Shown: positions 1 to 64,000 of the stretch, piece by piece | Layout of the letters: the number at the start of each line of letters is the position of its first letter | Numbering within the stretch: the first letter of the stretch is position 1 | Notes under the pieces: model-generated | Databases searched by the model: none | Told to the model about the DNA's origin: nothing | Seen by the model: only the letters and a program-made list of their open reading frames with translations | From: an uncultured Campylobacter sp. | Lineage (GTDB): Bacteria > Campylobacterota > Campylobacteria > Campylobacterales > Campylobacteraceae | Assembly: GCA_963529735.1 (NCBI GenBank) | Contig: CAUSAR010000002.1 | Span: 308-64,307 of the forward strand | DNA: 64,000 nucleotides | Reading direction: 5' to 3' | Program-made: the position numbers and the translations under genes

Positions 1-235
1 AGGCTCCGCGCTTAGCGGCGTGGACGCGCTCTATTCGACCGTGCAGATGCCAGGCGGCATGCCTGTGGGTACCGTAGCGATCGGCAAGGCCGGCGCGGTA
101 AACGCAGCCTATCTGGCGCTGCAAATTTTGGCTCTAAACGACCAAAATCTAGACGAAATGCTAAAAGCCGACCGAGCAGCCAAAGCCAAGCAGGTGGAAG
201 ACGACTCGGCGAAGGTGGAAGTTTTACTCGCCTAA
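1..235 (+). CDS. purE: PurE (N5-CAIR mutase), C-terminal fragment; the 5' end lies outside the window
   Basis: The frame is open to the window edge. [38 protein letters not shown] matches the conserved PurE C-terminal region. Confidence 0.85.
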
Positions 236-245
236 AGGAGCAGAT

Positions 246-719
246 ATGCAGACATACTTAAGTATAGACGAATTTTGCAAGCTCGTGCACCTGGAACGCG
301 AGGTGATCGAGGGGATGATAAACCGCGGCGTACTAAATACGAAAGAAGAGGGCGGCGAGATCCTCATAGAGGCTAGCCAGGGCACGATGAGCGTAGTGCC
401 TAGCGTCGTGGCCGTACCTGCGCCACAGATCGGCGCCGATGGCTTTAGCTTCGTAGAAAAGACGATCGGTACGATATTAAATTTACACGAAAAGGTGCTT
501 GATGCCAAAGACGAGACGCTAGAGACTCTGCGCAACGAAAATAAATTTTTAAAAGAGGCGCTAATCTCGATGCAAGAGCTCTACGACGAGGATAGAAAAA
601 CAGTCGAGACGCTAACGTCGCAGCTAAAAAATTCGCAAGACGAAGTCGAGTTTTTAAAGCGAAAATACAAGCTCATGTGGAACAAAGCGGTTGAAAATTT
701 TAAAGGCGACAAGGAGTAG
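246..719 (+). CDS. Hypothetical protein with a small N-terminal HTH-like segment and a C-terminal coiled coil
   Basis: 157-aa ORF starting 10 nt after the purE stop. LSIDEFCKLVHLEREVIEGMINRG looks like a short HTH. The C-terminal half is heptad-rich (LETLRNENKFLKEALISMQELYDE). I recognise no family. Confidence 0.55.
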   Translation: MQTYLSIDEFCKLVHLEREVIEGMINRGVLNTKEEGGEILIEASQGTMSVVPSVVAVPAPQIGADGFSFVEKTIGTILNLHEKVLDAKDETLETLRNENKFLKEALISMQELYDEDRKTVETLTSQLKNSQDEVEFLKRKYKLMWNKAVENFKGDKE

Positions 720-721
720 TC

Positions 722-1135
722 GTGGAAATTTTAGCGGTAGAGGGTTTTAAAATTTACGGACTAAAAACTCGCACCAAAAATGCCGACGAGATAAACGGCG
801 ACGGTAAAATCCCGGCCTTGTGGGCTAAATTTACAAAAGAATTTTATGACGGTAAAAGTGAAATTTACGGCGTTTATTGTAGTTACGAAAACGGCGTAAA
901 CGGGCTTTATGATTTATTTATCGGCTCGAAGTCGCTTTGCCCTGGCGGTGAAATTTTAGAGATAAAAAGCGGCAAATACGCTGTTTTTAGCTTTCCAAAC
1001 GAGCCGCAAAACGTAGCGAAATTTTGGGGAGAAATTTGGAAATATTTTGAAAACTCGAAACTAAAAAGAGCCTATGAAATGGACTTTGAGAAATATTTAA
1101 ACGAAAAAATAGAAATTTACATATCAATAAAATAA
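722..1135 (+). CDS. GyrI-like / AraC-effector-binding-domain small-molecule-binding protein
   Basis: 137-aa ORF with a GTG start. Its size and pattern (KIYGLKTRT, IPALWAKF, YGVYCSYE, FEKY..IEIYISIK) fit the GyrI-like fold. Confidence 0.6.
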   Translation: MEILAVEGFKIYGLKTRTKNADEINGDGKIPALWAKFTKEFYDGKSEIYGVYCSYENGVNGLYDLFIGSKSLCPGGEILEIKSGKYAVFSFPNEPQNVAKFWGEIWKYFENSKLKRAYEMDFEKYLNEKIEIYISIK

Positions 1136-1145
1136 AAGGTAAAAA

Positions 1146-2024
1146 ATGACGTTTTCAGAGATTATTTTGACGTTACAAAACTACTGGCGCGAGCAGGGTT
1201 GCGTGATACTGCAGCCCTACGATATGCCTGCGGGTGCGGGTACCTATCATCAGGCGACTTTTTTAAGGAGCCTCGGGCCAAAGCCGTGGGCGACTGCGTA
1301 CGTAGCCCCGTCTCGCCGTCCGACCGACGGCAGGTATGGGGAGAACCCAAACCGCCTGGGTGCATATTATCAGTTTCAAGTGCTCATTAAACCAAGTCCT
1401 GAAAATATACAGGAGCTTTATCTAAAAAGCCTTGAAAAGCTCGGGTTAAATTTGAAAAATCACGACATCCGCTTCGTCGAGGATAACTGGGAGAGCCCGA
1501 CGCTGGGCGCTTGGGGGCTAGGCTGGGAGGTCTGGCTAGACGGTATGGAGGTGACGCAGTTTACGTATTTCCAGCAAGTTGGTGGCGTCGCGTGCGAGCT
1601 GGTTTCTGCTGAGATCACCTACGGCCTTGAGCGACTAGCGATGTACTTGCAGGACGTAAATAGCGTTTACGATATCGTTTGGGACGATAGGGGCGGCAAT
1701 ATCGTGACCTACGCCGACGTGCATAAGCAGGGCGAATTTGAGTGGAGCAAATATAACTTTGAAATCGCCGACGTGGATATGTTATTTCGCCAGTTTGAAA
1801 ACGCATTTGGCGAGTGCAAACGCTGCTTGGAGGCTAAAATTTCGCTGCCGGCGTATGACTACTGCATGCTTGCAGCGCATACGTTTAACGTCCTTGACGC
1901 GCGCGGAGCGATCAGCGTAACGCAAAGACAAGACTACATCCTAAAAATCCGCGAGCTAGCCAAGGAGTGCGCGCTAACGTACAAGGCTAGCATCGATGCC
2001 GCAAACGACGCGAAGGGCGAATAA
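1146..2024 (+). CDS. glyQ: Glycine--tRNA ligase alpha subunit
   Basis: The N-terminus [35 protein letters not shown] is near-invariant in GlyQ. The 292-aa length is typical. Confidence 0.97.
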
Positions 2025-2030
2025 AATTTG

Positions 2031-2768
2031 ATGAAAATCGGCGAAATTTATAAAATTTTAGACGAGATTAGTCCATTTGTAAGTCAAGAGGAGTGGGATA
2101 ATAGCGGACTGCTCGTGGGCTCGTTTGAGACGGGTGTGGAGCGCGTTTATCTTAGCCTTGACGTCGATGATGGGCTTTTAGACGAAGCGCAGCCAAACTC
2201 GCTCATCATCACGCATCATCCGCTCATTTTTAAGGGACTAAAATCGCTAAATTTGGACAAATATCCAAGCAGTCTAATCGCAAAGATGATAGCTAAAAAT
2301 TTAAGCCTGATCGCTATGCATACGAATTATGATCTAAGCCACCTAAACGAATACGTACTAAGCGAAATTTTGGGCTTTGTGCCAAAAGAGCGCGATGGGT
2401 TCGTGCTTTATGCGGATGTAAATTTGAGCTTTGACGAGCTTTGCGAGATGGTAAAAACAAAGCTAAATTTAAGCCATTTAAGAGTTTGCAAAGGGCGAAA
2501 ATTTGATCATAATACGCCTATAAAACGCCTTGCATTTTGTACGGGAAGCGGCGGAGATTTGATAGATGGCATCAAAGCGGATGTGTTTTTAACCGGGGAT
2601 CTGAAGTACCACCAAGCCATGAGCGCCGCGCAAAATAATCTTACTATGTTAGATATCGGACACTTTGAGAGCGAGCGGTATTTTGGGGAGTCGCTTGCAA
2701 AATATTTGCAAATTTTGCCGATTCCTACTATAATATCCAACTCAAAAAACCCGTTTTCATACAGTTAA
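2031..2768 (+). CDS. Nif3-family dinuclear metal centre protein (GTP cyclohydrolase 1 type 2 homologue)
   Basis: Carries the Nif3/YbgI motifs ITHHPLIFKG, AMHTNYD, GDLKYH and GHFESE. An ATG lies at 2031, immediately after an alternative TTG at 2028. Confidence 0.88.
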   Translation: MKIGEIYKILDEISPFVSQEEWDNSGLLVGSFETGVERVYLSLDVDDGLLDEAQPNSLIITHHPLIFKGLKSLNLDKYPSSLIAKMIAKNLSLIAMHTNYDLSHLNEYVLSEILGFVPKERDGFVLYADVNLSFDELCEMVKTKLNLSHLRVCKGRKFDHNTPIKRLAFCTGSGGDLIDGIKADVFLTGDLKYHQAMSAAQNNLTMLDIGHFESERYFGESLAKYLQILPIPTIISNSKNPFSYS

Positions 2769-2777
2769 AGGAAAAAG

Positions 2778-3488
2778 ATGAATAAATATTTAGAACAGCT
2801 AGTCGAGCTCTCGGCCATAGATAAAGACATCGACGATTTTACGCCGCGCCTTGAGAAGGTTCAAAGCGTTTTAAAAGCGACTAAAGACGAGCAGGCGGCG
2901 ATTTTATCACAGATTGAGGATGCGACTACGAGCGTGACCGAGCTAAAAAATCAAAAATCTCAAACCAACGCGCATATAGCCGAATTTAGCGCGAAAATAA
3001 AAGACGTCGCTAAAAAGAGCGGCGCTGCAAAAACAGAAAAAGAGATAAAAGCGCTTCAACTAGAAGATGAGCTAGCTAAAGAACAGCTAGAGGCTGCAAA
3101 CGAAGAGGTCGAAAGACTAGAAAAAATCATAGATAGCAAAAATGCGCTTAAAAGCGAGCTTGAGGCGAAGGCTGCGGAACTTAGCGAAAATTTGACCAAA
3201 ATCGAGAGTGAGATTTCGGCCGAAGTTAGCGCTATCGAACAGCAAAGAGATGAAATATACGCTAAGAAAAATAAACTCGTCGGCGAGATGAATCAAAAAA
3301 TCTTGACTTTTTACGAGAAAATACGCAAATGGGCGCACAACACAGCCGTCGTGCCGGTCAAAAAGCAGGCCTGCTACGGCTGCTTTATGCAGATAAACGA
3401 CAAGACTTATTCTGCCGTTATAAAGGGCGAAGATATCGTGACATGCCCTCACTGCGGCCGAATTTTATATAAAGAAGCGGCGAACTAG
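2778..3488 (+). CDS. Coiled-coil plus C4 zinc-ribbon protein (DUF164, H. pylori HP0958-type architecture)
   Basis: About 190 aa of coiled coil are followed by CYGCFMQ...CPHCGRIL (two CxxC pairs). Confidence 0.75.
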   Translation: MNKYLEQLVELSAIDKDIDDFTPRLEKVQSVLKATKDEQAAILSQIEDATTSVTELKNQKSQTNAHIAEFSAKIKDVAKKSGAAKTEKEIKALQLEDELAKEQLEAANEEVERLEKIIDSKNALKSELEAKAAELSENLTKIESEISAEVSAIEQQRDEIYAKKNKLVGEMNQKILTFYEKIRKWAHNTAVVPVKKQACYGCFMQINDKTYSAVIKGEDIVTCPHCGRILYKEAAN

Positions 3489-3497
3489 CCTTTAAAT

Positions 3498-4637
3498 TTG
3501 ATAATAATTTATTACGTTTTAGTCCTCTCGGCATTTGCCCTGGGGGCTTTACCGCTTGCGATTTTAGCTTTTAAGAAAAAGTACAGAGTCTCTATCCCCG
3601 CTAGATTTTTTTTGTTTAAAAATCCCAAATTTGACGCCTCTCGCGTGCATTTTCATGCGTGCAGTTTTGGTGAAGTGCGTTCTATCGCGCCGCTAGTTGG
3701 CAGATTTAAAGACGTAGCTGCGGTCTCGGTCGTAACCAAAACCGGTTTTGGCGAGGCTAAAAAGATCACGCCAAATACGCGCTTTTTGCCGTTTGAGATA
3801 TTTTTGCCGTTTTGGCTAAAACCAGCCAAAATAACGGTCATTTTTGAGGCCGAGCTTTGGCTGGGGCTTGTTTTTTGGACTAAATTTAAGGGCTCGCGCA
3901 TCATTTTGATAAATGCCAGGATCTCTGATAGGAGCTACAAAAGTTATCTCAAATTTAGCTTTTTTTACAGATATTTGTTTAAATTTATAGATAAAATTTA
4001 CGCTCAAAGTGATCTAGATAAAGAGCGCCTAGAGCGGCTCGGAGCTAAAAATATCGTCGTTAGCGGCAATATAAAATCAGCCTTTTTGCCAAGCCCGAGT
4101 AAAATTTACGACAAGCCAAAAGAGCGCGTGATCGTGCTGGCTAGTACTCATGCGGGCGAAGAGGAGCTGATTTTACGCGAGCTAAATTTGAGCGCAAACG
4201 ACAAGCTGATTTTAGTTCCGCGTCATCCTGAGAGATTTTGCGAGGCGGGCGAGATTTTGGTTAAATTTACCGTAAAAAACGGACTTAGTTTTGCTAAATT
4301 TAGCGAAACGAAAAATTTCGACGCACAGTGCGTGCTAGTCGATACGATGGGTGAGTTGGTAAATATTTATAAATTTAGCGACGTCGTCGTGCTTGGCGGT
4401 AGCTTCGTACCAAACGTAGGCGGACACAATCCGATCGAGGCGGCGCAGTTTGAAAACGCGGTGATAAGCGGGGAGTTTATATTTAATCAAAAAGCCCTGT
4501 ATAGTGTGGTAGAGGGGATAAAATTTGCAAAAGCGGGCGAGATAAATTCGCTTTTAAAGCAAGATTTACCCAAAGCAAAAATAGTCGCCAAAGGCGATGT
4601 AAGCGAGATTTTAAAAGATATTGAGGAAAATTTATGA
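3498..4637 (+). CDS. waaA: 3-deoxy-D-manno-octulosonic acid (Kdo) transferase
   Basis: TTG start and an N-terminal membrane anchor. VPRHPERF, DTMGEL and GGSF..GGHNPIEAA are typical of GT30 WaaA/KdtA. Confidence 0.88.
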   Translation: MIIIYYVLVLSAFALGALPLAILAFKKKYRVSIPARFFLFKNPKFDASRVHFHACSFGEVRSIAPLVGRFKDVAAVSVVTKTGFGEAKKITPNTRFLPFEIFLPFWLKPAKITVIFEAELWLGLVFWTKFKGSRIILINARISDRSYKSYLKFSFFYRYLFKFIDKIYAQSDLDKERLERLGAKNIVVSGNIKSAFLPSPSKIYDKPKERVIVLASTHAGEEELILRELNLSANDKLILVPRHPERFCEAGEILVKFTVKNGLSFAKFSETKNFDAQCVLVDTMGELVNIYKFSDVVVLGGSFVPNVGGHNPIEAAQFENAVISGEFIFNQKALYSVVEGIKFAKAGEINSLLKQDLPKAKIVAKGDVSEILKDIEENL

Positions 4638-5392
4638 AAGAAGAAAAAGCCTATAAACTGCTGGCGATCCAGGAAGGCATCTCAAACAACGAGGCAAAGG
4701 AACTGATCGATGCGGGGCTGGTTAGTGCCAAAGGACAGAGGATCGCCGTGGCGCGCGCGATGATGAGTGCGGCGACTAAATTTAACGTACAAAAACTGCC
4801 GCGTTCAAGCGTGATTTTCGAGGATGAAAACCTGATCGCGGTTGATAAACCGGCATTTTTAACGTCGGAAAAAGTGAGCGAAATTTATAAATTTCCGCTA
4901 CTTCACAGGCTCGACAAGGAAACGAGCGGCGTACTTTTGCTCGTGAAAAACGAGGAATTTCAAAAAAAAGCGATCGAGGAGTTTAAAAACTGCCGCGTAA
5001 AAAAAGAGTACGTCGCAGCTGTAAAAGGCATAGTGAGTGAGGAATTTAGTGTAAACGAACCTATAATCACGCTAAAAAACAGGGGCGGCGCGTTTTCTAA
5101 GATCTCGCCAAACGGCAAAGAGGCCTTTTCGCACGTAACTCCAGTGATGGTCGCCGGCAAAAAAAGTCTCGTAAAAGTCGAAATAAAAACCGGCAGAACT
5201 CACCAAATCAGAGTGCACCTAAATCACTCGGGATACGGGATCGTCGGCGATGAAAAATACGCTAAAAATAAATCCGCGAGAATGTATCTACATGCTTACA
5301 AAATCGAACTTCTGGGATATAAATTTAGGTCAAATTTGAGCAGTGATTTTAACAAGCTCGGTTTTGAAATTTCAAGAAATTTTGAGATTTAA
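4634..5392 (+). CDS. RluA-family 23S/tRNA pseudouridine synthase with an S4-like N-terminus
   Basis: HRLDKETSGVLLL carries the catalytic Asp motif, and GRTHQIRVHL is present. There is a 4-nt overlap with waaA. Confidence 0.88.
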   Translation: MKEEKAYKLLAIQEGISNNEAKELIDAGLVSAKGQRIAVARAMMSAATKFNVQKLPRSSVIFEDENLIAVDKPAFLTSEKVSEIYKFPLLHRLDKETSGVLLLVKNEEFQKKAIEEFKNCRVKKEYVAAVKGIVSEEFSVNEPIITLKNRGGAFSKISPNGKEAFSHVTPVMVAGKKSLVKVEIKTGRTHQIRVHLNHSGYGIVGDEKYAKNKSARMYLHAYKIELLGYKFRSNLSSDFNKLGFEISRNFEI

Positions 5393-5458
5393 AGAGCGAT
5401 AAAGCTTAAATTTAATAAAATACGCGCTTTAGCTATAAGTGTAAATAAAAGGTAGAAT

Positions 5459-6799
5459 GTGTTTGAACAAATCAGCGAGTCGTTTCGTTTAGCCGTTAGT
5501 AAAATTCGTTTCGTGGACGATGAAAAAGCGCTAAATAACGCGCTTGACGTGCTTAAAAAAGCACTACTAAAAGCCGACGTTCATCACAAAGTTACCAAAG
5601 AATTGCTAGCTCTCATAGAGGCCGATCTAAAGCAAAGCGGGATAGGCCAAAAGCAATTTTTAGACGCTATAAAGTCAAATTTAACGAAGGTTTTAACCGC
5701 ACCGGGCAACCAGGGCTTTGTCTTTGCGCCCGTAGCTCCTACGATTGTCCTTATGGCGGGATTGCAAGGTAGCGGAAAAACCACTACGACGATAAAGCTA
5801 GCAAATTATCTAAAGCTTAGAAAGAAAAAAGTTTTGGTCGCGGCGTGCGATTTGCAGCGCTTGGCGGCCGTCGAGCAGCTTCGTCAGCTTTGCGAAGCAA
5901 ACGAGATAGAGCTTTTTAGCATAGAAAACGAAACCGATCCGCTAAACGTAGCCAAACAAGCGCTAGCTAAGGCAAAAAGTGGGCTTTACGACGTGCTTTT
6001 GGTTGATACGGCGGGACGCCTAGCGATAGATGAAGCTTTGATGAAGCAGATAAAAGACATCAAATCAGCACTTGATCCGCATGAAATTTTCTACGTAGCA
6101 GACGCCATGAGCGGACAAGACGGCGTAAAAACGGCAAGCACGTTTAATGACGCGCTAAAAATAAGCGGAGTGGTGCTAAGTAAATTTGACTCGGACAGCA
6201 AAGGCGGCGTAGCTATCGGTATAGCCAAGCAGTTAAATATACCGCTTAGATTTGTAGGTATCGGCGAAAAAGTCGGCGATATGGAGAGCTTTATCCCTGA
6301 GCGAATAGTTAGCCGCATAATGGGCGAGGGCGACTTAGCGACGTTGGTTGAGAAAACTAGCGCCGTGATAGATGAGCAAGAAGCAAAAAGAATTAACAAA
6401 AAAATCAAAAAAGGGCAGTTTAACTTTAACGACTTTTTATCGCAAATGGAAAGCGTCAAAAAGCTTGGAAATATGAAAAGTCTAATCGGTATGATACCAG
6501 GTCTCTCAAGCGTGGCAAATCAGATAAAAGATATCGACCTTGATAACTCCAAGGAAATTTTACATATCAAAGCTATGATAAATTCGATGACGCAAAAAGA
6601 ACGCGAGAATCCAGACTTGCTAAACAACAGTCGAAAAAGACGTTTGGCTGCTGGATCTGGACTATCTCAAGTAGAGGTAAATCGCTTTTTGAAGCAGTTT
6701 GAAAACGCATCAAAAATAGCAAAGAGGTTTTCTGGTAAAGAAGGTCTAAAAGGGCTTGGAAATTTACTAAACCAAGCTAAAAATACTCGCCCTAATTAA
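5459..6799 (+). CDS. ffh: Signal recognition particle protein Ffh
   Basis: Shows the GLQGSGKTTT P-loop, DTAGR, KFDSDSKGG and a Met-rich C-terminal M domain. GTG start. Confidence 0.97.
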   Translation: MFEQISESFRLAVSKIRFVDDEKALNNALDVLKKALLKADVHHKVTKELLALIEADLKQSGIGQKQFLDAIKSNLTKVLTAPGNQGFVFAPVAPTIVLMAGLQGSGKTTTTIKLANYLKLRKKKVLVAACDLQRLAAVEQLRQLCEANEIELFSIENETDPLNVAKQALAKAKSGLYDVLLVDTAGRLAIDEALMKQIKDIKSALDPHEIFYVADAMSGQDGVKTASTFNDALKISGVVLSKFDSDSKGGVAIGIAKQLNIPLRFVGIGEKVGDMESFIPERIVSRIMGEGDLATLVEKTSAVIDEQEAKRINKKIKKGQFNFNDFLSQMESVKKLGNMKSLIGMIPGLSSVANQIKDIDLDNSKEILHIKAMINSMTQKERENPDLLNNSRKRRLAAGSGLSQVEVNRFLKQFENASKIAKRFSGKEGLKGLGNLLNQAKNTRPN

Positions 6800-6866
6800 A
6801 GGGCTTAAATTTGGCTACGAGCGTGGCTAAATTTAAGCCTATTTAAAAAACAGAAGGAGAAATATA

Positions 6867-7097
6867 ATGGCAACAGTAGTAAGACTAACGAGAATGGGAC
6901 GCAAGAAAAAACCTTTTTATCGTATAGTCGTGACAGATAGCAGAAAAAGAAGAGACGGCGGCTGGATAGAGTCGATCGGTTACTACAACCCGATGGTTGA
7001 GCCTGAGGTGGTAAAATTTGACGCTGAGCGCTTGGCTTATTGGAAAGGCGTTGGTGCGAAACTTAGCGATAGGGTTGCAAAAATAACTAGCAAATAA
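6867..7097 (+). CDS. rpsP: 30S ribosomal protein S16
   Basis: [22 protein letters not shown] is the canonical S16 N-terminus. An AAGGAG RBS lies upstream. Confidence 0.97.
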
Positions 7098-7103
7098 TTA
7101 AAA

Positions 7104-7346
7104 ATGGTAGAAAATTTTTTACTTGAATATGCTAAGCTCATCGCCGATTTTCCAGATAAAGTGAAACTCGAGCGAGTCGAGCTTGGCGAAAATTTTGCCG
7201 AGCTGATAATTTACGCCGATAAAGTCGATACTGGTAAACTTATTGGCAAAGACGGCAGAATGATAAACGCGATAAAGACTGTAATCGTAGGCTATAAAGC
7301 CAAAGATGCGACGTCATACCGCGTTACGGTAAAGCCTCTTGAGTGA
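7104..7346 (+). CDS. KH-domain RNA-binding protein (UPF0109/YlqC-like)
   Basis: 80 aa with the GKLIGKDGRMINAIKTV GxxG KH motif. It sits in the conserved position between rpsP and rimM. Confidence 0.88.
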   Translation: MVENFLLEYAKLIADFPDKVKLERVELGENFAELIIYADKVDTGKLIGKDGRMINAIKTVIVGYKAKDATSYRVTVKPLE

Positions 7347-7866
7347 GCTTATAGAAGTCGCACTGCTTGGCAAAACCGTAGGACTAAAGGGCTTTGTCAA
7401 GCTTCATAATAGGGGCGACTTTCCTAATCAATTTAAAAAAGACGCTATATTTTGCGACAAAAATGGCAAAGAACTTGTCGTAAAAAGCTACAATCGTGCA
7501 AGCGATACAATCTCTTTTTATGGTTTTGAAGACATGGATAGCGCAAAAACTCTCACAAATAAAACAATCTACACTACAAAAGATGAAACTAGAAAAAACT
7601 GCAAACTAAAAAAAGACGAGTTTTTCTATTTTGATGTCATTGGTTGCGAAATTTACGAAAATAATCAAAAGCTGGGTGAAGTAGAGGATATAGACGAGGT
7701 CGGCGCAAATCATCTGTTTTTGATAAAAACCGATGAAAATTTGATTGCTAAGGGATTGGAAAAAAGTTTTTACATTCCGTATATTGACGTTTATATAGAA
7801 AAAGTGGATGTAGAAAATAAAAAAATTTACACCAAAAATGCTATCTTAATTTTAGAAAATTCCTGA
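7339..7866 (+). CDS. rimM: 16S rRNA processing protein RimM
   Basis: The N-terminus [16 protein letters not shown] and its position in the rpsP-rimM-trmD-rplS operon support the call. TTG start overlapping the KH gene. Confidence 0.9.
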
Positions 7867-8570
7867 TGAAATTTACCTTTGTTACGCTTTTTGAAAGCCT
7901 TGTGCGACCCTATTTTGAAGATAGTATTTTAGGTCGCGCTACAAAAGAGAAGCTTATTTCGATTGATTTTTTAAATCCTCGTGATTTTAGCACCGATAAG
8001 CATAAAAAAGTAGATGACTATATGGTTGGCGGCGGTGCAGGACTACTCATGACGTGTCAGCCTCTTGACGATACTTTAAATTTTTTAATAAAAAGCAGGC
8101 CAAAAACTCACATTGTTTTTCTCGCGCCAGCCGGAAAAAAATTTACTCAAAACGACGCTAGACGTTTGGCAAAAAAAGAGCATATTTGCTTAGTTTGCGG
8201 TAGATATGAAGGCATAGATGAGCGCATAGCAGAGAAATACGCGGATGAAATTTTTTGTATCGGCGACTTTGTGATGACGGGTGGCGAGCTGGCGGGGCTT
8301 TGTATTGCCGATGCGATTTCTCGCAATATTGACGGCGTTTTAGGAAACAATGAAAGTCTTGAAGTTGAGAGTTTTGAAGGGAATTTACTTGAGGCTCCGT
8401 CTTTTACAAAACCTAGTGATTACAAAGGCTCTGGTGTGGCTTCAGCGTTTTTAAAGGGAGACCATGCTAAAATCAGAGCTTTGAAAAATAATATGGCGTT
8501 CTTAAAAACTAGGTTTTTTCGTCCGGATTTATACCGAAAATTTGAGCCGCCGACTAAGGAAAAAATATGA
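7866..8570 (+). CDS. trmD: tRNA (guanine37-N1)-methyltransferase TrmD
   Basis: Shows [13 protein letters not shown] and [14 protein letters not shown]-type SPOUT motifs. There is a 1-nt start/stop overlap with rimM. Confidence 0.96.
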
Positions 8571-8923
8571 GAAACAAGTATATTGAGGCGTTTGAGCAAG
8601 CTCAAATAGCCCAAAAGTCTGTGCCTAATTTTCGTGCTGGAGATACTTTGCGTATAGCTATCCGCATCAAAGAGGGCGATAAAACGAGAATCCAAAATTT
8701 TGAAGGTATCTGCATAGCAAGACGCGGGAGCGGAACTGGCGAAACATTTATCATCAGAAAAATTGGCGCAAATAGCGTGGGCGTAGAGAGAATTTTCCCT
8801 ATCTATAGCGAAAGTCTAGAGAGTATAACCGTTCTGAGACAAGGCCGCGTTCGCCGCGCTAAGCTATTTTATCTACGCGATAGACGCGGTAAAGCCGCTC
8901 GCATTAAAGAGCTTAAAAAATAA
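8567..8923 (+). CDS. rplS: 50S ribosomal protein L19
   Basis: [33 protein letters not shown] is canonical L19. Confidence 0.97.
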
Positions 8924-8934
8924 TTTTACTCCTT

Positions 8935-8960
8935 GCAAAAGTCTAGTTTTAGGCTTTTGC
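8935..8960 (+). terminator. Candidate intrinsic terminator after rplS
   Basis: GCAAAAGTCT-agtttt-AGGCTTTTGC forms a 10-bp stem with one G-U pair. A moderately T-rich tail follows. Confidence 0.5.
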
Positions 8961-9064
8961 TCCTATCTCTTTTCTTAAATTTCAAAAACCGCTTAATTAA
9001 AATCAATTCTTTTATTCAAAATTATAGTTACAATGCCGTGATTATTTTATAATAAAGGTTGTAA

Positions 9065-9397
9065 ATGGAAAAAATCGTATGGCAACATAACGTATTTAAC
9101 GGCGTTACTATAGCTAAGCTTTTTGATGGGCCGCACAGCAAGGAAATACGCATAAATCTAGAAAAGGGCGCCCAAATGAAGGAACATAAAGCGCCGGGCG
9201 CTATCATGGTGCAGGTTCTAAGCGGTAAGATAGAATTTAGCGTTGGCGACGAAAATGTTATATTAAATGCGCTTGATATGATTACGCTCGAGCCAAACGT
9301 CTTGCATGCTCTAGCTGCTTTAGAAAATAGTATCGTAAGGCTTAGCTTGAGCAAAAACGACGATGTAAGTAGGGTTTTTAGAGTCTTAAAACCTTAG
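9065..9397 (+). CDS. Small cupin-domain protein
   Basis: 110-aa ORF whose size and beta-rich pattern (KEHKAPGAIMVQVLSGKIEF..LEPNVLHAL) fit a single cupin barrel. Confidence 0.6.
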   Translation: MEKIVWQHNVFNGVTIAKLFDGPHSKEIRINLEKGAQMKEHKAPGAIMVQVLSGKIEFSVGDENVILNALDMITLEPNVLHALAALENSIVRLSLSKNDDVSRVFRVLKP

Positions 9398-10263
9398 TCT
9401 CTGTTCTTGTGGCTTGCTATAAAGCTACCGATAAATAATTAGTCTATAGAATAGCTTTAGTGGTGCTACGCAAGGAAATTTTTGGTATCAAAACAGGACA
9501 ATGAAAAGAGCTTAAGATGGGCAAACCTGCTGAGGGAGGCTTTGGCGGGGTTGCCTATATTGCGATAATTCAAATTTTACCGTAATGGCATCGTTTCATA
9601 AGGTGTTTTAAACCTTTTTAATAATTAGTTTGCCTCTAGGTAGCGATGGTGAAGCCATCAATCTCCATAAGGTTTTATGCGTATAAGGTTAAGCTTTAAA
9701 TTTTATAAAATTTATATAATAGCGCATAACTAGAAGCGCTTTTGTCAAATTTATTGCATGGGCCTAAAAAATAAAGTAAAAACCAGATATGTAAAAATAA
9801 GCAGGTTTAAATTTGATGTCGAAAATTTCTTAAATTATAAAAAACTAAATTTTTTGTCAGTCTGTAATAAAAAATACAAATTTAGAACCATATAAAATTT
9901 ATAGCAGTCAAACCACTCAAAAAATCAAAATTTAAACCATTAAGCTCTTTCAGGAAAAATTAATATAACATTTTAAGTTAAGCTTTATTATAAGTATAAA
10001 ATAGTAAAACAAAAAGTTAATAATTTAAAATTTAGAAATACCATCTCATACATTTATCGCTTGTATTTAAAAAATATATAATACTTAAAAGAAAAAAGTA
10101 TTGCCTTATCTACGCTATTTTAAAGATAAATTAAGTTCGTATGGATATATAAAAATAACAAAAGAGTAATAAAAAAATAAATAGAAAATTAAACTTTTAA
10201 TTTAAATATCAGTTTAATTGCGCTATAGTTTCACTATTCAATTTCATCACAAGGAGTACCATT

Positions 10264-11664
10264 ATGGGAACCAGAAGAGAACACGACTTCATAGGTGAGC
10301 TAGAGATAGCTGATAATGTATATTACGGCGTGCAAACATTTAGGGCGCTTGAGAATTTCCACATGAGCGGACGACAGCTCAAAGACTATCCGTATTTTGT
10401 AAAAGCATTTGCCCAAATCAAAAAAGCCGCAGCTCTGGCAAACAAAGAGGTTGGCGTTCTAGACGCGCAAAAAGCCGACGCTATCGCAAAAGCGTGCGAC
10501 GAGATAATTGCGGGTAAATATTTAGATCAATTCGTAGTAGACATGATTCAAGGCGGTGCTGGAACCAGCACCAATATGAACTCGAACGAAGTTATAACAA
10601 ACATCGCGCTTGAGAGCCTAGGACATAAAAAAGGCGAGTATCAGTATCTACATCCAAACGACCACACAAACCTCGGCCAAAGCACCAACGACACTTATCC
10701 AAGCTCGATTAAGGTCGCGGCTTACGCGAAATTAACCGACCTTTTAAAGGCTATGGAACTACTTAAAAACGAGCTAGAAGCTAAAGCAAAAGACTTCAAA
10801 GATATCATCAAAATGGGCAGAACCGAGCTTGAGGATGCCGTTCCTACTACGCTTGGCAACACTTTCCACGCATTTGCAAGCTACATCAAAAGCGATATCG
10901 AAAAAATCACCGCAGCTCGCGAGTCTATGGCTGTGCTAAATATGGGCGCAACTGCTATCGGTACGGGCATTAACTGCCATCCTGATTATAAAGCTGCCGT
11001 TCATAAAATTTTAAGCCAAATCACCGGCGTAAATTTCAAACCCGCAGATGATTTTATCGCAGCTACTCAAGACACTGCTGATTTCGTTCACGTTAGCGGC
11101 GCGCTAAAAACGGCTGCCGTTCGCCTAAGCAAGATTGCAAATGACTTAAGACTAATGAACTCAGGCCCAAGATGCGGTCTTGGCGAGATAAATTTACCAC
11201 AGATGCAGCCTGGCAGCTCTATCATGCCTGGTAAAGTTAATCCTGTCATCGCAGAGGTCGTAGGCGAAGCATGCTATGAGGTAATCGGCAACGACGTAAC
11301 CATCATGCTTTGCAGTGAAAGGGGCGAATTTGAGCTAAACGCATTTGAGCCGGGTATCGCTTACGCGCTATTTAACTCAATCTTTATCCTAGAAAACGCG
11401 ATGAAAACTCTAGCTGAAAAAGCTATCAGAAAACTAACTGCAAATCCTGAAGCATGCCTAAAATCAGTACTTGGCTCAGTCGGTATCGTGACTGCGTTTA
11501 ACCCGTACATCGGCTACGAAAAATCTGCAAGCATCGCTAAAGAAGCATTGCAAACAGGCAAAGCTGTAGGCGATATCTGCTTGGAGAGAGGATATTTGAA
11601 AAAAGAGGAGATAGACAAGATCCTAGAGCCTAAAAATATGCTAAACCCTCACATGGGCAAATAA
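10264..11664 (+). CDS. aspA: Aspartate ammonia-lyase
   Basis: Carries the GSSIMPGKVNP SS-loop signature, TNLGQSTNDTYPS and GRTELEDAVP. The length is 466 aa and an AAGGAG RBS is present. Confidence 0.95.
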   Translation: MGTRREHDFIGELEIADNVYYGVQTFRALENFHMSGRQLKDYPYFVKAFAQIKKAAALANKEVGVLDAQKADAIAKACDEIIAGKYLDQFVVDMIQGGAGTSTNMNSNEVITNIALESLGHKKGEYQYLHPNDHTNLGQSTNDTYPSSIKVAAYAKLTDLLKAMELLKNELEAKAKDFKDIIKMGRTELEDAVPTTLGNTFHAFASYIKSDIEKITAARESMAVLNMGATAIGTGINCHPDYKAAVHKILSQITGVNFKPADDFIAATQDTADFVHVSGALKTAAVRLSKIANDLRLMNSGPRCGLGEINLPQMQPGSSIMPGKVNPVIAEVVGEACYEVIGNDVTIMLCSERGEFELNAFEPGIAYALFNSIFILENAMKTLAEKAIRKLTANPEACLKSVLGSVGIVTAFNPYIGYEKSASIAKEALQTGKAVGDICLERGYLKKEEIDKILEPKNMLNPHMGK

Positions 11665-11683
11665 TTTAGAATAAAGTCGTGGA

Positions 11684-11710
11684 GCGCCGAAGTCAAATTC
11701 GGCGCCTTTT
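11684..11710 (+). terminator. Intrinsic terminator after aspA
   Basis: GCGCCGAA-gtcaaa-TTCGGCGC forms an 8-bp stem followed by CTTTT. Confidence 0.7.
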
Positions 11711-11751
11711 AAATTTAGTAAGTAAAAAAATCTAATACAAGGAGTTTTCCT

Positions 11752-13095
11752 ATGGATATAATGCTGATTTTACAGATTATAGTCCTACTTGGAGGTATCT
11801 ACCTGGGCGTTAGGCTAGGTGGTATGGGCGTCGGATATGCCGGCGGTCTTGGTGTCGTTATTTTGGCGATGCTCGGTATGAAAGTGGATATGAAAGATAT
11901 CCCGATGGACGTTATTTTAATCATCGCGTCCGTTATTTCGGCCATCACTGCGATGCAAGTCGCGGGCGGACTTGATTATTTGGTTCAGGTCGCATCTAAA
12001 ATTTTGCGCAAAAACCCAAAACAAATCAACTACCTAGCGCCTATCGTTACCTATCTTCTTACGATCCTAGCAGGTACGGGTCACACTGCGTTTTCTATGA
12101 TCCCTGTTATCGTAGAGGTTGCGAAGACACAAAACATCAAACCTAGCGCGCCTCTTGCGCTTTCGGTCGTTTCATCTCAAGTAGCGATCACCGCTAGCCC
12201 TATATCTGCGGCTTTTGTTGCTATGACTGGTGTTTGCGAGCCTCTTGGCGTTAGCTATCCGATGTTGCTTTTCATCTGCATATCTACTACTTTCGTGGCC
12301 ATGATCGTTACAGCCTTTATCGTAAATAAATTTTACGATCTTGACCTCTCAAAAGACCATATCTATCAAGACAGGCTTGCTAGAGGTGCGGTTGCGGAGA
12401 TAAAAGAGGTAGAGTATCAGGCGCTAAAACCTTATGCGAAAAGATCGGTTGCGATATTTGCCGTCGGCGTTTTAGTCGTCGTTTGCTATGCGCTTGTTAT
12501 TTCAAAGAGCCTTGGCATCGTGGCAAAACCTATCCTTTCTAGAGACGCTGCTATCATCAGCTTTATGCTTACTATCGGCTTCCTTATCGCTACGCTTTGT
12601 AAGGTCGACACTAGCAAATTGCTTTCAACCAGCACTTTTCAAAGCGGTATGAACGCGTGCATATGCGTCATCGGTATCGCATGGCTAGGCACTACTTTCG
12701 TTAACGGCCACATCGATAGCATCAAAGAGGTGGCTAAAAATGTCGTTACGCAGTATCCGTTTATACTAGCCGTCGCGCTATATTTCCTAAGCTGCTTGCT
12801 ATATTCTCAAGCTGCGACTACTCGCGTTATGATGCCTGCGGTCGCTGCTGCACTGGGTATGACTACGCCTGAGAACTCAGGTCAAATTTGGATCCTAGTA
12901 GCTTCATTTGCCGCTGTTTCAGGACTATTCGTACTTCCTACGTATCCTACGACTTTAGGCGCTATCGCTATGGATGATACGGGAACGACTAGAGTCGGTA
13001 AGTTTGTATTTAACCACTCATTCTTCGTGCCTGGCACCATCATGGTTGCGCTTTCAGTTGCATTTGCGTTCCTAATAGCTCCTGTTCTTCTCTAA
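11752..13095 (+). CDS. dcuA: Anaerobic C4-dicarboxylate transporter, DcuA family
   Basis: 447-aa polytopic membrane protein lying directly downstream of aspA, as in the C. jejuni aspA-dcuA pair. Confidence 0.88.
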   Translation: MDIMLILQIIVLLGGIYLGVRLGGMGVGYAGGLGVVILAMLGMKVDMKDIPMDVILIIASVISAITAMQVAGGLDYLVQVASKILRKNPKQINYLAPIVTYLLTILAGTGHTAFSMIPVIVEVAKTQNIKPSAPLALSVVSSQVAITASPISAAFVAMTGVCEPLGVSYPMLLFICISTTFVAMIVTAFIVNKFYDLDLSKDHIYQDRLARGAVAEIKEVEYQALKPYAKRSVAIFAVGVLVVVCYALVISKSLGIVAKPILSRDAAIISFMLTIGFLIATLCKVDTSKLLSTSTFQSGMNACICVIGIAWLGTTFVNGHIDSIKEVAKNVVTQYPFILAVALYFLSCLLYSQAATTRVMMPAVAAALGMTTPENSGQIWILVASFAAVSGLFVLPTYPTTLGAIAMDDTGTTRVGKFVFNHSFFVPGTIMVALSVAFAFLIAPVLL

Positions 13096-13114
13096 GAATT
13101 TTGAGCCAAATTTA

Positions 13115-13140
13115 GCCGAGACTTCGCTCTCGGCTTTTTT
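13115..13140 (+). terminator. Intrinsic terminator after dcuA
   Basis: GCCGAGA-cttcgc-TCTCGGC stem followed by TTTTTT. Confidence 0.8.
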
Positions 13141-13158
13141 AAATTTAAGGACTTTTTC

Positions 13159-13842
13159 ATGAAACGAATCGGAATTTTAGGCGGCATGGGACCGCTAGCT
13201 ACGATAGATCTATACGCTAAGATCGTAGAGCTCACAAACGCCGCAAAAGACCAGGACAACATCCCTATCGTCATTGACAACCACCCGCAGATCCCAGACC
13301 GCACGGCGTATATCCTGCACGGAGGCGAGGATCCGTTTCCTTTTATGAAAGAGTCCGCGACGAGGCTCAAAAACGCGGGCTGTGAGGCTATCTGCATAGC
13401 TTGCAACACGGCTCACTATTTTGCCAAGCGCCTAACGCAGGAGTGCGGCGTAAATATCCTGCACATAGCTAAAATCGCGACCGCGTCGATAAAGTTAAAT
13501 TTCCCGCACGCTAAAAAGATCGCCGTCATCGCCACCACCGGCACGACAGCGGCTAAAATTTACGAAAACGAGCTGATCGCCGCAGGCCTAGAGTGCGTGA
13601 AAATCCCCGAAAATTTGATGAGCAACATCATGGACTGCATTTATAAAGGCGCGAAGGCAAACAAGCTAAAAGAGTACGTCGAGCTCTTTAACGATACGAT
13701 CGCGGCTATCGAGGCTGATGCGTATATCGCGGCTTGCACGGAGATACCGCTGTTTTTACCGTACGCGACGAAAAAAGATAAATTCGTAGACGCTACTCTC
13801 GAGCTTGCTAAAGCAGCCGTTAAATTCGGCCTAGAAAAATAA
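13159..13842 (+). CDS. Aspartate/glutamate-family amino-acid racemase (aspartate racemase-like)
   Basis: Shows IGILGGMGPLAT and two catalytic-Cys motifs (CIACNTAHYF and AACTEIPL). Confidence 0.85.
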   Translation: MKRIGILGGMGPLATIDLYAKIVELTNAAKDQDNIPIVIDNHPQIPDRTAYILHGGEDPFPFMKESATRLKNAGCEAICIACNTAHYFAKRLTQECGVNILHIAKIATASIKLNFPHAKKIAVIATTGTTAAKIYENELIAAGLECVKIPENLMSNIMDCIYKGAKANKLKEYVELFNDTIAAIEADAYIAACTEIPLFLPYATKKDKFVDATLELAKAAVKFGLEK

Positions 13843-13926
13843 CCAAATTTGCGTCTAATCGGCGCAAATTTACCCCCTCTTAAAACAAATTTTTATAAAA
13901 TACAAGCTAAATTTAAAGGATAAACG

Positions 13927-14685
13927 ATGAAATTTGGCGAATTTAAAAATGCAAAAACTTTAAGCCTGGCAAGCCTGCTTTGCGAGCAAAACCCGCAGCT
14001 AGCAGAGCTGATAAAACAAAACGAATTTTTATATATTTCTTGCTTTGAGGATAAAATTTTAGGCACTGAAAATCTCGTTCGCTGCGAGATCGGCTCGGCT
14101 AGCTACGTGCTGGCGCTGCTTTGTAAATACTCGCTTGACGCGGCTAAATTTGACGAGCAAACGCGAGAATACTTTGAGGGGCTTGACGAAGGATACCTAA
14201 GTGGCGAGTGCAACGTCGGCGAGGAGGAGTTTGAGCAGATCGCGGAGTTTTTAGGTGGTTGCAAAAATATCGTGATCGATAGCTCCTTTTTAGCCCATGC
14301 TGACGCGAAAAATATATTCGAGTTCTTGCAAATGCTCGGCAAAAATGTCGTTTTGGCTGACGGCGAGCAGGCCGAGTTTAAAACGGACGGCGAGCTAATG
14401 CCGTTAAAAGAGCCAGAGAGCTTTGACGGTAGCGTCGTGTTTTTTATGGATGAGACGGACGGGTCAAATTTGAGCGGCGAGGTAAAAGAGCTAATCGGCT
14501 CGGCGTCGTTTGCCGCGGCTGCGAAGGTAAAAGACGGCGATATAGTGAGCGTGCAGGCTAATGGCGCCGACGTTGTGGCTAAATTTAAGTTAGAGCCGCA
14601 GATGAAGGGCACGGTCGCGCTTTGTAGGGCGAAATTCAGCGGATACGCCTTTAAGCTGGTTAAAATCGTAAAAACGGCACAGTAG
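13927..14685 (+). CDS. Hypothetical acidic protein
   Basis: 252-aa ORF with a plausible RBS (AAAGGA). I recognise no family. The antisense 247-aa ORF looks like a shadow. Confidence 0.5.
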   Translation: MKFGEFKNAKTLSLASLLCEQNPQLAELIKQNEFLYISCFEDKILGTENLVRCEIGSASYVLALLCKYSLDAAKFDEQTREYFEGLDEGYLSGECNVGEEEFEQIAEFLGGCKNIVIDSSFLAHADAKNIFEFLQMLGKNVVLADGEQAEFKTDGELMPLKEPESFDGSVVFFMDETDGSNLSGEVKELIGSASFAAAAKVKDGDIVSVQANGADVVAKFKLEPQMKGTVALCRAKFSGYAFKLVKIVKTAQ

Positions 14686-14987
14686 CTAGCAATTTGGCGG
14701 ATGGATTTATCCGCCGAGGCTGTATAAAATTTAATCTCAAAACGAGGCATCGTAGCGTCAAATTTGACTTGGCAAGCATGGTTTTTGGCGTCAAATTTGA
14801 CCGCTGAACTAAAATTCGCTCGCAACCGCGCTACTTCAAAATCCAAATTTTCCCTCTATGCCAAAGTTAAATTTAAGCTAAATAAAATTTTATCCAGATG
14901 TGCGAAATTTAGTAAAAAAATCGCCCCAAAAGCGCGTAATATTCGCTTTTATAGCGCTTTTTAAACGAAAAAGGGTATAATGGCCGC

Positions 14988-17360
14988 ATGAGAAAATATT
15001 TTTTGCTTTTTTTACCGATTTTGGCGTTTTCTTTTAGCCTGAGCGTAAATTCGGGCGCAGAGGACGGCAGGCCATACACAGTGATAAACATCAGCGACGA
15101 GAAGGAATTCGTCTGCAAAGAGGAGATCCTCGCCTACGACCGCAAGCTATATTTTTGCGACGTCGCTAGCGGCGCACTGCCAAAGGTCGACGATAAAATT
15201 TTAGCCCTGGCTGAAGTTAGATTTCGCGAGGAAAAAGGCGGTATGCGTATCTACGTCGTGCCGCGCGTGAGCTCTCGTCTGATCTCGTCTAGCGAGCCTC
15301 TTTACGGCGCATCCGCCGTGCCATTTAGTAAAAACGGCGGCGCAGCCAAACGCCACTCCATCGTGATAGATCAGAATTTAAGCGAATTTAAAAAACAAAC
15401 AAACGCAGGGATAAATTTCGCCCCGATATTTGAGCAGATGACCGCACCTAGCATCGGACCGCTCGATCTAAACAAGGCCCCGATAGAAAGCGGCGATAGC
15501 AACGACATAAATATGTACCTGGATGTGAAAAAAAGCTACGACGCCAAACGCTACGACGACACGATAGCCACGATCCAGACGGCGCTAAGGCGCTATCCAA
15601 ACAGCATTTTTGCCAGCGAGTTTTTGCTATACAGACTGCGCGCTTTGGATAAAATTTTAGACTCGCAAAACAGCTTCGAGGGGCTCGGCGCAGCAGATGT
15701 CGCGAGCGAGGGGCGCGCATGGATGAGGCGGTTCGTGTCGGACGAAAACTACCCCGAGGTACTCTATCTAGTAACCAAAGCCTACCTCAGGCAGGAGCTC
15801 GTTAGCGACGCGAACTACACGCTGGACATCCTCATGAACGAGCATCCAAACTCAAATTTTACCAAGCTAGCCGTCCTTGAGTTTGCCGATAGGCTCTACG
15901 TCACGGGCAGGCAGGACGAGGCGGTAAAGATGTACGAGGACGTGCTGTACTCGGCGCAGACGCTAGACGTCGCTAGCCGCGCGGCTCTGAGCCTCGTGCA
16001 AGGCAGCATTGACAAGGCCAAATTTGACCACGCCAAGGACTTTATGCTCAAAATTTTAAACAGAAATCAAGAGTACCTGCTAAACGACGCGTCAAAACTA
16101 ACGACGCTGGCTGGGGTATTTCACGAGAAAAACATGGACGATATCGCCGCGAGGATATATGAAATCCTGCTCGCTCGTCTAAACAAAAACGACGATGACT
16201 ACGAAACCGTGCTAAAAAATCTAGGCATCGCGCTAACTGGCACGCCGGACACGCAAAAAGCATACGAATACCTAAAAAGATACCAAAGCGAGTTTGCGGA
16301 CGGGCAGTACGCCGCCATCGTGCAAAATGCGCTAGATAAGCTATTTTTCGCCAGAAATGACGAAAACAACGCGACTAAGCTGCACGAACACTACGACGCG
16401 CTTATCGAAAAATACGGCAAAACGGACGTCGGCACTAAGGCGCTAAAAGAGCAGGCCGCGCTCTATCTAAAAGAGCGTAAATTTGACTCCGTCCTACGCT
16501 ACACCCAGGCCGTGCGCGATCTAAACGATACGGACGCTAGCGCGGTATTGGATCAGGCGGCGCTAAATTTAGCGAGTGAAGCCATCCGTCAAAACGACTG
16601 CGTTACGGCTGTAAATTTGACAGAAAACTACGGCGTAGGCGAGAAAATCGGAGCTAAATTTAAGCTCTTTGACTGCTATATGCGCCTTTCTCGCTTCGCC
16701 GCCGCGCACGATCTCGCCTCACAAAATATCCTTGCGCCCGACATGCTCGACCGCGTGGAGTGGCTCATCAAACTAGCCTCCGTTTTGATAAAGACGCAGA
16801 AGTATAACGACGCCTTGCGCGTGGCCGACGAGGCGCTGGCTATCGCATCTAGGCAGGAGTATGCCGACGTCTCGCCCGTGCTTTTTTATAGATTTGAGGC
16901 GCTGATGGGATTAGGTAGGCTCACCGACGCCGCCGCGACGATAACGGCCGTCGAGACGCTACGCAAAAACGACTTTAAGGTCATCGAGCTCTACGACCGC
17001 ATGGCTGAGGCGACGTACGGCGCGAACGACTTTTTAAACGCGTCGGTTTACGCCAAAAAGGCGATCGACCTACAAAAGCGCCTGCATATCGCCACCTTTA
17101 GCCCAAAAATCGACTTTGAGTACATCGGCTCGCTAAGTAAGCTGGATAGACTAGGCGAGGCTTTGCAAGTCGCGCGAGAACTCGTAGATACGCGCCTAGA
17201 TCCCGAAAACAGACTGCGCGCGCTAGCTCAGATCTCGGAAATCTACATCAAACTAAAACGCGAAAGCGAAGCAAAGCCGTATCTACAGGAGTGCGTCGGC
17301 TCAAATCTGCAAAGCTCGTGGAAGGCCATCTGCGCTGAGCAGATGAAGCTCGTGGAGTAA
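14988..17360 (+). CDS. Secreted/periplasmic TPR-like repeat protein
   Basis: Has a signal peptide (MRKYFLLFLPILAFSFSLSVNSGA). The 790-aa body is helical-repeat-rich with many A/L/Y/D-rich ~34-aa units. Confidence 0.7.
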   Translation: MRKYFLLFLPILAFSFSLSVNSGAEDGRPYTVINISDEKEFVCKEEILAYDRKLYFCDVASGALPKVDDKILALAEVRFREEKGGMRIYVVPRVSSRLISSSEPLYGASAVPFSKNGGAAKRHSIVIDQNLSEFKKQTNAGINFAPIFEQMTAPSIGPLDLNKAPIESGDSNDINMYLDVKKSYDAKRYDDTIATIQTALRRYPNSIFASEFLLYRLRALDKILDSQNSFEGLGAADVASEGRAWMRRFVSDENYPEVLYLVTKAYLRQELVSDANYTLDILMNEHPNSNFTKLAVLEFADRLYVTGRQDEAVKMYEDVLYSAQTLDVASRAALSLVQGSIDKAKFDHAKDFMLKILNRNQEYLLNDASKLTTLAGVFHEKNMDDIAARIYEILLARLNKNDDDYETVLKNLGIALTGTPDTQKAYEYLKRYQSEFADGQYAAIVQNALDKLFFARNDENNATKLHEHYDALIEKYGKTDVGTKALKEQAALYLKERKFDSVLRYTQAVRDLNDTDASAVLDQAALNLASEAIRQNDCVTAVNLTENYGVGEKIGAKFKLFDCYMRLSRFAAAHDLASQNILAPDMLDRVEWLIKLASVLIKTQKYNDALRVADEALAIASRQEYADVSPVLFYRFEALMGLGRLTDAAATITAVETLRKNDFKVIELYDRMAEATYGANDFLNASVYAKKAIDLQKRLHIATFSPKIDFEYIGSLSKLDRLGEALQVARELVDTRLDPENRLRALAQISEIYIKLKRESEAKPYLQECVGSNLQSSWKAICAEQMKLVE

Positions 17361-17707
17361 ATTTATCCTTATTTTACTTTTAAACCCTCTCAAATTTAGC
17401 CTGAAAGCTCGGGTTAAATTTGAGTTTGCTTGCTATGCTTTTGGCTTTGTGCCGGGCCTTGGCTCATGCTGGACGCGATGCTATCTTTTTATCCGCAGAT
17501 ATTTTTACGATAAATATATCAAATTTAAGGCGGTTTGACGTTAAATTTGACTTTTTGCCTGATTAAATTTGCCAAGCGGCGGTAAAACGTAAAATTTTCA
17601 AAACGTAGCTACGTTTTTGCTATCAAATTTAATCCCCAAATTTAGGCGCTTTACTACGTCAAATTTGATATAATTTCTAAAATAAGCGCTTGTAAAAGGA
17701 GCTGGCC
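17361..17707. repeat. Intergenic spacer densely seeded with the palindromic hexamer AAATTT
   Basis: About 9-10 AAATTT copies in 347 bp by eye, typically as YCAAATTTGA, GTTAAATTTGAC or CAAATTTAGCC. Confidence 0.8.
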
Positions 17708-18802
17708 GTGAACGCAAAATTTCAAGCCGAGATGAAAGAGCTGGACGAAAAATTTGCTGAAATCTCTGAGGATGCAAAAAGGCAGTACGATAGGCATAGG
17801 TTTATCAGGCGGGCGACTATGACGTACTGGTCGTCGACGTTTGCCGTTTTTTATCTTTTTGCGATGTTGGCGCCGTATATGGAGTCATTTTTCATAAGTA
17901 ACGGCATAGAATTGCCACCTGAAATTTTTAGCTATATTCGGGGCGCCGTGATAATAGTTGCGCCTATTTGCGCTACAATTTATGTTTTAAGGCGAGATAA
18001 AACCAAGCGATACAGCTATCTTTTCGTGAGGGATCAGTGGGATAGCTTCCTGGCTTTTAGGATAGAAAATTTTGCCAGCATAGTTTTGATTTCGTACCCG
18101 ATTTTGCTTATTATCGGGTCGTTTTTCGTGAAGGGTAGTGGCGGCGAATACGGCGTTTATGCGTTTTTATACGGCCTTGTCGTGGCTCCGATTTGCTTGC
18201 TTGTTTTTGCGGTGTGCTACTCTCGCAACAAAAGCTCATACGAGCCAGCACCCGAAGCTGCAGATCTGCGCAGGGAGTCCGGTCTAGCTCAAAGCGCGAA
18301 ATCAGCAGAGGAAAGACTTGGCGAGCTAAACGACCTGGACGCGGAATTTGATCAAATACCTTGGGATCTAAAAAACCGTTACGACGTGCATAGGCTTATC
18401 AGGCGCGCTAGTATGGCGTTTATCGGGTTTGTGCTTATGGTTTCGTGGTTTGCGAGCTTTATAGGAAACGTCTTGGGTGTTGCTTACATTGCAGTGGTGC
18501 TGATTTTGCCGTATATTTTCACGAAAATTTACCTAAAAAGCTACCCTACGAAAAAATACAGCAAATTTTTCATAAAAAATCAGCGACTTTGCTTGATGAT
18601 TTTTACGGTTGAAAATTTAGCTAGCATTGCCTTGAACTTGTATCCGCTTGTGCTCATAATAGCAGCTCTGATCGCTAGAAATGACGAAAAAACGGCGAGC
18701 CTGCTTTTGGGCGGCTCAAACGTATTGTCGGCTTGTCTGGTTACCTTTGCGGCATGCTATCTGTTTAACCGAAGTACGTATATCCCAAAAAACGAAGCGT
18801 AA
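17708..18802 (+). CDS. Integral membrane protein built from two homologous ~180-aa halves
   Basis: GTG start. Each half has a short amphipathic head (KELDEKF..YDRHRFIRRATM versus NDLDAEF..YDVHRLIRRASM) followed by about 4 TM segments. Confidence 0.7.
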   Translation: MNAKFQAEMKELDEKFAEISEDAKRQYDRHRFIRRATMTYWSSTFAVFYLFAMLAPYMESFFISNGIELPPEIFSYIRGAVIIVAPICATIYVLRRDKTKRYSYLFVRDQWDSFLAFRIENFASIVLISYPILLIIGSFFVKGSGGEYGVYAFLYGLVVAPICLLVFAVCYSRNKSSYEPAPEAADLRRESGLAQSAKSAEERLGELNDLDAEFDQIPWDLKNRYDVHRLIRRASMAFIGFVLMVSWFASFIGNVLGVAYIAVVLILPYIFTKIYLKSYPTKKYSKFFIKNQRLCLMIFTVENLASIALNLYPLVLIIAALIARNDEKTASLLLGGSNVLSACLVTFAACYLFNRSTYIPKNEA

Positions 18803-19131
18803 TTTTACAAATTTGATGGGCGTTTGATGCTGGTTTTGTGCTCGGCGCGATACGGCGCGGAAAATTTGAACGGATTTGTAACTTTAGCTCGTTTAAATTT
18901 GACTTCAAAATTTTAGCGTATCTAAAAATAGCCGCTAAATTTAACGCGAGCGATCTCAAATTTGCTTTATATCCACGAGAAAAATCAAATTAGACAGTAA
19001 AAACGGAGCTAAAATTTGAGGCAAGATTTAGGCTGTTGTAGCTTTTGGCAAGCTAGATTAAATTTGACGAAGCGGCGGCTAAATTTACGCGGTAAAGCGT
19101 TCAAATTTAGCCGGTCTTTTTGGAGCAAATT
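18803..19131. repeat. Intergenic spacer densely seeded with AAATTT
   Basis: 11 AAATTT copies in 329 bp by eye. Confidence 0.8.
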
Positions 19132-21057
19132 TTAAAAAATCAACCCCTCGTCGTCTTGTTTGATTAGCGTATCTTGCGCGTCTTGTTTCGGTACTGGCGA
19201 GATCTTTGTATAGACCTCGATCAGACCCTCGTACGCAGTGTGAAAGACGCCCTCCGGCTCGATGAAGGTTTTTTGTTTTAGCGGGTACTCTTTCATGTAG
19301 CTTTCCATAAATTTCTTAAACACCGGAGCTGCCGTACGTCCGCCGCCCTCGACCTTTCGCATCGGCGTGTTGTCGTCGTTGCCGTACCACACGACCACCT
19401 CGACTTCAGGCGTAAATCCGCAAAACCATGCGTCGATGTTGTTATTTGTCGTGCCGGTCTTGCCCGCGACCTGCACGCCGTTTAGCCTCGCGCTTTGTCC
19501 CGTGCCGCGCTCCACGACCGTTTTCATCATATCAGTCATCAGGTATGCCTGCTCGGGCTCGGTGACGAACGTTCGCTCAGGCTCAAAAACCGCTTCTAAA
19601 TTTTGATAGTTTATGATGCGTTTTACCAGGCTTGGCTCCACGATCTCGCCGCCGTTTGGAAACATCGAGTAAAATTTAGCAAACTCCAATGGCGAGATGC
19701 CAAAGCTGCCAAGCGCGATGGATAGGTTTTTAGGGATGTTTTTAAAGCCCATTTCGGTTAGTTTTTTATACGCCGTATCAAGCCCGATCTCGTCGAGCAA
19801 ATTTATTGTGGCGAGGTTGCGCGACTGGCGTAGAGCCTCTCGCAGCGTGATATAGCCCTGGAAGCCGCCGCTGTAGTTTTTCGGTCGCCACTCGTACTGG
19901 CTGCCTTCGTTAAAAACCCTTGATATATCGGCTGCCTTGCTCATAGGCGAGTAGCCCATGTCTAGGGCGATCTGATAGATAAAGGGCTTAAAGCTAGAGC
20001 CTGGCTGGCGCATACTCTGCGTAGCGCGGTTGTAGCTACTTTTGGCGTAGTCTACGCCGCCTACTAGCGCGAGGATCTCGCCCGTTTTGGGTAGCGTAAC
20101 GACGATAGCGCCGTTTAGGATACTGGCGTTTGCGTCTTTGTTACGCTTTAGTATCTCGTTGTAGCCGTATTTTAGCGCCTCGGACGCCATATCTTGCACC
20201 TTTAAATCGACGCTGGTTTCGATGACGTAGCCGCCGGTTTTTATATCCTCAAAGCGCTTTGAGGCCTCTTTTAGCACTTCGTCCACGATGTACGGGGCTT
20301 TGTTTTGCGTGAGAGTGTCGTCAAAAACTACGGGCTGCTCGACTAGCGCGGCTTTGTACTCTGCGTCGCTGATCCAACCTAACGCGTTCATCCTTGCTAT
20401 GACGTTGTTTGCGCGGCTAAGCGATAGATCTAGGTGGCGGGTCGGGTCGTAGGTGCTAGGCGCTTTTGGTAAGCCCACTAGGATAGCGATCTCCTTTAGC
20501 GTGAGCTCGTCAAGCTCCTTTCTAAAGTATCCCTTTGCTGCGGTTTTTATGCCGTGATAGCCGTGTCCTAGATAGACGTGGTTTAGGTAGCGCTCTAGGA
20601 TTTGCTCTTTGGTTAGCTCGTTTTCCAGCTTCATCGAGATGATCATCTCTTTTAGCTTACGGGTTAGCTTTTTTTCTCTGGTTAATACCATGTTTTTAAC
20701 GAGCTGTTGCGTGAGCGTGCTCGCGCCCTCGACTAGTTTACCCGCCTTTATGTCCTTAACGATAGCTCGCGTGATGGCCTCGGGATTTACGCCGCCGTGT
20801 TCAAAAAAGCTCGTATCCTCGATAGCTACCAGTGCCTCGATGACACGCGGAGGGATATCCTCGTACTTGACGTAGATTCTGTTTTCGTCAAAGATATTTG
20901 CGATGAGTTCGCCGTTTCTATCGTAAATTTGAGTCGTGAGCTTTGGCTTAAAATCGATGATATTTGACGCGTCAAATGTGACTTGCGAATAAAGATAAAC
21001 AAATGCCGCGCTCAGTGAAACAAAGATAATAAACAAAATCGAAGCTAGAATTCTCAT
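19132..21057 (-). CDS. pbpA: Penicillin-binding protein 1A (bifunctional glycosyltransferase/transpeptidase)
   Basis: Shows the GT51 motifs EDTSFFEHGG and GASTLTQQL, and the transpeptidase motifs SSFKP, SRN and KTGTT. I place the start at the internal ATG (MRILASILFIIF TM anchor), which gives an ATGA overlap with the maf stop. Confidence 0.93.
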   Translation of the reverse strand: MRILASILFIIFVSLSAAFVYLYSQVTFDASNIIDFKPKLTTQIYDRNGELIANIFDENRIYVKYEDIPPRVIEALVAIEDTSFFEHGGVNPEAITRAIVKDIKAGKLVEGASTLTQQLVKNMVLTREKKLTRKLKEMIISMKLENELTKEQILERYLNHVYLGHGYHGIKTAAKGYFRKELDELTLKEIAILVGLPKAPSTYDPTRHLDLSLSRANNVIARMNALGWISDAEYKAALVEQPVVFDDTLTQNKAPYIVDEVLKEASKRFEDIKTGGYVIETSVDLKVQDMASEALKYGYNEILKRNKDANASILNGAIVVTLPKTGEILALVGGVDYAKSSYNRATQSMRQPGSSFKPFIYQIALDMGYSPMSKAADISRVFNEGSQYEWRPKNYSGGFQGYITLREALRQSRNLATINLLDEIGLDTAYKKLTEMGFKNIPKNLSIALGSFGISPLEFAKFYSMFPNGGEIVEPSLVKRIINYQNLEAVFEPERTFVTEPEQAYLMTDMMKTVVERGTGQSARLNGVQVAGKTGTTNNNIDAWFCGFTPEVEVVVWYGNDDNTPMRKVEGGGRTAAPVFKKFMESYMKEYPLKQKTFIEPEGVFHTAYEGLIEVYTKISPVPKQDAQDTLIKQDDEGLIF

Positions 21058-21602
21058 AAAAAGGCCTTTAAAATTTTCACGTTTAGCCCCATTGCGGTGC
21101 CAGTTTCGCCGTTTTGGCTTAGGATGTATTTTTTGTTGAAATTTTCTATCGTCATGGCTCCGGCCTTGCCCCTCCATAGATCTCCCGATAGGTAGTTTTG
21201 TAGGTCGGCTTCGTCAAATTTAGCAAATTTATACTCGGTAAAGCTGACGTTAAAAAGCTCGAATTTCTCGCCCAAAAATATCATCGCGGTTACGATCCTA
21301 GCGACGTTGCCGCTTTGCATTAGCAGCATTTTTAGCGCCTCTTGTTCGTCTTTAGCTTTGCCTAAAATTTTGCCGTCGCATACGACGACGCTATCTGCGA
21401 AAACGACGTTTTTTGCGCCGTCGTTTGCTTTTAAAAATTGCTCTTTTTTTGCCGCGACGATCTTTTGGACGTAGACGTGCGGCGGCAAATTTTTATCCAC
21501 GCCGCCCTCGTCGTAGTCGAAAAAAACCTGCTCAAATTTAACGCCGTGATCTCGCAAAACCTTAGCCCTCGTAACTGAGCTCGAAGCCAAAATAATCATC
21601 AA
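21054..21602 (-). CDS. maf: Maf-like nucleoside triphosphate pyrophosphatase (septum formation protein)
   Basis: The N-terminus IILASSSVTRAKVL and the 182-aa length fit Maf. Its position next to pbpA/alaS matches C. jejuni. Confidence 0.85.
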   Translation of the reverse strand: MMIILASSSVTRAKVLRDHGVKFEQVFFDYDEGGVDKNLPPHVYVQKIVAAKKEQFLKANDGAKNVVFADSVVVCDGKILGKAKDEQEALKMLLMQSGNVARIVTAMIFLGEKFELFNVSFTEYKFAKFDEADLQNYLSGDLWRGKAGAMTIENFNKKYILSQNGETGTAMGLNVKILKAFL

Positions 21603-22093
21603 AACTCCCTATAAGATACGCCAAGATACGCCGCCAGCAGCGCAAACGCGACGTTTAGCGGGATGAAGTAGTAAATCGTAACTATGAGGTTCTCGTGAAG
21701 CTCGATGTATTCGCTATTTTGCAGAGATTTTGAGGCTTTGTTTAGGCGGTACGTGACGTAAATAACGTTTAAAAATAAAAACCCCCAGATCGCCCATTTT
21801 GTCGTTAAAATCGTATTTAGCATCGGATCGGCGTTTTTGATCGCGTTTTGCTTGGCTAGTATCGCGCCGGTTACGCCCATTACGGCGATCGAGCCGTAGA
21901 TAGCGTAGCCGAGGCGCTTTAGCATGGAGATTATCGTTTGGTATTTTTGCGTGTCGCCTTCGATATTTTTCATAAAAAATTTAGCGATGAGTAAAAAATT
22001 TGCTTGAAATCCGATAAAAACGACTACTGAGAGGATGTGGATAAAGGGTAGGGCGCTGCTAATCTTTGCAAAAGCTATGTTAAATTCGGGCAT
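21599..22093 (-). CDS. Small integral membrane protein (about 4 TM), function unknown
   Basis: 164-aa hydrophobic ORF with a 4-nt overlap with maf. Confidence 0.6.
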   Translation of the reverse strand: MPEFNIAFAKISSALPFIHILSVVVFIGFQANFLLIAKFFMKNIEGDTQKYQTIISMLKRLGYAIYGSIAVMGVTGAILAKQNAIKNADPMLNTILTTKWAIWGFLFLNVIYVTYRLNKASKSLQNSEYIELHENLIVTIYYFIPLNVAFALLAAYLGVSYREF

Positions 22094-22360
22094 TTGTCCT
22101 CTTTGATCTAAAATTTTCTCGCGCTAAAGTAAATTTGACGGCGATGAAACTCGGCGCCAAAATGCGCGAATAAAATAAACTCATAAACTTATATTTTCCT
22201 TTAAATTTTATATCGACTCGTAAAAGGCAAATTTCCAAATTTGCCTTACGGCGTCAAATTTGATCTTGCCACAACCAGCTCAAATTTGCTTTTAATTCCA
22301 CGCCGCAAAAAACCGCGGTCAAATTTAAGTGATTTTTTTTAAATTTGACCGACGCCAAGC
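22094..22360. repeat. Intergenic spacer densely seeded with AAATTT
   Basis: About 9 AAATTT copies in 267 bp by eye, including GGCAAATTTCCAAATTTGCC. Confidence 0.8.
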
Positions 22361-24910
22361 CTATTTTTCAAGTTTGATTTTAGCAAACTCAAACGCCTGC
22401 CTGATCGCATCCTCGATCGCAAGTACGTTTTTACCGCCTGCGGTTGCGAAGTCATCCTTGCCCCCGCCGTTTCCGCCTAAAATTTGAGCCGTAAATTTGA
22501 CCCACTCGCCGGCTTTTAACGGCGCGTTTTTCACGCCTGCAGCCAGAGCGATTTTACCCTCTTCGTTTACTTGTACGAGCAGGATCGCCGCCTTTTCGTT
22601 CTCGTTTTTAAACTCGTCTATGGTCGCCTTTATGTCGCCGCCGTCAAGCACAGCGACGCAAAGCTTGGTCTCGTTTACGTTTACCACGGCTAGCGCATGC
22701 GCGTCTTTGGCCTGCCTAGATTTATCTTTTAGGCTTTTTATCTCGGCTTTTAGTTTTTTTACCGCGTTCATAGGCTCGGCGCTTTTTAGTTCGGTTTTTA
22801 GCTCTTCGATCTCTCCGCGCCAGGCTTTTGCGAGATTTAGCGCGGCTTTAGAGCACACGGCCTCGATCCTGCGTACGCCCGCACTCACGCCGCCTTCTTT
22901 AGTGATGAAAAACGCGCCGATCTGGCTTAAATTTGCCACGTGCGTACCGCCGCAAAGCTCCTTGCTAACCTCGCCGAAGCTTAGCACGCGCACTTTATCG
23001 GCATATTTTTCGCCAAAAAGAGCGATAGCGCCGCTGTTTTTGGCATCCTCGATGTCCATTATCTCGGTTTTTGCCGCGATACTTTCGGCGATTGCGCTAT
23101 TGACGAAATTTTCGATCTTCGTTAGTTCCTCCGCCGTCACGGCCTTTGGATGCGAGAAGTCAAATCTGAGCCTGCTAGCCTCTACACTAGATCCAGCCTG
23201 CGCGATATGCGTTCCTAGAACGCTTCTAAGCGCGGCATGGAGTAGGTGCGTGGCGCTGTGATGGCGCGCTATCTCGGCTCTTTGCTCGCTTACTTTTAGC
23301 TTCACGGAGTCGCCGACTTTAAGCTCTTTTTTAACCGCGACGTTTGATAAATTTAGTCCGAAAAACTTCTGCGTATCTAGCACGTCGGCCGCGCCCGCGA
23401 TCTCGCCGCTGTCACCTGCCTGGCCGCCGCTTTGCGCGTAAAAAGGCGTCACGTCAAACATCGCCCAGCCTTGCTCGCCTGCTTTTAAAATTTGTGTTTC
23501 TTTGAAATCCTCGTCAAGCAGCGCTAAAACCTTGCTCGTGCGCTCAAGCTCCTCGTAGCCGCTAAATTTATTTTCGCCAAATTTTTCTAAAAGCGCTTTA
23601 AAATCGCCCTTTGCGCTCTTGTCGCCGCTGCCTTTCCAAGCAGCCTTAGCGCGCGCTTTTTGCTCGCTCATTAGCTCGTCAAATTTTGCTTCATCGACTT
23701 TGAGCCCTTTTTCGCGTAGCATGTCAGCCGTGAGGTCTAGCGGGAAGCCGAACGTATCGTAAAGCTTAAATGCAGCCTCGCCGCTAAAAATATCTTTCGT
23801 GCGCGCTAGCTCGCTCTCAAAAAGCTCGAGTCCGCTCGCTATTGTGGCTAAAAACCTCTCTTCCTCGAGTCTGATTTGCTCTTTTACAGCCTCTTTTTTC
23901 TCGTTTAGGTAGGCGTAGTGGCCGCCCATTAGCTCGCAGACTTTATCGACGAGGCGGTACATGAATGGCTCTTTTATACCTAGCAAATATCCGTGTCTAA
24001 TCGCACGGCGAAGGATACGGCGAAGCACGTAGCCGCGACCTTCTTTGTCAAACGTCATACCTTGAGCTAGCAGGAAAGTCACAGAGCGGATATGATCGCT
24101 GATGACGCGGTAGCTAGCGCCGCTCTCATACGCGTACGGCTTGCCACAAAGCGCGGCTACTTCGTTTATAAGCGGCATAAAAAGCGAGCTGTCATAGTTG
24201 CTAAATTTGCCTTCCATTATCGCCGTGACGCGCTCAAGCCCCATGCCCGTGTCGATGCTAGGCTTTGGTAGCGGAGTCAGCTTGCCGTCGCTGCTGCGCT
24301 CGTACTGCATGAAGACTAGGTTCCAAATTTCAAGAAATCTATCGCCGTCGCCGCCCATGTAGTCCTCAGGCGTGTTAAAGTGCTCGCCGCCTTGGTCGTA
24401 AAAGATCTCCGAGCACGGTCCACACGGTCCCGTATCGCCCATCTGCCAGAAGTTATCGTGATCGCCGAATCTATAAATGCGCTCCTTTGCTATATGCTGC
24501 TCCCATAGCGCAAACGCCTCGTCGTCGCTCTCGTGGACGGTCACGTAGAGGCGGTCTTTTGGTAGTTTTAGCACCTGCGTGACGAACTCCCACGCGTACG
24601 CGATCGCGTCTTTTTTGAAGTATTCTCCGAAGCTAAAATTTCCGAGCATCTCAAAAAACGTGTGATGGCGCGCGGTGTAGCCGACGTTGTCTAGGTCGTT
24701 GTGCTTGCCGCCTGCGCGGATGCAGGTCTGACAGCTCGTGCGGATCGGCGGAGTAGGGCGCGGCACTTCGCCGGTGAAAATACTTTTAAACGGCACCATG
24801 CCGGCGTTTGTAAAAAGTAGCGTAGCGTCGTTTGGCACTAGGGGTGCGGACGGGATGATCTCATGACCTTTGCTTGCAAAAAAATTTAAATAAGCTTCTC
24901 TAATATCCAT
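22361..24910 (-). CDS. alaS: Alanine--tRNA ligase
   Basis: 849 aa. Shows [23 protein letters not shown], the [12 protein letters not shown] editing-domain zinc motif and the C-terminal DHHA1 region. Confidence 0.98.
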
Positions 24911-25089
24911 CGTTTTATTCCTGATTAAAGTTTTAAAATAGGGCTGATTTTAGCATAAATTTAATAAAACTTGTTTGAGGCCCGCTATAAAAAGGCGCCG
25001 GTAAAATTTAAAAATCGCTCGCATTATCCGTTTAATTACTATTTTTGTCTATAATTGCCCAAAAAACATTAAATTTTGGAAAAAAGATT

Positions 25090-25950
25090 ATGAAAAAACG
25101 AGTTGCGATAATAGGATTTGGAAACGACGCCAAACACTACTATAACGAGCTTCGTCGCTCCGAACACTTCGAGCTGGCGGCGATTTTTGACGGCGTTAAA
25201 AATCGCGAAATTTGCGGACGGATTCCTTTTTACGATAATATAAACGACCTTTTGGACTCCGTACGGATCGACGCTCTTATCGTCACTGATACGCACAAAT
25301 ATCTAAATTTGATACCTAAATGCCTAAATTTTATAAAATTTATCATGCTTGATCCTTGGCTTTGCAAATCAGGCGAGATAAGAGAGTTAAAATACTGCTT
25401 TAAATCCCAAAATATAGGCGCTTATGTGGCTTTTATAGATAGATTTAATCCCGTTATCGCCTCTATAAAAAAAGAACTTGCCAAAGAAAAAGATATTTTT
25501 TCGATAAATATCGCTCGAGGGTTTAGTAGGGGCGTAAATTTGCAGCTGGAAATCTTACAAAATATCGACCTAGCAAGGTTTGTAACGGGTAGCGAGGTGG
25601 TATTTGGCAACAAAATCTCTATCCAGAATGAAGATAAAAGAAGCGAAACCGACTCGCTTTTTCAGCTTAAATTTAAAAATCAAACCTTAGCCAGCATTCA
25701 CAACTCGAAGCGATTTAAAGCCGAGCGATTTACGATCGAATTTGCCGCGAGCGGAGGCGTGTATTTCGGCGATATGCTGGGCCTTAAGCTAAACAAATAC
25801 ACGCTTGAGGGGCAGCAAAATTTGAAAGTTTACGGCGACGTTTCGCCGATTAAAGCGTTGCTTAACGAGTTTTATCAAGCCTGCTGCGGCGCAAAAAGCG
25901 ATCTAAGTACGCTCGAAGACGCGCTAAAAGCTCAGGAGGTTTGTGAATGA
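25090..25950 (+). CDS. Gfo/Idh/MocA-like oxidoreductase
   Basis: KKRVAIIGFGNDAKHYY is a Rossmann N-terminus. It overlaps hemH by 4 nt, like the oxidoreductase next to hemH in C. jejuni. I prefer the ATG at 25090 over the TTG at 25045. Confidence 0.7.
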   Translation: MKKRVAIIGFGNDAKHYYNELRRSEHFELAAIFDGVKNREICGRIPFYDNINDLLDSVRIDALIVTDTHKYLNLIPKCLNFIKFIMLDPWLCKSGEIRELKYCFKSQNIGAYVAFIDRFNPVIASIKKELAKEKDIFSINIARGFSRGVNLQLEILQNIDLARFVTGSEVVFGNKISIQNEDKRSETDSLFQLKFKNQTLASIHNSKRFKAERFTIEFAASGGVYFGDMLGLKLNKYTLEGQQNLKVYGDVSPIKALLNEFYQACCGAKSDLSTLEDALKAQEVCE

Positions 25951-26879
25951 GACTTATTTTGCTACTAAATATGGGCGGACCAAACGACCTTAGCGAGGTT
26001 GAGGTATTTTTAAAAAATATGTTTAACGACCCTTATATCCTAGGGATAAAAAGCCCGCTTTTGCGCAAATTTGTTGCGTTTATGATAACCAAATCTCGCC
26101 TAAAAGCCGCGCAAAATAACTACCGTCAAATCGGCGGCAAATCGCCTATCTGTGAGCTTACGGCGAGACTATGCGGTAAAATTTCGCATTTTTTAGACGA
26201 TGATACTGCGGTAGCTTTTGCGATGAACTACACGCCGCCTTTTGCAAAAGATGTTTTGGCTGAGTTTACGGAGGCTTTGGAGATCGTTGTTTTTCCTCTC
26301 TACCCGCACCACTCGTTTACGACCGTAACGTCTAGTATAAGCGACTTTGAAAAGGCGCGAGCCGAGCTAAATTTAAAGGCGAAAGTAAAAATCGTTGAGC
26401 CGTTTTTTGAGGATGAGAGATATAACGAGGTCGTCGCGGACGACATCGAAAAAGCTGCGCGTAATCTAAACTCAGGCGAGATAACGCTGGTATTTTCGGC
26501 TCACTCTTTGCCGCAAAAGATGGTCGATGCGGGCGATATATATGAGGAGCATGTCAAGCGTCACGTTCAAATTTTAACCGAAATTTTAGAAAAGCGCGGG
26601 GTAAAATTTAAACAAATTTTGCTCGCATACCAGTCAAAGCTAGGCCCCGTAAAGTGGCTCGAACCATCGCTAAATCAGGCATTGGCTGAGTTAAAAGACA
26701 AAAAAGCGCTCGTTTATCCGATCTCGTTTTGTATCGATAACTCTGAAACCGTTTTTGAGCTGTCAAATGAATTTCGTCATATCGCCAGTGAGTTAAATTT
26801 TGATTTTTATGACGTCGTGGGCTGTCCAAATGATAGTGAAAAATTTGCTAAATTTATAGCAGACAAAGCTAAGGAATAA
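25947..26879 (+). CDS. hemH: Ferrochelatase
   Basis: Shows LLLNMGGPN, SAHSLP and the overall 310-aa ferrochelatase layout. Confidence 0.93.
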   Translation: MRLILLLNMGGPNDLSEVEVFLKNMFNDPYILGIKSPLLRKFVAFMITKSRLKAAQNNYRQIGGKSPICELTARLCGKISHFLDDDTAVAFAMNYTPPFAKDVLAEFTEALEIVVFPLYPHHSFTTVTSSISDFEKARAELNLKAKVKIVEPFFEDERYNEVVADDIEKAARNLNSGEITLVFSAHSLPQKMVDAGDIYEEHVKRHVQILTEILEKRGVKFKQILLAYQSKLGPVKWLEPSLNQALAELKDKKALVYPISFCIDNSETVFELSNEFRHIASELNFDFYDVVGCPNDSEKFAKFIADKAKE

Positions 26880-26919
26880 AATTTGCTTGCTATAGCATAT
26901 CTTTTATAAAGGATGCGAA

Positions 26920-27375
26920 ATGACGATCGAAGAGCAAAAATTTATCCAAAAGATTTTGGCCGAGCTTGCGCAAAAAGCCATAGAAAAGACTGCAAAGGCG
27001 GTAAAAGGCGCCGACTTTGAAAAAGAGCTCAAAAAAGCCGTTGAGCCGATAAAAACCGCCAAAGAGCCCGATGTGGAAGGCTTTAAAAGGACTCTTACAG
27101 AGCTTGGCGCGGCAGGATTTTTATCGCAGATGAACGAACAAAAAATCCAGGAAAAACTAAGGGTCAAAAAAGAGGAGCTGATGGAGGCTTTAGGGCTAAA
27201 TGCTGATATGAAAAAAGGCCTAAGAGATGAGCTTGAAACCGTACTGGACGATCTTTTGAGCAAATACGAAAAGGAGCTACGAGCTAGTTTGCAAAGCAAC
27301 TCCTTGCTAGAAAAACAGCAATCTTTACAAAATAAAAATTCGTCGATGTTAAGTACGGTTTTGGGCATCGTGTAA
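26920..27375 (+). CDS. Hypothetical Lys/Glu-rich helical protein
   Basis: 151-aa ORF with an AAAGGA RBS. No family recognised. The mirror antisense ORF is rejected. Confidence 0.5.
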   Translation: MTIEEQKFIQKILAELAQKAIEKTAKAVKGADFEKELKKAVEPIKTAKEPDVEGFKRTLTELGAAGFLSQMNEQKIQEKLRVKKEELMEALGLNADMKKGLRDELETVLDDLLSKYEKELRASLQSNSLLEKQQSLQNKNSSMLSTVLGIV

Positions 27376-27757
27376 AATTAACGAAGTTTTAAGTCGCGGC
27401 GAGAATCGGCATGAAATTTGAATTTAATTAAGAATCAAAGCCTTAAAAGCTTGTCGAGGTTAAATTTGCATGTTTTGAGTGTGGTTGCCTATAGAGTTTT
27501 TAGTTGGTGAAAAAATTTCACATAAAATAGCTACTTTCTCTTACAATCATCAAATTTAAAAATAGCTTTTCAAATTTGATCTTGCTAAATTAAACAATCT
27601 TGTATTTAAAACTACCTATCGGTGTTGCACAAATTTGCTTATCATTAAAATTTAAGCAATGCGTCGCAAAGTTGGTAATAAATGATTGAAATTTGATTGG
27701 CAACTTTTGAGTATTTAAAAAAGCAAGAAGGCGAGAGTTTATCTCGCCCAAATTTGA
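27376..27757. repeat. Convergent intergenic spacer densely seeded with AAATTT
   Basis: About 9 AAATTT copies in 382 bp by eye. Confidence 0.75.
27730..27748 (-). terminator. Intrinsic terminator after hpf
   Basis: GGCGAGA-taaac-TCTCGCC on the minus strand, followed by TTCTTGCTTTTTT. Confidence 0.75.
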
Positions 27758-28294
27758 TTAATAAAGTCCGAATTTGCCGTCAGAGCGCTTGTAGATCACG
27801 CGCATTTTGGCGTCCATATCGTTAAATACGTAAAACTGCGCATCGCTATCTTTTAGCTTTTGCATAGCTTCCTCGATCTCTAGGGGTTTATATAGCTCAA
27901 GCTCCATAGGGATTATCTCATCTACCTCGCCGTCAGTCGTCTGCCCGTCTGCGATCGAGGCTCTAACAGCTTTGCCGTCGTCTTTGTTTTTGACGGTGGT
28001 GTTTTTGTCATGCTCGCGGCGAAGTACTTTTGACGCTCGCTCAAGTGCAAGATCGACTGCAGCGTATAGATCTTTATCTTTGTGGCGGATTACGATCGTG
28101 TCTTTTTTTGCCAAATTTAGCGCAAATTCTACGCTAAAGCCTTTTTTGCCGTTTTTTTCGTCCGCAGAAACTACGCAACGACCCGAAATAATATCCAGTC
28201 CGTATTTGTTAAGCGCATCAAATGCATTTTCTATGTGTTGTTTGATTGGGTCTGTTAGGTCAAATTGTTTACCTACGATGCTTAGATTCATCAT
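27758..28294 (-). CDS. hpf: Ribosome hibernation promoting factor (long HPF/RaiA family)
   Basis: NLSIVGKQFDLTDPIKQHIE is the S30AE N-terminus. The C-terminal dimerisation domain (FYVFNDMDAKMRVIYKRSDGKFGL) is present. The start may be the second ATG at 28291. Confidence 0.92.
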   Translation of the reverse strand: MMNLSIVGKQFDLTDPIKQHIENAFDALNKYGLDIISGRCVVSADEKNGKKGFSVEFALNLAKKDTIVIRHKDKDLYAAVDLALERASKVLRREHDKNTTVKNKDDGKAVRASIADGQTTDGEVDEIIPMELELYKPLEIEEAMQKLKDSDAQFYVFNDMDAKMRVIYKRSDGKFGLY

Positions 28295-28319
28295 CTCTCC
28301 TTTACGTTAAAGTGCTAAT

Positions 28320-28328
28320 ATTATAGCA
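28320..28328 (-). promoter_or_regulatory. Extended -10 promoter element for hpf
   Basis: A perfect TGCTATAAT (TGnTATAAT) lies on the minus strand about 26 nt upstream of the hpf start, inside the 48-bp gap after the pilin operon. Confidence 0.5.
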
Positions 28329-28342
28329 TATAAAGTATTGTT

Positions 28343-28825
28343 TTAGAGCTTCTGAATCGTGCGTCTGTGAATTCTTATCGGCGGGACATTGGCATTTGCC
28401 GACCTAACGACTACGTCTAATATAACCGTTCCGGCAGATTCCGGGGTCAGTATCGGCACTACCGCCGAACCTCTACCGGCAGCACCGTTGCAAGCTCCTA
28501 TGGTGCCGAGTGCCATATTTACTGTTACTGTTACTGTAAACAAAGAGGTGGCGACGTCGTTGGTTGGAAAAGTTGTTTGTAAAATAGGAGTAGGATTGCC
28601 CGCGTTTAAAAATGCGCAGTTTGCTACTTGCGTGAAATTTGTGTTTAGGAGATTGAAAACAGCTATCTCGGTAGCGCCCTGAGCCAAGAGTTCGGCTTGT
28701 TCTCGTAAAAACACGTCCGATGTTTGTTTTGCCGTAGTTGCAGAAGTATTTAGCGAAAACATAGCCAAAGTAGCTATCAAAACTATAAAAATAATCGCCG
28801 TTACTAAACTAAATCCTTTTCTCAT
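28343..28825 (-). CDS. Prepilin-type minor pseudopilin lacking Glu+5 (GspK/PilX/MshP-like position)
   Basis: The N-terminus MRKG|FSLVTAIIFIVLIATLAMF has a short basic leader, Gly-1, Phe+1 and a hydrophobic helix, but Thr at +5. The start at 28825 overlaps the upstream stop (TAATG). Confidence 0.75.
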   Translation of the reverse strand: MRKGFSLVTAIIFIVLIATLAMFSLNTSATTAKQTSDVFLREQAELLAQGATEIAVFNLLNTNFTQVANCAFLNAGNPTPILQTTFPTNDVATSLFTVTVTVNMALGTIGACNGAAGRGSAVVPILTPESAGTVILDVVVRSANANVPPIRIHRRTIQKL

Positions 28826-29763
28826 TAGTATATCGCCTTTGTTTTGCATACAGTAGTCTCGGCTTCTGCAGGCTCTAGCGATCTGCCGGCGTCCCTTATG
28901 CATAGTTTTAAAACTATAATACCGTTTGCTTCCGTAAAGTTAAATCTCGTTACGTTTGTAGCTAGCAGATCTGAGTTTCCGTTATTGTATTCTTGTCCTG
29001 CCCATGGACGAAAATTATAATGAAGGAATAAGCTAAAATCTCCATTGGCACTAGCCACGCCAGGAACTACCGCATAAGCCGTATGAAGCAAATAGTATTG
29101 TTCCGAGATAAGAGCATCTCTGTAGTTTGCTACACTTAGTATGTTATTTTGACCATTGGCTACTATGGTGCCTATGGAATTTGCATTCGTTCTGTTATAG
29201 CCAAAAGAAGTAGCGGGGTTAAGACTCATATTTTTAAACACTATGCCTATATTGCCGTTGGCTATGCTGGCTGCACTGTTGGTGAGATCTCTTATATTTT
29301 GATCGGCTGAGAAGTTAGGTGCAGCCGCGGCTACGGCCAATCTGCTTCCGGGAGTCGATATTGTTCCGCTTCTTGCGTTTCCGTCTATGTCTGCTATTGC
29401 GGTATTTGGACTACTCAGGTCTGCAAAACCGCTCCATCCTCCGTCCTGAAAGCTCTCGTAGCTATACGTCACCCACTCTAGTATAGAAAAGGTATTGTTT
29501 AGCCCCGCCGCGCTCGTAGATACGAAAGCTCCGTTTCCGTTGGCGGCCGGCTGTTTTCCTATTGTTGAACCCCTAACTCGTATGGCAAGTCTTTTTGAAA
29601 TTTGCTCTAGAACTAATTCGGTTTGCGTTTCTAGGGTATTGATGGCTCTGCTTTGGAGGTAGCTTCTATATATATTAAGAGTCATTTGGATGCCCATATG
29701 CGATAATAGTCCTATTATAACTATAACAACCATTAGTTCAAGTAGCGTAAAGGCTTTTTTCAT
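28825..29763 (-). CDS. Prepilin-type minor pseudopilin (large; PilW/GspJ/MshO-like size)
   Basis: The N-terminus MKKA|FTLLELMVVIVIIGLL is an N-methylation motif with Glu+5. The protein is 312 aa with a C-terminal Cys pair. Confidence 0.8.
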   Translation of the reverse strand: MKKAFTLLELMVVIVIIGLLSHMGIQMTLNIYRSYLQSRAINTLETQTELVLEQISKRLAIRVRGSTIGKQPAANGNGAFVSTSAAGLNNTFSILEWVTYSYESFQDGGWSGFADLSSPNTAIADIDGNARSGTISTPGSRLAVAAAAPNFSADQNIRDLTNSAASIANGNIGIVFKNMSLNPATSFGYNRTNANSIGTIVANGQNNILSVANYRDALISEQYYLLHTAYAVVPGVASANGDFSLFLHYNFRPWAGQEYNNGNSDLLATNVTRFNFTEANGIIVLKLCIRDAGRSLEPAEAETTVCKTKAIY

Positions 29764-29768
29764 TTTAT

Positions 29769-30380
29769 CTACCAGACCTTGGTTAAAATCGCGGGCGCAT
29801 CGCCGATATTGGCCGAATACGCTCGCAGGATTATCTGATGGCCGACCCCTTGGCCTCTGGTGTTTTGGGTTGTTGCCGTTACGGCAATCTCCCGTACGTC
29901 ATTGTCTGCTACGCCGGACATATTTCGCGAGAGATTTACGTTGCTTACCAAATTTGCCGTTATTATGCTATCTCTATCGTATCCTGCGGTGCTAGTTATC
30001 TGGGTACGTCTTCCGTTAAATGAGTTCAAAACGCCTGTTCTGTTTTCCCAAGGTCTACACACTACGCCCACTCTTGCTATATTGGAAAAAATTCTTCTTC
30101 CCTCTTGAGATATACCGTTTGTGGTGTAAAAATTATTTAAACCCCCAAATATAGGAGTCGAAAGTCTTGCGAAAGCGTCCCGTCCGGTGCAACTCCAAGC
30201 CGCGGTAGAGATGATGGCTAGTCTTGTTTTAGCATCCATTACTGTTTCTTGTATTACGGCCAAGCTGTTATTTTCTGATACTCTAGAAAATACATTTGGC
30301 ACTACAGCCATCGTCAATCCCATAATAACGATGGCTAGTATAAGTTCTATCAAAGAAAAGCCTTTTTTTGCTCTTACCAT
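29769..30380 (-). CDS. Prepilin-type pseudopilin
   Basis: The N-terminus MVRAKKG|FSLIELILAIVIMGL has the canonical G|F..LxE motif. The protein is 203 aa. Its ATG overlaps the stop of the giant gene (ATGGTAA). Confidence 0.8.
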   Translation of the reverse strand: MVRAKKGFSLIELILAIVIMGLTMAVVPNVFSRVSENNSLAVIQETVMDAKTRLAIISTAAWSCTGRDAFARLSTPIFGGLNNFYTTNGISQEGRRIFSNIARVGVVCRPWENRTGVLNSFNGRRTQITSTAGYDRDSIITANLVSNVNLSRNMSGVADNDVREIAVTATTQNTRGQGVGHQIILRAYSANIGDAPAILTKVW

Positions 30381-33300
30381 TCTATTCTCTTGCTCGGTTT
30401 ATCTATGATATTATTTAGCCTGCCGCCGCCTTGCGTACCCACGACGTTACCTACGCCCACGTCTGCTCCTTTGTTATTAAGGGACTGTCCTCCCCAGTTT
30501 ACGTTATTTGACGTAAAGTTAACGGTAAAGCGATTTACGGCAGCCAAAGCATTTATCGGGTCAAATATAAGCCAACCTGATGCAGGCATGCTGATGATGT
30601 CCGTACCTACTACGGTGCTTGAAAGTCTCATGTTGCCTATACCGTTTGCCGGAACTGGAGTGGCCGGGGCTATCGTAGTCGTAGCAGCGCCTGCTAGTGC
30701 TCCGCTCGTTCCTTGAGCTAAATTTGTATGGGCCGTATTTACAAACCAATTACTCGCTTGCGGTAGCTGAGTGCCTGTGGCTAGAGTATATATGGCGTTA
30801 TTGCAATCGTTACAATATATGCCGTAGTATAGGTTCGCATTAAAACCAGCTTGCGGTCCGGTGTATGTCGGCGCATATACCCTGCCGTAGTAAAACTGCG
30901 TCGTACTGACGACGGTAGGTCTTGCGTATGCAGCGCCGGCTACGGAGTCTGTATCCGATATACTGCCTATCGTTAAGTCTTGGTTGCTTAAAGTAAATGG
31001 ATTTTTAGGTATATTTACGCTTCTTGCAAAATTTAGCCTTACAGTTACAGGTGCCGTGCCGCCGGTAAAAGCGTTGGCATTTACGCTATATGCGCCGTTG
31101 TTTGCTACGGCGTTTACTTTTCTTACGAAACTAGGCGGATTGTTATCAAAAAATATAATTGCATTTCGAATATCTGCAAGCGTCGCCGCACCGCCGTTGT
31201 TTGTTCTAAAGTCGCCTAAAATTTGACCGATTCCTAATGTAAAATTATTGTTTCTAGAATAGCAACCGGTATGGTATAGCGTAGCAGCCGTCCTGGCAGC
31301 ATCGCCTAATCTAGCCGTTAGATTAAACGTTACGTTTGCTCCCATAGGCGCAACGTTTGACATATATGTCATATTTCCGCCGGCAAAATTAGTTACGGTT
31401 AAATTTTGCGCCGCTATATCATTTGGTACGAATAGCAAATTTTGCTCGCCTCTAGTTTGGGTATCGCAACCTATCTTGCCGTTCGCGTCTTCTGTCGTGG
31501 TATCGCTATCTGTTATGCAGTCGCTAGGATTGCCGCCGGTGCCTCTATCTACGTTTGTCCACTTCGTATCTTTGGCGTGTATGGCGACGTGTCCTATATT
31601 TGGATATACGAAGTCGCTAGTAGTGCCTCCACCTTGGGATATTTTTATTTCTCCTAGTCCGTTAGTGGTATCGGCTTCTAGGTTTATACCGTTTAAAAAC
31701 GTAAAGCCGTCGGTGCAAGTTGCCGGAACTAGAGTCGATCTTCTAAGTGTAATAGGTTTTATATTTGTCGAGTAGTTGGCTGCTGTATTGTTTTCATTAT
31801 CTATGGCTTGTACCCATATATTTTTATACGCTCGTCCTCCGACCATGCTTCCAAAATTTGTCGTATTGGTTGTTTTGTTATAAATTCGCAGCTCCTTCGG
31901 CCTTATCGAAAACGAATCGGAACTACAAACTTTGTGGTCTATATTTTTCGCGTCTTTATATGAAAGTCTAAATATCAAATTTGGATAAGCTTTTTTGATT
32001 AAGATATTTTTTAGATCTATTATGCTTTTGCTGGCCAGATCTGTTTTTAGTACTCGAATCGCTTGGCCGCCTTCGATTACGTTTGGTGCGTTGTCGCAAG
32101 GTTGATTTGCTTCTATTACGTCTACGTAAACGTCGTTGGCAAAGTTAAAATCGTCAAGTTTTTTAACCTCGTTGCCGTTTTCTTCGCTTATGAATAAATT
32201 TACCAATTTGACGTCAAATTTTCTTGCGGCAAGTTGAGTGAATAAATTTTCCGAATCACCCAATGCGCCGAATTTTTTATTTACAACTTTTGATGCTATA
32301 CTTCCTACTCTTAGTTGATATTTTGTTTCGGTGCACTCTTCGATGGCACCCTTATACACTAGCTTTATGCTAGGATTTTCAAAATTTGCGGTATATGAAT
32401 TTCTAGCAAAAGCCTCTCCGAGTACTGTATCAAATTGTATAAAAGCTTGGTTACTACTTCCTATAGTACCGCCGTTGCCTCCGCCAGCACCTTGACCGAC
32501 TAGGAATTTTAGCTTACCTGAGGTATAAGTTTGCAAATTTGTATTATCTGGGTTTTTATCTCCCGCTCCTACGGCGAAGGCTGTTCCTCTTCCGACGTCG
32601 GGTTTTATAAACGTAGTATTATTTATATATGTCGAATTTTTTGGATCTAGGGCAGTATTTATGGATAATTTTTGTGCCTCTTCGTTTCCGTTGTTTACTA
32701 TTTGAAGCCTAACTCTTAGCGTATCCCCTTTTTTTGCGATAGTTTTGTTGCTGGCATTGGTGCTAACCGGTTCAAAGTCTTGTTCGCCAGTTTTATCTTT
32801 ATCTCTAACATATAGTGTTTCTATATAACATACTTTCGGTACATATAGATCGGTGGAAAATGCCAGCATACCCACGGTGGCTTCGTCGCCTTGCACGCTA
32901 CCGCCGCCTTTTTGAACGATCTTTGCAGTTAGTCTTATGTCGGCGGATGTTTGTTTGTTGTTAAGTTTTCCGGTAATATCGTATGTATCTAAATCCATAC
33001 TGGCGTTATACTTTTTGCTCGGATTTAAATGCTTATTAAATTTAGATATAGTGGAGTTAAACTGGTCGCCTTTTTTATTTAGGGTACTATCAAAAATTGA
33101 ACTATACGGCGAATAGCTATCTTTTCTAATCTCTATATCCTCAGCCGAGATCTCGCTCGCTGCGCCGAATGAAAGAGTAGTAAGAGAGGAAACTACCGTA
33201 CCGTTTACGGGAGTATAAAAGCCGCTAACAGTTATGTTTGCGCTCCTGCTGGCTCCTTGACTTAAGTCTAGCGGCGTTAGCGGTTTGATACCGTCAAATA

Positions 33301-34216
33301 TATTAATGCCTTTAGGTTTTATTTTTTTGCCGTCTTTGCTACCAAAGTCATATACTATAACTAGCGCCCATCCTCCGTATCTAGGCGATTGTAGATTGTT
33401 AAACCATTTTCCGTCGGTGTAAGAATACACTGATGGGGGCATGCCGTTGTGAGTTTTGATATCGCCTGCGCTAAAAGTTCTGCTTGCTACGGTGTTTCCC
33501 AGAGATTGTTTTACTATCTCGGTAACGTCGGCGCTTGCTTGATATTGAAATCTCATGCCCCAGCCCGAAAACGACCCCGACCAGAATACGTCTTTTTCTT
33601 GTGCGGTAATATTATAGTATCCTTTTGGCGTTCCGAATCTTACAGTATTAAAATCTTTTATCGTATCAAAGTAGCTTGTTCTGGCCGAATATTCGTTTCC
33701 GATATTCCAGCTTCTGGCAAAACCTCCGGCCCAGTAAAGCCTAGCGAAGACCACTCTCTTGCCTATTATATCATTTGCGATACTCGCTCCGTCGGTATTT
33801 TTCCTGTCGGAAAAGTCAAAAGTCGCTTTTGATGAATTGAAGCTATAGTTTGGATCTTCTTTTTCAAATACAACATCCGTGATGGATGTATGTATCGTAC
33901 TGGAACTTAAAATAGGCCTGTAATTATAGCCGTATCCTTGGGAGCTATTGCCCACAGTTCTTAAGACAGAGGCCCCGATGGTCTCTATATCACCGTATAT
34001 TATCTTTCTTTCTTCTAGTCTTTTAATGCCATACTGGTCTATTACTTCTTCATTTATGACTCTTTTTTGAAGGTTGGCGGTTTCTTTATTGTCTAAATAT
34101 CTGCCAGATGATGCGGAAGCTAAATTATGTTCCAGATAATTTTTATCTTTTACTGCAAAGGCGCTACTTGCGCTTAGTAAAAAAATCGCAACTAGAAAAA
34201 AATTAGAATTTTTCAC
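30374..34216 (-). CDS. Giant (1280 aa) secreted protein of unknown family; candidate pilus-tip-associated protein (functional analogue of MshQ/PilY1)
   Basis: GTG start at 34216 with an AAGGA RBS 7 nt upstream. The signal peptide is VKNSNFFLVAIFLLSASSAFA|VKD. The body is Asn/Thr/Gly/Ser-rich and beta-type. It is translationally coupled to three pseudopilin genes. The upstream 28 codons of the raw ORF overlap fliW and are rejected. Confidence 0.8.
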   Translation of the reverse strand: MKNSNFFLVAIFLLSASSAFAVKDKNYLEHNLASASSGRYLDNKETANLQKRVINEEVIDQYGIKRLEERKIIYGDIETIGASVLRTVGNSSQGYGYNYRPILSSSTIHTSITDVVFEKEDPNYSFNSSKATFDFSDRKNTDGASIANDIIGKRVVFARLYWAGGFARSWNIGNEYSARTSYFDTIKDFNTVRFGTPKGYYNITAQEKDVFWSGSFSGWGMRFQYQASADVTEIVKQSLGNTVASRTFSAGDIKTHNGMPPSVYSYTDGKWFNNLQSPRYGGWALVIVYDFGSKDGKKIKPKGINIFDGIKPLTPLDLSQGASRSANITVSGFYTPVNGTVVSSLTTLSFGAASEISAEDIEIRKDSYSPYSSIFDSTLNKKGDQFNSTISKFNKHLNPSKKYNASMDLDTYDITGKLNNKQTSADIRLTAKIVQKGGGSVQGDEATVGMLAFSTDLYVPKVCYIETLYVRDKDKTGEQDFEPVSTNASNKTIAKKGDTLRVRLQIVNNGNEEAQKLSINTALDPKNSTYINNTTFIKPDVGRGTAFAVGAGDKNPDNTNLQTYTSGKLKFLVGQGAGGGNGGTIGSSNQAFIQFDTVLGEAFARNSYTANFENPSIKLVYKGAIEECTETKYQLRVGSIASKVVNKKFGALGDSENLFTQLAARKFDVKLVNLFISEENGNEVKKLDDFNFANDVYVDVIEANQPCDNAPNVIEGGQAIRVLKTDLASKSIIDLKNILIKKAYPNLIFRLSYKDAKNIDHKVCSSDSFSIRPKELRIYNKTTNTTNFGSMVGGRAYKNIWVQAIDNENNTAANYSTNIKPITLRRSTLVPATCTDGFTFLNGINLEADTTNGLGEIKISQGGGTTSDFVYPNIGHVAIHAKDTKWTNVDRGTGGNPSDCITDSDTTTEDANGKIGCDTQTRGEQNLLFVPNDIAAQNLTVTNFAGGNMTYMSNVAPMGANVTFNLTARLGDAARTAATLYHTGCYSRNNNFTLGIGQILGDFRTNNGGAATLADIRNAIIFFDNNPPSFVRKVNAVANNGAYSVNANAFTGGTAPVTVRLNFARSVNIPKNPFTLSNQDLTIGSISDTDSVAGAAYARPTVVSTTQFYYGRVYAPTYTGPQAGFNANLYYGIYCNDCNNAIYTLATGTQLPQASNWFVNTAHTNLAQGTSGALAGAATTTIAPATPVPANGIGNMRLSSTVVGTDIISMPASGWLIFDPINALAAVNRFTVNFTSNNVNWGGQSLNNKGADVGVGNVVGTQGGGRLNNIIDKPSKRIEW

Positions 34217-34235
34217 TTGGTATTCCTTAAAATTT

Positions 34236-34619
34236 TTATTTCTCAATAAAATCCGAAATTTTTTCAGCCTGTTTATACATTGGATATGCCCATGCATCAA
34301 GGACTATTTGCGAGAGCGTCATATTTGTCATGTTGCAAACGATAGGAGCGATAAAATTTACCGTCGATGTCTCGATCGGAGTGCTCACGACCATGATATT
34401 GTAAATTCTTAGCTCACTTTTGTCGTTTATATCCATCAGCTCCTGATAGTACGTCGGTATATCAAATTCGTAATTTCTCAAGGCGTACGGGTTTATCGCT
34501 GTAAAAGACGTCTCATCGTCCTTGCTTTGAAGCTTTACGAAAAATTGATCCAGTTCTTTTAATTCATAACTTTTAATATGTTCAAAGCCTAAAATCGGGC
34601 TTTTGACTTGAAAAATCAT
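34236..34619 (-). CDS. fliW: Flagellar assembly factor FliW
   Basis: [20 protein letters not shown]...INPY...IAPIV matches the conserved FliW pattern. An AAGGAG RBS precedes the ATG at 34619. Confidence 0.9.
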
Positions 34620-34725
34620 ATATATCTCCTTAATTAAATATTTACTTTTTACGCGAATTGTATCCAAAATTTCCTATTTTTAAGCATAAAATGAAAACAA
34701 ATTTACCGAAAAGCAATAAAAACAA

Positions 34726-34734
34726 TGGTAAAAT
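34726..34734 (+). promoter_or_regulatory. Candidate extended -10 element for the bamD-like gene
   Basis: TGGTAAAAT lies about 37 nt upstream of the ATG at 34771. Confidence 0.35.
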
Positions 34735-34770
34735 AGTCCGTTTTAAAAAATTTAAAATTTAAGGGAACGT

Positions 34771-35418
34771 ATGAAAAATTTGATCAAATTTTTATCTGCG
34801 GTGTTTTTTGTTGGTTTAATCGGCGGTTGTGCCGACAAATACACCGAGCTTTATAATCTAACGCCCGATCAGTGGTACTCTGAGATCATCGGCGATATCA
34901 AAAACCGTGACCTAGAAAGCGCCGACAAACACTACACGGCGATGTCTAGCGAGCACGTAGCTAGTCCGCTTTTGGAGCAAATGCTACTAATCCTAGCCCA
35001 AGCTCACGCTAACGACGAAGAGTATTTGATGGCAAATTTTTACCTAGACGAATACCTTAAAAGATACGGCGATAGCGGTCCTAGGAGCGAATTTGCGCAG
35101 TATCTGAAGATAAAGGCGAATTTTGACTCGTTCTCGCAACCCAATCGCAACCAAAAGCTAATGCAAGACAGCATCGCCGAGATAGAAAAATTTCTCTACA
35201 TCTACCCAAACACACAGTATCGCCCGCTGATCGAAACTATGCTGGTTAAATTTAAGCTCGCAATCTACAACCTGGACGTGCAGATAGCCGATCTGTACGA
35301 GCGCACTGGCAGGGATGAGTCGGCGCAAATTTATAAAGAAAAGGTTCAGGCTTCGCCGCTAAACGATGCAAATATCGTGCTTCCGCAGCTTCCTTGGTAT
35401 AGAAAAATGTTTGAATAG
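34771..35418 (+). CDS. bamD: Outer-membrane assembly lipoprotein, BamD/YfiO (ComL) family
   Basis: Has a lipobox (FFVGLIGGC) and a TPR-like helical body of 215 aa. It sits upstream of lon, as the lipoprotein gene does in C. jejuni. Confidence 0.75.
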   Translation: MKNLIKFLSAVFFVGLIGGCADKYTELYNLTPDQWYSEIIGDIKNRDLESADKHYTAMSSEHVASPLLEQMLLILAQAHANDEEYLMANFYLDEYLKRYGDSGPRSEFAQYLKIKANFDSFSQPNRNQKLMQDSIAEIEKFLYIYPNTQYRPLIETMLVKFKLAIYNLDVQIADLYERTGRDESAQIYKEKVQASPLNDANIVLPQLPWYRKMFE

Positions 35419-35427
35419 GAGCTAAAT

Positions 35428-37854
35428 TTGCAAATTTACGAATCAAAAATGTTCCCCGCCCAGCTACCAGTCATCGTGGAGGACGAGCTATTTTTATACC
35501 CTTTTATGATCACGCCGCTTTTTTTGAGCGACGAGGAAAATATCGAAGCGCTAAATTTGGCTCTCGAGTCGCAGAGTCCCATCCTAGTCGTACCGACGAA
35601 AGCGCAAAACGAAGGTGCGCGAGAATTTGACTCAATCTACGACGCCGGCGTCATAGGCACTGTGATGAGGCGAGTGCCGCTACCAGACGGTAGAGTGAAA
35701 ATTTTATTTCAAGGCACGAGCAAGGGTCGCATAGTCTCAAAAGTATCCTCAAAGCCATTGCAAGCCGTTGTAGACGTGCTGCATGAAAAAAGACCCGAAA
35801 ATACCAAAAGCGACGCGCTACTAACCGTGCTTCGCGAAAAAGTGCGAGATCTAGCTGCGCTTAGCCACTTTTTCCCGCCGGATCTTTTAAAAACGATAGA
35901 GGAGAGCGCCGAGCCTAGCCGCGTTTGTGATCTGATTTTAAGCTCGCTAAGGCTAAAGAAAAAGACGGCGTACGAGTTTTTTATCGAGGAAAATTTGGAG
36001 CAAAAGCTGCTAAAACTCATCGACTACGTCATCGAAGAAATCGAGGCGAACAAGCTTCAGCGCGAGATAAAAAACAAAGTCCATTCAAGGATCGATAAGG
36101 TAAATAAGGAGTATTTCCTAAAAGAGCAGCTAAAGCAGATCCAACAAGAGCTTGGCTCCGACACGAGCCGCGAGGAGGAGATCGAGGAGTACCGCAAGAA
36201 GCTGGAAGCTAAGAAAAAATTTATGGGCGAGGACGCGTATAAGGAGATAAAAAAACAAATCGACAAGCTAGCTCGCATGCATCCGGACTCCGCCGACGCC
36301 AACACGACGCAAAGCTACCTCGACTGGGTCGTAGAGGTGCCGTTTGAAAACCTGGCCAACAAAAAACTAAGCGTACAGGAGGTCGCAAAGCAGCTAAATG
36401 CCGATCACTACGGGCTTGAGAGACCAAAAGATAGGATAGAGGAGTATTTTGCTCTACGCGAGCTTTTACAGCTGCGAGGTGTCGCGGGCAAGGTAAATAA
36501 CGGCGCGATACTATGCTTTGCGGGACCTCCGGGCGTTGGCAAAACGAGTCTGGCAAACTCCATCGCAAAGGCGCTAAAGCGCGAGCTGGTGCGTGTGGCA
36601 CTGGGCGGACTGGAGGATGTAAACGAGCTGCGCGGACACCGCCGTACATATATCGGTGCGATGCCGGGTCGTATCGTGCAGGGTCTAATCGAAGCCAAGC
36701 AGATGAATCCGGTCGTCGTGCTAGACGAGATTGACAAGGTCGGTAGGAGCTTTCGTGGCGATCCGACGGCTGTGCTGCTAGAGATTTTAGATCCTGAGCA
36801 AAATAACAAATTTAGAGATTATTATTTAAATTTTAATATTGACCTTAGCAAGGTCGTTTTCGTCGCGACAGCAAACGACGTGAGCGCCATACCGCCCGCA
36901 CTTCGCGACAGGATGGAGTTTATCGAGCTTAGCTCATATACGCCGCAGGAAAAATTTGAGATCGCGAAAAAATATCTAATCCCCCAAGAGCTCAAAAAGC
37001 ACGGACTAAAGCCAAGCGAAGTAACTCTGGGCAAAGACGTGCTAAGCCTTATCATATCGGACTACACGCGAGAAAGCGGGGTGCGAAATCTTCGCCGCCG
37101 CCTAGCAGATATCTTTAGAAAGGCGGCAAAAAGGCTGCTCGAGGGCGAAGTGCAAAAGATAACCGTGACGACTAAAAATTTGAACGAATTTTTGGAAAAA
37201 AAGGTTTTTGAGATCGAGCATGCCGATAAAAAGCCGCAGATCGGCCAGGTAAACGGGCTGGCGTGGACGAGCGTGGGCGGCGACGTGCTAAAGATCGAAG
37301 CCATCCGCATACAGGGCAAGGGCAGTCTGCAGATCACCGGGTCTTTGGGTGACGTGATGAAGGAGAGCGCATATATCGCATTTAGCCTCGTTAAAGTGCT
37401 GATCGACGCTAAAAAGATAAAAGTGCCTGCCAAAATCATCCCGAGCCTGCCTGACGACGTCAAAGATGGCGTAAAAAAAGAGCCTAGCGCTAGCGAAGTG
37501 TATCGCCGTTATGACTTGCACATTCACGTGCCAGAGGGCGCCACGCCAAAAGACGGCCCGAGTGCGGGCATCACGATGGTGACGGCGATCGCCTCGATCC
37601 TAACGGATACCAAAGTGCGAAGCGACGTGGCGATGACTGGCGAGATCACGTTAAGTGGCCGCGTGCTGCCTATCGGCGGGCTAAAAGAAAAGCTTATCGC
37701 CGCGCATAAGGCCGGTATCAAAACCGCTCTAATACCGCGCAAAAACTATGAACGAGACCTGGGTGATATCCCGCAAGACGTCAAAAAAGACATGCAAATC
37801 ATCCCGGTGGATGTCATCGAAGACGTGCTAAAAAATGCGTTCGTCGCAAAGTAA
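35428..37854 (+). CDS. lon: ATP-dependent Lon protease
   Basis: Shows the GPPGVGKTS Walker A, VVLDEIDK Walker B and [11 protein letters not shown] catalytic Ser motif. The TTG start has an AGGAG 6 nt upstream. Confidence 0.98.
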
Positions 37855-37869
37855 CTACAAAATTTGATT

Positions 37870-37899
37870 AAATTTAGCCTCGGTATCGGGGCTAAATTT
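37870..37899 (+). terminator. Hairpin after lon built from an AAATTT-containing inverted repeat
   Basis: AAATTTAGCCTCG-gtat-CGGGGCTAAATTT forms a 13-bp stem with one G-U pair. A weak T tail follows. Confidence 0.5.
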
Positions 37900-38426
37900 C
37901 TACTTTAATATCATCAATTTACGATTAAAATTTCATTTATGATCAAGAAAATTTAAAAATTTTGTAAAGCACAAACGCTATGATTTTAACGATATTCTTA
38001 AAATTAGCGAGCATGGCGAAGTAGAGTTTGCATGCAACAACTGTAAAGACTATATCGCGTTTTACTAAAATCGACAAGACGCGTTACAAACAATAGAACG
38101 AAATCGCCGCTAAAATTTACTCAAGCTTTATTGAGCGTGCGTATTTCTTAGTATTTGCTATTTGTGCTTAGGCTTAGCCTGAGATATATGCTTGATCTTA
38201 TTTCTTCGTTTGCTAACATGGTTTGAAGCTTGGAAGATAGGATGGAAGGATTAGTGGATTCTAGGGATTTAGCAAGAGAGGAAAAGGATACTTATTTGGC
38301 GAATAAAGAGACGCCAAATAAGTAAACGATAAAAAACAAAAAAGATATCCTTCGCAAAATCTACTTCCCTAACTATACTGAAATTTACGGCTAAATTTAA
38401 TCACAATAATGTGATTTAAGGCAGGC

Positions 38427-39026
38427 GTGGGTAAAATATGGGAACTTGAATTTGGGTGGGGTGAGATGGAAAAAGATGATAACGAGTTTATGGATTTGCC
38501 TGAAAATATTAAGCTCGATGAGGATGAGTATATCATCTGCCGATATAAAGGAAATCACGTTAAAGAGCACTTTGTTAGGTTTTTATTTGCCTTGCTTTGT
38601 ATTGTAATATTTTTATATACATTGTTTTTTGGACAAAATTTTGAGCAACAAAGCGCATTTGTAAAAGCATGTATTATTTTTTTTATATTTTTTTGCATTT
38701 TACTGGTATATCTTTTTATAACCAATTAGATTCACAAAGGTCTATATTTAACAAATAAACATTTGATATCCTTTAATGGAAATAAATTTGACTTAGGCTC
38801 CATATACATACTTGACACAAGCGCTCGTCAAAATAAAGAATTTTGCGTATGCAACGGATGGAAAAATATCCTGGAAATTAAATGTGCAGAAGATGATATT
38901 AAACTAGATATATTTATATTTTATTTAGTCGATATATCTGGAAATAAAAGTATTTTTAGATTTGGTTCAAAGGAGCTAAGAGCTAAAGCCGTAATGGATA
39001 ATTCGGTTAGATTTAAATTAATGTAA
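38427..39026 (+). pseudogene. bPH (DUF304/YdbT-like)-type membrane protein split by one in-frame TAG
   Basis: ORFs 38427-38729 and 38763-39026 are in the same frame. The only stop between them is the TAG at 38727-38729. The merged product has DEYIICRYKGNH, then 2 TM segments, then LTNKHLISFNG, which resembles the two-TM plus PH-domain layout. Confidence 0.5.
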
Positions 39027-39036
39027 GGAGACAATA

Positions 39037-40310
39037 ATGCTAAGCAGCAAGGATAGCAACGAAACAAAAAGTTTTTACAGAAGAAGATCTTAGAAGAGTT
39101 CCTGGTGTGTGTTTTTTGATACATCTAGTGCGCTGATTTAAACTTTTAAATAAAGGAGATGAATTTGCAAAAAATGGGGCCATTTTTATTGCAAAAGTAG
39201 GATTTGTTACTGGGCTGGTAGCTGATTTAACAATAAATATATCTAAAAATAAAGATGGTAGTATAGTTTATACGATTGCTTCAACAACCACAAAAGATAC
39301 TATAAAATATTATGCATCTTATTGGGCAACTACGACTTTGGCGCTTGCGATTGTTGCTAAAGCAACATTGTTTTTGGGAGCCGGTGTTAATGGCAACAGG
39401 ATTGGCAGTAGTTGGAACAACAAGCTTATTTATAGTTGTATCATATGGCACAGATTATCTATTAAATAATTTAGAAGAAATTATTAATCAATCTATTGAT
39501 CATTATACCAATAAAGAAATTGAACTCTACACTCCTACCATCTACGGCAAAATAACCCAAAAAGAATTTATGATACAAGAGTTAGAACAAAATAATAAAA
39601 CCACAAAAGATTTTTGTATGAGAATGTATCCTAAATTTGCAAGATATGTTCAAACGAGGGATTTAAGCAAAGTAGATATCAGCACGGTTTCAAATTCTGA
39701 TTTTATCCAAAGAATTACGCTCAAAAAACAAAAATGCACTAGCCATAAAAACAGCCTCCGAGGTAGGTAGCGTAAAACAAGCTACCGAGATATTTGAAAT
39801 CATAAACGCTATGCCTAACATCCCAACCGTAACCCTCAACTCCCACACCTACGACATAAGAAACCTTTCAAATTTAGAGATAAGAAATGCGATCGATAAG
39901 ATACCTCAGGTATCTTTCCTACTTTCCAATATCCTGATAAGAACCGGCGAAGAGCTGGATCTGGGAAGCAAGGGAATATACAAAGTAAAAAGCGGAGATA
40001 CTCTCTCAACCATAGCTCAAAGAAACGGTATGGTTACTAAAGAGCTACTAAAGCTAAACACTTGGCTGGTAGATGAAGGCAGAGTATCTTTCCTGCAAAA
40101 CAAGGTATTGGTAGAATCAAGCATACTGGAACTAAACGAGATAGATCACGTCCTAACGGGTGATAGAAACGCCGAAAATATCCTCATAGATGCAAACGGG
40201 GGGAGACGATACTCTAGTGGGCGGTAATAAAAAAGATATACTAAAAGACGGCAATAGTTTGGACGTAACAATGATAAAGACACAAAAAGAGTTCTATAAT
40301 TTTTATTAAA
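39037..40310 (+). pseudogene. Multiply frameshifted remnant of a larger gene with Gly-zipper TM, LysM and RTX-like Ca-binding-repeat segments
   Basis: Coding-looking sequence jumps frame at about 39385, at the A-run 39722-39735 and at the G6 run 40198-40203. It contains KVKSGDTLSTIAQRNGMVTKELLKLN (LysM). After a -1 shift it contains IDANGGDDTLVGGNKKDIL (GGxGxDxL nonapeptide-like). Confidence 0.5.
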
Positions 40311-40460
40311 TAAAATATGAGATATTGGGGCAGTAATGTAAGTTGTAGTTAAAAATTAACTTAAACCTAGTTGGGTATATTTTAAATATGGTTTGTACTT
40401 TTTTCTTGTTAAGCTTAGAAAAGTGGTGTAGGGGGGGTGGAAATAAAATTTAAGAAATTT

Positions 40461-40476
40461 AAGCCCAAAAGGGCTT
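40461..40476 (-). terminator. Hairpin after rpsR
   Basis: AAGCCC-tttt-GGGCTT lies immediately downstream of the rpsR stop on the minus strand. Confidence 0.5.
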
Positions 40477-40481
40477 AAAAA

Positions 40482-40742
40482 TTATAGTCCCTCAAAAGGA
40501 TTGGTTACTACGTCGTCGCGATCGACTACGTAAGGTATCAAAGCTACCTGGCGAGCGCGCTTGATAGCCTTTTCGACCATCTCTTGGTATTTTTTAGACG
40601 TTCCTGTTAGGCGTCTTGGCATAATTTTAAATCTTTCTGACAAGCAGTACTTCAAAAGTGAAGTATCCTTGTAGTCGATAAAATCTATCTTTGCCTCTGT
40701 AAATTTGCAGTATTTGCGTGAATATTTTCTTTTTTCAGCCAT
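40482..40742 (-). CDS. rpsR: 30S ribosomal protein S18
   Basis: [17 protein letters not shown]...[15 protein letters not shown] is canonical S18. Confidence 0.97.
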
Positions 40743-40756
40743 CGTTTTTTCCTTAA

Positions 40757-41338
40757 TTAAAATGGTATCGTTTCGTCGCCGTCATCGTATTTGTCGGCAT
40801 CTATATCTATTTCTCGGACATTATCGCCATAGTATTCGTCTTTTGGCTGTTGCTTTTGTTGTTGCGGTTTATTAAAATTTTGCCTTTGCGCGCCGCTTTG
40901 AGCATAGCTATTTTGCTGATTTTGTCCGCCTTGATAGCCGCCGCCGTAGCTGTTATTTTGGTAACTGCCTTGCTGATAGCCTTGATTACTATTTTGACTA
41001 TATCCGCCTTGCTGTTGTCCTCCGCCTAGCATCTCCATATTTTCCACACTGATCGTGTGTTTGCTTCTATTTTGTCCGTTATTGTCCGTCCATTGGTCGA
41101 ATTTTAAGCGACCCTCAACTAGAAGCTTTGAGCCTTTGGAAAGATATTGGTTTGCTATTTCCGCTTGTTTTCCGAAAAATGTTATGTCAATAAAGCACGT
41201 TTCTTCGCGTTTTTCGCCGTTCACGTTAAATTTTCTCGTTACGGCGATGGCGCTGTTGCCTATGGCTGCACCCGCAGTCGTATATCTAAGCTCGATATCT
41301 CGTGTTAAATTTCCTACTAAAACGACTCTATTAAACAT
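40757..41338 (-). CDS. ssb: Single-stranded DNA-binding protein
   Basis: [20 protein letters not shown] marks the OB fold. A Gly/Gln-rich linker and an acidic tail ending DGDETIPF follow. Confidence 0.97.
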
Positions 41339-41347
41339 TTTTCGTCC

Positions 41348-41734
41348 TTATTCTTGCGTTGCCGGAGCTTCTTCTACTTTGACTTTCGGTTCTTTTTTGT
41401 TTAGTTTGATGCCCTTGCTCATTTTTTCCCAAGCGGCGATCTCTTTTTTGTTTTCAAATTTGACCGTTAAGAATTTAATGATCTCTTCGGTAATTCTGAT
41501 TATACGCTCGACTTCGGCGATAGCTTGAGTCGGAGCCTCGAAATACACGACGAAATAAGTTCCGCGCTCATATTTTTTTACGGTATAGGCTAGTTTTCTA
41601 GTGCCCATAGACTGCACGGACCCGATATTTGCGCCGTTTTTGGTTAGGATTTCTTTAATGAAATCAACTTTTGCGCTTACTTCTTCTTCCGTCAAAGTAG
41701 GCTTCAAAATGAACAAAAGCTCGTAGTGCTTCAT
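41348..41734 (-). CDS. rpsF: 30S ribosomal protein S6
   Basis: [12 protein letters not shown] is the canonical S6 start. The gene sits in the rpsF-ssb-rpsR operon. Confidence 0.96.
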
Positions 41735-41824
41735 TGATTCTCCTTGTGGGTATTAAGCTCGCTTGCACGGTTGCAAACGGGCAAGGAAGTCTTTCGACAA
41801 GAGCTGATTTTATCTTTTTTTTAC

Positions 41825-42811
41825 TTAATATTTGCTGTTTTTGCCGATAAGATTTTGCAGGTCCAGCACGCAGGAGAGCAGAAAAGTTTTTTTATCGAGC
41901 GAGGAGTTTGTTTTTAGCTCAAATTCTGCCAAATTTAATGCGGTAAAAATTTCCCTATACGCTTTTAAATTTACAGCCAAGCACTGCCTTTTTAGTTCAT
42001 TTGCGACGTTTGGCGGCGGTGTATAACCTAGCGTTTCTTTTATGTCAAATTTACCAGTTATTTTGATACCCGCATGCAGTTTAAAGAGTCTAAAAAATGC
42101 GCGGTAAAGCGAGTTAATAAACAAAATTTCATTAAAATTTCCATCGTCCGCGCAGGAGAAAAAATCGGCCCTGATATCTTTTAGTCCGATAAATTTATCG
42201 AAAAAATCGTCAAAACTCACGCTTGATAGCGAAAAAACCAAGCTTCTCACGATATTTTCGTTTATGGGTTCGTTTAGAGAGGCTAGTTTGTTTAGTTCGC
42301 TTGCAGCCAGATATAAATTTTCGTTGTGTATGCGGTAGAGTTCAAAAAGCGCGTTTCTTGTGATGTTTAGGTTCATTTTTGCAGCTTGTCTGCCGAGCAA
42401 ATTTACGGCTTCTTCGGGTGAGCCGGGTTTAAAAAACCTCGCAAAATTTACCCCGAAAGCCTTTTGCGTATCAAAAACCGCTTTAGCATCGGGCTCAAAA
42501 AGCTCGAAGATAAATACGCCGCCGTTTTTGCAACCGTCTATCAGGATTTTTAGTTCTTTTGCAGGGATTTTTTTGTCGCTTTTTACGTGCAAAAGCGGGC
42601 TGCCGCCAAAGAGCGAAGGCTCGCAAAGATGCGCTCGCGCTATGTCAAAATCGTACTCGTCATAGTAAAGACTCAAAATTTCGAAATCTTTAAATTTGGC
42701 TAAAATTTCCTTTGCAAAAAGCTCGATTTGGTATTCGTCCGCGCCGTAAAGCAAAAAATAATTTGGAAATTTAGCCGAATTTAGCGCGGCCTCAAGCTCT
42801 TTTCTATACAT
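41825..42811 (-). CDS. holA: DNA polymerase III delta subunit
   Basis: 328 aa with FPNYFLLYGADEYQIE at the N-terminus, typical of epsilonproteobacterial HolA. There is an 8-nt overlap with rnr, and the synteny with rnr is conserved. Confidence 0.75.
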   Translation of the reverse strand: MYRKELEAALNSAKFPNYFLLYGADEYQIELFAKEILAKFKDFEILSLYYDEYDFDIARAHLCEPSLFGGSPLLHVKSDKKIPAKELKILIDGCKNGGVFIFELFEPDAKAVFDTQKAFGVNFARFFKPGSPEEAVNLLGRQAAKMNLNITRNALFELYRIHNENLYLAASELNKLASLNEPINENIVRSLVFSLSSVSFDDFFDKFIGLKDIRADFFSCADDGNFNEILFINSLYRAFFRLFKLHAGIKITGKFDIKETLGYTPPPNVANELKRQCLAVNLKAYREIFTALNLAEFELKTNSSLDKKTFLLSCVLDLQNLIGKNSKY

Positions 42812-44723
42812 CGATTTTCTTTACTACTTTGCCGAAAATTTCAGCCGTCGCGATATTTACGTCCGTGATTTCGACGATGACTTTTTGTAGCAAATTTACG
42901 CCGTACGCGCCCAAAAATATCCTAGCGCCCTTTATCTCGTCGTCAAGCCTAGCGACAGCGACGTTTTGATTTTCGCTGATATAGGCGCTAAATCGCTGTC
43001 CGATACGCTCTTTCGCCCAGCGCGCAAATTTCCTATCCATAAAGTCAAACGCGACCCTGTCTGCTTCGCGCTCGAGTTCGCTTAAATTTGAGCAAGTCGC
43101 TTCGATATTTAAAAGCAGGTAGTTGAAAAATTTCTCGTCGTTGCGCAGTTTGGCCTTTAAAAGGCGGTGTAGCGTGAGATCGGAGTAGCGGCGGATCGGG
43201 CTCGTAAAGTGCGTATAACGCTCAAATCCCAGTCCGAAGTGGCCTAAATTTTGCGCACCGTATTCGGCCTTTTTTTGCGATTTTATGATGAGTTTGTCGA
43301 TCTCCTCGCGGTTGCCTGCGGCGTCGGCTTGAGCCTGAATTTTGCGAACCAAATTTGCGATGTCGCTTTCGTAAACGAAGTCAAAGCCTAAAGCGCCGAG
43401 ATCTTCGAGTAAAATTTGTATTTTTCGCAGATCCGGCGAGCCGTGATTTCTAAAAACGCCTTTGCCGATGCGTTTTGCCGCCGCGACGTTGGCTAGCAGC
43501 ATGCAGTCTTCGACTAGTCTATGCGAGTCCGTATCGGTCTCAAATCTCGTAGAAGCAAGCCCGCCGCCCTCATCAAGGCTCATGTGAAGCTCCTGTGTTC
43601 TAAAGTCAAATGCGTTTTTTAGGCGTTTTTTGCGTAGGCGCGAAGTGAGCTCAAAAAGCGGCTTTATCCAGCCGATTTCATCCTCGCGTTCGCCGCGTAA
43701 AATTTGATCGACCTCGTCGTAGTTAAAGCGCCTTTGTGAGACAATAATGGCTTCTAAGAGCTCTTCTTTTACGACTTCGCCATCTTCGCCTAGCGTGATT
43801 TTGAAACAAAACGCAAGGCGCGCGGTATTTGGCTTGAGCGAGCAGATATTTTCGCTCAAATTTCGCGGTAGCATCGGCACGGCTTTGTGCGGAAAATATA
43901 TAGAAAATCCGCGCGTTTTAGCCTCTGCGTCTATCGGAGAGTATGGCGTGACGTATTCGCTCACGTCAGCGATCGCGACGTAAATTTCGCGTTTTTTCTC
44001 GTCAAAATATATCGCGTCGTCAAAGTCCTTAGCATCGACGGGATCGATCGTGCAAAAGGCTAGCTCCCTTAAATCTACCCTTTGTGGGTACATCGCAGGA
44101 TCGACCTCGTCGCCCCATGCGATCGCTTCAGCTTCGCATTCCTCGCTAAATTCATCGTTTTTATTAAAGACGGCAAGCGAGATTTTTTCGTCGCTTAGCG
44201 GGTCGTTTATGTTGCCGATAACCTCGACTATTTCGTTGTTTAGGTTGCCGATTTTTAGTAGAGTGCCCGGCGGCAGCATTTTTAGCGATTTTTGCGAGGC
44301 TTTTAGCGGCGAGCTAAGCGCAGTTTTTACGTTTACGCCAAGGATTACCGAGCCTATTTGTTTAGTATAAACCACGCTTGTTTCATTGGCTAGTTTTAGC
44401 GTCATCACAACTTTGGCGCTTTGGCGTTTTTTCTTTAGCGGCAGGAGTTTTGCCAGCACGATATCGCCGTAGTGTGAGGCGTTTAAATTTTTATTTTCTA
44501 TTATTATATCTTGCTTAAAGCGTTTATCGTAGGGCGCCAAAAAACCCGTGCCGTTTGTACTTATATCGAGCTTGCCGCAGACAAAGCCGTTATTTAGGTA
44601 GTAACAGTCTTTGTGGTGGCTTACGGCGTTTAAATTTAGTAAATTTCGTAGGATTTCTTTATCGGAGGAGGCGACTTCCTTTTCGCTCACTCCGTCAAGT
44701 AGTTTTGTTAAAAATTCTTTCAC
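42804..44723 (-). CDS. rnr: Ribonuclease R (RNB family 3'-5' exoribonuclease)
   Basis: The RNB motifs CTIDPVDAKDFDDAI, HFGL..YTHFTSPIRRYSDL and the C-terminal S1-like region are present. Confidence 0.93.
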   Translation of the reverse strand: MKEFLTKLLDGVSEKEVASSDKEILRNLLNLNAVSHHKDCYYLNNGFVCGKLDISTNGTGFLAPYDKRFKQDIIIENKNLNASHYGDIVLAKLLPLKKKRQSAKVVMTLKLANETSVVYTKQIGSVILGVNVKTALSSPLKASQKSLKMLPPGTLLKIGNLNNEIVEVIGNINDPLSDEKISLAVFNKNDEFSEECEAEAIAWGDEVDPAMYPQRVDLRELAFCTIDPVDAKDFDDAIYFDEKKREIYVAIADVSEYVTPYSPIDAEAKTRGFSIYFPHKAVPMLPRNLSENICSLKPNTARLAFCFKITLGEDGEVVKEELLEAIIVSQRRFNYDEVDQILRGEREDEIGWIKPLFELTSRLRKKRLKNAFDFRTQELHMSLDEGGGLASTRFETDTDSHRLVEDCMLLANVAAAKRIGKGVFRNHGSPDLRKIQILLEDLGALGFDFVYESDIANLVRKIQAQADAAGNREEIDKLIIKSQKKAEYGAQNLGHFGLGFERYTHFTSPIRRYSDLTLHRLLKAKLRNDEKFFNYLLLNIEATCSNLSELEREADRVAFDFMDRKFARWAKERIGQRFSAYISENQNVAVARLDDEIKGARIFLGAYGVNLLQKVIVEITDVNIATAEIFGKVVKKIDV

Positions 44724-45538
44724 AAATTCGCTTTGACTTTTGCGACGGCTTCTAGGAATTTATCTTGCGCAAAGCCGTATTCGTCGAGGCACATTAACGT
44801 ATTTTGCAGATTGTCGTCGTTTAGTTGGTTAAAGATATTGACAGCATTTTTTACGACTTTAAGTGCTTTTGAGTAGTTTTTTATGTGTTCAGGCGCATCA
44901 TCCGGGTTGTTTGAATACAAAATCGCGTCGACAAGCTCAGGTTCAAGGTTCCATTGTTCGAAAATTTTAGCCGTTACGGTTTCGTTAGAGATGCCGACGA
45001 TCTCGTTTTCTAGCTCAGATAAATCAAAAGGGCTTGAAATATTTTTTAATTTTGCCTTAAAGTCATCGGCTTTGCCTGTTTCGTTTAGCTCGTTTGAGAT
45101 GACGATTTTACCCACTTCTAGCATAAACGAGGCGGGGCTTAAAACGGTAAGCTCGCTAGCGTTGATTTTTGAATACCAGTTATACATTAGAGCATTTTGC
45201 ATTATAGAAATATTTAAAAAATCTTGACTGGTGATACCGTATGGATCTAAATTTATCTTAAAGCTTTTTTTAACTGCGCTCGATAGAGCAAATCCGCGTA
45301 TGGTCGCCATACCAAACAGTGTAACGGCTCTTGATATCGTAGTAATCTCTCTGCTAAATCCATAAAGAGGGGAGTTTGCCGAGCGTAGTATATTTGCCGT
45401 TAACATCGGGTCTTTTTCGACTATTTGAGATAGATCGGTAAGCGAACTATTGTCGTCTGAGCAAACGGTTTGAATTTTTATTATTGTATCGTCAAGCGGC
45501 GGAAGAGCCTTTATATGTTTATAAATTGATTCATTCAT
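44720..45538 (-). CDS. HDOD domain-containing signalling protein
   Basis: LPPLDDTIIKIQ...IVEKDPMLTANILRSANSPLYGFSREITTISRAVTLFG is the HDOD signature. There is a 4-nt overlap with rnr. Confidence 0.85.
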   Translation of the reverse strand: MNESIYKHIKALPPLDDTIIKIQTVCSDDNSSLTDLSQIVEKDPMLTANILRSANSPLYGFSREITTISRAVTLFGMATIRGFALSSAVKKSFKINLDPYGITSQDFLNISIMQNALMYNWYSKINASELTVLSPASFMLEVGKIVISNELNETGKADDFKAKLKNISSPFDLSELENEIVGISNETVTAKIFEQWNLEPELVDAILYSNNPDDAPEHIKNYSKALKVVKNAVNIFNQLNDDNLQNTLMCLDEYGFAQDKFLEAVAKVKANL

Positions 45539-45634
45539 TTTTTACACTTTGCATCGAGATTTCGTAAGTGACAATTCTACACTAAAAGGCTTTTTAAAAA
45601 ACTTAAAGTCAAGTTTGTTTCAGTGTTTAGGTAG

Positions 45635-46690
<1,056 letters not shown>

Positions 46691-48328
46691 TTGAACTCGA
46701 AACCTAGAAAAAAAGCCGCGAAAAGGCGCTCCAAAAAGGGGCGCTCGCGCGGCGGACTAAAGCTACTACTTTCCGTTTTTCTCATCGCCTGTATCTTGAT
46801 TGCAGGGGCATTTTATCTGCTGGACGTCAGGGTAAAGGTTAAAAGCGACAACGCGCTGATCGCTAAAATCGAGCGGTATTTCGGCGATAAAAGCGAGTCC
46901 GAGCAAAAGCAAAATTTAAGCCACAAACCAAGCCTTTCAGCCTCAAACAGCTCTGAAAAAGTCACCACAAAAGACACGCAAGCCGCCTCAGGCGTGCACT
47001 CGAGAGCAAATTTAACCGATATAAAGGCGCTTTTTGACGAGGCGGATGCTAAAGGTAAAATAAAAATCGGCGGCGAAAAAGCTAGAGCCGAAGAAAAAAA
47101 CGATCAAAATTTGATAAACGAGCAGGCTAAATTTGATAAAAGCGGGCAAGGCGCACCTGCGACCAAAGATAAAATCTCGCCCGAGAGCGTAAATTTAGCC
47201 TCCCGCGACACTTCCGAGCTGGACGGCGCAAACGCCAAAAAGGTCGGCGAGCTAAATTTGACAAATTTAAGCTCTAAAAACGAGCCCGCTAAAACCGCTC
47301 AAAATGGAGGCGATGGTGTCAAATTTGACGCCTCGCAAACGCCTCAGCGAACGCATATTTTTGCAAATTCCGAAGCCGTGATCTTTGACGATACGCCTAT
47401 GTCGCAGGCGCAAAATAACTCCCTCGAGCAGGCGCTAAAAAAAGAAAAAATCCATATCGAATTTAGCGACGCAAAAGATGCCGCAAGCGATCAGGCGGGG
47501 CAGCTCGAAGTAAAATTTGACGCAGAAAACGCGCCGCAAAACTCCGAGCAAAACGAGCAAGAAAAAATAGAAAAAGAAAAGCCTAAAAAGGACGAAAAAG
47601 CCAAATTTTCAGACACAAAAAAGACGGATAAAAAAAGCGCGACCGAGACAAACGAGGTAAAGGCAGCCGTAAAAGCTGGCTACAAACCGCGCCTAGTCAT
47701 CATCATCGACGACGTGGCATACAAGCACCAAGCAGACGCGATAAAATCGGTCAACCTAAAGCTCACGCCGTCCTTTTTTCCAGCCACTTCCGCCCACCCC
47801 GAGACACCTGTTTTGGCCCGGCGTTTTAGCTTTTATATGATCCACCTGCCCATGCAGGCTCTAGGCGGCTTTAAGGGTGCCGAGATCGGTACTCTCACGG
47901 TCGACGACGACTACGAAAAGATCGCTAAAAAACTGCAAAGCATCAAGCGAGACTTTCCGAATCTAAAATACATCAACAACCACACGGGTAGCCGCTTTAC
48001 GAGCGATGCGGCCGCGATGGATAGGATGATGCGGGCGGTGCGGGACGAAAATTTGATATTCGTCGATAGCAAGACGACCTCGCCGACCAAGGTTTACGGC
48101 GCGGCGAAAAAATACTCTATGCCATACATCGCGCGCGACGTGTTTTTGGATCACGACGGCTCAAAAGCGGCCGTGCGAAAGCAGCTAAAATACGCCATCG
48201 AGCTAGCTAAAAAGCGCTCATACGCCATCGCGATCGGCCATCCGCACAAAAACACGATCGAAGTCCTGCAAGAAAGCGCCAAGCTCCTGCAGGAGGTCGA
48301 GGTTATCTACCTAAAGGACCTTTTTTGA
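46691..48328 (+). CDS. Membrane-anchored divergent polysaccharide deacetylase (YibQ family) with a long low-complexity linker
   Basis: TTG start, a basic N-terminus plus a TM segment, about 280 aa of low complexity, then the YibQ-like core (RLVIIIDDV..., NNHTGSRFT, IGHPH). Confidence 0.8.
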   Translation: MNSKPRKKAAKRRSKKGRSRGGLKLLLSVFLIACILIAGAFYLLDVRVKVKSDNALIAKIERYFGDKSESEQKQNLSHKPSLSASNSSEKVTTKDTQAASGVHSRANLTDIKALFDEADAKGKIKIGGEKARAEEKNDQNLINEQAKFDKSGQGAPATKDKISPESVNLASRDTSELDGANAKKVGELNLTNLSSKNEPAKTAQNGGDGVKFDASQTPQRTHIFANSEAVIFDDTPMSQAQNNSLEQALKKEKIHIEFSDAKDAASDQAGQLEVKFDAENAPQNSEQNEQEKIEKEKPKKDEKAKFSDTKKTDKKSATETNEVKAAVKAGYKPRLVIIIDDVAYKHQADAIKSVNLKLTPSFFPATSAHPETPVLARRFSFYMIHLPMQALGGFKGAEIGTLTVDDDYEKIAKKLQSIKRDFPNLKYINNHTGSRFTSDAAAMDRMMRAVRDENLIFVDSKTTSPTKVYGAAKKYSMPYIARDVFLDHDGSKAAVRKQLKYAIELAKKRSYAIAIGHPHKNTIEVLQESAKLLQEVEVIYLKDLF

Positions 48329-49092
48329 ATGTTTTAACCGAGCTTCCTAACGGCCTTTTGCATCTTAAAAAGCCGCCGGCAAAGCTATATTTTGATGGAA
48401 ATTTAGCCCTGCTTGAGCGTCCGATGGTCTCAATCGTAGGCTCTAGAAAAGCCAGTGCTTACACCAGGCAGTGCGTAGAGGCGCTAGCTAGGACGCTCGC
48501 AAACAGCGGCGTTTGCGTGGTTAGCGGAGCGGCTATAGGTGTAGATATCGCCGCGCATAAGGGGGCTTTTCCGCATACCATTGCGGTTTTTGGCAACGGA
48601 CTAAGCAAAATATACCCGCCAAGCAACGCCAAAATCATCAAAGAAATTTATCAAAACGCACTGGCTCTGAGCGAATACGCCCCTGACGAGCCGCCGCTTG
48701 CTTATAGATTTTTGGAGCGAAACCGTATCGTAGTCGCGCTCTCGCAGGCTCTAGTCGTGGCGCAGGCCGACCCTAAAAGCGGCTCGATGCAAAGCGCGCG
48801 TATGGCAAAAGAGCTTGGAGTGCCGATATTTACGCTACCTCAGCGCCTAGGCGAGAGCGACGGGACAAACGAGCTGGTCGCTAGTGGCGCGGCAAATTTG
48901 ATAAACGATTTTGACGCTTTTGCGCTTCGTTTCGGCGGTAAACCCACATCTGTGCAAGAGGATGAGGTGATAAAATTTTGTAAAAACGGCGCGAACCTTG
49001 ATGCGGCTTTGGCGAAATTCGGCGATAAAATTTACGAATACGAGCTCGAAGGCAAGCTGCGAATATCTGGACTTACGGTATTTGCGGAGTAA
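48325..49092 (+). CDS. dprA: DNA processing protein DprA (Smf)
   Basis: Shows VSIVGSRKAS, VVSGAAIGVDIAAHKGA and GSMQSA. TTG start overlapping the upstream stop. Confidence 0.9.
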   Translation: MNVLTELPNGLLHLKKPPAKLYFDGNLALLERPMVSIVGSRKASAYTRQCVEALARTLANSGVCVVSGAAIGVDIAAHKGAFPHTIAVFGNGLSKIYPPSNAKIIKEIYQNALALSEYAPDEPPLAYRFLERNRIVVALSQALVVAQADPKSGSMQSARMAKELGVPIFTLPQRLGESDGTNELVASGAANLINDFDAFALRFGGKPTSVQEDEVIKFCKNGANLDAALAKFGDKIYEYELEGKLRISGLTVFAE

Positions 49093-49297
49093 AATTAGCG
49101 GCTTTTGAGCTCAAATTTACGCCGCGCGAGTTTTGATAAAACGGCGGTAAAATTAGAAGTAAAATTTATCGGCTTGACGGCGGTAAATGCGTTTCGGCGA
49201 CGTTTGATTTTGTAAATTTGACGGAGCGTGGCCATCAAATTTGAGCTTGCCTACCGTCAAATTTATCGCTAAATTTGAGAAAATCTAAAGGACGAAA
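49093..49297. repeat. Intergenic spacer densely seeded with AAATTT
   Basis: About 6 AAATTT copies in 205 bp by eye. Confidence 0.75.
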
Positions 49298-49672
49298 ATG
49301 AGCATAATGGCCATCGACGTTGGGCTAAAACGTATCGGCGTGGCGCTGGCTGTTGGGCAAACCGTGATGCCTCAAACGCCCGTTCTGCGCAAAAATCGCA
49401 ATCAAGCCGCGCGCGACGTTAGCGCCGTTTTGCGCGAATACGGAGCAAAAAAGCTAGTCGTGGGCGTGCCGCTTGGGGGATCTAGCGAGGACGAGATGCG
49501 GCGACGGATCGAGCACTTCGTGTCGCTGCTGGCATTTGACGGCGAGGTGGTCTATCAGGATGAGGCGATGAGTAGCTTTGAGGCGAGCGAAATTTACGCT
49601 GAAAGCAGGCGCGACGGACGGCTAGATAGCATCGCGGCGATGATTATTTTAAAGCGGTATTTGGGACTTTGA
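49298..49672 (+). CDS. ruvX: Holliday junction resolvase-like protein RuvX/YqgF
   Basis: The IMAIDVGLKRIGVAL N-terminus and LDSIAAMIIL C-terminal motif are present. Confidence 0.9.
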   Translation: MSIMAIDVGLKRIGVALAVGQTVMPQTPVLRKNRNQAARDVSAVLREYGAKKLVVGVPLGGSSEDEMRRRIEHFVSLLAFDGEVVYQDEAMSSFEASEIYAESRRDGRLDSIAAMIILKRYLGL

Positions 49673-49931
49673 GCAAATTTGGCGCGCGGTAAAAGGGCGG
49701 CAAATTTGAGTTTTGTGCTAGTGTTATGCCGGGTCCGTCTTGGCTGGTCGTTGCCGCGCATATAGAGTGAGTAAAATTTGAGTCAAATTTACGTCTCGGC
49801 GGTAAATTTAGCCTAGGCTTTGCGTAAAATTTAAAAAGCAGCTTGAGCGGCGGATTTGCTAGTTAAATTTGACTTGCGGGTTAGGCGCGCTACGATTTGG
49901 AGTCAAATTTGCTCCGACGACAGCCCGCCGA
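49673..49931. repeat. Intergenic spacer densely seeded with AAATTT
   Basis: About 8 AAATTT copies in 259 bp by eye. Confidence 0.75.
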
Positions 49932-50531
49932 TCAGCTATATCGCCGTATCCAGTCATCTAAAAAACGCATTTGCTCTGCCGTATGAAACCGATGTTCGCC
50001 GTTTTTCATGACGGTAAGCGTTGCTTTGATTCGGTTTGCAAACTCGCAAATCGTTTCAAAAGAGGTTAGATCGTCCTTTTCGCCGTATAAAATATGCGTC
50101 GGCGCCGTCCAGCAGATAGGATGCTCTCTGGCGTAGCAAAGATATTTCCACGAAAGTTTTTCTCCAGACCCCGTGTCCAGCTCGCCCCTATCTCGCAGCT
50201 CATCCTCGCTCACGCGCGCCTGCGACATCATTTTTTCGATTAAAATTTGCATATTTACGATCGGCGAAATAAAATACGCCTTTTTTATCTCCATACCCTG
50301 CAAGGCATGCATGGCAAAAAACGCGCCGATACTGTTTGCGACAATCGTCACGGATTTGCGGTTTTTAAGGATGTGCTCAAAATACGGCGCAAATTCCTCT
50401 TTTGCCTCCCACGGCGTGCGCGCTTCGTGATCAAATCCTAGCACGTCGCTATCCGCAAAAAACTGTTGAAAATGGGCCGCTTCTTGCGCGCTTCCGCCTT
50501 TGCCGTGTATGTACACGACTATATTTTTCAT
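49932..50531 (-). CDS. Alpha/beta hydrolase-fold protein
   Basis: IVVYIHGKGGS, a nucleophile-elbow-like ANSIG and a C-terminal GEHRF are present. 199 aa. Confidence 0.7.
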   Translation of the reverse strand: MKNIVVYIHGKGGSAQEAAHFQQFFADSDVLGFDHEARTPWEAKEEFAPYFEHILKNRKSVTIVANSIGAFFAMHALQGMEIKKAYFISPIVNMQILIEKMMSQARVSEDELRDRGELDTGSGEKLSWKYLCYAREHPICWTAPTHILYGEKDDLTSFETICEFANRIKATLTVMKNGEHRFHTAEQMRFLDDWIRRYS

Positions 50532-50671
50532 GATTTTTCCTTTTTGCTGCCGCTAAATTTTAGCTTTGCAGCAAGCGGACGGATGATGCAAAGCGCGCTT
50601 TGGCGCTGTTTGCTCTAAAATTTGAGTAGTCCGTCCTCGTCAAATTTAAAGTCAGGCCCCCAAGCCACCTC

Positions 50672-51043
50672 TCAGTAGTATCCGTCCGGATCGGCAAAAT
50701 ACGCGTGGTATCCGCCCCAAAACGCAACTTGCGGCTCCTTGACGATGGTGCCGCCCGCCTTTTTAACTAGCTTTATGACGCTATCCACGTCCTCTTTGTT
50801 TTTTACGTTATAGGCTAGCGTGATGCCGGCAAATCCGCTTCCCCTCGGCGGATCGTTTTCGCTGGTATCTCGCGCCAGCGCGTCTAGCGGATAGAGCTCA
50901 AATTTGGTTCCGGGCGTATTGAAAAAGCATACTGGCGGATTGTCCTCTTTGCAATCAGTCTCGTAACCTAGGCCGTCGCGGTAAAATTTGAGCGCCCTTT
51001 GCATGCTTCGCACGCCCAGGCAGATGCAGGTTATTTTATTCAT
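50672..51043 (-). CDS. VOC (glyoxalase/bleomycin-resistance/dioxygenase) family protein
   Basis: 123 aa. The FYRDGLGYE start and YFADPDGYY end are typical of VOC proteins. Confidence 0.8.
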   Translation of the reverse strand: MNKITCICLGVRSMQRALKFYRDGLGYETDCKEDNPPVCFFNTPGTKFELYPLDALARDTSENDPPRGSGFAGITLAYNVKNKEDVDSVIKLVKKAGGTIVKEPQVAFWGGYHAYFADPDGYY

Positions 51044-51166
51044 TTTGGCCTCCGTTATTTGGGCTTATTATATCATTTTGGAGCTAGAGGTTTTGGGTCA
51101 AATTTGTCGTTATAAAATGAAATGAAAGGACTTGTAAGCTCAAAAAACGGGTAAAATTTCAGAAAG

Positions 51167-52189
51167 CTAAATTTTATCCCCGTTTTGCGTCTCAAATTCG
51201 TAAGCTTCATTTAAGATACGCACGAGAGTGTCTGACAGATAGGGCTGAACTAGCGTCCAGACGCGGATTTTCGGGTTTAAATTTACCGCCGCGTTCGTGG
51301 TTTTTAGCACGACTAGCGCGATCTTTTTTTCTATCAAAAGCGTAGCTAGTGCGTCATCTATCTCGCGTAGCAGGCTCTCCTCGATAAAGACGACGTTAGG
51401 GCGAAAGATCATATCCTCTATGTGACGTTTTACGATACTCCACTCGTTGCTCGGCTTCACGTCGATACCGATAAACTCGAGATCTTTTTTGATGATATTA
51501 AATGAATAGGGGTTTGGCTCGGCGACGAGGGCGCTAAAATTTTTTGGATTTTTTATCTTAAAGCTTTGCATGAGATCAAGCTTGTCGTCGCACAGACGCA
51601 GCGAAATCTCGGTGCTAATGCGTACGCCGTGATCAAACTCAAATCTGATAGTTGAGCCGTTTTGCTCGGCTAGCGCTATCGCCGTTTCGTAGTATTTGCG
51701 GCTTTGCGCGTTCATATTTACGCGAGGCGTGCTTTTGCATGTAAAAAAGTCGTGATCACAGTGGACGCTAAGGGTAAATTTGATATTGTTTTTGTAGTAG
51801 TTCGAGAGTAAAAATTTGATCGTAACGGTCGAGTTTGAGACGTTTAAAAGGAAAATTTGAACCATCGCGTCGATGAGCTTTGCAAGGGCTGCGATATCTG
51901 CGTAAAACAGCCTAGGATAGGCGATGTCGTAGTCTAGCAGCACGTAGTTCGTGTTTTTTTGCGCATCCTCGTTTAGCGAGGAGGCTAAAAACAGTAAACC
52001 GCCCGCGATATCGACTTTTGGCAGCGCGTTTGCCTCGCTAGATTTGCTGGTCTCGTTCATGCCGTTTTTTTGCGTCGTTTCTTTTTTTATCACGCCATTT
52101 GACCTTTTGATTTTATCCATAAAATAGCAACCGCTCAAAACCGCTATATAAAATGCGGCGAAAATCAGGAAAATATACGCGAAACTCAC
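51167..52189 (-). CDS. Membrane-anchored hypothetical protein with degenerate HATPase-like and pseudo-receiver-like regions
   Basis: An N-terminal TM segment is present. IDAMVQIFLLNVSNSTVTIKF and NGSTIRFEFDHGVRISTEISL resemble histidine-kinase ATPase N-box and C-terminal strands. ALVAEPNP..VVFIEESL..LVQPY resembles a receiver domain with all key acidic/Lys residues replaced. Confidence 0.55.
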   Translation of the reverse strand: MSFAYIFLIFAAFYIAVLSGCYFMDKIKRSNGVIKKETTQKNGMNETSKSSEANALPKVDIAGGLLFLASSLNEDAQKNTNYVLLDYDIAYPRLFYADIAALAKLIDAMVQIFLLNVSNSTVTIKFLLSNYYKNNIKFTLSVHCDHDFFTCKSTPRVNMNAQSRKYYETAIALAEQNGSTIRFEFDHGVRISTEISLRLCDDKLDLMQSFKIKNPKNFSALVAEPNPYSFNIIKKDLEFIGIDVKPSNEWSIVKRHIEDMIFRPNVVFIEESLLREIDDALATLLIEKKIALVVLKTTNAAVNLNPKIRVWTLVQPYLSDTLVRILNEAYEFETQNGDKI

Positions 52190-52191
52190 GG

Positions 52192-53220
52192 CTATATAAC
52201 CAGCATCGCGTCGCCGTAGGAGTAAAATTTGTACTTTTGCTCCACGGCGGTTTTGTAAATCCGCATAGTCTGCCTAAGCCCGATAAAGCTCGTAACTAGC
52301 ATGATTAGCGTCGATTTTGGAAGGTGAAAGTTCGTAAGCAGGTAGTTTTGGCGGATGGGTTTGTTGTTTAAATTTAAAAACAGCCTACACTCGCCGCTAG
52401 ACTTACCGCTTCTTGCAAACTCCTCTACGCAGCGCGTCACCGTCGTGCCTACGCCTAGGATCGGTCTGTTTGAGTTTATCAAATTTTGCGTATCTTGCGG
52501 GATATCGTAAAACTCCGCATGCATCTTGTGCTGCGTGATATCCTCGATCTCCACGCCCTTAAACGTCCCCGCGCCCACGTGCAGCGTGAGGTAGGCTATC
52601 TCGCGGTCTTTGGCTAGGCGCGCGATCATCTCGTCGCTAAAGTGCAAGCTCGCAGTCGGAGCCGCCACTGCGCCCTCGTTTTTGGCAAACACGCTTTGGT
52701 ACCAGCTCTCATCGTCTTTGGTGTCGCTTCGCTTGATATATGGCGGCAGAGGCACGTGGCCGATGCGGGACAATATACCGTAAAGCGCGGCCGCATCCAA
52801 AGGTTCGCCGTTTTGGCTAAATTTGACCGTGCGCGAGCCATCGTCAAAGAGCTCGCAGACCTCGGCGGTCAAATTTTCGCCAAAATTTAAAACGCTGCCC
52901 GCGCGGACTTTACCTTTTATATAGACGCTAAATTTACCGTCCGCTAGCGGAGAGTTTAGCAAAAGCTCCGTCTCGCCGCCGCTTTGTTTTTTGCCGAAAA
53001 TTCGAGCTTTCACCACCTTTGTGTCGTTAAAAATAATATCGCAAGGCGGTAAAATTTCGGGCAAGTCGCCGAATTTTAGATGAGAGATTTTTTCGCTCGC
53101 TCGCTCGTAGACTAGCAGCCTGGCGTCCTCTTTGGGAAAGGTTGGGAAATTGGCGATTAGCTCCGGCGGTAGCTCGTAGTCGTAGGCGTCAAGCGAGTTT
53201 GGATTTAAAATTTGACTCAT
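52192..53220 (-). CDS. queA: S-adenosylmethionine:tRNA ribosyltransferase-isomerase
   Basis: YDYELPPELIA, the SLHFSDE-like region and HVGAGTF are present. 342 aa. Confidence 0.95.
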   Translation of the reverse strand: MSQILNPNSLDAYDYELPPELIANFPTFPKEDARLLVYERASEKISHLKFGDLPEILPPCDIIFNDTKVVKARIFGKKQSGGETELLLNSPLADGKFSVYIKGKVRAGSVLNFGENLTAEVCELFDDGSRTVKFSQNGEPLDAAALYGILSRIGHVPLPPYIKRSDTKDDESWYQSVFAKNEGAVAAPTASLHFSDEMIARLAKDREIAYLTLHVGAGTFKGVEIEDITQHKMHAEFYDIPQDTQNLINSNRPILGVGTTVTRCVEEFARSGKSSGECRLFLNLNNKPIRQNYLLTNFHLPKSTLIMLVTSFIGLRQTMRIYKTAVEQKYKFYSYGDAMLVI

Positions 53221-53245
53221 TTGGCTAGCCTACTTGATTTCATAG

Positions 53246-54001
53246 TTATTCGTCCTCTTTTTCTTCGTCGGTTTCCTGCTCGGGCTCTTCGTTTTTGGCA
53301 GGATTTACGCGGGCGGCTATAAAGATAGAAAGCCCGTAAAGACCGATGAGAGGCACCGCCATCAAAAACTGGCTGAGGATATCCGGAGGCGTCATAATCG
53401 CGGCAAATATAAAAATCACGACGATAGCGTAGCGGAAGGAGTTTTTGAGCATCTTATCATCGACTAGGCCGAGTTTAGCGAGAAAAAAGGTGATAACGGG
53501 AAGCTCAAACGCGATACCGAATGCAATGACTAGTTTCGTAAAAAAGCCGACGTAGCCGCCGATGTTTAGCATCGCAGAAAAGAGCTGCTGGCCGAAATTT
53601 ATAAGGAACGCAAAACCGATAGGAACGACGACGTAGTAGCAAAATGCAGCACCAACTAGAAACATAAAAGTCGCCGAAATAACGAACGGGATTACGTATT
53701 TTTTCTCGTTTTCGTAAAGTCCCGGCGCGACAAACAGCCAAAACTGCCAAAAAATAATCGGCAACGAAAACAAAAATCCCGTAAAAAACGCCACCTTCAT
53801 CGCTACGAAAAAGGGCTCTTGCACCTCGAGAAAGACCATTTTTTGATTGTCAGGCAGAGTGTTTTGCAGCGGCGCGATGATAAAGTCTAAAATTTGATTC
53901 CAAAAGCTAAAGCACACTACAAACATCACGATCACGGTCATGACGCTGATGAAAAGCCTTTTTCTAAGTTCTACTAAATGCGGTTTTAGCTCTTCAAACA
54001 T
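53246..54001 (-). CDS. tatC: Twin-arginine translocase subunit TatC
   Basis: Six-TM layout with a HLVELRKRL start and PPD motif. 251 aa. Confidence 0.93.
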   Translation of the reverse strand: MFEELKPHLVELRKRLFISVMTVIVMFVVCFSFWNQILDFIIAPLQNTLPDNQKMVFLEVQEPFFVAMKVAFFTGFLFSLPIIFWQFWLFVAPGLYENEKKYVIPFVISATFMFLVGAAFCYYVVVPIGFAFLINFGQQLFSAMLNIGGYVGFFTKLVIAFGIAFELPVITFFLAKLGLVDDKMLKNSFRYAIVVIFIFAAIMTPPDILSQFLMAVPLIGLYGLSIFIAARVNPAKNEEPEQETDEEKEDE

Positions 54002-54405
54002 TACGCCTCTTTTTTCTCGTTATCGCCTAGAACGGCGTTTTTGACGGCTTCGCCCGGATTTTTGACTGCTTCGACGCTCTTTTTCACGTCGTTTAGGCCG
54101 TCCGTGATGCCGCTAGTGACGTCGTTTAGGCCCTTTTTGAGCTCGTCAAGCTCCTCAAAGGTGAGCTTTTTTCGCACGGTTTCGGTGGTTTTTGCGATGC
54201 TTTCTTTGTATTTTTTCGCGTCCTCTTTGAGTTCTTGGATTTTTATCTCTTGATCGAAGCTGCTTTTTGCGTCATTGACCGTTTTTTTGACGGTTTTAAA
54301 AAATTTCGCTATCTCTACCATCGCGCTAGGAAGCTTATCGGGCCCCAAAAATAGCACTGCGATGATGGCTATGACGATGATCTCGGGTAAGCTCATGCCA
54401 AACAT
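54001..54405 (-). CDS. tatB: Twin-arginine translocase subunit TatB
   Basis: MFGMSLPEIIVIAIIAVLFLGPDKLP is a TatA/B N-terminus. The 134-aa length and adjacency to tatC favour TatB. Confidence 0.85.
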   Translation of the reverse strand: MFGMSLPEIIVIAIIAVLFLGPDKLPSAMVEIAKFFKTVKKTVNDAKSSFDQEIKIQELKEDAKKYKESIAKTTETVRKKLTFEELDELKKGLNDVTSGITDGLNDVKKSVEAVKNPGEAVKNAVLGDNEKKEA

Positions 54406-54469
54406 TTTTTATCCTAAATTTTTATTTAAAGCGCTCATTTTAGCGTTTTTTATCTCAAATTTGCATAAA

Positions 54470-55522
54470 TCAGCCCGCGATAAATAAAGAAATTTCATCC
54501 GCGGTGAGGAAATTTTTGGCGTAATATCGCCCATTTTTAAATTTTAATTTTCCGCTATTTTTTAGCAGCCGCGCTCTTTGCTCTTGCTCGGCGTTTAGGC
54601 TGTTTTGATCGATGCCCACGATGCTTCTAGCGCCTAAAAATATGCGCTCTAAATTTAGCTCGTCCACGCTTAAATTTTCTATTTTCTTAGCGTGCGGATT
54701 TTTGACGTAGGCGTTTAAATTTGAAGCGTTATAAAAGCGGCGATCGCGCCAAAATCCGACTGCGTAAGCGCCGATGGCAAGGTAGAATTTGGCCTGCCAG
54801 TAGCCAAGATTGTGTTTGCAAATTTGACCGAAATTTGATATTTCGTACTGTTTTAGCCCGGTCTCCTCGATGCGCTCTATCATAAATTTCGCCAGCCTCG
54901 GGCTATCTTTTGCGTAGCTTATTTTGCCGGCAAAGGGCGTATTTTCTTCAAGCGTTAGCGAGTACGCCGACACGTGCGAAACGCCCAAATTTCGGATATT
55001 TTGCGCCTCTTGCTCGAGGCGTTTTTTGGTGTCTAGCTTCGTGCCGTAGATGAGGTCGACATTTATATTTTCTAGCCCCGCGGTTTTGGCGTTTGCAACG
55101 GCCTCGTAGATCTGCCTTGCGTCGTGGATACGCCCGAGAAATTTGAGCTTATCTTCAAAAAAGCTTTGAGCACCGAAGCTCACGCGATTTACGCCGTATG
55201 ATTTCATCTGTGAGAGCCACGCTGGGCTTGCCGAGTTTGGATTTGCCTCCGTCGTGATCTCGGTGTCCTTTGCCAGATATGGCGCGACAGCCCCAAATAG
55301 CCGCTCATAGTAGCCCCCGTCCACGGCGCTAGGCGTCCCTCCGCCGATAAAAACCGTCTCGATATCGCCGTTTTTTACGTCAAATTTTAAAATCTGCTCC
55401 CTAAAATCCGCAATCATCGCGTCAAAATACGCGCTCGTTAAATTTCGTTTGCCAACGACCGAGCCAAAGGCGCAGTATGGACATTTGCTCTCGCAAAAGG
55501 GGATGTGGACGTAAAGAAGCAT
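54470..55522 (-). CDS. hemW: Radical SAM HemN-like protein (HemW heme chaperone family)
   Basis: LLYVHIPFCESKCPYCAF carries the CxxxCxxC radical SAM motif. The 350-aa short form lacks the HemN N-terminal extension. Confidence 0.85.
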   Translation of the reverse strand: MLLYVHIPFCESKCPYCAFGSVVGKRNLTSAYFDAMIADFREQILKFDVKNGDIETVFIGGGTPSAVDGGYYERLFGAVAPYLAKDTEITTEANPNSASPAWLSQMKSYGVNRVSFGAQSFFEDKLKFLGRIHDARQIYEAVANAKTAGLENINVDLIYGTKLDTKKRLEQEAQNIRNLGVSHVSAYSLTLEENTPFAGKISYAKDSPRLAKFMIERIEETGLKQYEISNFGQICKHNLGYWQAKFYLAIGAYAVGFWRDRRFYNASNLNAYVKNPHAKKIENLSVDELNLERIFLGARSIVGIDQNSLNAEQEQRARLLKNSGKLKFKNGRYYAKNFLTADEISLFIAG

Positions 55523-55745
55523 TTTGACCTTTGTTTTTGCCGTATTTTAGCAGATTTTACGGGTTTGTCGCGCGGCGTTTGATATTTTGACTTTTGCACC
55601 GTTTGGCGGTCGGTTTGCGGTAAATTTAGGTCGGATTTAGGCGCAAAACCGACTCCAGTAAGCTATTTGACGCTTTTAAATTTTAAAATTTACCGCCGTT
55701 TTTACTGCCCGTTAAATTTAAAAAGTCGCGCCGATACGTTTAAAT

Positions 55746-56696
55746 TTACGTATAAAATTTCTTTTGTTTTAAAATTTGCGTCGGCAAAACGCCGAATTTT
55801 TCTCTAAAAATCTTTGCAAAGTGCGGAGTGCTGGCGTATCCGACGATTTTTGCGGCTTCGCTTACACAGACGTCTCCGCGCTCTAAGAGCTTTTTCGCCG
55901 CGTTTAGACGCTCGCTTGCTAGCAGCCCGTAGATCGTATCGCCAAAGTAGCTTTTAAAGCCCGTTTTTAGCTTAAATTCATTCGTCGCGCACGCTCTGGC
56001 TAGTTCTTTTATGCTGGGCGGATTTTGGACGTCGCTTAGTAAAATTTGTCTTGCTTTATTTAAAATTTTTACGTATTCGTCGCTAAAATCGCGCTTTTTT
56101 TCATCGGCTTCGGGCGTTTTAGGCGCGCCTAAGCTTTTGTAGATTAGCTCTAAAATTTTAGCTTCCATAAAGATTTCTCGCATCTTACCCTCAAGCTCGC
56201 TCGCGGCTAAGAGCTCCTGCAAAATCAGGCTTTGGGCTAAATTTATCTTAGCCGTTTGGATGCAGATTTCGTTTTCTTCGCCTAGGTTTTTAAATGCCGC
56301 TAGTTCGCCGGCTAGTTCGTTTTTTAGTACGATACATCGTCCCGTATAGTTATTGCTCTGATACTCACAGATACCCTCAAATCCGCTATCCACGCGCCCC
56401 ATCCAAAACTCTCCGGCCTTTAGATAAAAAGTTTTTTTATCCGCTTTAAGCCCAGTATCAAGCCTTGCGTCGTTAAAGAGCAAAAAGCAGTAGCCAGTGC
56501 TCCTTTCAAGCCGTCTTTTTACGCTTTTGTTGCAGATTATTTCGCTTCTGCAGTAGCTTGCGCCACTTGCCCCTTTAAAAAACTCAACCTTACATTTTCT
56601 ATCTTGCTCTTGCCATGCGCTTTGTCCGTAGCGCACCGAATTTTGCGCGACTTCTTGCTCGTTTGCGCGTAAAATATCTTTAAACTCGACCTTCAT
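55746..56696 (-). CDS. AraC/XylS-family transcriptional regulator (PchR/YbtA-like context)
   Basis: A C-terminal double HTH (IKELARACATNEFKLKTGFKSYFG...GYASTPHFAKIFREKFG) is present. The gene is divergent from a TonB-dependent receptor. Confidence 0.85.
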   Translation of the reverse strand: MKVEFKDILRANEQEVAQNSVRYGQSAWQEQDRKCKVEFFKGASGASYCRSEIICNKSVKRRLERSTGYCFLLFNDARLDTGLKADKKTFYLKAGEFWMGRVDSGFEGICEYQSNNYTGRCIVLKNELAGELAAFKNLGEENEICIQTAKINLAQSLILQELLAASELEGKMREIFMEAKILELIYKSLGAPKTPEADEKKRDFSDEYVKILNKARQILLSDVQNPPSIKELARACATNEFKLKTGFKSYFGDTIYGLLASERLNAAKKLLERGDVCVSEAAKIVGYASTPHFAKIFREKFGVLPTQILKQKKFYT

Positions 56697-56750
56697 TTGT
56701 TTTTTATCCTTTTAGCGTTGATAAAAAATCCCTCTACCGTTTATCGGAGT

Positions 56751-56772
56751 ATTGATAATAATTATCTGATTA
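56751..56772. promoter_or_regulatory. Fur box in the divergent AraC/TonB-receptor promoter region
   Basis: ATTGATAATAATTATCTGATTA contains the palindrome GATAAT-A-ATTATC. This is a close match to the classical GATAATGATAATCATTATC Fur consensus, and it abuts a TATAGT -10-like hexamer. Confidence 0.6.
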
Positions 56773-56811
56773 TAGTAAAATAGGGTTTAAATTTAAATAA
56801 GGAGTTTAAAG

Positions 56812-58773
56812 ATGAAAAGTATGCCTAAAATTTCTATGCTAGCTTGTTTGGCGCTATCTTGCGCGCAGGCGGCTGACGAAGTGAAACTAAATGAAGTTAC
56901 CGTAACTAGTGCGACGGGTTTTGAGCAAAATATCAAAGACGCGCCCGCTTCCGTTTCGGTAATCACGCAAAAAGAGATAGCCAGGCGCAACCATCAAGAT
57001 ATAGAAAGCGTCGTAAAAGACGCTCCGGGCGTTTTCGGAGCGACGCTGGGAGCTGCTAGCAGACGGGGTATCACGATGAGAGGCCTTGGTCAAAAATATA
57101 CTAAAATTTTAATAGACGGCCGTCCTGCGACCAGCGATAGCGCGTATAGAGGGCTTCGCGCGATCGGTAGCGTTCAAAATTTTCTCCCGCCCGCAAACAC
57201 GATCGAGCGTATCGAAATCGTGCGAGGGCCGATGAGCTCACTATACGGCTCGGATGCGATGGGAGGCGTCATAAATATTATCACCAAGAGCTTTTCAAAC
57301 GAATTTAGCGGCAACGTAAACGGCTACTACACGCTTGCGGGCAAAAGCGGGATAAATGATGACTACCAAACCGGCTTTTACGCAAACGGTGCGGTGATTC
57401 CAGACGTACTAGGTATCGCGCTTTACGGGCGGTATTTTCATAAATTCGAAGATGAGCGAGCCTTTACGAACCGTAAAAACGAGGACGTAAATTTCGGTGC
57501 GAAAATCATGTATAACGCCACCGAAAACGACGAAATAGCGCTGGATCTACGCCGCGTAGTAAATAAATACGAGCGCACCGAAGGCAAGACGCTAAGAAGG
57601 GCTACCGGCGATAATACGAGCGTCGCGTTTGAAAAGATGAGCGGATATACCGCCTCGCTCTCGCATACGGGCAAATACGACAAGCTGCTGCTTGAAAGCT
57701 TTTTAACCCACGATCATATGAAAGAAAGCGGACAGCAAGACCTCACGCTAAAAACGACGACGCTAAATACCAAGGGAACGTATTTTTTTGATAATAACAC
57801 GCTAAGCCTAGGCGCCGAATACAGAAGAGAAAGGCTAAACGAAAAGGCAACGACGGCCGACGCCGCAAATGTCAAAAGGTATGATTTTTCGCTATACGGC
57901 GAAGATGATTTTGACGTAACCGACGCGCTCACGCTAACTGCGGGTCTAAGGTATAATCACGATAAAGACTACGGCGGACACGTATCTCCGCGCGGATATG
58001 CCGTGTATCATCTAAGCGAAAATTTATCGCTAAAAGGCGGCGTATCGGCAGGCTACTCGACGCCTGATATCAAGATGCGAACCGACGGGCTTGCTCTGCC
58101 TTTTGCCGGCGGTATGGGAGCGCAGCTGGGTAAAAGCGACTTAAAACCCGAATCCAGCCTAAACTACGAAGCCGGCGTCGCATATGGGGACGAGAGCCTT
58201 AACGTCTCGGCGATGGCGTTTTATACGCGGATAAAAGACGGTCTAGGCACGAAGCCGGTTTGCGTCGCGCGCCCGGGCGTTCCTTGCGTGCATAACGGCA
58301 AGACATATAGGCGCGGCATCTGGGAGAGCGTAAATATCGGCAAGGCTGAAGTAAAAGGCGTCGAACTCGCCTCAGACTGGCAGATTTTATCAAATTTAGC
58401 CCTGCACTCAAGCTACGTTTACACTAGATCAAAGCAAAAATCTGGCGCGTACGAGGGTAAATCTTTAAACAATCTACCCGTTCATACCGTAAAAATAGGG
58501 CTTGACTACGATATGACGCCTGATCTAAATTTCTGGACGCAGATGAACTATCTAGGCAAAACCAGAGCCGTTTACGGCCTACCGGGTGACGAGGAGATAA
58601 AGGATTATACGCTATTTGACGCGGGCGCAAGCTACAAGCTAACTAAAAACGCGAGTGTAAATTTTAGCGTTTATAATATCTTTAACGAATACGTAACGAC
58701 AAAATCCGGACGCTATGAAATTTTGATCGCCGATGGGATCAAATATAGGCTCGGATTTAACGTAAATTTTTAA
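56812..58773 (+). CDS. TonB-dependent outer-membrane receptor (siderophore/iron-complex type)
   Basis: Has a signal peptide, a plug domain (VTVTSATGFEQNIKDAPASVSVIT, IEIVRGPMSSLYGSDAMGGVINIITK) and a C-terminal beta-barrel ending RLGFNVNF. Confidence 0.92.
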   Translation: MKSMPKISMLACLALSCAQAADEVKLNEVTVTSATGFEQNIKDAPASVSVITQKEIARRNHQDIESVVKDAPGVFGATLGAASRRGITMRGLGQKYTKILIDGRPATSDSAYRGLRAIGSVQNFLPPANTIERIEIVRGPMSSLYGSDAMGGVINIITKSFSNEFSGNVNGYYTLAGKSGINDDYQTGFYANGAVIPDVLGIALYGRYFHKFEDERAFTNRKNEDVNFGAKIMYNATENDEIALDLRRVVNKYERTEGKTLRRATGDNTSVAFEKMSGYTASLSHTGKYDKLLLESFLTHDHMKESGQQDLTLKTTTLNTKGTYFFDNNTLSLGAEYRRERLNEKATTADAANVKRYDFSLYGEDDFDVTDALTLTAGLRYNHDKDYGGHVSPRGYAVYHLSENLSLKGGVSAGYSTPDIKMRTDGLALPFAGGMGAQLGKSDLKPESSLNYEAGVAYGDESLNVSAMAFYTRIKDGLGTKPVCVARPGVPCVHNGKTYRRGIWESVNIGKAEVKGVELASDWQILSNLALHSSYVYTRSKQKSGAYEGKSLNNLPVHTVKIGLDYDMTPDLNFWTQMNYLGKTRAVYGLPGDEEIKDYTLFDAGASYKLTKNASVNFSVYNIFNEYVTTKSGRYEILIADGIKYRLGFNVNF

Positions 58774-58860
58774 ATTTAGCCAAATTTAAGCGGGGCGGTG
58801 CGTAGTGATCGCCGCCCTGCTACCGGTTTTTAAAATTTGAGCTTAAATTTAAGGAGAAAG

Positions 58861-59997
58861 ATGCCGCTTTTAAAGAAAAAGAAATTTTGGTTTAATGTCC
58901 ATTTGATTTTAAGTCTAGCCTGTGTTTTGCCGCTGCTTATAGTCGCTCTTAGCGGCGCGGTCATATCCTATCACGACGAGATTATAGACCTTGCAAACTC
59001 GCAAAAAACCTTCGTCGAGCGAGGCGAAAAAGAGCTTAGCACGAGAGAAATTTTAGATATTTTTAAAGCTAAGGAACCAAATTTTACGCTTAGCTATTAC
59101 AAGATTAACTCGGACGTAAACCACGCTCTAGGCGTATCCGGCACGGATGCTAAAGGCGAGTTTAAGTCGTATTTTATAAATCAATACACGGGCGAAATAA
59201 CGGGCGAAAATTTCGGCGATAAATTTATCGGACTAATGTTAAATTTGCATACTAACTTAGGCTTCGGGCTTAGCGAAAACGAGACGCTACGGCTTATAGG
59301 CAAGCATATAGTTGCGGTTTGCTCTATCGCTTTGGTAGTCTTGGTTGTATCTGGATTGATAATCTATTATCCTAGTTTTAAAACTAAATTTATGCGCGCG
59401 TTTACTTTAAAAATCAAGGCCAAAGGCTATGCGTTTTTATACAGCCTGCATGGATTTGCGGGCGTTTACCTTTGCTTATTTTTGGCTTTTATGAGCGTTA
59501 CGGGACTTTACTGGTCGTACGACTGGGCGGCAAAGCTTGTAAATAACGCGCTTGGCGAAAAAGAAATTTTTAGAAAAAAGAGCTTTACGCAGGTGAGGGG
59601 ATTTTCGCTAAAGGACGAGGCTAAGATAGCAAATTTAGAGGCCGCGATAGATATTTTTAAACGAGATAGAGAGGATTACGAGCTTTTTAACGTCATCACG
59701 CAAGAAGACGGCGAAAATTTTATGATATTTTACTTTGACAAAGGACTGGAAGAGGACGATAAGGTAAATACGATGACGATAAACGCCGCCAAGAGGCAAA
59801 TTATCAGGCACGCGAGGTTTGACGACGCTAAAAGCTCGATGCCTAGGCCTTTTGCGATTCATAAGGCGATTTTGAGCTTGCATTCGGGATATTTTTTGGG
59901 CGAGATCGGTAAATTTATATTTTGTTTAGCTTCGGCATCGGTTTTGTTTTTCGTTATAAGCGGCTTTTGGATGAGCTTAAAACGGCTCAAAAGATAA
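58861..59997 (+). CDS. PepSY-associated TM-helix protein (PiuB-like, iron-uptake associated)
   Basis: KKKFWFNVHLILSL, the repeated TM-plus-periplasmic PepSY layout and LHSGYFLGEIGK are present. The ATG at 58861 follows an AAGGAG. Confidence 0.8.
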   Translation: MPLLKKKKFWFNVHLILSLACVLPLLIVALSGAVISYHDEIIDLANSQKTFVERGEKELSTREILDIFKAKEPNFTLSYYKINSDVNHALGVSGTDAKGEFKSYFINQYTGEITGENFGDKFIGLMLNLHTNLGFGLSENETLRLIGKHIVAVCSIALVVLVVSGLIIYYPSFKTKFMRAFTLKIKAKGYAFLYSLHGFAGVYLCLFLAFMSVTGLYWSYDWAAKLVNNALGEKEIFRKKSFTQVRGFSLKDEAKIANLEAAIDIFKRDREDYELFNVITQEDGENFMIFYFDKGLEEDDKVNTMTINAAKRQIIRHARFDDAKSSMPRPFAIHKAILSLHSGYFLGEIGKFIFCLASASVLFFVISGFWMSLKRLKR

Positions 59998-60037
59998 ATT
60001 TGATAAAATCGCTCGAAAAAACTGAAAAAGGCTAAAT

Positions 60038-60796
60038 ATGCGAGTGATTTTAGATGGATTTGACGGCTCTTTTTTGCCGATTTTGCAAAGCTTTAAGGCT
60101 GTGATGCCAAGCCTGCGTATAACTGGTATCGAGGAGCTTGGCGAGAGCGTAAACGAGAGGACGTCAAGTCTAGAAAACAGCGACGCCATAAACGTAAGCG
60201 AGCTTTTTGCGCGCCAATACGAGCGGGATGAGCTTTTATCGGACAGCTCTTTGTTTTTGCAAGATAATAAATTTGACGGGAGCGGCGAGAGTGCGGCGGT
60301 CAAATTTGATGAAAACGTTAAATTTGAAAATGCGCGCCAGGCGATTGACGACTCTAAATTTGTGCCAAATTTGGTGGCTAAGAGCGAGCAAAAAACCGCT
60401 TCCGTATGGGGGCAAAATTTGCAAGATGGGCGGGGCTCTGCGCCGTATGAGGACGGCAGTCGGCAAGAAAAGGCGATTTTCCAAACGGGCCCTTTGAGCG
60501 AAGCGCCTAAAACTACGGCTCTAGCCGAAAGCACGCAAGCTACCGCTCCGCGCGAAACTCTTGTTTTTGACAGAGCTACGCAAACGACACCGTCTAATAA
60601 AATACCCGCTTCTAATGAAGCCCTAAAAACGGCCGCTTCGGACGCATCTGCGCAGGCTGTGCTATTTGATTTTAACGAATCTGCTCAAAATTTGCCGCCG
60701 CGCGCCGAGCCAAAATCCGCTTCTGAGCGTAAAAAGCATGAAAGCGCGAGCCTGTTTACCGACGAAGAGGTGAGGGCGATACTGGAGCTAAAATAA
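60038..60796 (+). CDS. Hypothetical acidic low-complexity protein (coding status uncertain)
   Basis: 252-aa ORF with an AAAGG RBS. It contains AAATTT-type repeat DNA read as VKFD/VKFE. A competing antisense ORF exists. Confidence 0.4.
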   Translation: MRVILDGFDGSFLPILQSFKAVMPSLRITGIEELGESVNERTSSLENSDAINVSELFARQYERDELLSDSSLFLQDNKFDGSGESAAVKFDENVKFENARQAIDDSKFVPNLVAKSEQKTASVWGQNLQDGRGSAPYEDGSRQEKAIFQTGPLSEAPKTTALAESTQATAPRETLVFDRATQTTPSNKIPASNEALKTAASDASAQAVLFDFNESAQNLPPRAEPKSASERKKHESASLFTDEEVRAILELK

Positions 60797-61013
60797 AAGG
60801 CTCAAATTTGACGAGCCAAGCGGTTAAATTTGATGGAAAATGAAGCAAAACACGCAAATTTTGTCGCACCGTAAAAGCAAAAATTCGTAGTTTTAAAATT
60901 TAAATAAAAATTTTAAGCCTAAGCGTCAAATTTTTCCGCTAAGCTAGCGATATTTAGCTATATCTTAACTATTTTTCGTTAAAATCGACAATTAAAAATT
61001 CTCGGAAAAAAAG

Positions 61014-61481
61014 ATGGAAAAGAAATATAGACCAAACGTCGCGGCGGTCATACTTGCGCCCTCTTATCCGTTTGATTGCAGGATATTTATCGCGCAAAGA
61101 TGCGATATGACGGGTATCTGGCAGTTTCCCCAGGGCGGTATAGACGAGGGCGAAACGCCGCGCGAGGCTCTAAAAAGAGAGCTCAAAGAGGAGATAGGCA
61201 CGGACGACGTGGATGTGCTTAGCGAGTATCCGCAGTGGCTTAGCTACGACTTCCCTGAGGGTACGACGAGCAGGAAATTTTATAACTTTGACGGGCAGAC
61301 GCAAAAGTATTTTTTGGTGCGGCTAAGACCTAGTGCGAAGATAAATATAAACACCAAAAAGCCCGAATTTGACGAATATAGATTTATAAACTCAAGCGAG
61401 GTTTTGAGCGACGTAAACCACTTCAAAAAGCCGATCTACAGTAAGGTTATCGGCTACTTTAAAGAGAAAGGATTTATTTAA
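61014..61481 (+). CDS. rppH: RNA pyrophosphohydrolase (NUDIX)
   Basis: YRPNVAAVIL and the Nudix box GGIDEGETPREALKRELKEEIG are present. The Nudix box is unambiguous. The rppH assignment is supported by its position upstream of lysC, matching C. jejuni nudH-lysC. Confidence 0.88.
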   Translation: MEKKYRPNVAAVILAPSYPFDCRIFIAQRCDMTGIWQFPQGGIDEGETPREALKRELKEEIGTDDVDVLSEYPQWLSYDFPEGTTSRKFYNFDGQTQKYFLVRLRPSAKININTKKPEFDEYRFINSSEVLSDVNHFKKPIYSKVIGYFKEKGFI

Positions 61482-62680
61482 TGTTAATCGTCCAAAAATA
61501 CGGCGGCACGAGCGTTGGGACGCTTGAGAGGATAGAAAACGTCGCCGCGAGAGTGATAGAAACTAAAAAAAGCGGCGCGGACGTCGTAGTCGTGGTCTCG
61601 GCTATGAGCGGCGTAACTAATCAGCTGGTGGACTACGCCGAGCATTATACGAAGGCTCCCGACGGCGTGGCGATGGATATGCTGCTTAGCTCCGGCGAGC
61701 GCGTTACCTGCGCACTTTTAACGATAGCGCTGATAAATTTAGGCTATCCTGCGGTGGGTCTAAGCGGTAGGCTAGCGGGCATCATCACCGATAGCGTACA
61801 TACTAAGGCTAGGATCGAGGCGATAGATACTAAGCGTATGAAAGAGGAGTTAAAGGCGGGTAAGATCGTCGTCGTAGCGGGCTTTCAGGGTATAGACGAA
61901 AAGGGCGACGTGACGACGCTCGGACGAGGCGGTAGCGATCTTAGCGCCGTGGCGATAGCAGGCGCTCTAGATGCGGATCTTTGCGAGATTTATACTGACG
62001 TAGACGGAGTTTATACCACCGATCCTCGCATAGAGCCAAAGGCTAAAAAGCTGGATAAAATCAGCTACGACGAGATGTTAGAGCTTGCGAGCCTAGGCGC
62101 AAAAGTGCTGCAAAACCGCTCGGTCGAGCTAGCTAAAAAGCTAAACGTAAATTTGGTCACCAGAAGCAGCTTTAATCACAACGAAGGAACACTAATAACA
62201 AAGGAAGAGAGTATGGAAGCAGTACTAGTAAGCGGTATCGCGCTAGATAAAAACCAAGCTAGAGTAACTTTAAGAGGCGTGGTCGATAAGCCGGGTATCG
62301 CGGCAGAGATTTTCACCGCGCTTGCAGAAAAAAACATAAACGTAGATATGATAATCCAAAACGTAGGTCAGGATGGCACGACAAATTTGGGCTTTACTAT
62401 ACCGCAAAATGAGCTTCACGTCGCAAAAGAGTGTATGGATAAGCTAAGCGCGTCTAGGGAAATTTTATACAACGATGAGATAGTTAAGGTCTCCGTCGTG
62501 GGCGTAGGTATGAAAAGCCACACGGGAGTTGCTTCGCTAGCATTCCAGACGCTGGCAAACGAGGGTATAAATATCCAAATGATCTCGACTAGCGAGATAA
62601 AAATCTCGATGATCGTTGATCAAAAATACGGCGAGCTAGCAGTTCGCGCACTACACGAAGCTTATAAACTCGATAAATGA
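61481..62680 (+). CDS. lysC: Aspartate kinase
   Basis: The VQKYGGTSVG N-terminus, GRGGSDLSAV and C-terminal tandem ACT domains are present. Confidence 0.96.
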   Translation: MLIVQKYGGTSVGTLERIENVAARVIETKKSGADVVVVVSAMSGVTNQLVDYAEHYTKAPDGVAMDMLLSSGERVTCALLTIALINLGYPAVGLSGRLAGIITDSVHTKARIEAIDTKRMKEELKAGKIVVVAGFQGIDEKGDVTTLGRGGSDLSAVAIAGALDADLCEIYTDVDGVYTTDPRIEPKAKKLDKISYDEMLELASLGAKVLQNRSVELAKKLNVNLVTRSSFNHNEGTLITKEESMEAVLVSGIALDKNQARVTLRGVVDKPGIAAEIFTALAEKNINVDMIIQNVGQDGTTNLGFTIPQNELHVAKECMDKLSASREILYNDEIVKVSVVGVGMKSHTGVASLAFQTLANEGINIQMISTSEIKISMIVDQKYGELAVRALHEAYKLDK

Positions 62681-63219
62681 GTGATTTTATAAAATGGACG
62701 CTCGAGGCGATCCGCGAGGAGGGCTCGCTGATGAGCTGGATGGAGGAGAGGCGCACCGAGTGGACGCCTCTACTAGCCTCGAAGCTTAAATTTTTACTCG
62801 AAGGGCGCGCGTTTATCTTGATAACAGATAGCGAGCGTGGCTGGTTTGAAGAGTATTTTTTAAAAAATATAAACAAACCGACAAACGCCCGTCCCGTGCT
62901 ACCTTTTTTCTCGCTAAAGGCGCTTTATCCGTCTTTTGAAAATATCGGCTCAAAAGAGGAAGTCTCGCTACTTTTAGATATGCTTAGCCTTGCTTTTCCA
63001 AACGGCTACGTATTTTTTTACGTCGGCAAAAGTGCCGAAAAAAGCTCGCAGATAGCCAAAGGCAAGGACGATAGCTACATGTGGCTTTTTGACGAGCAGG
63101 CGCAAAATAGCTTTTATCTCAGCTCCTCCGACGGCGTGCTAGATATCAAGCTCTTATCGCTGTTTAGGCTTTTTGATAAGAGCATAGACGCCGCTCTATT
63201 TGCGAAAGTAGCACTCTAA
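62677..63219 (+). CDS. hobA: DnaA-binding replication initiation factor HobA
   Basis: 180 aa lying between lysC and holB, as in H. pylori. It resembles HobA as I recall it (ILITDSERGWF, YMWLFDE, LDIKLLSLFRLFDKS). Confidence 0.75.
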   Translation: MSDFIKWTLEAIREEGSLMSWMEERRTEWTPLLASKLKFLLEGRAFILITDSERGWFEEYFLKNINKPTNARPVLPFFSLKALYPSFENIGSKEEVSLLLDMLSLAFPNGYVFFYVGKSAEKSSQIAKGKDDSYMWLFDEQAQNSFYLSSSDGVLDIKLLSLFRLFDKSIDAALFAKVAL

Positions 63220-63222
63220 TCT

Positions 63223-63843
63223 ATGCAAAGCAAAATCGTAATCACGAGCGATTTTGAAGCCTTAAAAGAGGAAATTTTAGGGCTTTACGGCATAAATTCG
63301 GTTAGATTTTTTTTCGTCGAGGACTTTTTGCTAGAAAACGCAAAAGAGGTCGCCGCCGAGGCCTACATCGCGGAGAGCGAGCCTAAGCTGCTAGTTTTAG
63401 GCGCTAAAAACTTCCGCGTCGAGGCTCAAAACTCTCTACTAAAAATCATCGAAGAGCCGCCTAAAAATATCTTTTTTATCATAGCTTGCGAGTCGAAAAA
63501 TATGCTCCTGCCGACCGTTCGTTCGCGCCTAGTTACCGAAAACAGGCTCGAAAAAAAGCAGCGCGAAAAAACGGGGTTAGATTACAAACGTCTCGAGCTA
63601 AAAGAAATTTGCGCGTTTATCGATGAAAAATCAGCTCTCGAACGCTCCGAAAAGCTTGGCAAAAACGACCTAAAAGAGCTAATCGCCGCAATAGCTCTCG
63701 AGGCTACGGCGCAGGGGGTTAAATTTAGCGCCGAAGAGCTTGAGTATTTTTTCAAAGCCGTGCGCCTAGCCGAGCTAAACACTAAAACTCACGCGCTTCT
63801 TACACCGATACTTCTTATGATTTACGAAAAAGGGCTTAGATGA
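63223..63843 (+). CDS. holB: DNA polymerase III delta' subunit
   Basis: 206 aa with NSLLKIIEEPPKN..FIIA..LLPTVRSR clamp-loader motifs. The position is conserved. Confidence 0.8.
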   Translation: MQSKIVITSDFEALKEEILGLYGINSVRFFFVEDFLLENAKEVAAEAYIAESEPKLLVLGAKNFRVEAQNSLLKIIEEPPKNIFFIIACESKNMLLPTVRSRLVTENRLEKKQREKTGLDYKRLELKEICAFIDEKSALERSEKLGKNDLKELIAAIALEATAQGVKFSAEELEYFFKAVRLAELNTKTHALLTPILLMIYEKGLR

Positions 63844-64000
63844 AAATTTTTAAAATTAATCCGCAAACTGATTTTAACGAGATTTGCGAGATTATTCGTC
63901 CTAGCGACGAGGGGCGAAGTTTGATGAAAAAAAAGTCGACGATCGACTTTTTTTTGATTAAAGATTTACGCTCGCCTGCCGCAAATATCCTAAAACAAGA
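63840..64000 (+). CDS. folP: Probable dihydropteroate synthase, N-terminal fragment (continues past the window)
   Basis: An ATG at 63840 overlaps the holB stop (ATGA). The frame (MKIFKINPQTDFNEICEII...) is open to the window end. The call rests on the hobA-holB-folP synteny of epsilonproteobacteria. Confidence 0.5.
   Translation, partial: MKIFKINPQTDFNEICEIIRPSDEGRSLMKKKSTIDFFLIKDLRSPAANILKQ

Follow-up and report, generated by a model that had tools for sequence, protein, structure and literature searches.

The 64,000-nucleotide stretch of DNA from an oral Campylobacter analysed here (referred to below as the window) contains, flanked by two housekeeping genes, fliW and hpf, a compact cassette of four genes, encoding one giant exported protein and three pilin-like proteins, that is conserved across Campylobacterota yet strongly different between strains. 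With moderate confidence, we read this cassette as a minor-pilin priming/tip set for a Cts-type filament, complemented by a giant tip protein that is accessory, varies between strains and belongs to a new family. The cassette probably forms the tip of a filament serving DNA uptake or adhesion, whose assembly machinery is encoded elsewhere. For Campylobacter, the Cts transformation apparatus is the most likely such filament, as the C. jejuni ctsT gene occupies the same chromosomal position.

Gene order and divergence of the cassette

ORF calling in the window and direct reading of the letters confirmed the five minus-strand ORFs that had been described earlier from the sequence only, with every coordinate and junction. 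The fliW gene (34619-34236, 127 aa), whose product matches Pfam FliW (E 1.9e-26) and NCBIfam PRK13282 (198 bits), lies outside the variable cassette. It is followed, after a 19-nt gap in which terminator prediction found no terminator-like site, by the gene of the giant protein (34216-30374, 1280 aa), which starts with GTG preceded by an AAGGA ribosome-binding site. The giant gene overlaps the gene of pilin-like protein 1 (pilin1; 30380-29769, 203 aa) by 7 nt (ATGGTAA), a 5-nt gap separates pilin1 from pilin-like protein 2 (pilin2; 29763-28825, 312 aa), and pilin2 in turn overlaps pilin-like protein 3 (pilin3; 28825-28343, 160 aa) by 1 nt (TAATG). The tight coupling of three proteins with a class III signal to one Sec-exported giant, as proposed earlier, is thus borne out by the ORFs, junctions and leaders. 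Downstream, hpf (ribosome hibernation factor; 28294-27758, minus strand) follows after a 48-nt spacer carrying a promoter-like TGcTATAAT, and a terminator-like hairpin is found 3' of hpf, at 27749-27729. As hpf runs in the same direction as pilin3, the transcription unit may extend past position 28343.

The sequence-only reading regarded the operon as an orphan. This view should be abandoned, as the cassette sits in a slot that is conserved phylum-wide: the order lon-bamD-[fliW]-[proC]-[giant]-pilin1-pilin2-pilin3-hpf recurs in Campylobacter, Sulfurimonas, Nitrosophilus, Nautilia and uncultured Campylobacterota. In every locus examined, hpf follows the pilin trio, and the giant stop and the pilin1 start overlap or nearly touch in Campylobacter, Nitrosophilus, Sulfurimonas and uncultured Campylobacterota. 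The proC gene lies directly 5' of the trio in Nautilia and C. geochelonis, and at locus L088 fliW-proC precede the cassette, giant included. C. sputorum, Nitrosophilus and C. geochelonis lack a fliW next to the cassette. The giant is absent from 4 of the 59 evaluable fliW loci and from Nautilia, and is fragmented in 2 loci; it is lacking in Nautilia, in C. gastrosuis and in loci of the L005/L008/L011 type, and in C. geochelonis a giant-like ORF is located after hpf instead. That some lineages can do without the giant counts against the reading we prefer.

Compared with C. showae CC57C, FliW is 98% identical in amino acid sequence and the giant only 40%. Between close relatives, FliW and HPF are both 98% identical, the pilins 51-68% and the giant 40%, and nucleotide identity collapses at 34233-34246, i.e. 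from the fliW stop codon. The giant and the three pilins diverge together, as is expected of interacting, surface-exposed parts. A competence pseudopilus confined to the periplasm would not usually diversify so strongly between strains, which also counts against our preferred reading.

The pilin trio and the giant protein

A regex scan of all six frames revealed exactly three prepilin-type N-termini in the 64-kb window, namely those of pilin1 (MVRAKKG followed by FSLIELILAIVIMGL; Glu+5, Pro+22), pilin2 (MKKA followed by FTLLELMVVIVIIGL; Glu+5, C-terminal Cys pair) and pilin3 (MRKG followed by FSLVTAIIFIVL; Cys pair, without Glu+5). Pilin1 and pilin2 both score above the curated thresholds for PF07963 (N_methyl; 27.9 and 25.9 bits, threshold 21.2; E 1.5e-6 and 6.5e-6) and TIGR02532 (E 2.5e-5 and 2.9e-6). 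F+1, E+5 and P+22 are invariant in the alignment of 16 pilin1 orthologues, as are E9, C288 and C306 among 61 sequences of the pilin2 family, which counts 1248 50%-identity clusters at an E-value limit of 1e-3 and 333 at a limit of 1e-30. Pilin2 has Ala instead of Gly at -1, and this Ala is nearly invariant across its family. Ala at -1 makes a poorer prepilin peptidase substrate, and this should be counted against the preferred reading. Pilin3 had no match in the Pfam search and a weak N-terminal match to NF037980 (GspK, E 0.0036). Its leader (MRKG followed by FSLVTAIIF) is nonetheless kept in 17 orthologues, so that the class III signal earlier assigned to all three small proteins can be accepted for pilin3 as well. 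Within this family, Glu+5 occurs in 0/17 orthologues, two Cys are invariant and a C-terminal FHRRTIQKL motif is conserved. Known tip sets typically include one subunit that lacks Glu+5 (GspK, PilX), and pilin3 is, judged by its sequence, a candidate capping subunit of this kind.

For pilin2, the AF2 model (pLDDT 91, pTM 0.85) predicts an N-terminal helix of 53 residues (7-59) followed by a beta domain, and Foldseek returned nothing for this model at E<=0.001. Profile searches on the pilins gave matches that were confined to the N-terminal helix, with no match of the head domains to a solved GspH-K or PilV-X structure.

The giant carries a type-I Sec signal peptide, its N-terminus beginning with VKNSNFFLVAIFLLSASSAFA followed by VKD. 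No Pfam or NCBIfam family was matched past cut-off, and the first homologue search yielded 'hypothetical' proteins only, nearly all from Campylobacter. The AF2 model of residues 81-1280 (pLDDT 85) is all-beta, with the last ~40 residues disordered, and only Ig-chain proteins were matched by Foldseek; the protein models as a chain of Ig-like beta-sandwiches. Its C-terminal part (about residues 760-1245) is better conserved, and the protein ends with KRIEW. The C-terminal ~500 aa and a terminal (K/R/N)R(I/S)xW are common to the giants of Sulfurimonas, Nitrosophilus, C. sputorum and uncultured Campylobacterota. The N-terminal domains, in contrast, vary among homologues and include Calx-beta, DUF11, He_PIG, Big_9 and a lectin-like module. 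The L088 homologue has a 145-aa N-terminal module in common with a Ralstonia PilY1 (38% identity, E 1e-16), which is itself encoded in a fimT-pilVWXY1E operon. The giant of the window was considered as a PilY1 homologue and rejected, as it has no PF05567, its model contains no propeller and hhalign gave a probability of 0.1 against Ralstonia PilY1. Searches of Pfam and NCBIfam detected no MshQ signature either. The missing propeller and MshQ signature, like the lack of head-domain similarity to solved pilins or pseudopilins, count against the preferred reading, in which the giant is a candidate for an accessory tip protein.

Of the window's ORFs of at least 90 aa, the 20 that could not be named on sight were searched against Pfam, and the others were assigned by visual inspection alone. 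None was recognised as a secretin, a GspE/PilB ATPase, a platform protein or an A24 peptidase, in agreement with what the sequence-only reading had stated. Gene lists of 14 related loci from four genera show no filament machinery in the 8-10 kb around the cassette. The function of the cassette can therefore not be read from guilt by association, and this too counts against our preferred reading.

Proposed role and alternative explanations

In C. jejuni, the locus tags of fliW, proC and ctsT are Cj1075, Cj1076 and Cj1077 (PMC4894983, PMC8308473), and ctsT figures among the competence genes (PMC4894983, PMC8308473, PMC10893306). The earlier statement that no such complex is described for Campylobacter overlooks this gene: by locus-tag numbering, the cassette and ctsT occupy the same chromosomal position, as proC-trio in Nautilia and C. 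geochelonis and fliW-proC-cassette in L088 match the C. jejuni fliW-proC-ctsT numbering. The literature searched contained no description of CtsT as a minor pilin. The source cited for ctsT as a competence gene is Wiesner et al. 2003.

In our preferred reading, the four genes would serve the distal end of a type IV filament (pilus/pseudopilus superfamily), whose assembly ATPase, platform protein, secretin, prepilin peptidase and major subunit would be encoded elsewhere. The trio would enter the inner membrane via the class III signal, and we infer that the prepilin peptidase cuts it before Phe+1. The three subunits would then form a cap that primes filament polymerisation, presumably with pilin3, which lacks Glu+5, on top and the Glu+5 subunits pilin2 and pilin1 below. 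The giant would be exported by Sec and may dock on this cap with its C-terminal part (~500 aa, with the disordered tail ending RRIxW). The filament would push it through the secretin, and its variable Ig-like N-terminal region may end up displayed on the outside of the cell, where it would bind DNA, the host or another surface.

Other explanations were also considered. The trio could be the tip of a T2SS-type pseudopilus and the giant its cargo, a large adhesin or S-layer-like protein, which the Cts/T2SS-like machine would carry across the outer membrane and then either set free or deposit at the cell surface; this is unlikely, although family members carry the NCBI name 'type II secretion system protein', the weak N-terminal matches of the trio are to GspH, GspG and GspK, the giant resembles secreted Ig-rich adhesins and S-layer proteins in Foldseek, and Cts has been characterised as T2SS-like (PMC8308473, PMC10046745). 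The Gsp matches are limited to the N-terminal helix and far under cut-off, the trio persists in lineages without the giant, and the conserved, anchor-like C-terminus of the giant and its translational coupling to pilin1 favour a stoichiometric partner over a substrate. Slightly less probable still is a self-sufficient minor-pilin set beside which an unrelated adhesin repeatedly landed in a permissive, recombination-prone slot. The absent and fragmented giants among the fliW loci and in Nautilia, the giant-like ORF after hpf in C. geochelonis and the shuffled N-terminal domain content would all suit such a history. Nonetheless, the giants of four genera are homologous over their C-terminal ~500 aa, with the terminal RRIxW in common, and therefore share one origin rather than repeated capture; moreover, the overlap of the giant gene with the start codon of pilin1 is conserved, and giant and pilins diverge together.

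The sequence-only reading had further linked the operon to fliW, and one could imagine a tie to flagellar biology, e.g. a flagellum-associated or motility-coupled surface structure. The genes are indeed co-directional, with 19-nt spacing and no predicted terminator between fliW and the giant gene, fliW is probably co-transcribed with the cassette, and it lies upstream of it in many Campylobacterota. However, proC is interposed in Nautilia and L088, three lineages have no fliW beside the cassette, the stop codon of fliW marks the exact start of the hypervariable block, and none of the four proteins resembles flagellar components in Pfam or NCBIfam. We thus consider a flagellar role very improbable, and fliW looks like a positional neighbour only.

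Comparison with known systems

Of the complexes with which the cassette had been compared earlier (PilVWX-PilY1, GspHIJK, MshD/O/P/Q), the tip or priming role is retained as the best reading, while PilY1 homology, a match to solved head domains and an MshQ signature were not found. Like the cassette, the T4aP priming complex (FimU-PilV-PilW-PilX-PilY1; P. aeruginosa, M. xanthus) has a group of minor pilins, including one that lacks Glu+5, encoded together with a Sec-exported non-pilin of >1000 aa. PilY1 and the giant are both conserved in their C-terminal and variable in their N-terminal part, and the L088 relative has its N-terminal lectin-like module in common with Ralstonia PilY1. PilY1, however, has a beta-propeller, which the giant lacks; pilY1 comes after pilX, whereas the giant gene is first; the T4aP set has four or five pilins rather than three; and the heads are unrelated by sequence and Foldseek.

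In the T2SS tip GspH-GspI-GspJ-GspK, a small E5, a larger E5 and an E5-less subunit follow one another, so that the cassette order corresponds to I-J-K. GspK is the largest subunit of that tip, whereas the E5-less pilin3 is the smallest of the trio, and the likeness, including the weak HMM match of pilin3 to the GspK N-terminus, stops at the helix. The cassette also lacks a gsp operon and has the giant in addition. MSHA (MshO/MshP/MshQ) likewise places minor pilins beside a beta-rich protein of about 1200 aa. The L088 homologue had a weak precomputed match to PF28247 (DUF6701_3rd), which we take to be an MshQ-type domain; this match was not reproduced in a Pfam re-run and is absent from the window giant, and no msh machinery genes lie near the cassette. 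In Thermus thermophilus, ComZ is a large, beta-rich non-pilin proposed to be located at the DNA-uptake pilus tip (the ComZ-PilA2 tip DNA receptor) and, like the giant, is encoded among minor pilin genes. ComZ has about 550 aa and another architecture, and PDB profile and fold searches detected no similarity between the two.

The C. jejuni ctsT locus (fliW-proC-ctsT-Cj1078-Cj1079) resembles the cassette in chromosomal position, as judged by locus-tag numbering. CtsT has 100 aa, compared to about 200 aa for pilin1, which counts against the preferred reading, and to our knowledge C. jejuni has no giant. As for the window cassette, the Cts machinery of C. jejuni (ctsRDPXEF and ctsG) is encoded away from ctsT.

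Gene order around the cassette

Five co-directional ORFs on the minus strand extend from fliW (34619-34236; Pfam FliW, E 1.9e-26; NCBIfam PRK13282, 198 bits) to the last of three genes for pilin-like proteins. Between them lies a 1280-aa ORF for an exported protein, referred to here as the giant (34216-30374), which starts at a GTG located 7 nt past an AAGGA ribosome-binding site. The three pilin-like proteins are pilin1 (30380-29769, 203 aa), pilin2 (29763-28825, 312 aa) and pilin3 (28825-28343, 160 aa); they are called the trio, and together with the giant they make up the cassette. Direct reading of the junctions gave a 19-nt gap between fliW and the giant, a 7-nt overlap (ATGGTAA) between the giant and pilin1, a 5-nt gap between pilin1 and pilin2, and a 1-nt overlap (TAATG) between pilin2 and pilin3, so that the coordinates of the five ORFs and of all junctions in the sequence-only reading proved exact. 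As no terminator-like site was found between fliW and the giant, read-through from fliW is plausible, which is not evidence for shared function. The 48-nt spacer before hpf (28295-28342) carries an extended -10-like TGcTATAAT as well as a strong site for ribosome binding, and hpf probably has its own promoter; a terminator-like hairpin of 8 pairs (27729-27749) lies 3' of hpf. No phase-variable homopolymers (at least seven G/C or at least nine A/T) were found in 28343-34700.

ORFs of at least 90 aa were called across the window, and the 20 that were not recognisable by eye were searched against Pfam. No secretin, GspE/PilB-type ATPase, platform protein or A24 peptidase was found among these ORFs, in agreement with the earlier statement that the 64 kb contain no assembly machinery, and in a six-frame regex scan of the same 64 kb only pilin1, pilin2 and pilin3 had prepilin-type N-termini. 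In the 14 loci of other genomes whose gene lists were read, no filament assembly machinery was found within 8-10 kb.

The cassette had been described as an orphan operon, a description that does not hold, as the same gene order recurs widely: in Campylobacter, Sulfurimonas, Nitrosophilus, Nautilia and uncultured Campylobacterota. The window itself comes from the C. showae group, given the FliW identity of 98-99% to C. showae CC57C and uncultured oral Campylobacter MAGs and the pilin2 identity of 97% to C. showae CSHOW_0737. The order lon-bamD(YfiO)-fliW-giant-trio-hpf is found in C. curvus and in Campylobacter sp. GCA_014892495, and its part from fliW to hpf in C. showae, C. concisus, C. majalis and Campylobacter sp. 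MOP7. In Sulfurimonas, lon-YfiO-fliW is followed by a giant of 1586 aa, pilin-like ORFs of 207, 296 and 160 aa, and hpf; in an uncultured relative the corresponding lengths are 1184, 201, 303 and 170. Nitrosophilus alvini carries proC in the place of fliW (lon-YfiO-proC, giant of 1466, then 225-299-142-hpf), and an uncultured Campylobacterota MAG (L088) carries both (lon-YfiO-fliW-proC, giant of 1356, then 240-303-163-hpf). Nautilia lithotrophica has fliW-proC-224-333-140-hpf without a giant, while C. sputorum has a giant of 1667 followed by 240-312-171-hpf without lon or fliW. In C. geochelonis (L090), lon-YfiO-proC-266-319-153-hpf is followed by a 1892-aa ORF (8001-13679) with partial homology to the giant; the position of the giant relative to the trio is thus not fixed. 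In 53 of the 59 species-representative loci with at least 7.5 kb downstream of fliW, an intact ORF of at least 900 aa precedes hpf; the trio directly follows fliW in four, and the giant is fragmented in two. The giant is split into several ORFs in C. concisus RMIT-O23 (L047, 10503-16103), where pilin2 is split too, and in two further loci (L066 and L081, 10389-12975). Such splits could reflect pseudogenisation, phase-off variants or assembly errors.

Several other features of the window were recorded. The transformation gene dprA (DNA-processing protein A; 48325-49092) lies 14 kb from the cassette, in a row of divergent polysaccharide deacetylase, dprA and ruvX genes with small overlaps (46691-49672); in C. 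geochelonis, these three genes adjoin the cassette region. After lon, a stretch with a GC content of 0.33, as opposed to about 0.44, and with short ORFs only (38001-40300) includes a gene for a LysM-domain protein (39811-40227) and may represent a small region, either acquired or degenerate. At 26904-27375, two ORFs on opposite strands overlap fully (154 aa, minus; 151 aa, plus); neither has a Pfam match, and the Lys/Glu-rich plus-strand product looks the more protein-like. A 790-aa signal-peptide protein (14988-17360) combines an N-terminal DUF7494 with several TPR repeats.

The pilin-like trio and the giant protein

The class III signals assigned to the trio in the sequence-only reading were confirmed for pilin1 (leader MVRAKKG, followed by FSLIELILAIVIMGL) and pilin2 (MKKA, followed by FTLLELMVVIVIIGL), both of which score above the curated PF07963 and TIGR02532 cut-offs. 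Pilin3 (leader MRKG, followed by FSLVTAIIFIVL) has a single weak match, to the GspK N-terminus (E 0.0036), and no match in Pfam; its leader is nonetheless conserved, with Phe+1, in all 17 orthologues, all of which lack Glu+5 (positions are counted from the predicted cleavage site). These orthologues also share two invariant Cys residues and a conserved C-terminus, FHRRTIQKL. Phe+1, Glu+5 and Pro+22 are invariant in the pilin1 family; in the pilin2 family, all 61 sequences have Glu+5 and a pair of C-terminal Cys residues, and Ala-1 is nearly invariant. The alignments thus define three distinct conserved families. That of pilin2 is large, as an exhaustive HMM search with its profile returned 1248 clusters at 50% identity with E<=1e-3 (333 with E<=1e-30); the 20 cluster representatives that were looked up are mostly unnamed metagenomic proteins.

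The head domains show no recognisable relationship to any solved pilin. NCBIfam matches to Gsp families cover residues ~1-60 alone and fall far below cut-off, profile searches of the PDB matched pilin1 and pilin2 in the N-terminal helix alone and returned nothing for pilin3. The confident AF2 model of pilin2 (pLDDT 91, pTM 0.85) places a helix at residues 7-59 before a beta-rich domain, which is the architecture of a pilin, with a long N-terminal helix and a beta head domain. For pilin2, the pilin fold expected earlier is reproduced in the modelled architecture but not in a match to a solved pilin, as Foldseek gave none at E<=0.001. With class III signals and similarity limited to the helix, the trio belongs to the type IV pilin/pseudopilin superfamily, with predicted cleavage and incorporation into a filament, and cannot be assigned to GspI/J/K or PilV/W/X. 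Classification of the heads as GspJ/PilW-like or GspK/PilX-like was rejected on present evidence, given the helix-only profile matches and the lack of a Foldseek match for the pilin2 model.

At the N-terminus of the giant is a typical Sec type-I signal (LLSASSAFA before the cleavage site, VKD after it); a lipobox is absent. A first homologue search retrieved only 'hypothetical' proteins, nearly all from Campylobacter; nothing exceeded the cut-offs of Pfam or NCBIfam, a PDB profile search gave zero matches, and plasmids searched by tblastn with the conserved C-terminal region yielded nothing. The AF2 model of residues 81-1280, built on an alignment of 42 sequences (pLDDT 85), is all-beta and multi-domain, with the last ~40 residues disordered. 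Foldseek matched it to Ig-like chains in the PDB (complement C3, PrgB Ig-like domains, S-layer SbsC, a Gram-positive pilus backbone and AgI/II) and to DUF11 and FN3 proteins in the BFVD viral library. These matches should be read as generic multi-Ig, FN3 or DUF11 chains only, with low TM-scores. Across genera, the giants' C-terminal part is the more conserved (about residues 760-1245 of the window protein) and ends in a common (K/R/N)R(I/S)xW, while the N-terminal parts differ in adhesin-type modules (Calx-beta, DUF11, He_PIG, HYDIN-Ig, Big_9).

The analogy to PilY1 drawn in the sequence-only reading does not extend to homology. PF05567 gave no match in the giant at E<=1, although the same Pfam library detected it in Ralstonia PilY1; no beta-propeller was among the top 50 Foldseek matches, the model being a chain of sandwiches; and hhalign of the giant family profile against Ralstonia PilY1 returned a probability of 0.1. 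The giant can thus be ruled out as a PilY1 homologue. In the L088 homologue (3212-7282), residues 374-518 align with residues 83-223 of the PilY1 of Ralstonia solanacearum OE1-1 (38% identity, E 1e-16), whose gene lies on the megaplasmid (L089, 8755-12090) in a canonical fimT-pilV-W-X-Y1-E operon. The common module looks lectin-like by eye, and both large proteins sit in minor-pilin operons; it is a shuffled N-terminal module that is absent from the window giant. The L088 giant also has one weak precomputed match to PF28247 (DUF6701_3rd), which we take to be an MshQ-type domain; a scan with the local copy of Pfam did not return this match, which should be considered a lead only. The window giant gave no DUF6701 match in Pfam or NCBIfam.

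Allelic divergence within a conserved slot

Compared with C. showae CC57C, FliW and HPF of the window are each 98% identical at the amino acid level, whereas the giant is 40%, pilin1 51%, pilin2 68% and pilin3 62% identical. The region 28343-34233 was also compared at the DNA level with eight loci from related genomes (L002, L003, L009, L011, L013, L018, L021 and L027), in which the flanks of the cassette are about 85-94% identical. Six of the eight lose this identity abruptly at the stop codon of fliW (34233-34246); it resumes near 29834 at the 3' end of pilin1, in the 3' end of the giant (30937, L018), or at hpf only. The remaining two, L009 and L021, carry the allele type of the window, with 92-93% identity throughout. 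At least three allele types exist, one of which (L005/L008/L011) has no giant.

Giant and trio thus behave together as a single hypervariable unit at a conserved position, as would be expected of components that interact and are exposed at the surface; extreme divergence between near-identical backgrounds likewise suggests surface exposure. The divergence begins at the fliW stop codon, and the link of fliW to the cassette drawn earlier is positional only. fliW and hpf are conserved neighbours only, which for fliW corrects a likely annotation trap. This divergence may bear on strain typing, on susceptibility to phage, on adhesion to the host and on barriers to gene flow among those oral and gut campylobacters (C. 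showae, C. concisus, C. curvus and C. rectus) that have been linked to periodontitis and IBD.

Function and relation to known systems

The position of the cassette relative to lon, bamD, fliW and proC matches, by locus-tag numbering, that of the ctsT locus of C. jejuni, with the orientation of the C. jejuni genes and the character of Cj1078 and Cj1079 taken as given. By this position only, ctsT, Cj1078 and Cj1079 are likely the C. jejuni counterparts of the trio, because fliW-proC-trio occurs in Nautilia and proC-trio in C. geochelonis. The FliW-anchored scan of genome contigs returned C. showae and C. concisus group loci only, and no C. jejuni proteins were among the matches listed in the profile searches or in the exhaustive search of representatives. 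In that species, Cj1075 encodes FliW (PMC4894983), Cj1076 is proC and Cj1077 is ctsT (PMC8308473), and Cj1078 is a 'putative periplasmic protein' (PMC4202330). CtsT, listed among competence genes as a 100-aa 'putative periplasmic protein' (PMC8308473) and half the length of pilin1, is one of the pilin-like competence proteins known in Campylobacter, with CtsG and Cj0683 (PMC8308473, PMC10046745). ctsT was scored together with ctsG, ctsW and ctsRDPXEF to explain transformation defects (PMC10893306, citing Wiesner et al. 2003, J Bacteriol 185:5408).

On balance we lean towards the cassette being a minor-pilin priming or tip complex with a giant tip protein, most likely on the filament of the Cts natural-transformation system. 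The trio would be processed by a prepilin peptidase encoded elsewhere and would make up the complex that primes or tips a type IV filament, in which pilin3, lacking Glu+5, would be uppermost. The Sec-exported giant would dock by way of its conserved C-terminal region, or of its tail, and be carried to the surface, its variable Ig-like N-terminal part serving as a binding module. In Campylobacter, this filament would most likely be the Cts DNA-uptake apparatus; that the cassette serves in DNA uptake is a narrower claim, credible, though we hold it as a little short of probable.

Three other explanations were weighed against this one. The giant could be T2SS-like cargo, which we consider unlikely; the weak Gsp-type helix matches of the trio speak for it, the conserved C-terminal region of the giant and its overlap with pilin1 against it. 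It could also be an unrelated adhesin in a permissive slot, an explanation favoured by its shuffled N-terminal modules and by the loci that lack it. Against this stands the stop codon of the giant, which in Campylobacter, Nitrosophilus, Sulfurimonas and uncultured lineages overlaps or nearly abuts the start of pilin1; we regard the explanation as improbable. A link of the cassette to flagella, for which there is the adjacency to fliW and against which stands the break at its stop codon, is very hard to credit.

A wider reading, doubtful when taken as one joint claim, extends the tip-complex explanation. The cassette would be an unrecognised type IV filament tip complex common to Campylobacterota, with lineage-specific minor pilins of novel head folds; the trio would carry a new Ig-rich family of more than 1000 aa, whose conserved C-terminal anchor ends in RRIxW, as a substitute for PilY1; in Campylobacter, the receptor end that the Cts DNA-uptake pilus exposes at the surface would be this complex; and the complex would exist as multiple highly divergent alleles in the oral C. 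showae/concisus group, which would imply selection by phage or host immunity on a supposed periplasmic pseudopilus.

For the first capture of DNA by Campylobacter, the cassette offers a specific candidate, namely for the distal end of the DNA-uptake filament: its position is conserved phylum-wide, and it adds a new large protein family that could be a receptor or adhesin. The kind of system, minor pilins with a large tip protein, is already known, and part of the cassette probably corresponds to the known ctsT locus. What is new is that the trio can be recognised as a minor-pilin set that occurs phylum-wide and has head domains outside the existing classes, together with the giant family with its conserved C-terminal anchor, and the strong allelic diversification of the cassette. 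In known tip sets, one subunit lacking Glu+5 (GspK; PilX) is found among several that have it, and the trio resembles these T2SS and T4P sets in its single Glu+5-less subunit, pilin3. Like PilY1, the giant is a Sec-exported non-pilin encoded inside a minor-pilin operon; PilY1, however, has a C-terminal seven-bladed beta-propeller, where the giant is modelled as a chain of sandwiches instead.

Follow-up and report, generated by a model that had tools for sequence, protein, structure and literature searches.

The 64-kb stretch of DNA analyzed here (the window) carries on its minus strand, between fliW and hpf, a gene for a large exported protein followed by three prepilin-type genes:

34236 to 34667, minus strand: fliW (PF02623, NF009790, and synteny)
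30374 to 34216, minus strand: the large gene, encoding a 1,280-aa MshQ-like (DUF6701-related) exported protein (open reading frame, translation, ribosome-binding site, and homologues)
34154 to 34216, minus strand: Sec signal peptide, aa 1 to 21, cleaved after AFA (sequence, only hydrophobic segment, conserved in homologues)
32831 to 34006, minus strand: N-terminal head, aa ~71 to 462, an all-beta jelly roll or sandwich (AlphaFold2 pLDDT of >90)
32297 to 32830, minus strand: DUF11/CARDB-like beta-sandwich, aa ~463 to 640 (subthreshold CARDB, DUF11, and TIGR01451 matches; AlphaFold2 strands)
30467 to 32296, minus strand: C-terminal Ig-like rod, aa ~641 to 1250, homologous to the DUF6701 (MshQ-type) region (hhalign, AlphaFold2, and Foldseek)
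30377 to 30418, minus strand: conserved disordered C-terminal tail, ...LNNIIDKPSKRIEW-COOH (pLDDT of <50, family consensus)
29769 to 30380, minus strand: pilin A, 203 aa, G/FSLIE, Glu5 present (PF07963 and TIGR02532 above threshold; PilI/GspI and ctsT position)
28825 to 29763, minus strand: pilin B, 312 aa, A/FTLLE, Glu5 present (PF07963 and TIGR02532; PilJ/GspJ/MshO sized, Cj1078 position)
28343 to 28825, minus strand: pilin C, 160 aa, G/FSLVT, no Glu5 (weak GspK match; Cj1079 position)
27729 to 28294, minus strand: hpf with a terminator-like hairpin at 27749 to 27729 (Pfam and terminator scan)

The open reading frame picked out in the first-pass annotation is real. Its GTG start codon at 34216 has AAGGA 7 nt upstream, and the MKN... 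start is where the alignment begins in all homologues of the 1,280-aa protein; for both reasons, a longer form starting at TTG (34300) is unlikely. The co-directional fliW gene lies 19 nt upstream. The window shows translational coupling of the large gene with pilins A, B, and C: the stop codon of the large gene lies, as first noted, inside the first pilin gene (a 7-nt overlap, ATGGTAA), pilins A and B are 5 nt apart, and the pilin B stop and pilin C start overlap as TAATG. Prepilin N-methylation motifs occur in the genes downstream of the large gene (PF07963 and TIGR02532 above threshold). hpf is found directly 3′ of pilin C in other loci as well (L001, L002, L003, L055, and L087), and the hairpin that follows it is probably where the transcription unit ends. 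The window contains no machinery gene of the Cts or MSHA systems; dprA lies 14 kb away.

The unannotated 1,280-aa protein begins with MKNSNFFLVAIFLLSASSAFA followed by VKD, comprising a lysine-containing n-region, a hydrophobic core, and an A-F-A cleavage motif, and because the signal region contains no cysteine there is no lipobox. Hydrophobicity of transmembrane grade is confined to residues 4 to 22, the next best 19-aa window reaching 1.19 (Kyte-Doolittle), so that the earlier description of a Sec signal with neither lipobox nor membrane anchor stands. So does that of an Asn/Thr/Gly/Ser-rich, beta-type protein: these residues make up 35% of the total, there are 10 cysteines, and AlphaFold2 models of both halves are all-beta (pLDDT of 90 and 88). 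On its own, the protein matches nothing in Pfam, NCBIfam, or the PDB; membership in an S-layer, glycosidase, or autotransporter family, which the first-pass annotation had named as contrary readings, was looked for among Pfam and NCBIfam profiles together with RTX families, and none matched.

The head (pI 9.05), with the motifs ARLYWAG and YGGWALVIVYD, has no Pfam or PDB relative and no counterpart in any library; other sequence stands in for part or all of it in 35 of 126 family members, and it is presumed to be a ligand-binding module. The invariant residues Cys463 and Cys628 bracket the sandwich that follows. Characteristic of the rod are CSSDSFSIRP, DC..GKIGC, LLFVPNDI, MTYMSN, and FYYGRVYAP, and its AlphaFold2 model gave Ig-like matches in Foldseek. 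Ig-repeat adhesins, invasin, alpha-2-macroglobulin, and S-layer proteins were the best structural matches of the large protein.

Exhaustive profile searching gathered around the 1,280-aa protein a family of 2,453 representatives (about 1,075 to over 2,400 aa), in which the C region sits at the very C terminus in 120 of 126 members and the N terminus is variable. The window protein does not match Pfam DUF6701 even at an E value of ≤1. Family members P0175 and P0198 exceed the DUF6701 cutoff over the region equivalent to the rod, and precomputed DUF6701_3rd and DUF6701_4th matches are on record. The family profile also matches P0063 (E = 8e-7). With 234 bits, P0063 is a full-length DUF6701 protein; it holds the MshQ position of an MSHA-type pilus operon, its gene coming after those for an MshEN-type ATPase, a platform protein, four N-methyl pilins, and a 135-aa pilin lacking Glu5. 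Aligned with hhalign, the family and P0063 match with a probability of 95.6% (E = 1.1e-8) over aa ~614 to 960 of the window protein, sharing CSSDxF[AS][IV]RP, DC..GK..C, F[VI]P, and TYM. The last ~230 aa of the window protein and the end of P0063 do not resemble each other significantly (hhalign E = 0.21). The profile searches and structure prediction recommended at the outset thus yield a blank in Pfam for the protein itself, a link to DUF6701 for its family, and an all-beta fold, and what had been called an MshQ analogue proves to be a remote homologue of the MshQ-type DUF6701 family. One slip in the accompanying size comparison is its unit: “1.2-1.3 kDa-scale” should read 1.2 to 1.3 thousand residues.

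The association with minor pilins, first suggested from this locus, extends across Campylobacterota. Of 84 related loci, 61 link the large gene to a PilI/J/K-like trio (pilins A, B, and C); in the remaining 23, the flanks are too short to judge linkage. The large gene lies upstream of the pilins in 44 of these 61, downstream on the same strand in 13, and downstream on the opposite strand in 4. Linked loci occur in Campylobacter, Sulfurospirillum, Sulfurimonas, and Sulfurovaceae, and the four-gene unit relocates as a block into unrelated genomic contexts. Two loci (L041 and L063) have the trio with no large gene within several kilobases. Relatives of pilin B, which is 97% identical to CSHOW_0737 of C. 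showae, were found in 256 species-level genomes. At position +5, the five pilin C orthologues all have T, A, or M, and across the related loci the third pilin never has Glu5. The absence of Glu5 is the hallmark of PilK/GspK and is invariable in PilK homologues (PMC13533445), and we propose that pilin C is a PilK/GspK/MshP-like apical pilin and a candidate strand acceptor.

The gene order Lon-BamD-FliW-[large gene]-A-B-C corresponds to lon-Cj1074c-Cj1075-proC-ctsT-Cj1078-Cj1079 in C. jejuni, with fliW as the synteny anchor to Cj1075. The trio occupies the chromosomal position of ctsT-Cj1078-Cj1079, and it is by this position that pilins A, B, and C are taken as their counterparts; ctsT and Cj1078 carry prepilin tags. 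The Cts neighborhood is shared (rpsR-lon-bamD-fliW-...-pilins), but in C. jejuni proC takes the place of the large gene, and CtsT has 100 aa compared with 203 aa for pilin A. In the C. jejuni group, transformation depends on ctsT, and the proC-ctsT-Cj1078-Cj1079 locus holds no large gene; the large protein is therefore not a general requirement for Campylobacter transformation.

Two segments had been put forward as the pilin-docking part. The Tyr/Gly-rich one (FYYGRVYAP...) forms a buried, confidently folded beta-core in the AlphaFold2 model rather than a flexible element. The extreme C terminus, on the other hand, is the most universally conserved feature of the family, as a docking strand should look. 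It is disordered in the monomer model (pLDDT of <50), follows the consensus [KR][KR]-[ILM]-[DENQ]-W across 176 collected family proteins, ends in W preceded by [KR][KR]x[DENQ] in 131 of the 141 top hits, and is kept in every complete linked gene, whatever its size or arrangement. In PilC/PilY1, a beta-strand formed by the last ~10 residues joins the PilK sheet and licenses assembly, and a strand from MshQ onto MshP is likewise predicted, from AlphaFold models rather than experiment (PMC13533445). By analogy only, we propose that the tail would donate a beta-strand to the Glu5-less pilin C.

Our preferred interpretation, to which we assign a probability of roughly 0.7, is that the large protein is a very divergent MshQ/DUF6701 member and the nonpilin subunit of the tip module of the Cts machine. 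Being encoded with three tip-pilin genes across the whole phylum, it is the strongest candidate for the tip or adhesin subunit of the pilus that takes up DNA in Campylobacter. The module would comprise this MshQ-like protein, PilI-like pilin A, PilJ-like pilin B, and Glu5-less, PilK-like pilin C, and would be part of the Cts system, the only type IV filament machine of Campylobacterota (responsible for DNA uptake in C. jejuni). After Sec export, the large protein would fold in the periplasm into a beta-rich, disulfide-containing rod, and its last ~10 residues (...KPSKRIEW), disordered alone, would become an extra strand in the pilin C sheet. The pilin A-pilin B pair may then recognize the large protein-pilin C dimer, forming a complex that primes filament assembly and remains at the tip. 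The DUF6701-like Ig rod (aa ~640 to 1250) would serve as a stalk, from which the lineage-variable head (aa ~70 to 640) would face outward to bind a surface, a cell, a polymer, or possibly DNA. Several observations count against this interpretation: a gene order unlike that of mshDOPQ and pilVWXY1, where the large gene follows the pilins; a window that holds no machinery gene; a protein that falls below Pfam DUF6701 and whose last ~230 aa are unlike the end of P0063; and the loci with a trio and no large gene, together with a C. jejuni group that apparently manages without the protein.

A tip-located protein whose head captures extracellular DNA, as the surface receptor of the competence pilus in Campylobacterota, seems to us unlikely, although several features speak for it. 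The trio sits at the ctsT locus, and ctsT is counted among the C. jejuni competence genes; the cassette is kept in free-living Sulfurimonas, Sulfurospirillum, and Sulfurovaceae, so its function is not host specific; the head is mildly basic; dprA is nearby; and large tip-associated DNA binders exist, such as ComZ of Thermus. However, neither profile nor structure searches detected a DNA-binding domain or fold; natural transformability is found in C. jejuni, C. coli, C. lari, and C. upsaliensis, none of which has a large gene at the locus; and relatives swap the head for cadherin-, Calx-beta-, He_PIG-, or DUF11-type modules, a pattern typical of adhesins. Moreover, in other systems it is minor pilins that bind DNA (PMC12123422).

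It is improbable that the protein is a purely periplasmic factor for pseudopilus assembly or licensing, binding no ligand and never carried outside the cell. To our knowledge, no pilus has been seen on Campylobacter, and the published model holds the C-terminal strand by itself to be partly sufficient for licensing (PMC13533445). Nevertheless, ~1,250 residues of conserved, disulfide-containing beta-domains, with a head exchanged between lineages, exceed what a 10-residue licensing signal needs. The tip role of MshQ is itself so far predicted from AlphaFold models only. Least probable is a free-standing secreted or surface adhesin, cotranscribed with the pilins and unattached to them, whose C terminus is a sorting or secretion signal (as a substrate of a T2SS-like Cts machine or a generic Ig-repeat surface protein): the structural matches, a terminal aromatic residue resembling outer membrane sorting signals, and the nonadjacent machinery genes are outweighed by profile and hydropathy scans that found no beta-barrel, autotransporter, LPXTG, PEP-CTERM, or transmembrane anchor, by a tail that is basic and polar rather than an alternating hydrophobic beta-signal, by trio linkage that survives three rearrangements and relocation across the phylum, by homology to the MshQ-position protein of MSHA operons, and by the fact that we know of no conserved linear C-terminal signal in T2SS substrates.

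Returning to the tip-module interpretation, the closest likeness is to MshQ. Both proteins have about 1,100 to 1,300 aa, a Sec signal, and an all-beta fold, are remotely but significantly homologous over the DUF6701 region, and keep a conserved C-terminal region below a variable N terminus. Their genes accompany those of PilI-, PilJ-, and PilK-like pilins, of which the PilK-like one lacks Glu5. Even their ends are alike, KRIEW here and RRENY in the MshQ-type P0063 both being basic-basic-x-polar-aromatic. Unlike MshQ, the window protein lies below Pfam detection, has a last domain with no detectable similarity, and carries a head (ARLYWAG, GGWALVIVYD) for which no library holds a counterpart; its gene usually precedes the pilins, whereas in mshD-O-P-Q the MshQ gene comes last, and the cassette lies apart from the genes for the ATPase, platform protein, and secretin. 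Like type IVa PilC/PilY1, the large protein is exported and encoded with a minor-pilin tip set, and it has a conserved C-terminal part, a variable N-terminal head, and a short conserved extreme C terminus. The PilY1 reading nonetheless fails, and we reject membership in the PilC/PilY1 family, as the protein shows no beta-propeller or vWA domain and matches PilY1 neither in Pfam (PilY1, Neisseria_PilC) nor in structure. Pilin C resembles GspK/XcpX of the T2SS and ComGG in missing Glu5 and in its apical position in the gene order, but it is small and lacks the GspK alpha-domain; whereas those proteins supply the last strand in cis, here the large protein would provide it in trans, as for PilK and MshP. 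Finally, Thermus ComZ and Caulobacter CpaL/TadG, large tip-associated modules that minor pilins bind or are fused to, are pilin-like or pilin fused, whereas the large protein contains no pilin domain and has a Sec signal that is cleaved; what they would have in common is a large beta-rich module at the tip of a type IV filament.

We conclude, from profile and profile-profile comparisons of sequence, that the large exported protein encoded beside the three pilin-like genes is a remote homologue of the MshQ-type proteins, too divergent for the Pfam model to detect. This places a family of "hypothetical proteins" that spans the phylum within the MshQ family, as a previously unannotated branch of a known protein kind. 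The genes concerned are as follows.

30374-34216, minus strand: the large gene (open reading frame and translation)
29769-30380, minus strand: pilin A
28825-29763, minus strand: pilin B
28343-28825, minus strand: pilin C
27729-28294, minus strand: hpf

The first-pass annotation described a 1280-aa, Asn/Thr/Gly/Ser-rich, beta-type protein with cysteines and a Sec signal, lacking a lipobox or membrane anchor, whose stop codon falls inside the start of the first pseudopilin gene, and this description holds. An AAGGA ribosome-binding site lies 7 nt 5′ of the GTG at 34216, and the resulting MKN... start is where the alignment of every homologue begins; because both favor the GTG, a TTG start at 34300, which would yield a 1308-aa product, was rejected. 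The stop codon and the start of pilin A overlap in ATGGTAA, pilins A and B are separated by 5 nt, and pilins B and C overlap in TAATG. Upstream, fliW ends 19 nt from the large gene; downstream, hpf starts 48 nt after the trio, with a strong terminator-like hairpin beyond it. Since hpf follows pilin C and the hairpin comes after hpf, all six genes from fliW through the large gene and pilins A, B and C to hpf may form one transcription unit. Promoter-like sites in the window showed no enrichment over shuffled sequences. In most lineages (loci L001, L002, L003, L055 and L087) hpf also lies 3′ of pilin C, a linkage to the pilin cassette without apparent functional reason.

The N terminus of the large protein is a standard Sec signal (core FFLVAIFLL, cleavage motif A-F-A/V, the slash marking the cut), with no lipobox Cys, and the rest of the protein has no stretch of sufficient hydrophobicity to cross a membrane. 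Together N, T, S and G account for 35% of residues, and most of the 10 Cys are invariant across the family. AlphaFold2 models of the two halves, built with about 50 homologues, are all-beta (residues 22-650, pLDDT 90.3; residues 630-1280, pLDDT 88.1); the C-terminal half is a set of Ig-like sandwiches, and disorder in these monomer models is confined to the last ~30 residues.

A Pfam hmmscan of the 1280-aa protein returned no match to DUF6701 (PF20419) even at an E value of ≤1, and NCBIfam likewise returned none. The first search found 56 relatives, all annotated as hypothetical and nearly all from Campylobacter (the C. showae group, C. rectus, C. curvus and others), with distant relatives in C. 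geochelonis and Sulfurimonas. An exhaustive search with a profile of residues 110-1280 then gave 2453 representatives at an E value of ≤1e-3 (about 2450 clusters at 50% identity), 1351 of them at ≤1e-10 and 464 at ≤1e-30. Two of the seven low-ranked top hits, P0175 and P0198, passed the curated Pfam threshold for DUF6701 (33 and 36.6 bits, respectively, versus a cut-off of 27), and P0175 is an intermediate, matching Pfam DUF6701 from position 99 to 546 and reaching ~1150 in the family profile. The family profile also matched P0063 (E value, 8e-7), a full-length DUF6701 protein (234 bits, positions 2-576 of 577), beyond which a word-indexed profile search with A3 gave little. P0063 is encoded at locus L088, where its gene comes after those for an ATPase with an MshEN domain, a platform protein, four N-methyl pilins and a pilin of 135 aa without Glu5, and before PilN-like genes; this gene set is an MSHA-type operon, which puts P0063 in the MshQ position. 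By hhalign, the Campylobacter family aligned with P0063 at 95.6% probability (E value, 1.1e-8; 294 columns), across residues ~614-960 of the window protein only, and the two share the motifs CSSDxF[AS][IV]RP, F.Y..[IV]G, DC...GK..C, F[VI]P and TYM. The last 230 residues, compared with the end of P0063, gave an E value of 0.21, which is not significant. What had been offered as an analogy with MshQ thus becomes remote homology, on the strength of the profile matches and the hhalign alignment to P0063.

Within the family, the C-terminal, DUF6701-like region (the rod) is the constant part: it is found in 120 of the 126 members of at least 900 aa and ends at the protein C terminus, while the N-terminal part is partly or wholly swapped in 35 of the 126, the replacements being cadherin-, Calx-beta-, He_PIG- or DUF11-type modules. 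All complete linked genes, whose lengths run from about 1075 to over 2400 codons, encode a terminal Trp with [KR][KR]-x-[DENQ] before it, within the tail consensus ..N-I-S-x-K-T-N-[RK]-R-[ILM]-[DE]-W; the MshQ-position protein P0063 ends in RRENY. We considered and rejected a reading of the terminal Trp as an outer membrane protein beta-signal. A minority of members end instead in ...DYAP[AS][IV][RQ], for example DYAPAIR (P0153, P0124, P0133, P0156, P0157 and P0194; L086, 6001-12075). This ending may be an alternative docking tail; P0153, which carries it, still has pilin-like genes (212, 311 and 149 aa) on its 3′ side.

All three genes 3′ of the large gene are prepilin-type by Pfam and NCBIfam. 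Glu5 is kept in pilin A (203 aa) and pilin B (312 aa), but pilin C (160 aa) has G/FSLVT at its processing site, and position +5 is A, M, M and T in four orthologues and never Glu. The missing Glu5 is a hallmark of the apical PilK/GspK/MshP class of pilins (PMC13533445). Pilin C, with a prepilin-like N terminus of this kind and the last place in the trio, resembles the PilK/GspK type; it also has a weak NCBIfam match to GspK (E value, 0.004) and is third in an I-J-K gene order. When pilins A, B and C were compared by hhalign with the MshD-, MshO- and MshP-position pilins of L088, only the N-terminal helix aligned, so the I/J/K assignment rests on order, size and Glu5. Pilin A ends in ...LTKVW (29769-29790, minus strand; TKVWR in C. 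curvus), a terminal Trp that echoes the tail of the large protein. One locus (L087, 9594-12062) has four small genes 3′ of the large gene (218, 305, 134 and 162 aa) rather than three.

Pilin B was used for a genome scan, which turned up relatives in 256 species-level genomes, and the 80 closest loci, which we examined, belong to Campylobacter, Sulfurospirillum, Sulfurovaceae and unclassified Campylobacterales. By tblastn and ORF extraction, 61 of 84 related loci have a member of the large-protein family linked to the trio; in the other 23 the flanks are too short for linkage to be judged. The large gene is immediately upstream in 44 of the linked loci, often overlapping pilin A, downstream past hpf on the same strand in 13, and downstream on the opposite strand in 4. 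Two loci from metagenome-assembled genomes (L041 and L063) have the trio and hpf with no large gene within 3.5-7.5 kb, which could reflect true loss, relocation or an assembly effect; at L041, secA and a lolC-like gene lie upstream of the trio, where the large gene is missing. At L004 the block of four genes lies in unrelated genomic surroundings, and it recurs around more distant family members; the MSHA-type reference locus L088 carries the same PilI/J/K-type set, with a K-type pilin without Glu5. Among the 25 window ORFs scanned we found no type II secretion or type IV pilus machinery (MshE ATPase, platform or secretin); the neighbors are housekeeping genes. These data define a portable four-gene candidate tip module, comprising the large protein and I-, J- and K-like pilins.

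To our knowledge, the Cts machine of Campylobacter, which takes up DNA in C. jejuni, is known from genetics alone, with neither a filament nor a tip complex, an adhesin or a DNA receptor at the surface yet assigned to it. The window is similar to C. showae (its pilin B shares 97% identity with CSHOW_0737, among the best 120 of 1154 matches) and reads rpsR-...-Lon-BamD-FliW-large gene-A-B-C. For C. jejuni, the supplementary tables of Fouts et al. (2005) give rpsR-lon-Cj1074c(comL)-Cj1075-proC-Cj1077(ctsT)-Cj1078-Cj1079, with ctsT and Cj1078 bearing prepilin tags and entered as competence genes; C. geochelonis has the intermediate order proC-A-B-C-hpf-large gene. Because these orders correspond, the C. 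jejuni side being taken from those tables, the trio is equivalent to the ctsT cluster, by position only. As tabulated by Fouts et al. (2005), the ctsT loci of C. jejuni, C. coli, C. lari and C. upsaliensis hold no large gene, and the protein therefore cannot be required for Campylobacter transformation in general. A role as DNA receptor, which the first-pass annotation had also proposed, is possible, somewhat weakened and unsupported: the head, or N-terminal all-beta part, is only mildly basic, and we detected no DNA-binding feature in the protein. It is unlikely, in our estimate, that the head is what the competence pilus of Campylobacterota uses as its long-sought extracellular receptor for DNA and that the C. 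jejuni group lost it, the role moving to reduced pilins; if so, a non-pilin, MshQ-type tip protein would capture DNA. C. showae, C. rectus, C. curvus, Sulfurospirillum and Sulfurimonas carry the protein and the C. jejuni group does not at this locus, a contrast which could reveal what a DNA-uptake pilus gains from an MshQ-type protein.

Of the suggested MshQ/PilY1 likeness, the MshQ part stands as remote homology and the PilY1 part as a functional parallel only. Membership of PilC/PilY1 was rejected: there is no Pfam match, the Ig-like C-terminal half has no beta-propeller, and PilY1 is not among the Foldseek matches in the PDB. Searches of Pfam, NCBIfam and PHROGs with the 1280-aa protein gave only subthreshold CARDB, DUF11 and Glyco_hydro_79C, a PDB-sequence profile search gave nothing at an E value of ≤10, and Foldseek (both halves against the PDB, the N-terminal half against BFVD) gave only matches of a generic kind (Ig, jelly-roll, adhesin, capsid or tail protein) at TM-scores of <0.3, including PrgB Ig domains, invasin, alpha-2-macroglobulin and S-layer proteins; the head has no relative in the domain or structure libraries searched. 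Foldseek and the sequence searches therefore rule out a PilY1 propeller, a vWA domain, any confident LamG match, an autotransporter or RTX protein (no confident match to either family), a glycosidase (Glyco_hydro_79C at an E value of 0.017, 16 bits versus a cut-off of 27) and, the S-layer and invasin alignments being generic Ig-domain ones, an S-layer protein.

Several other features of the window were noted in passing.

48325-49092, plus strand: dprA (DNA_processg_A, 203 bits), at a distance of about 14 kb from the pilin genes and part of an ilvC-polysaccharide deacetylase-dprA block that in C. geochelonis (L002) lies a few kb past the large gene
~38000-40400, between lon and rpsR: unusually low GC, 0.33 versus ~0.45 around it, with short ORFs only (among them 39312-39770 and 39811-40227, plus strand); the gene order, elsewhere shared with C. 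curvus, is broken here, perhaps by an insertion
26904-27375, between the ferrochelatase gene and hpf: fully overlapping antisense ORFs of 154 aa (minus strand) and 151 aa (plus strand), the latter Lys/Glu-rich and without a Pfam match
14988-17360, plus strand: a protein of 790 aa that has TPR repeats and, at its N terminus, a DUF7494 domain, unrelated to the large protein and its pilins

How the large protein might work is suggested by PilC/PilY1, whose final ~10 residues join a PilK-type pilin as an additional beta-strand, which licenses assembly of the tip complex and fiber (Ellison et al., PNAS 2026, PMC13533445); MshQ-MshP strand addition is predicted by AlphaFold models, and mshDOPQ is syntenic with pilVWXY1 (PMC13533445). 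On every testable count the large protein fits this PilC/MshQ scheme, given its MshQ homology, a universally conserved tail left disordered in the monomer models, an adjoining gene for a pilin without Glu5, and a constant rod with a variable head. By analogy, its tail would add a beta-strand to pilin C and the protein would sit at the filament tip, which would bring a new phylum under the model of tip assembly by beta-strand addition. It is plausible that in oral and emerging Campylobacter species the protein serves as an adhesin and surface antigen. Like PilC/PilY1, it is encoded with a minor-pilin tip set and ends in a conserved C-terminal peptide, although this resemblance is functional only, whereas the kinship is with MshQ.
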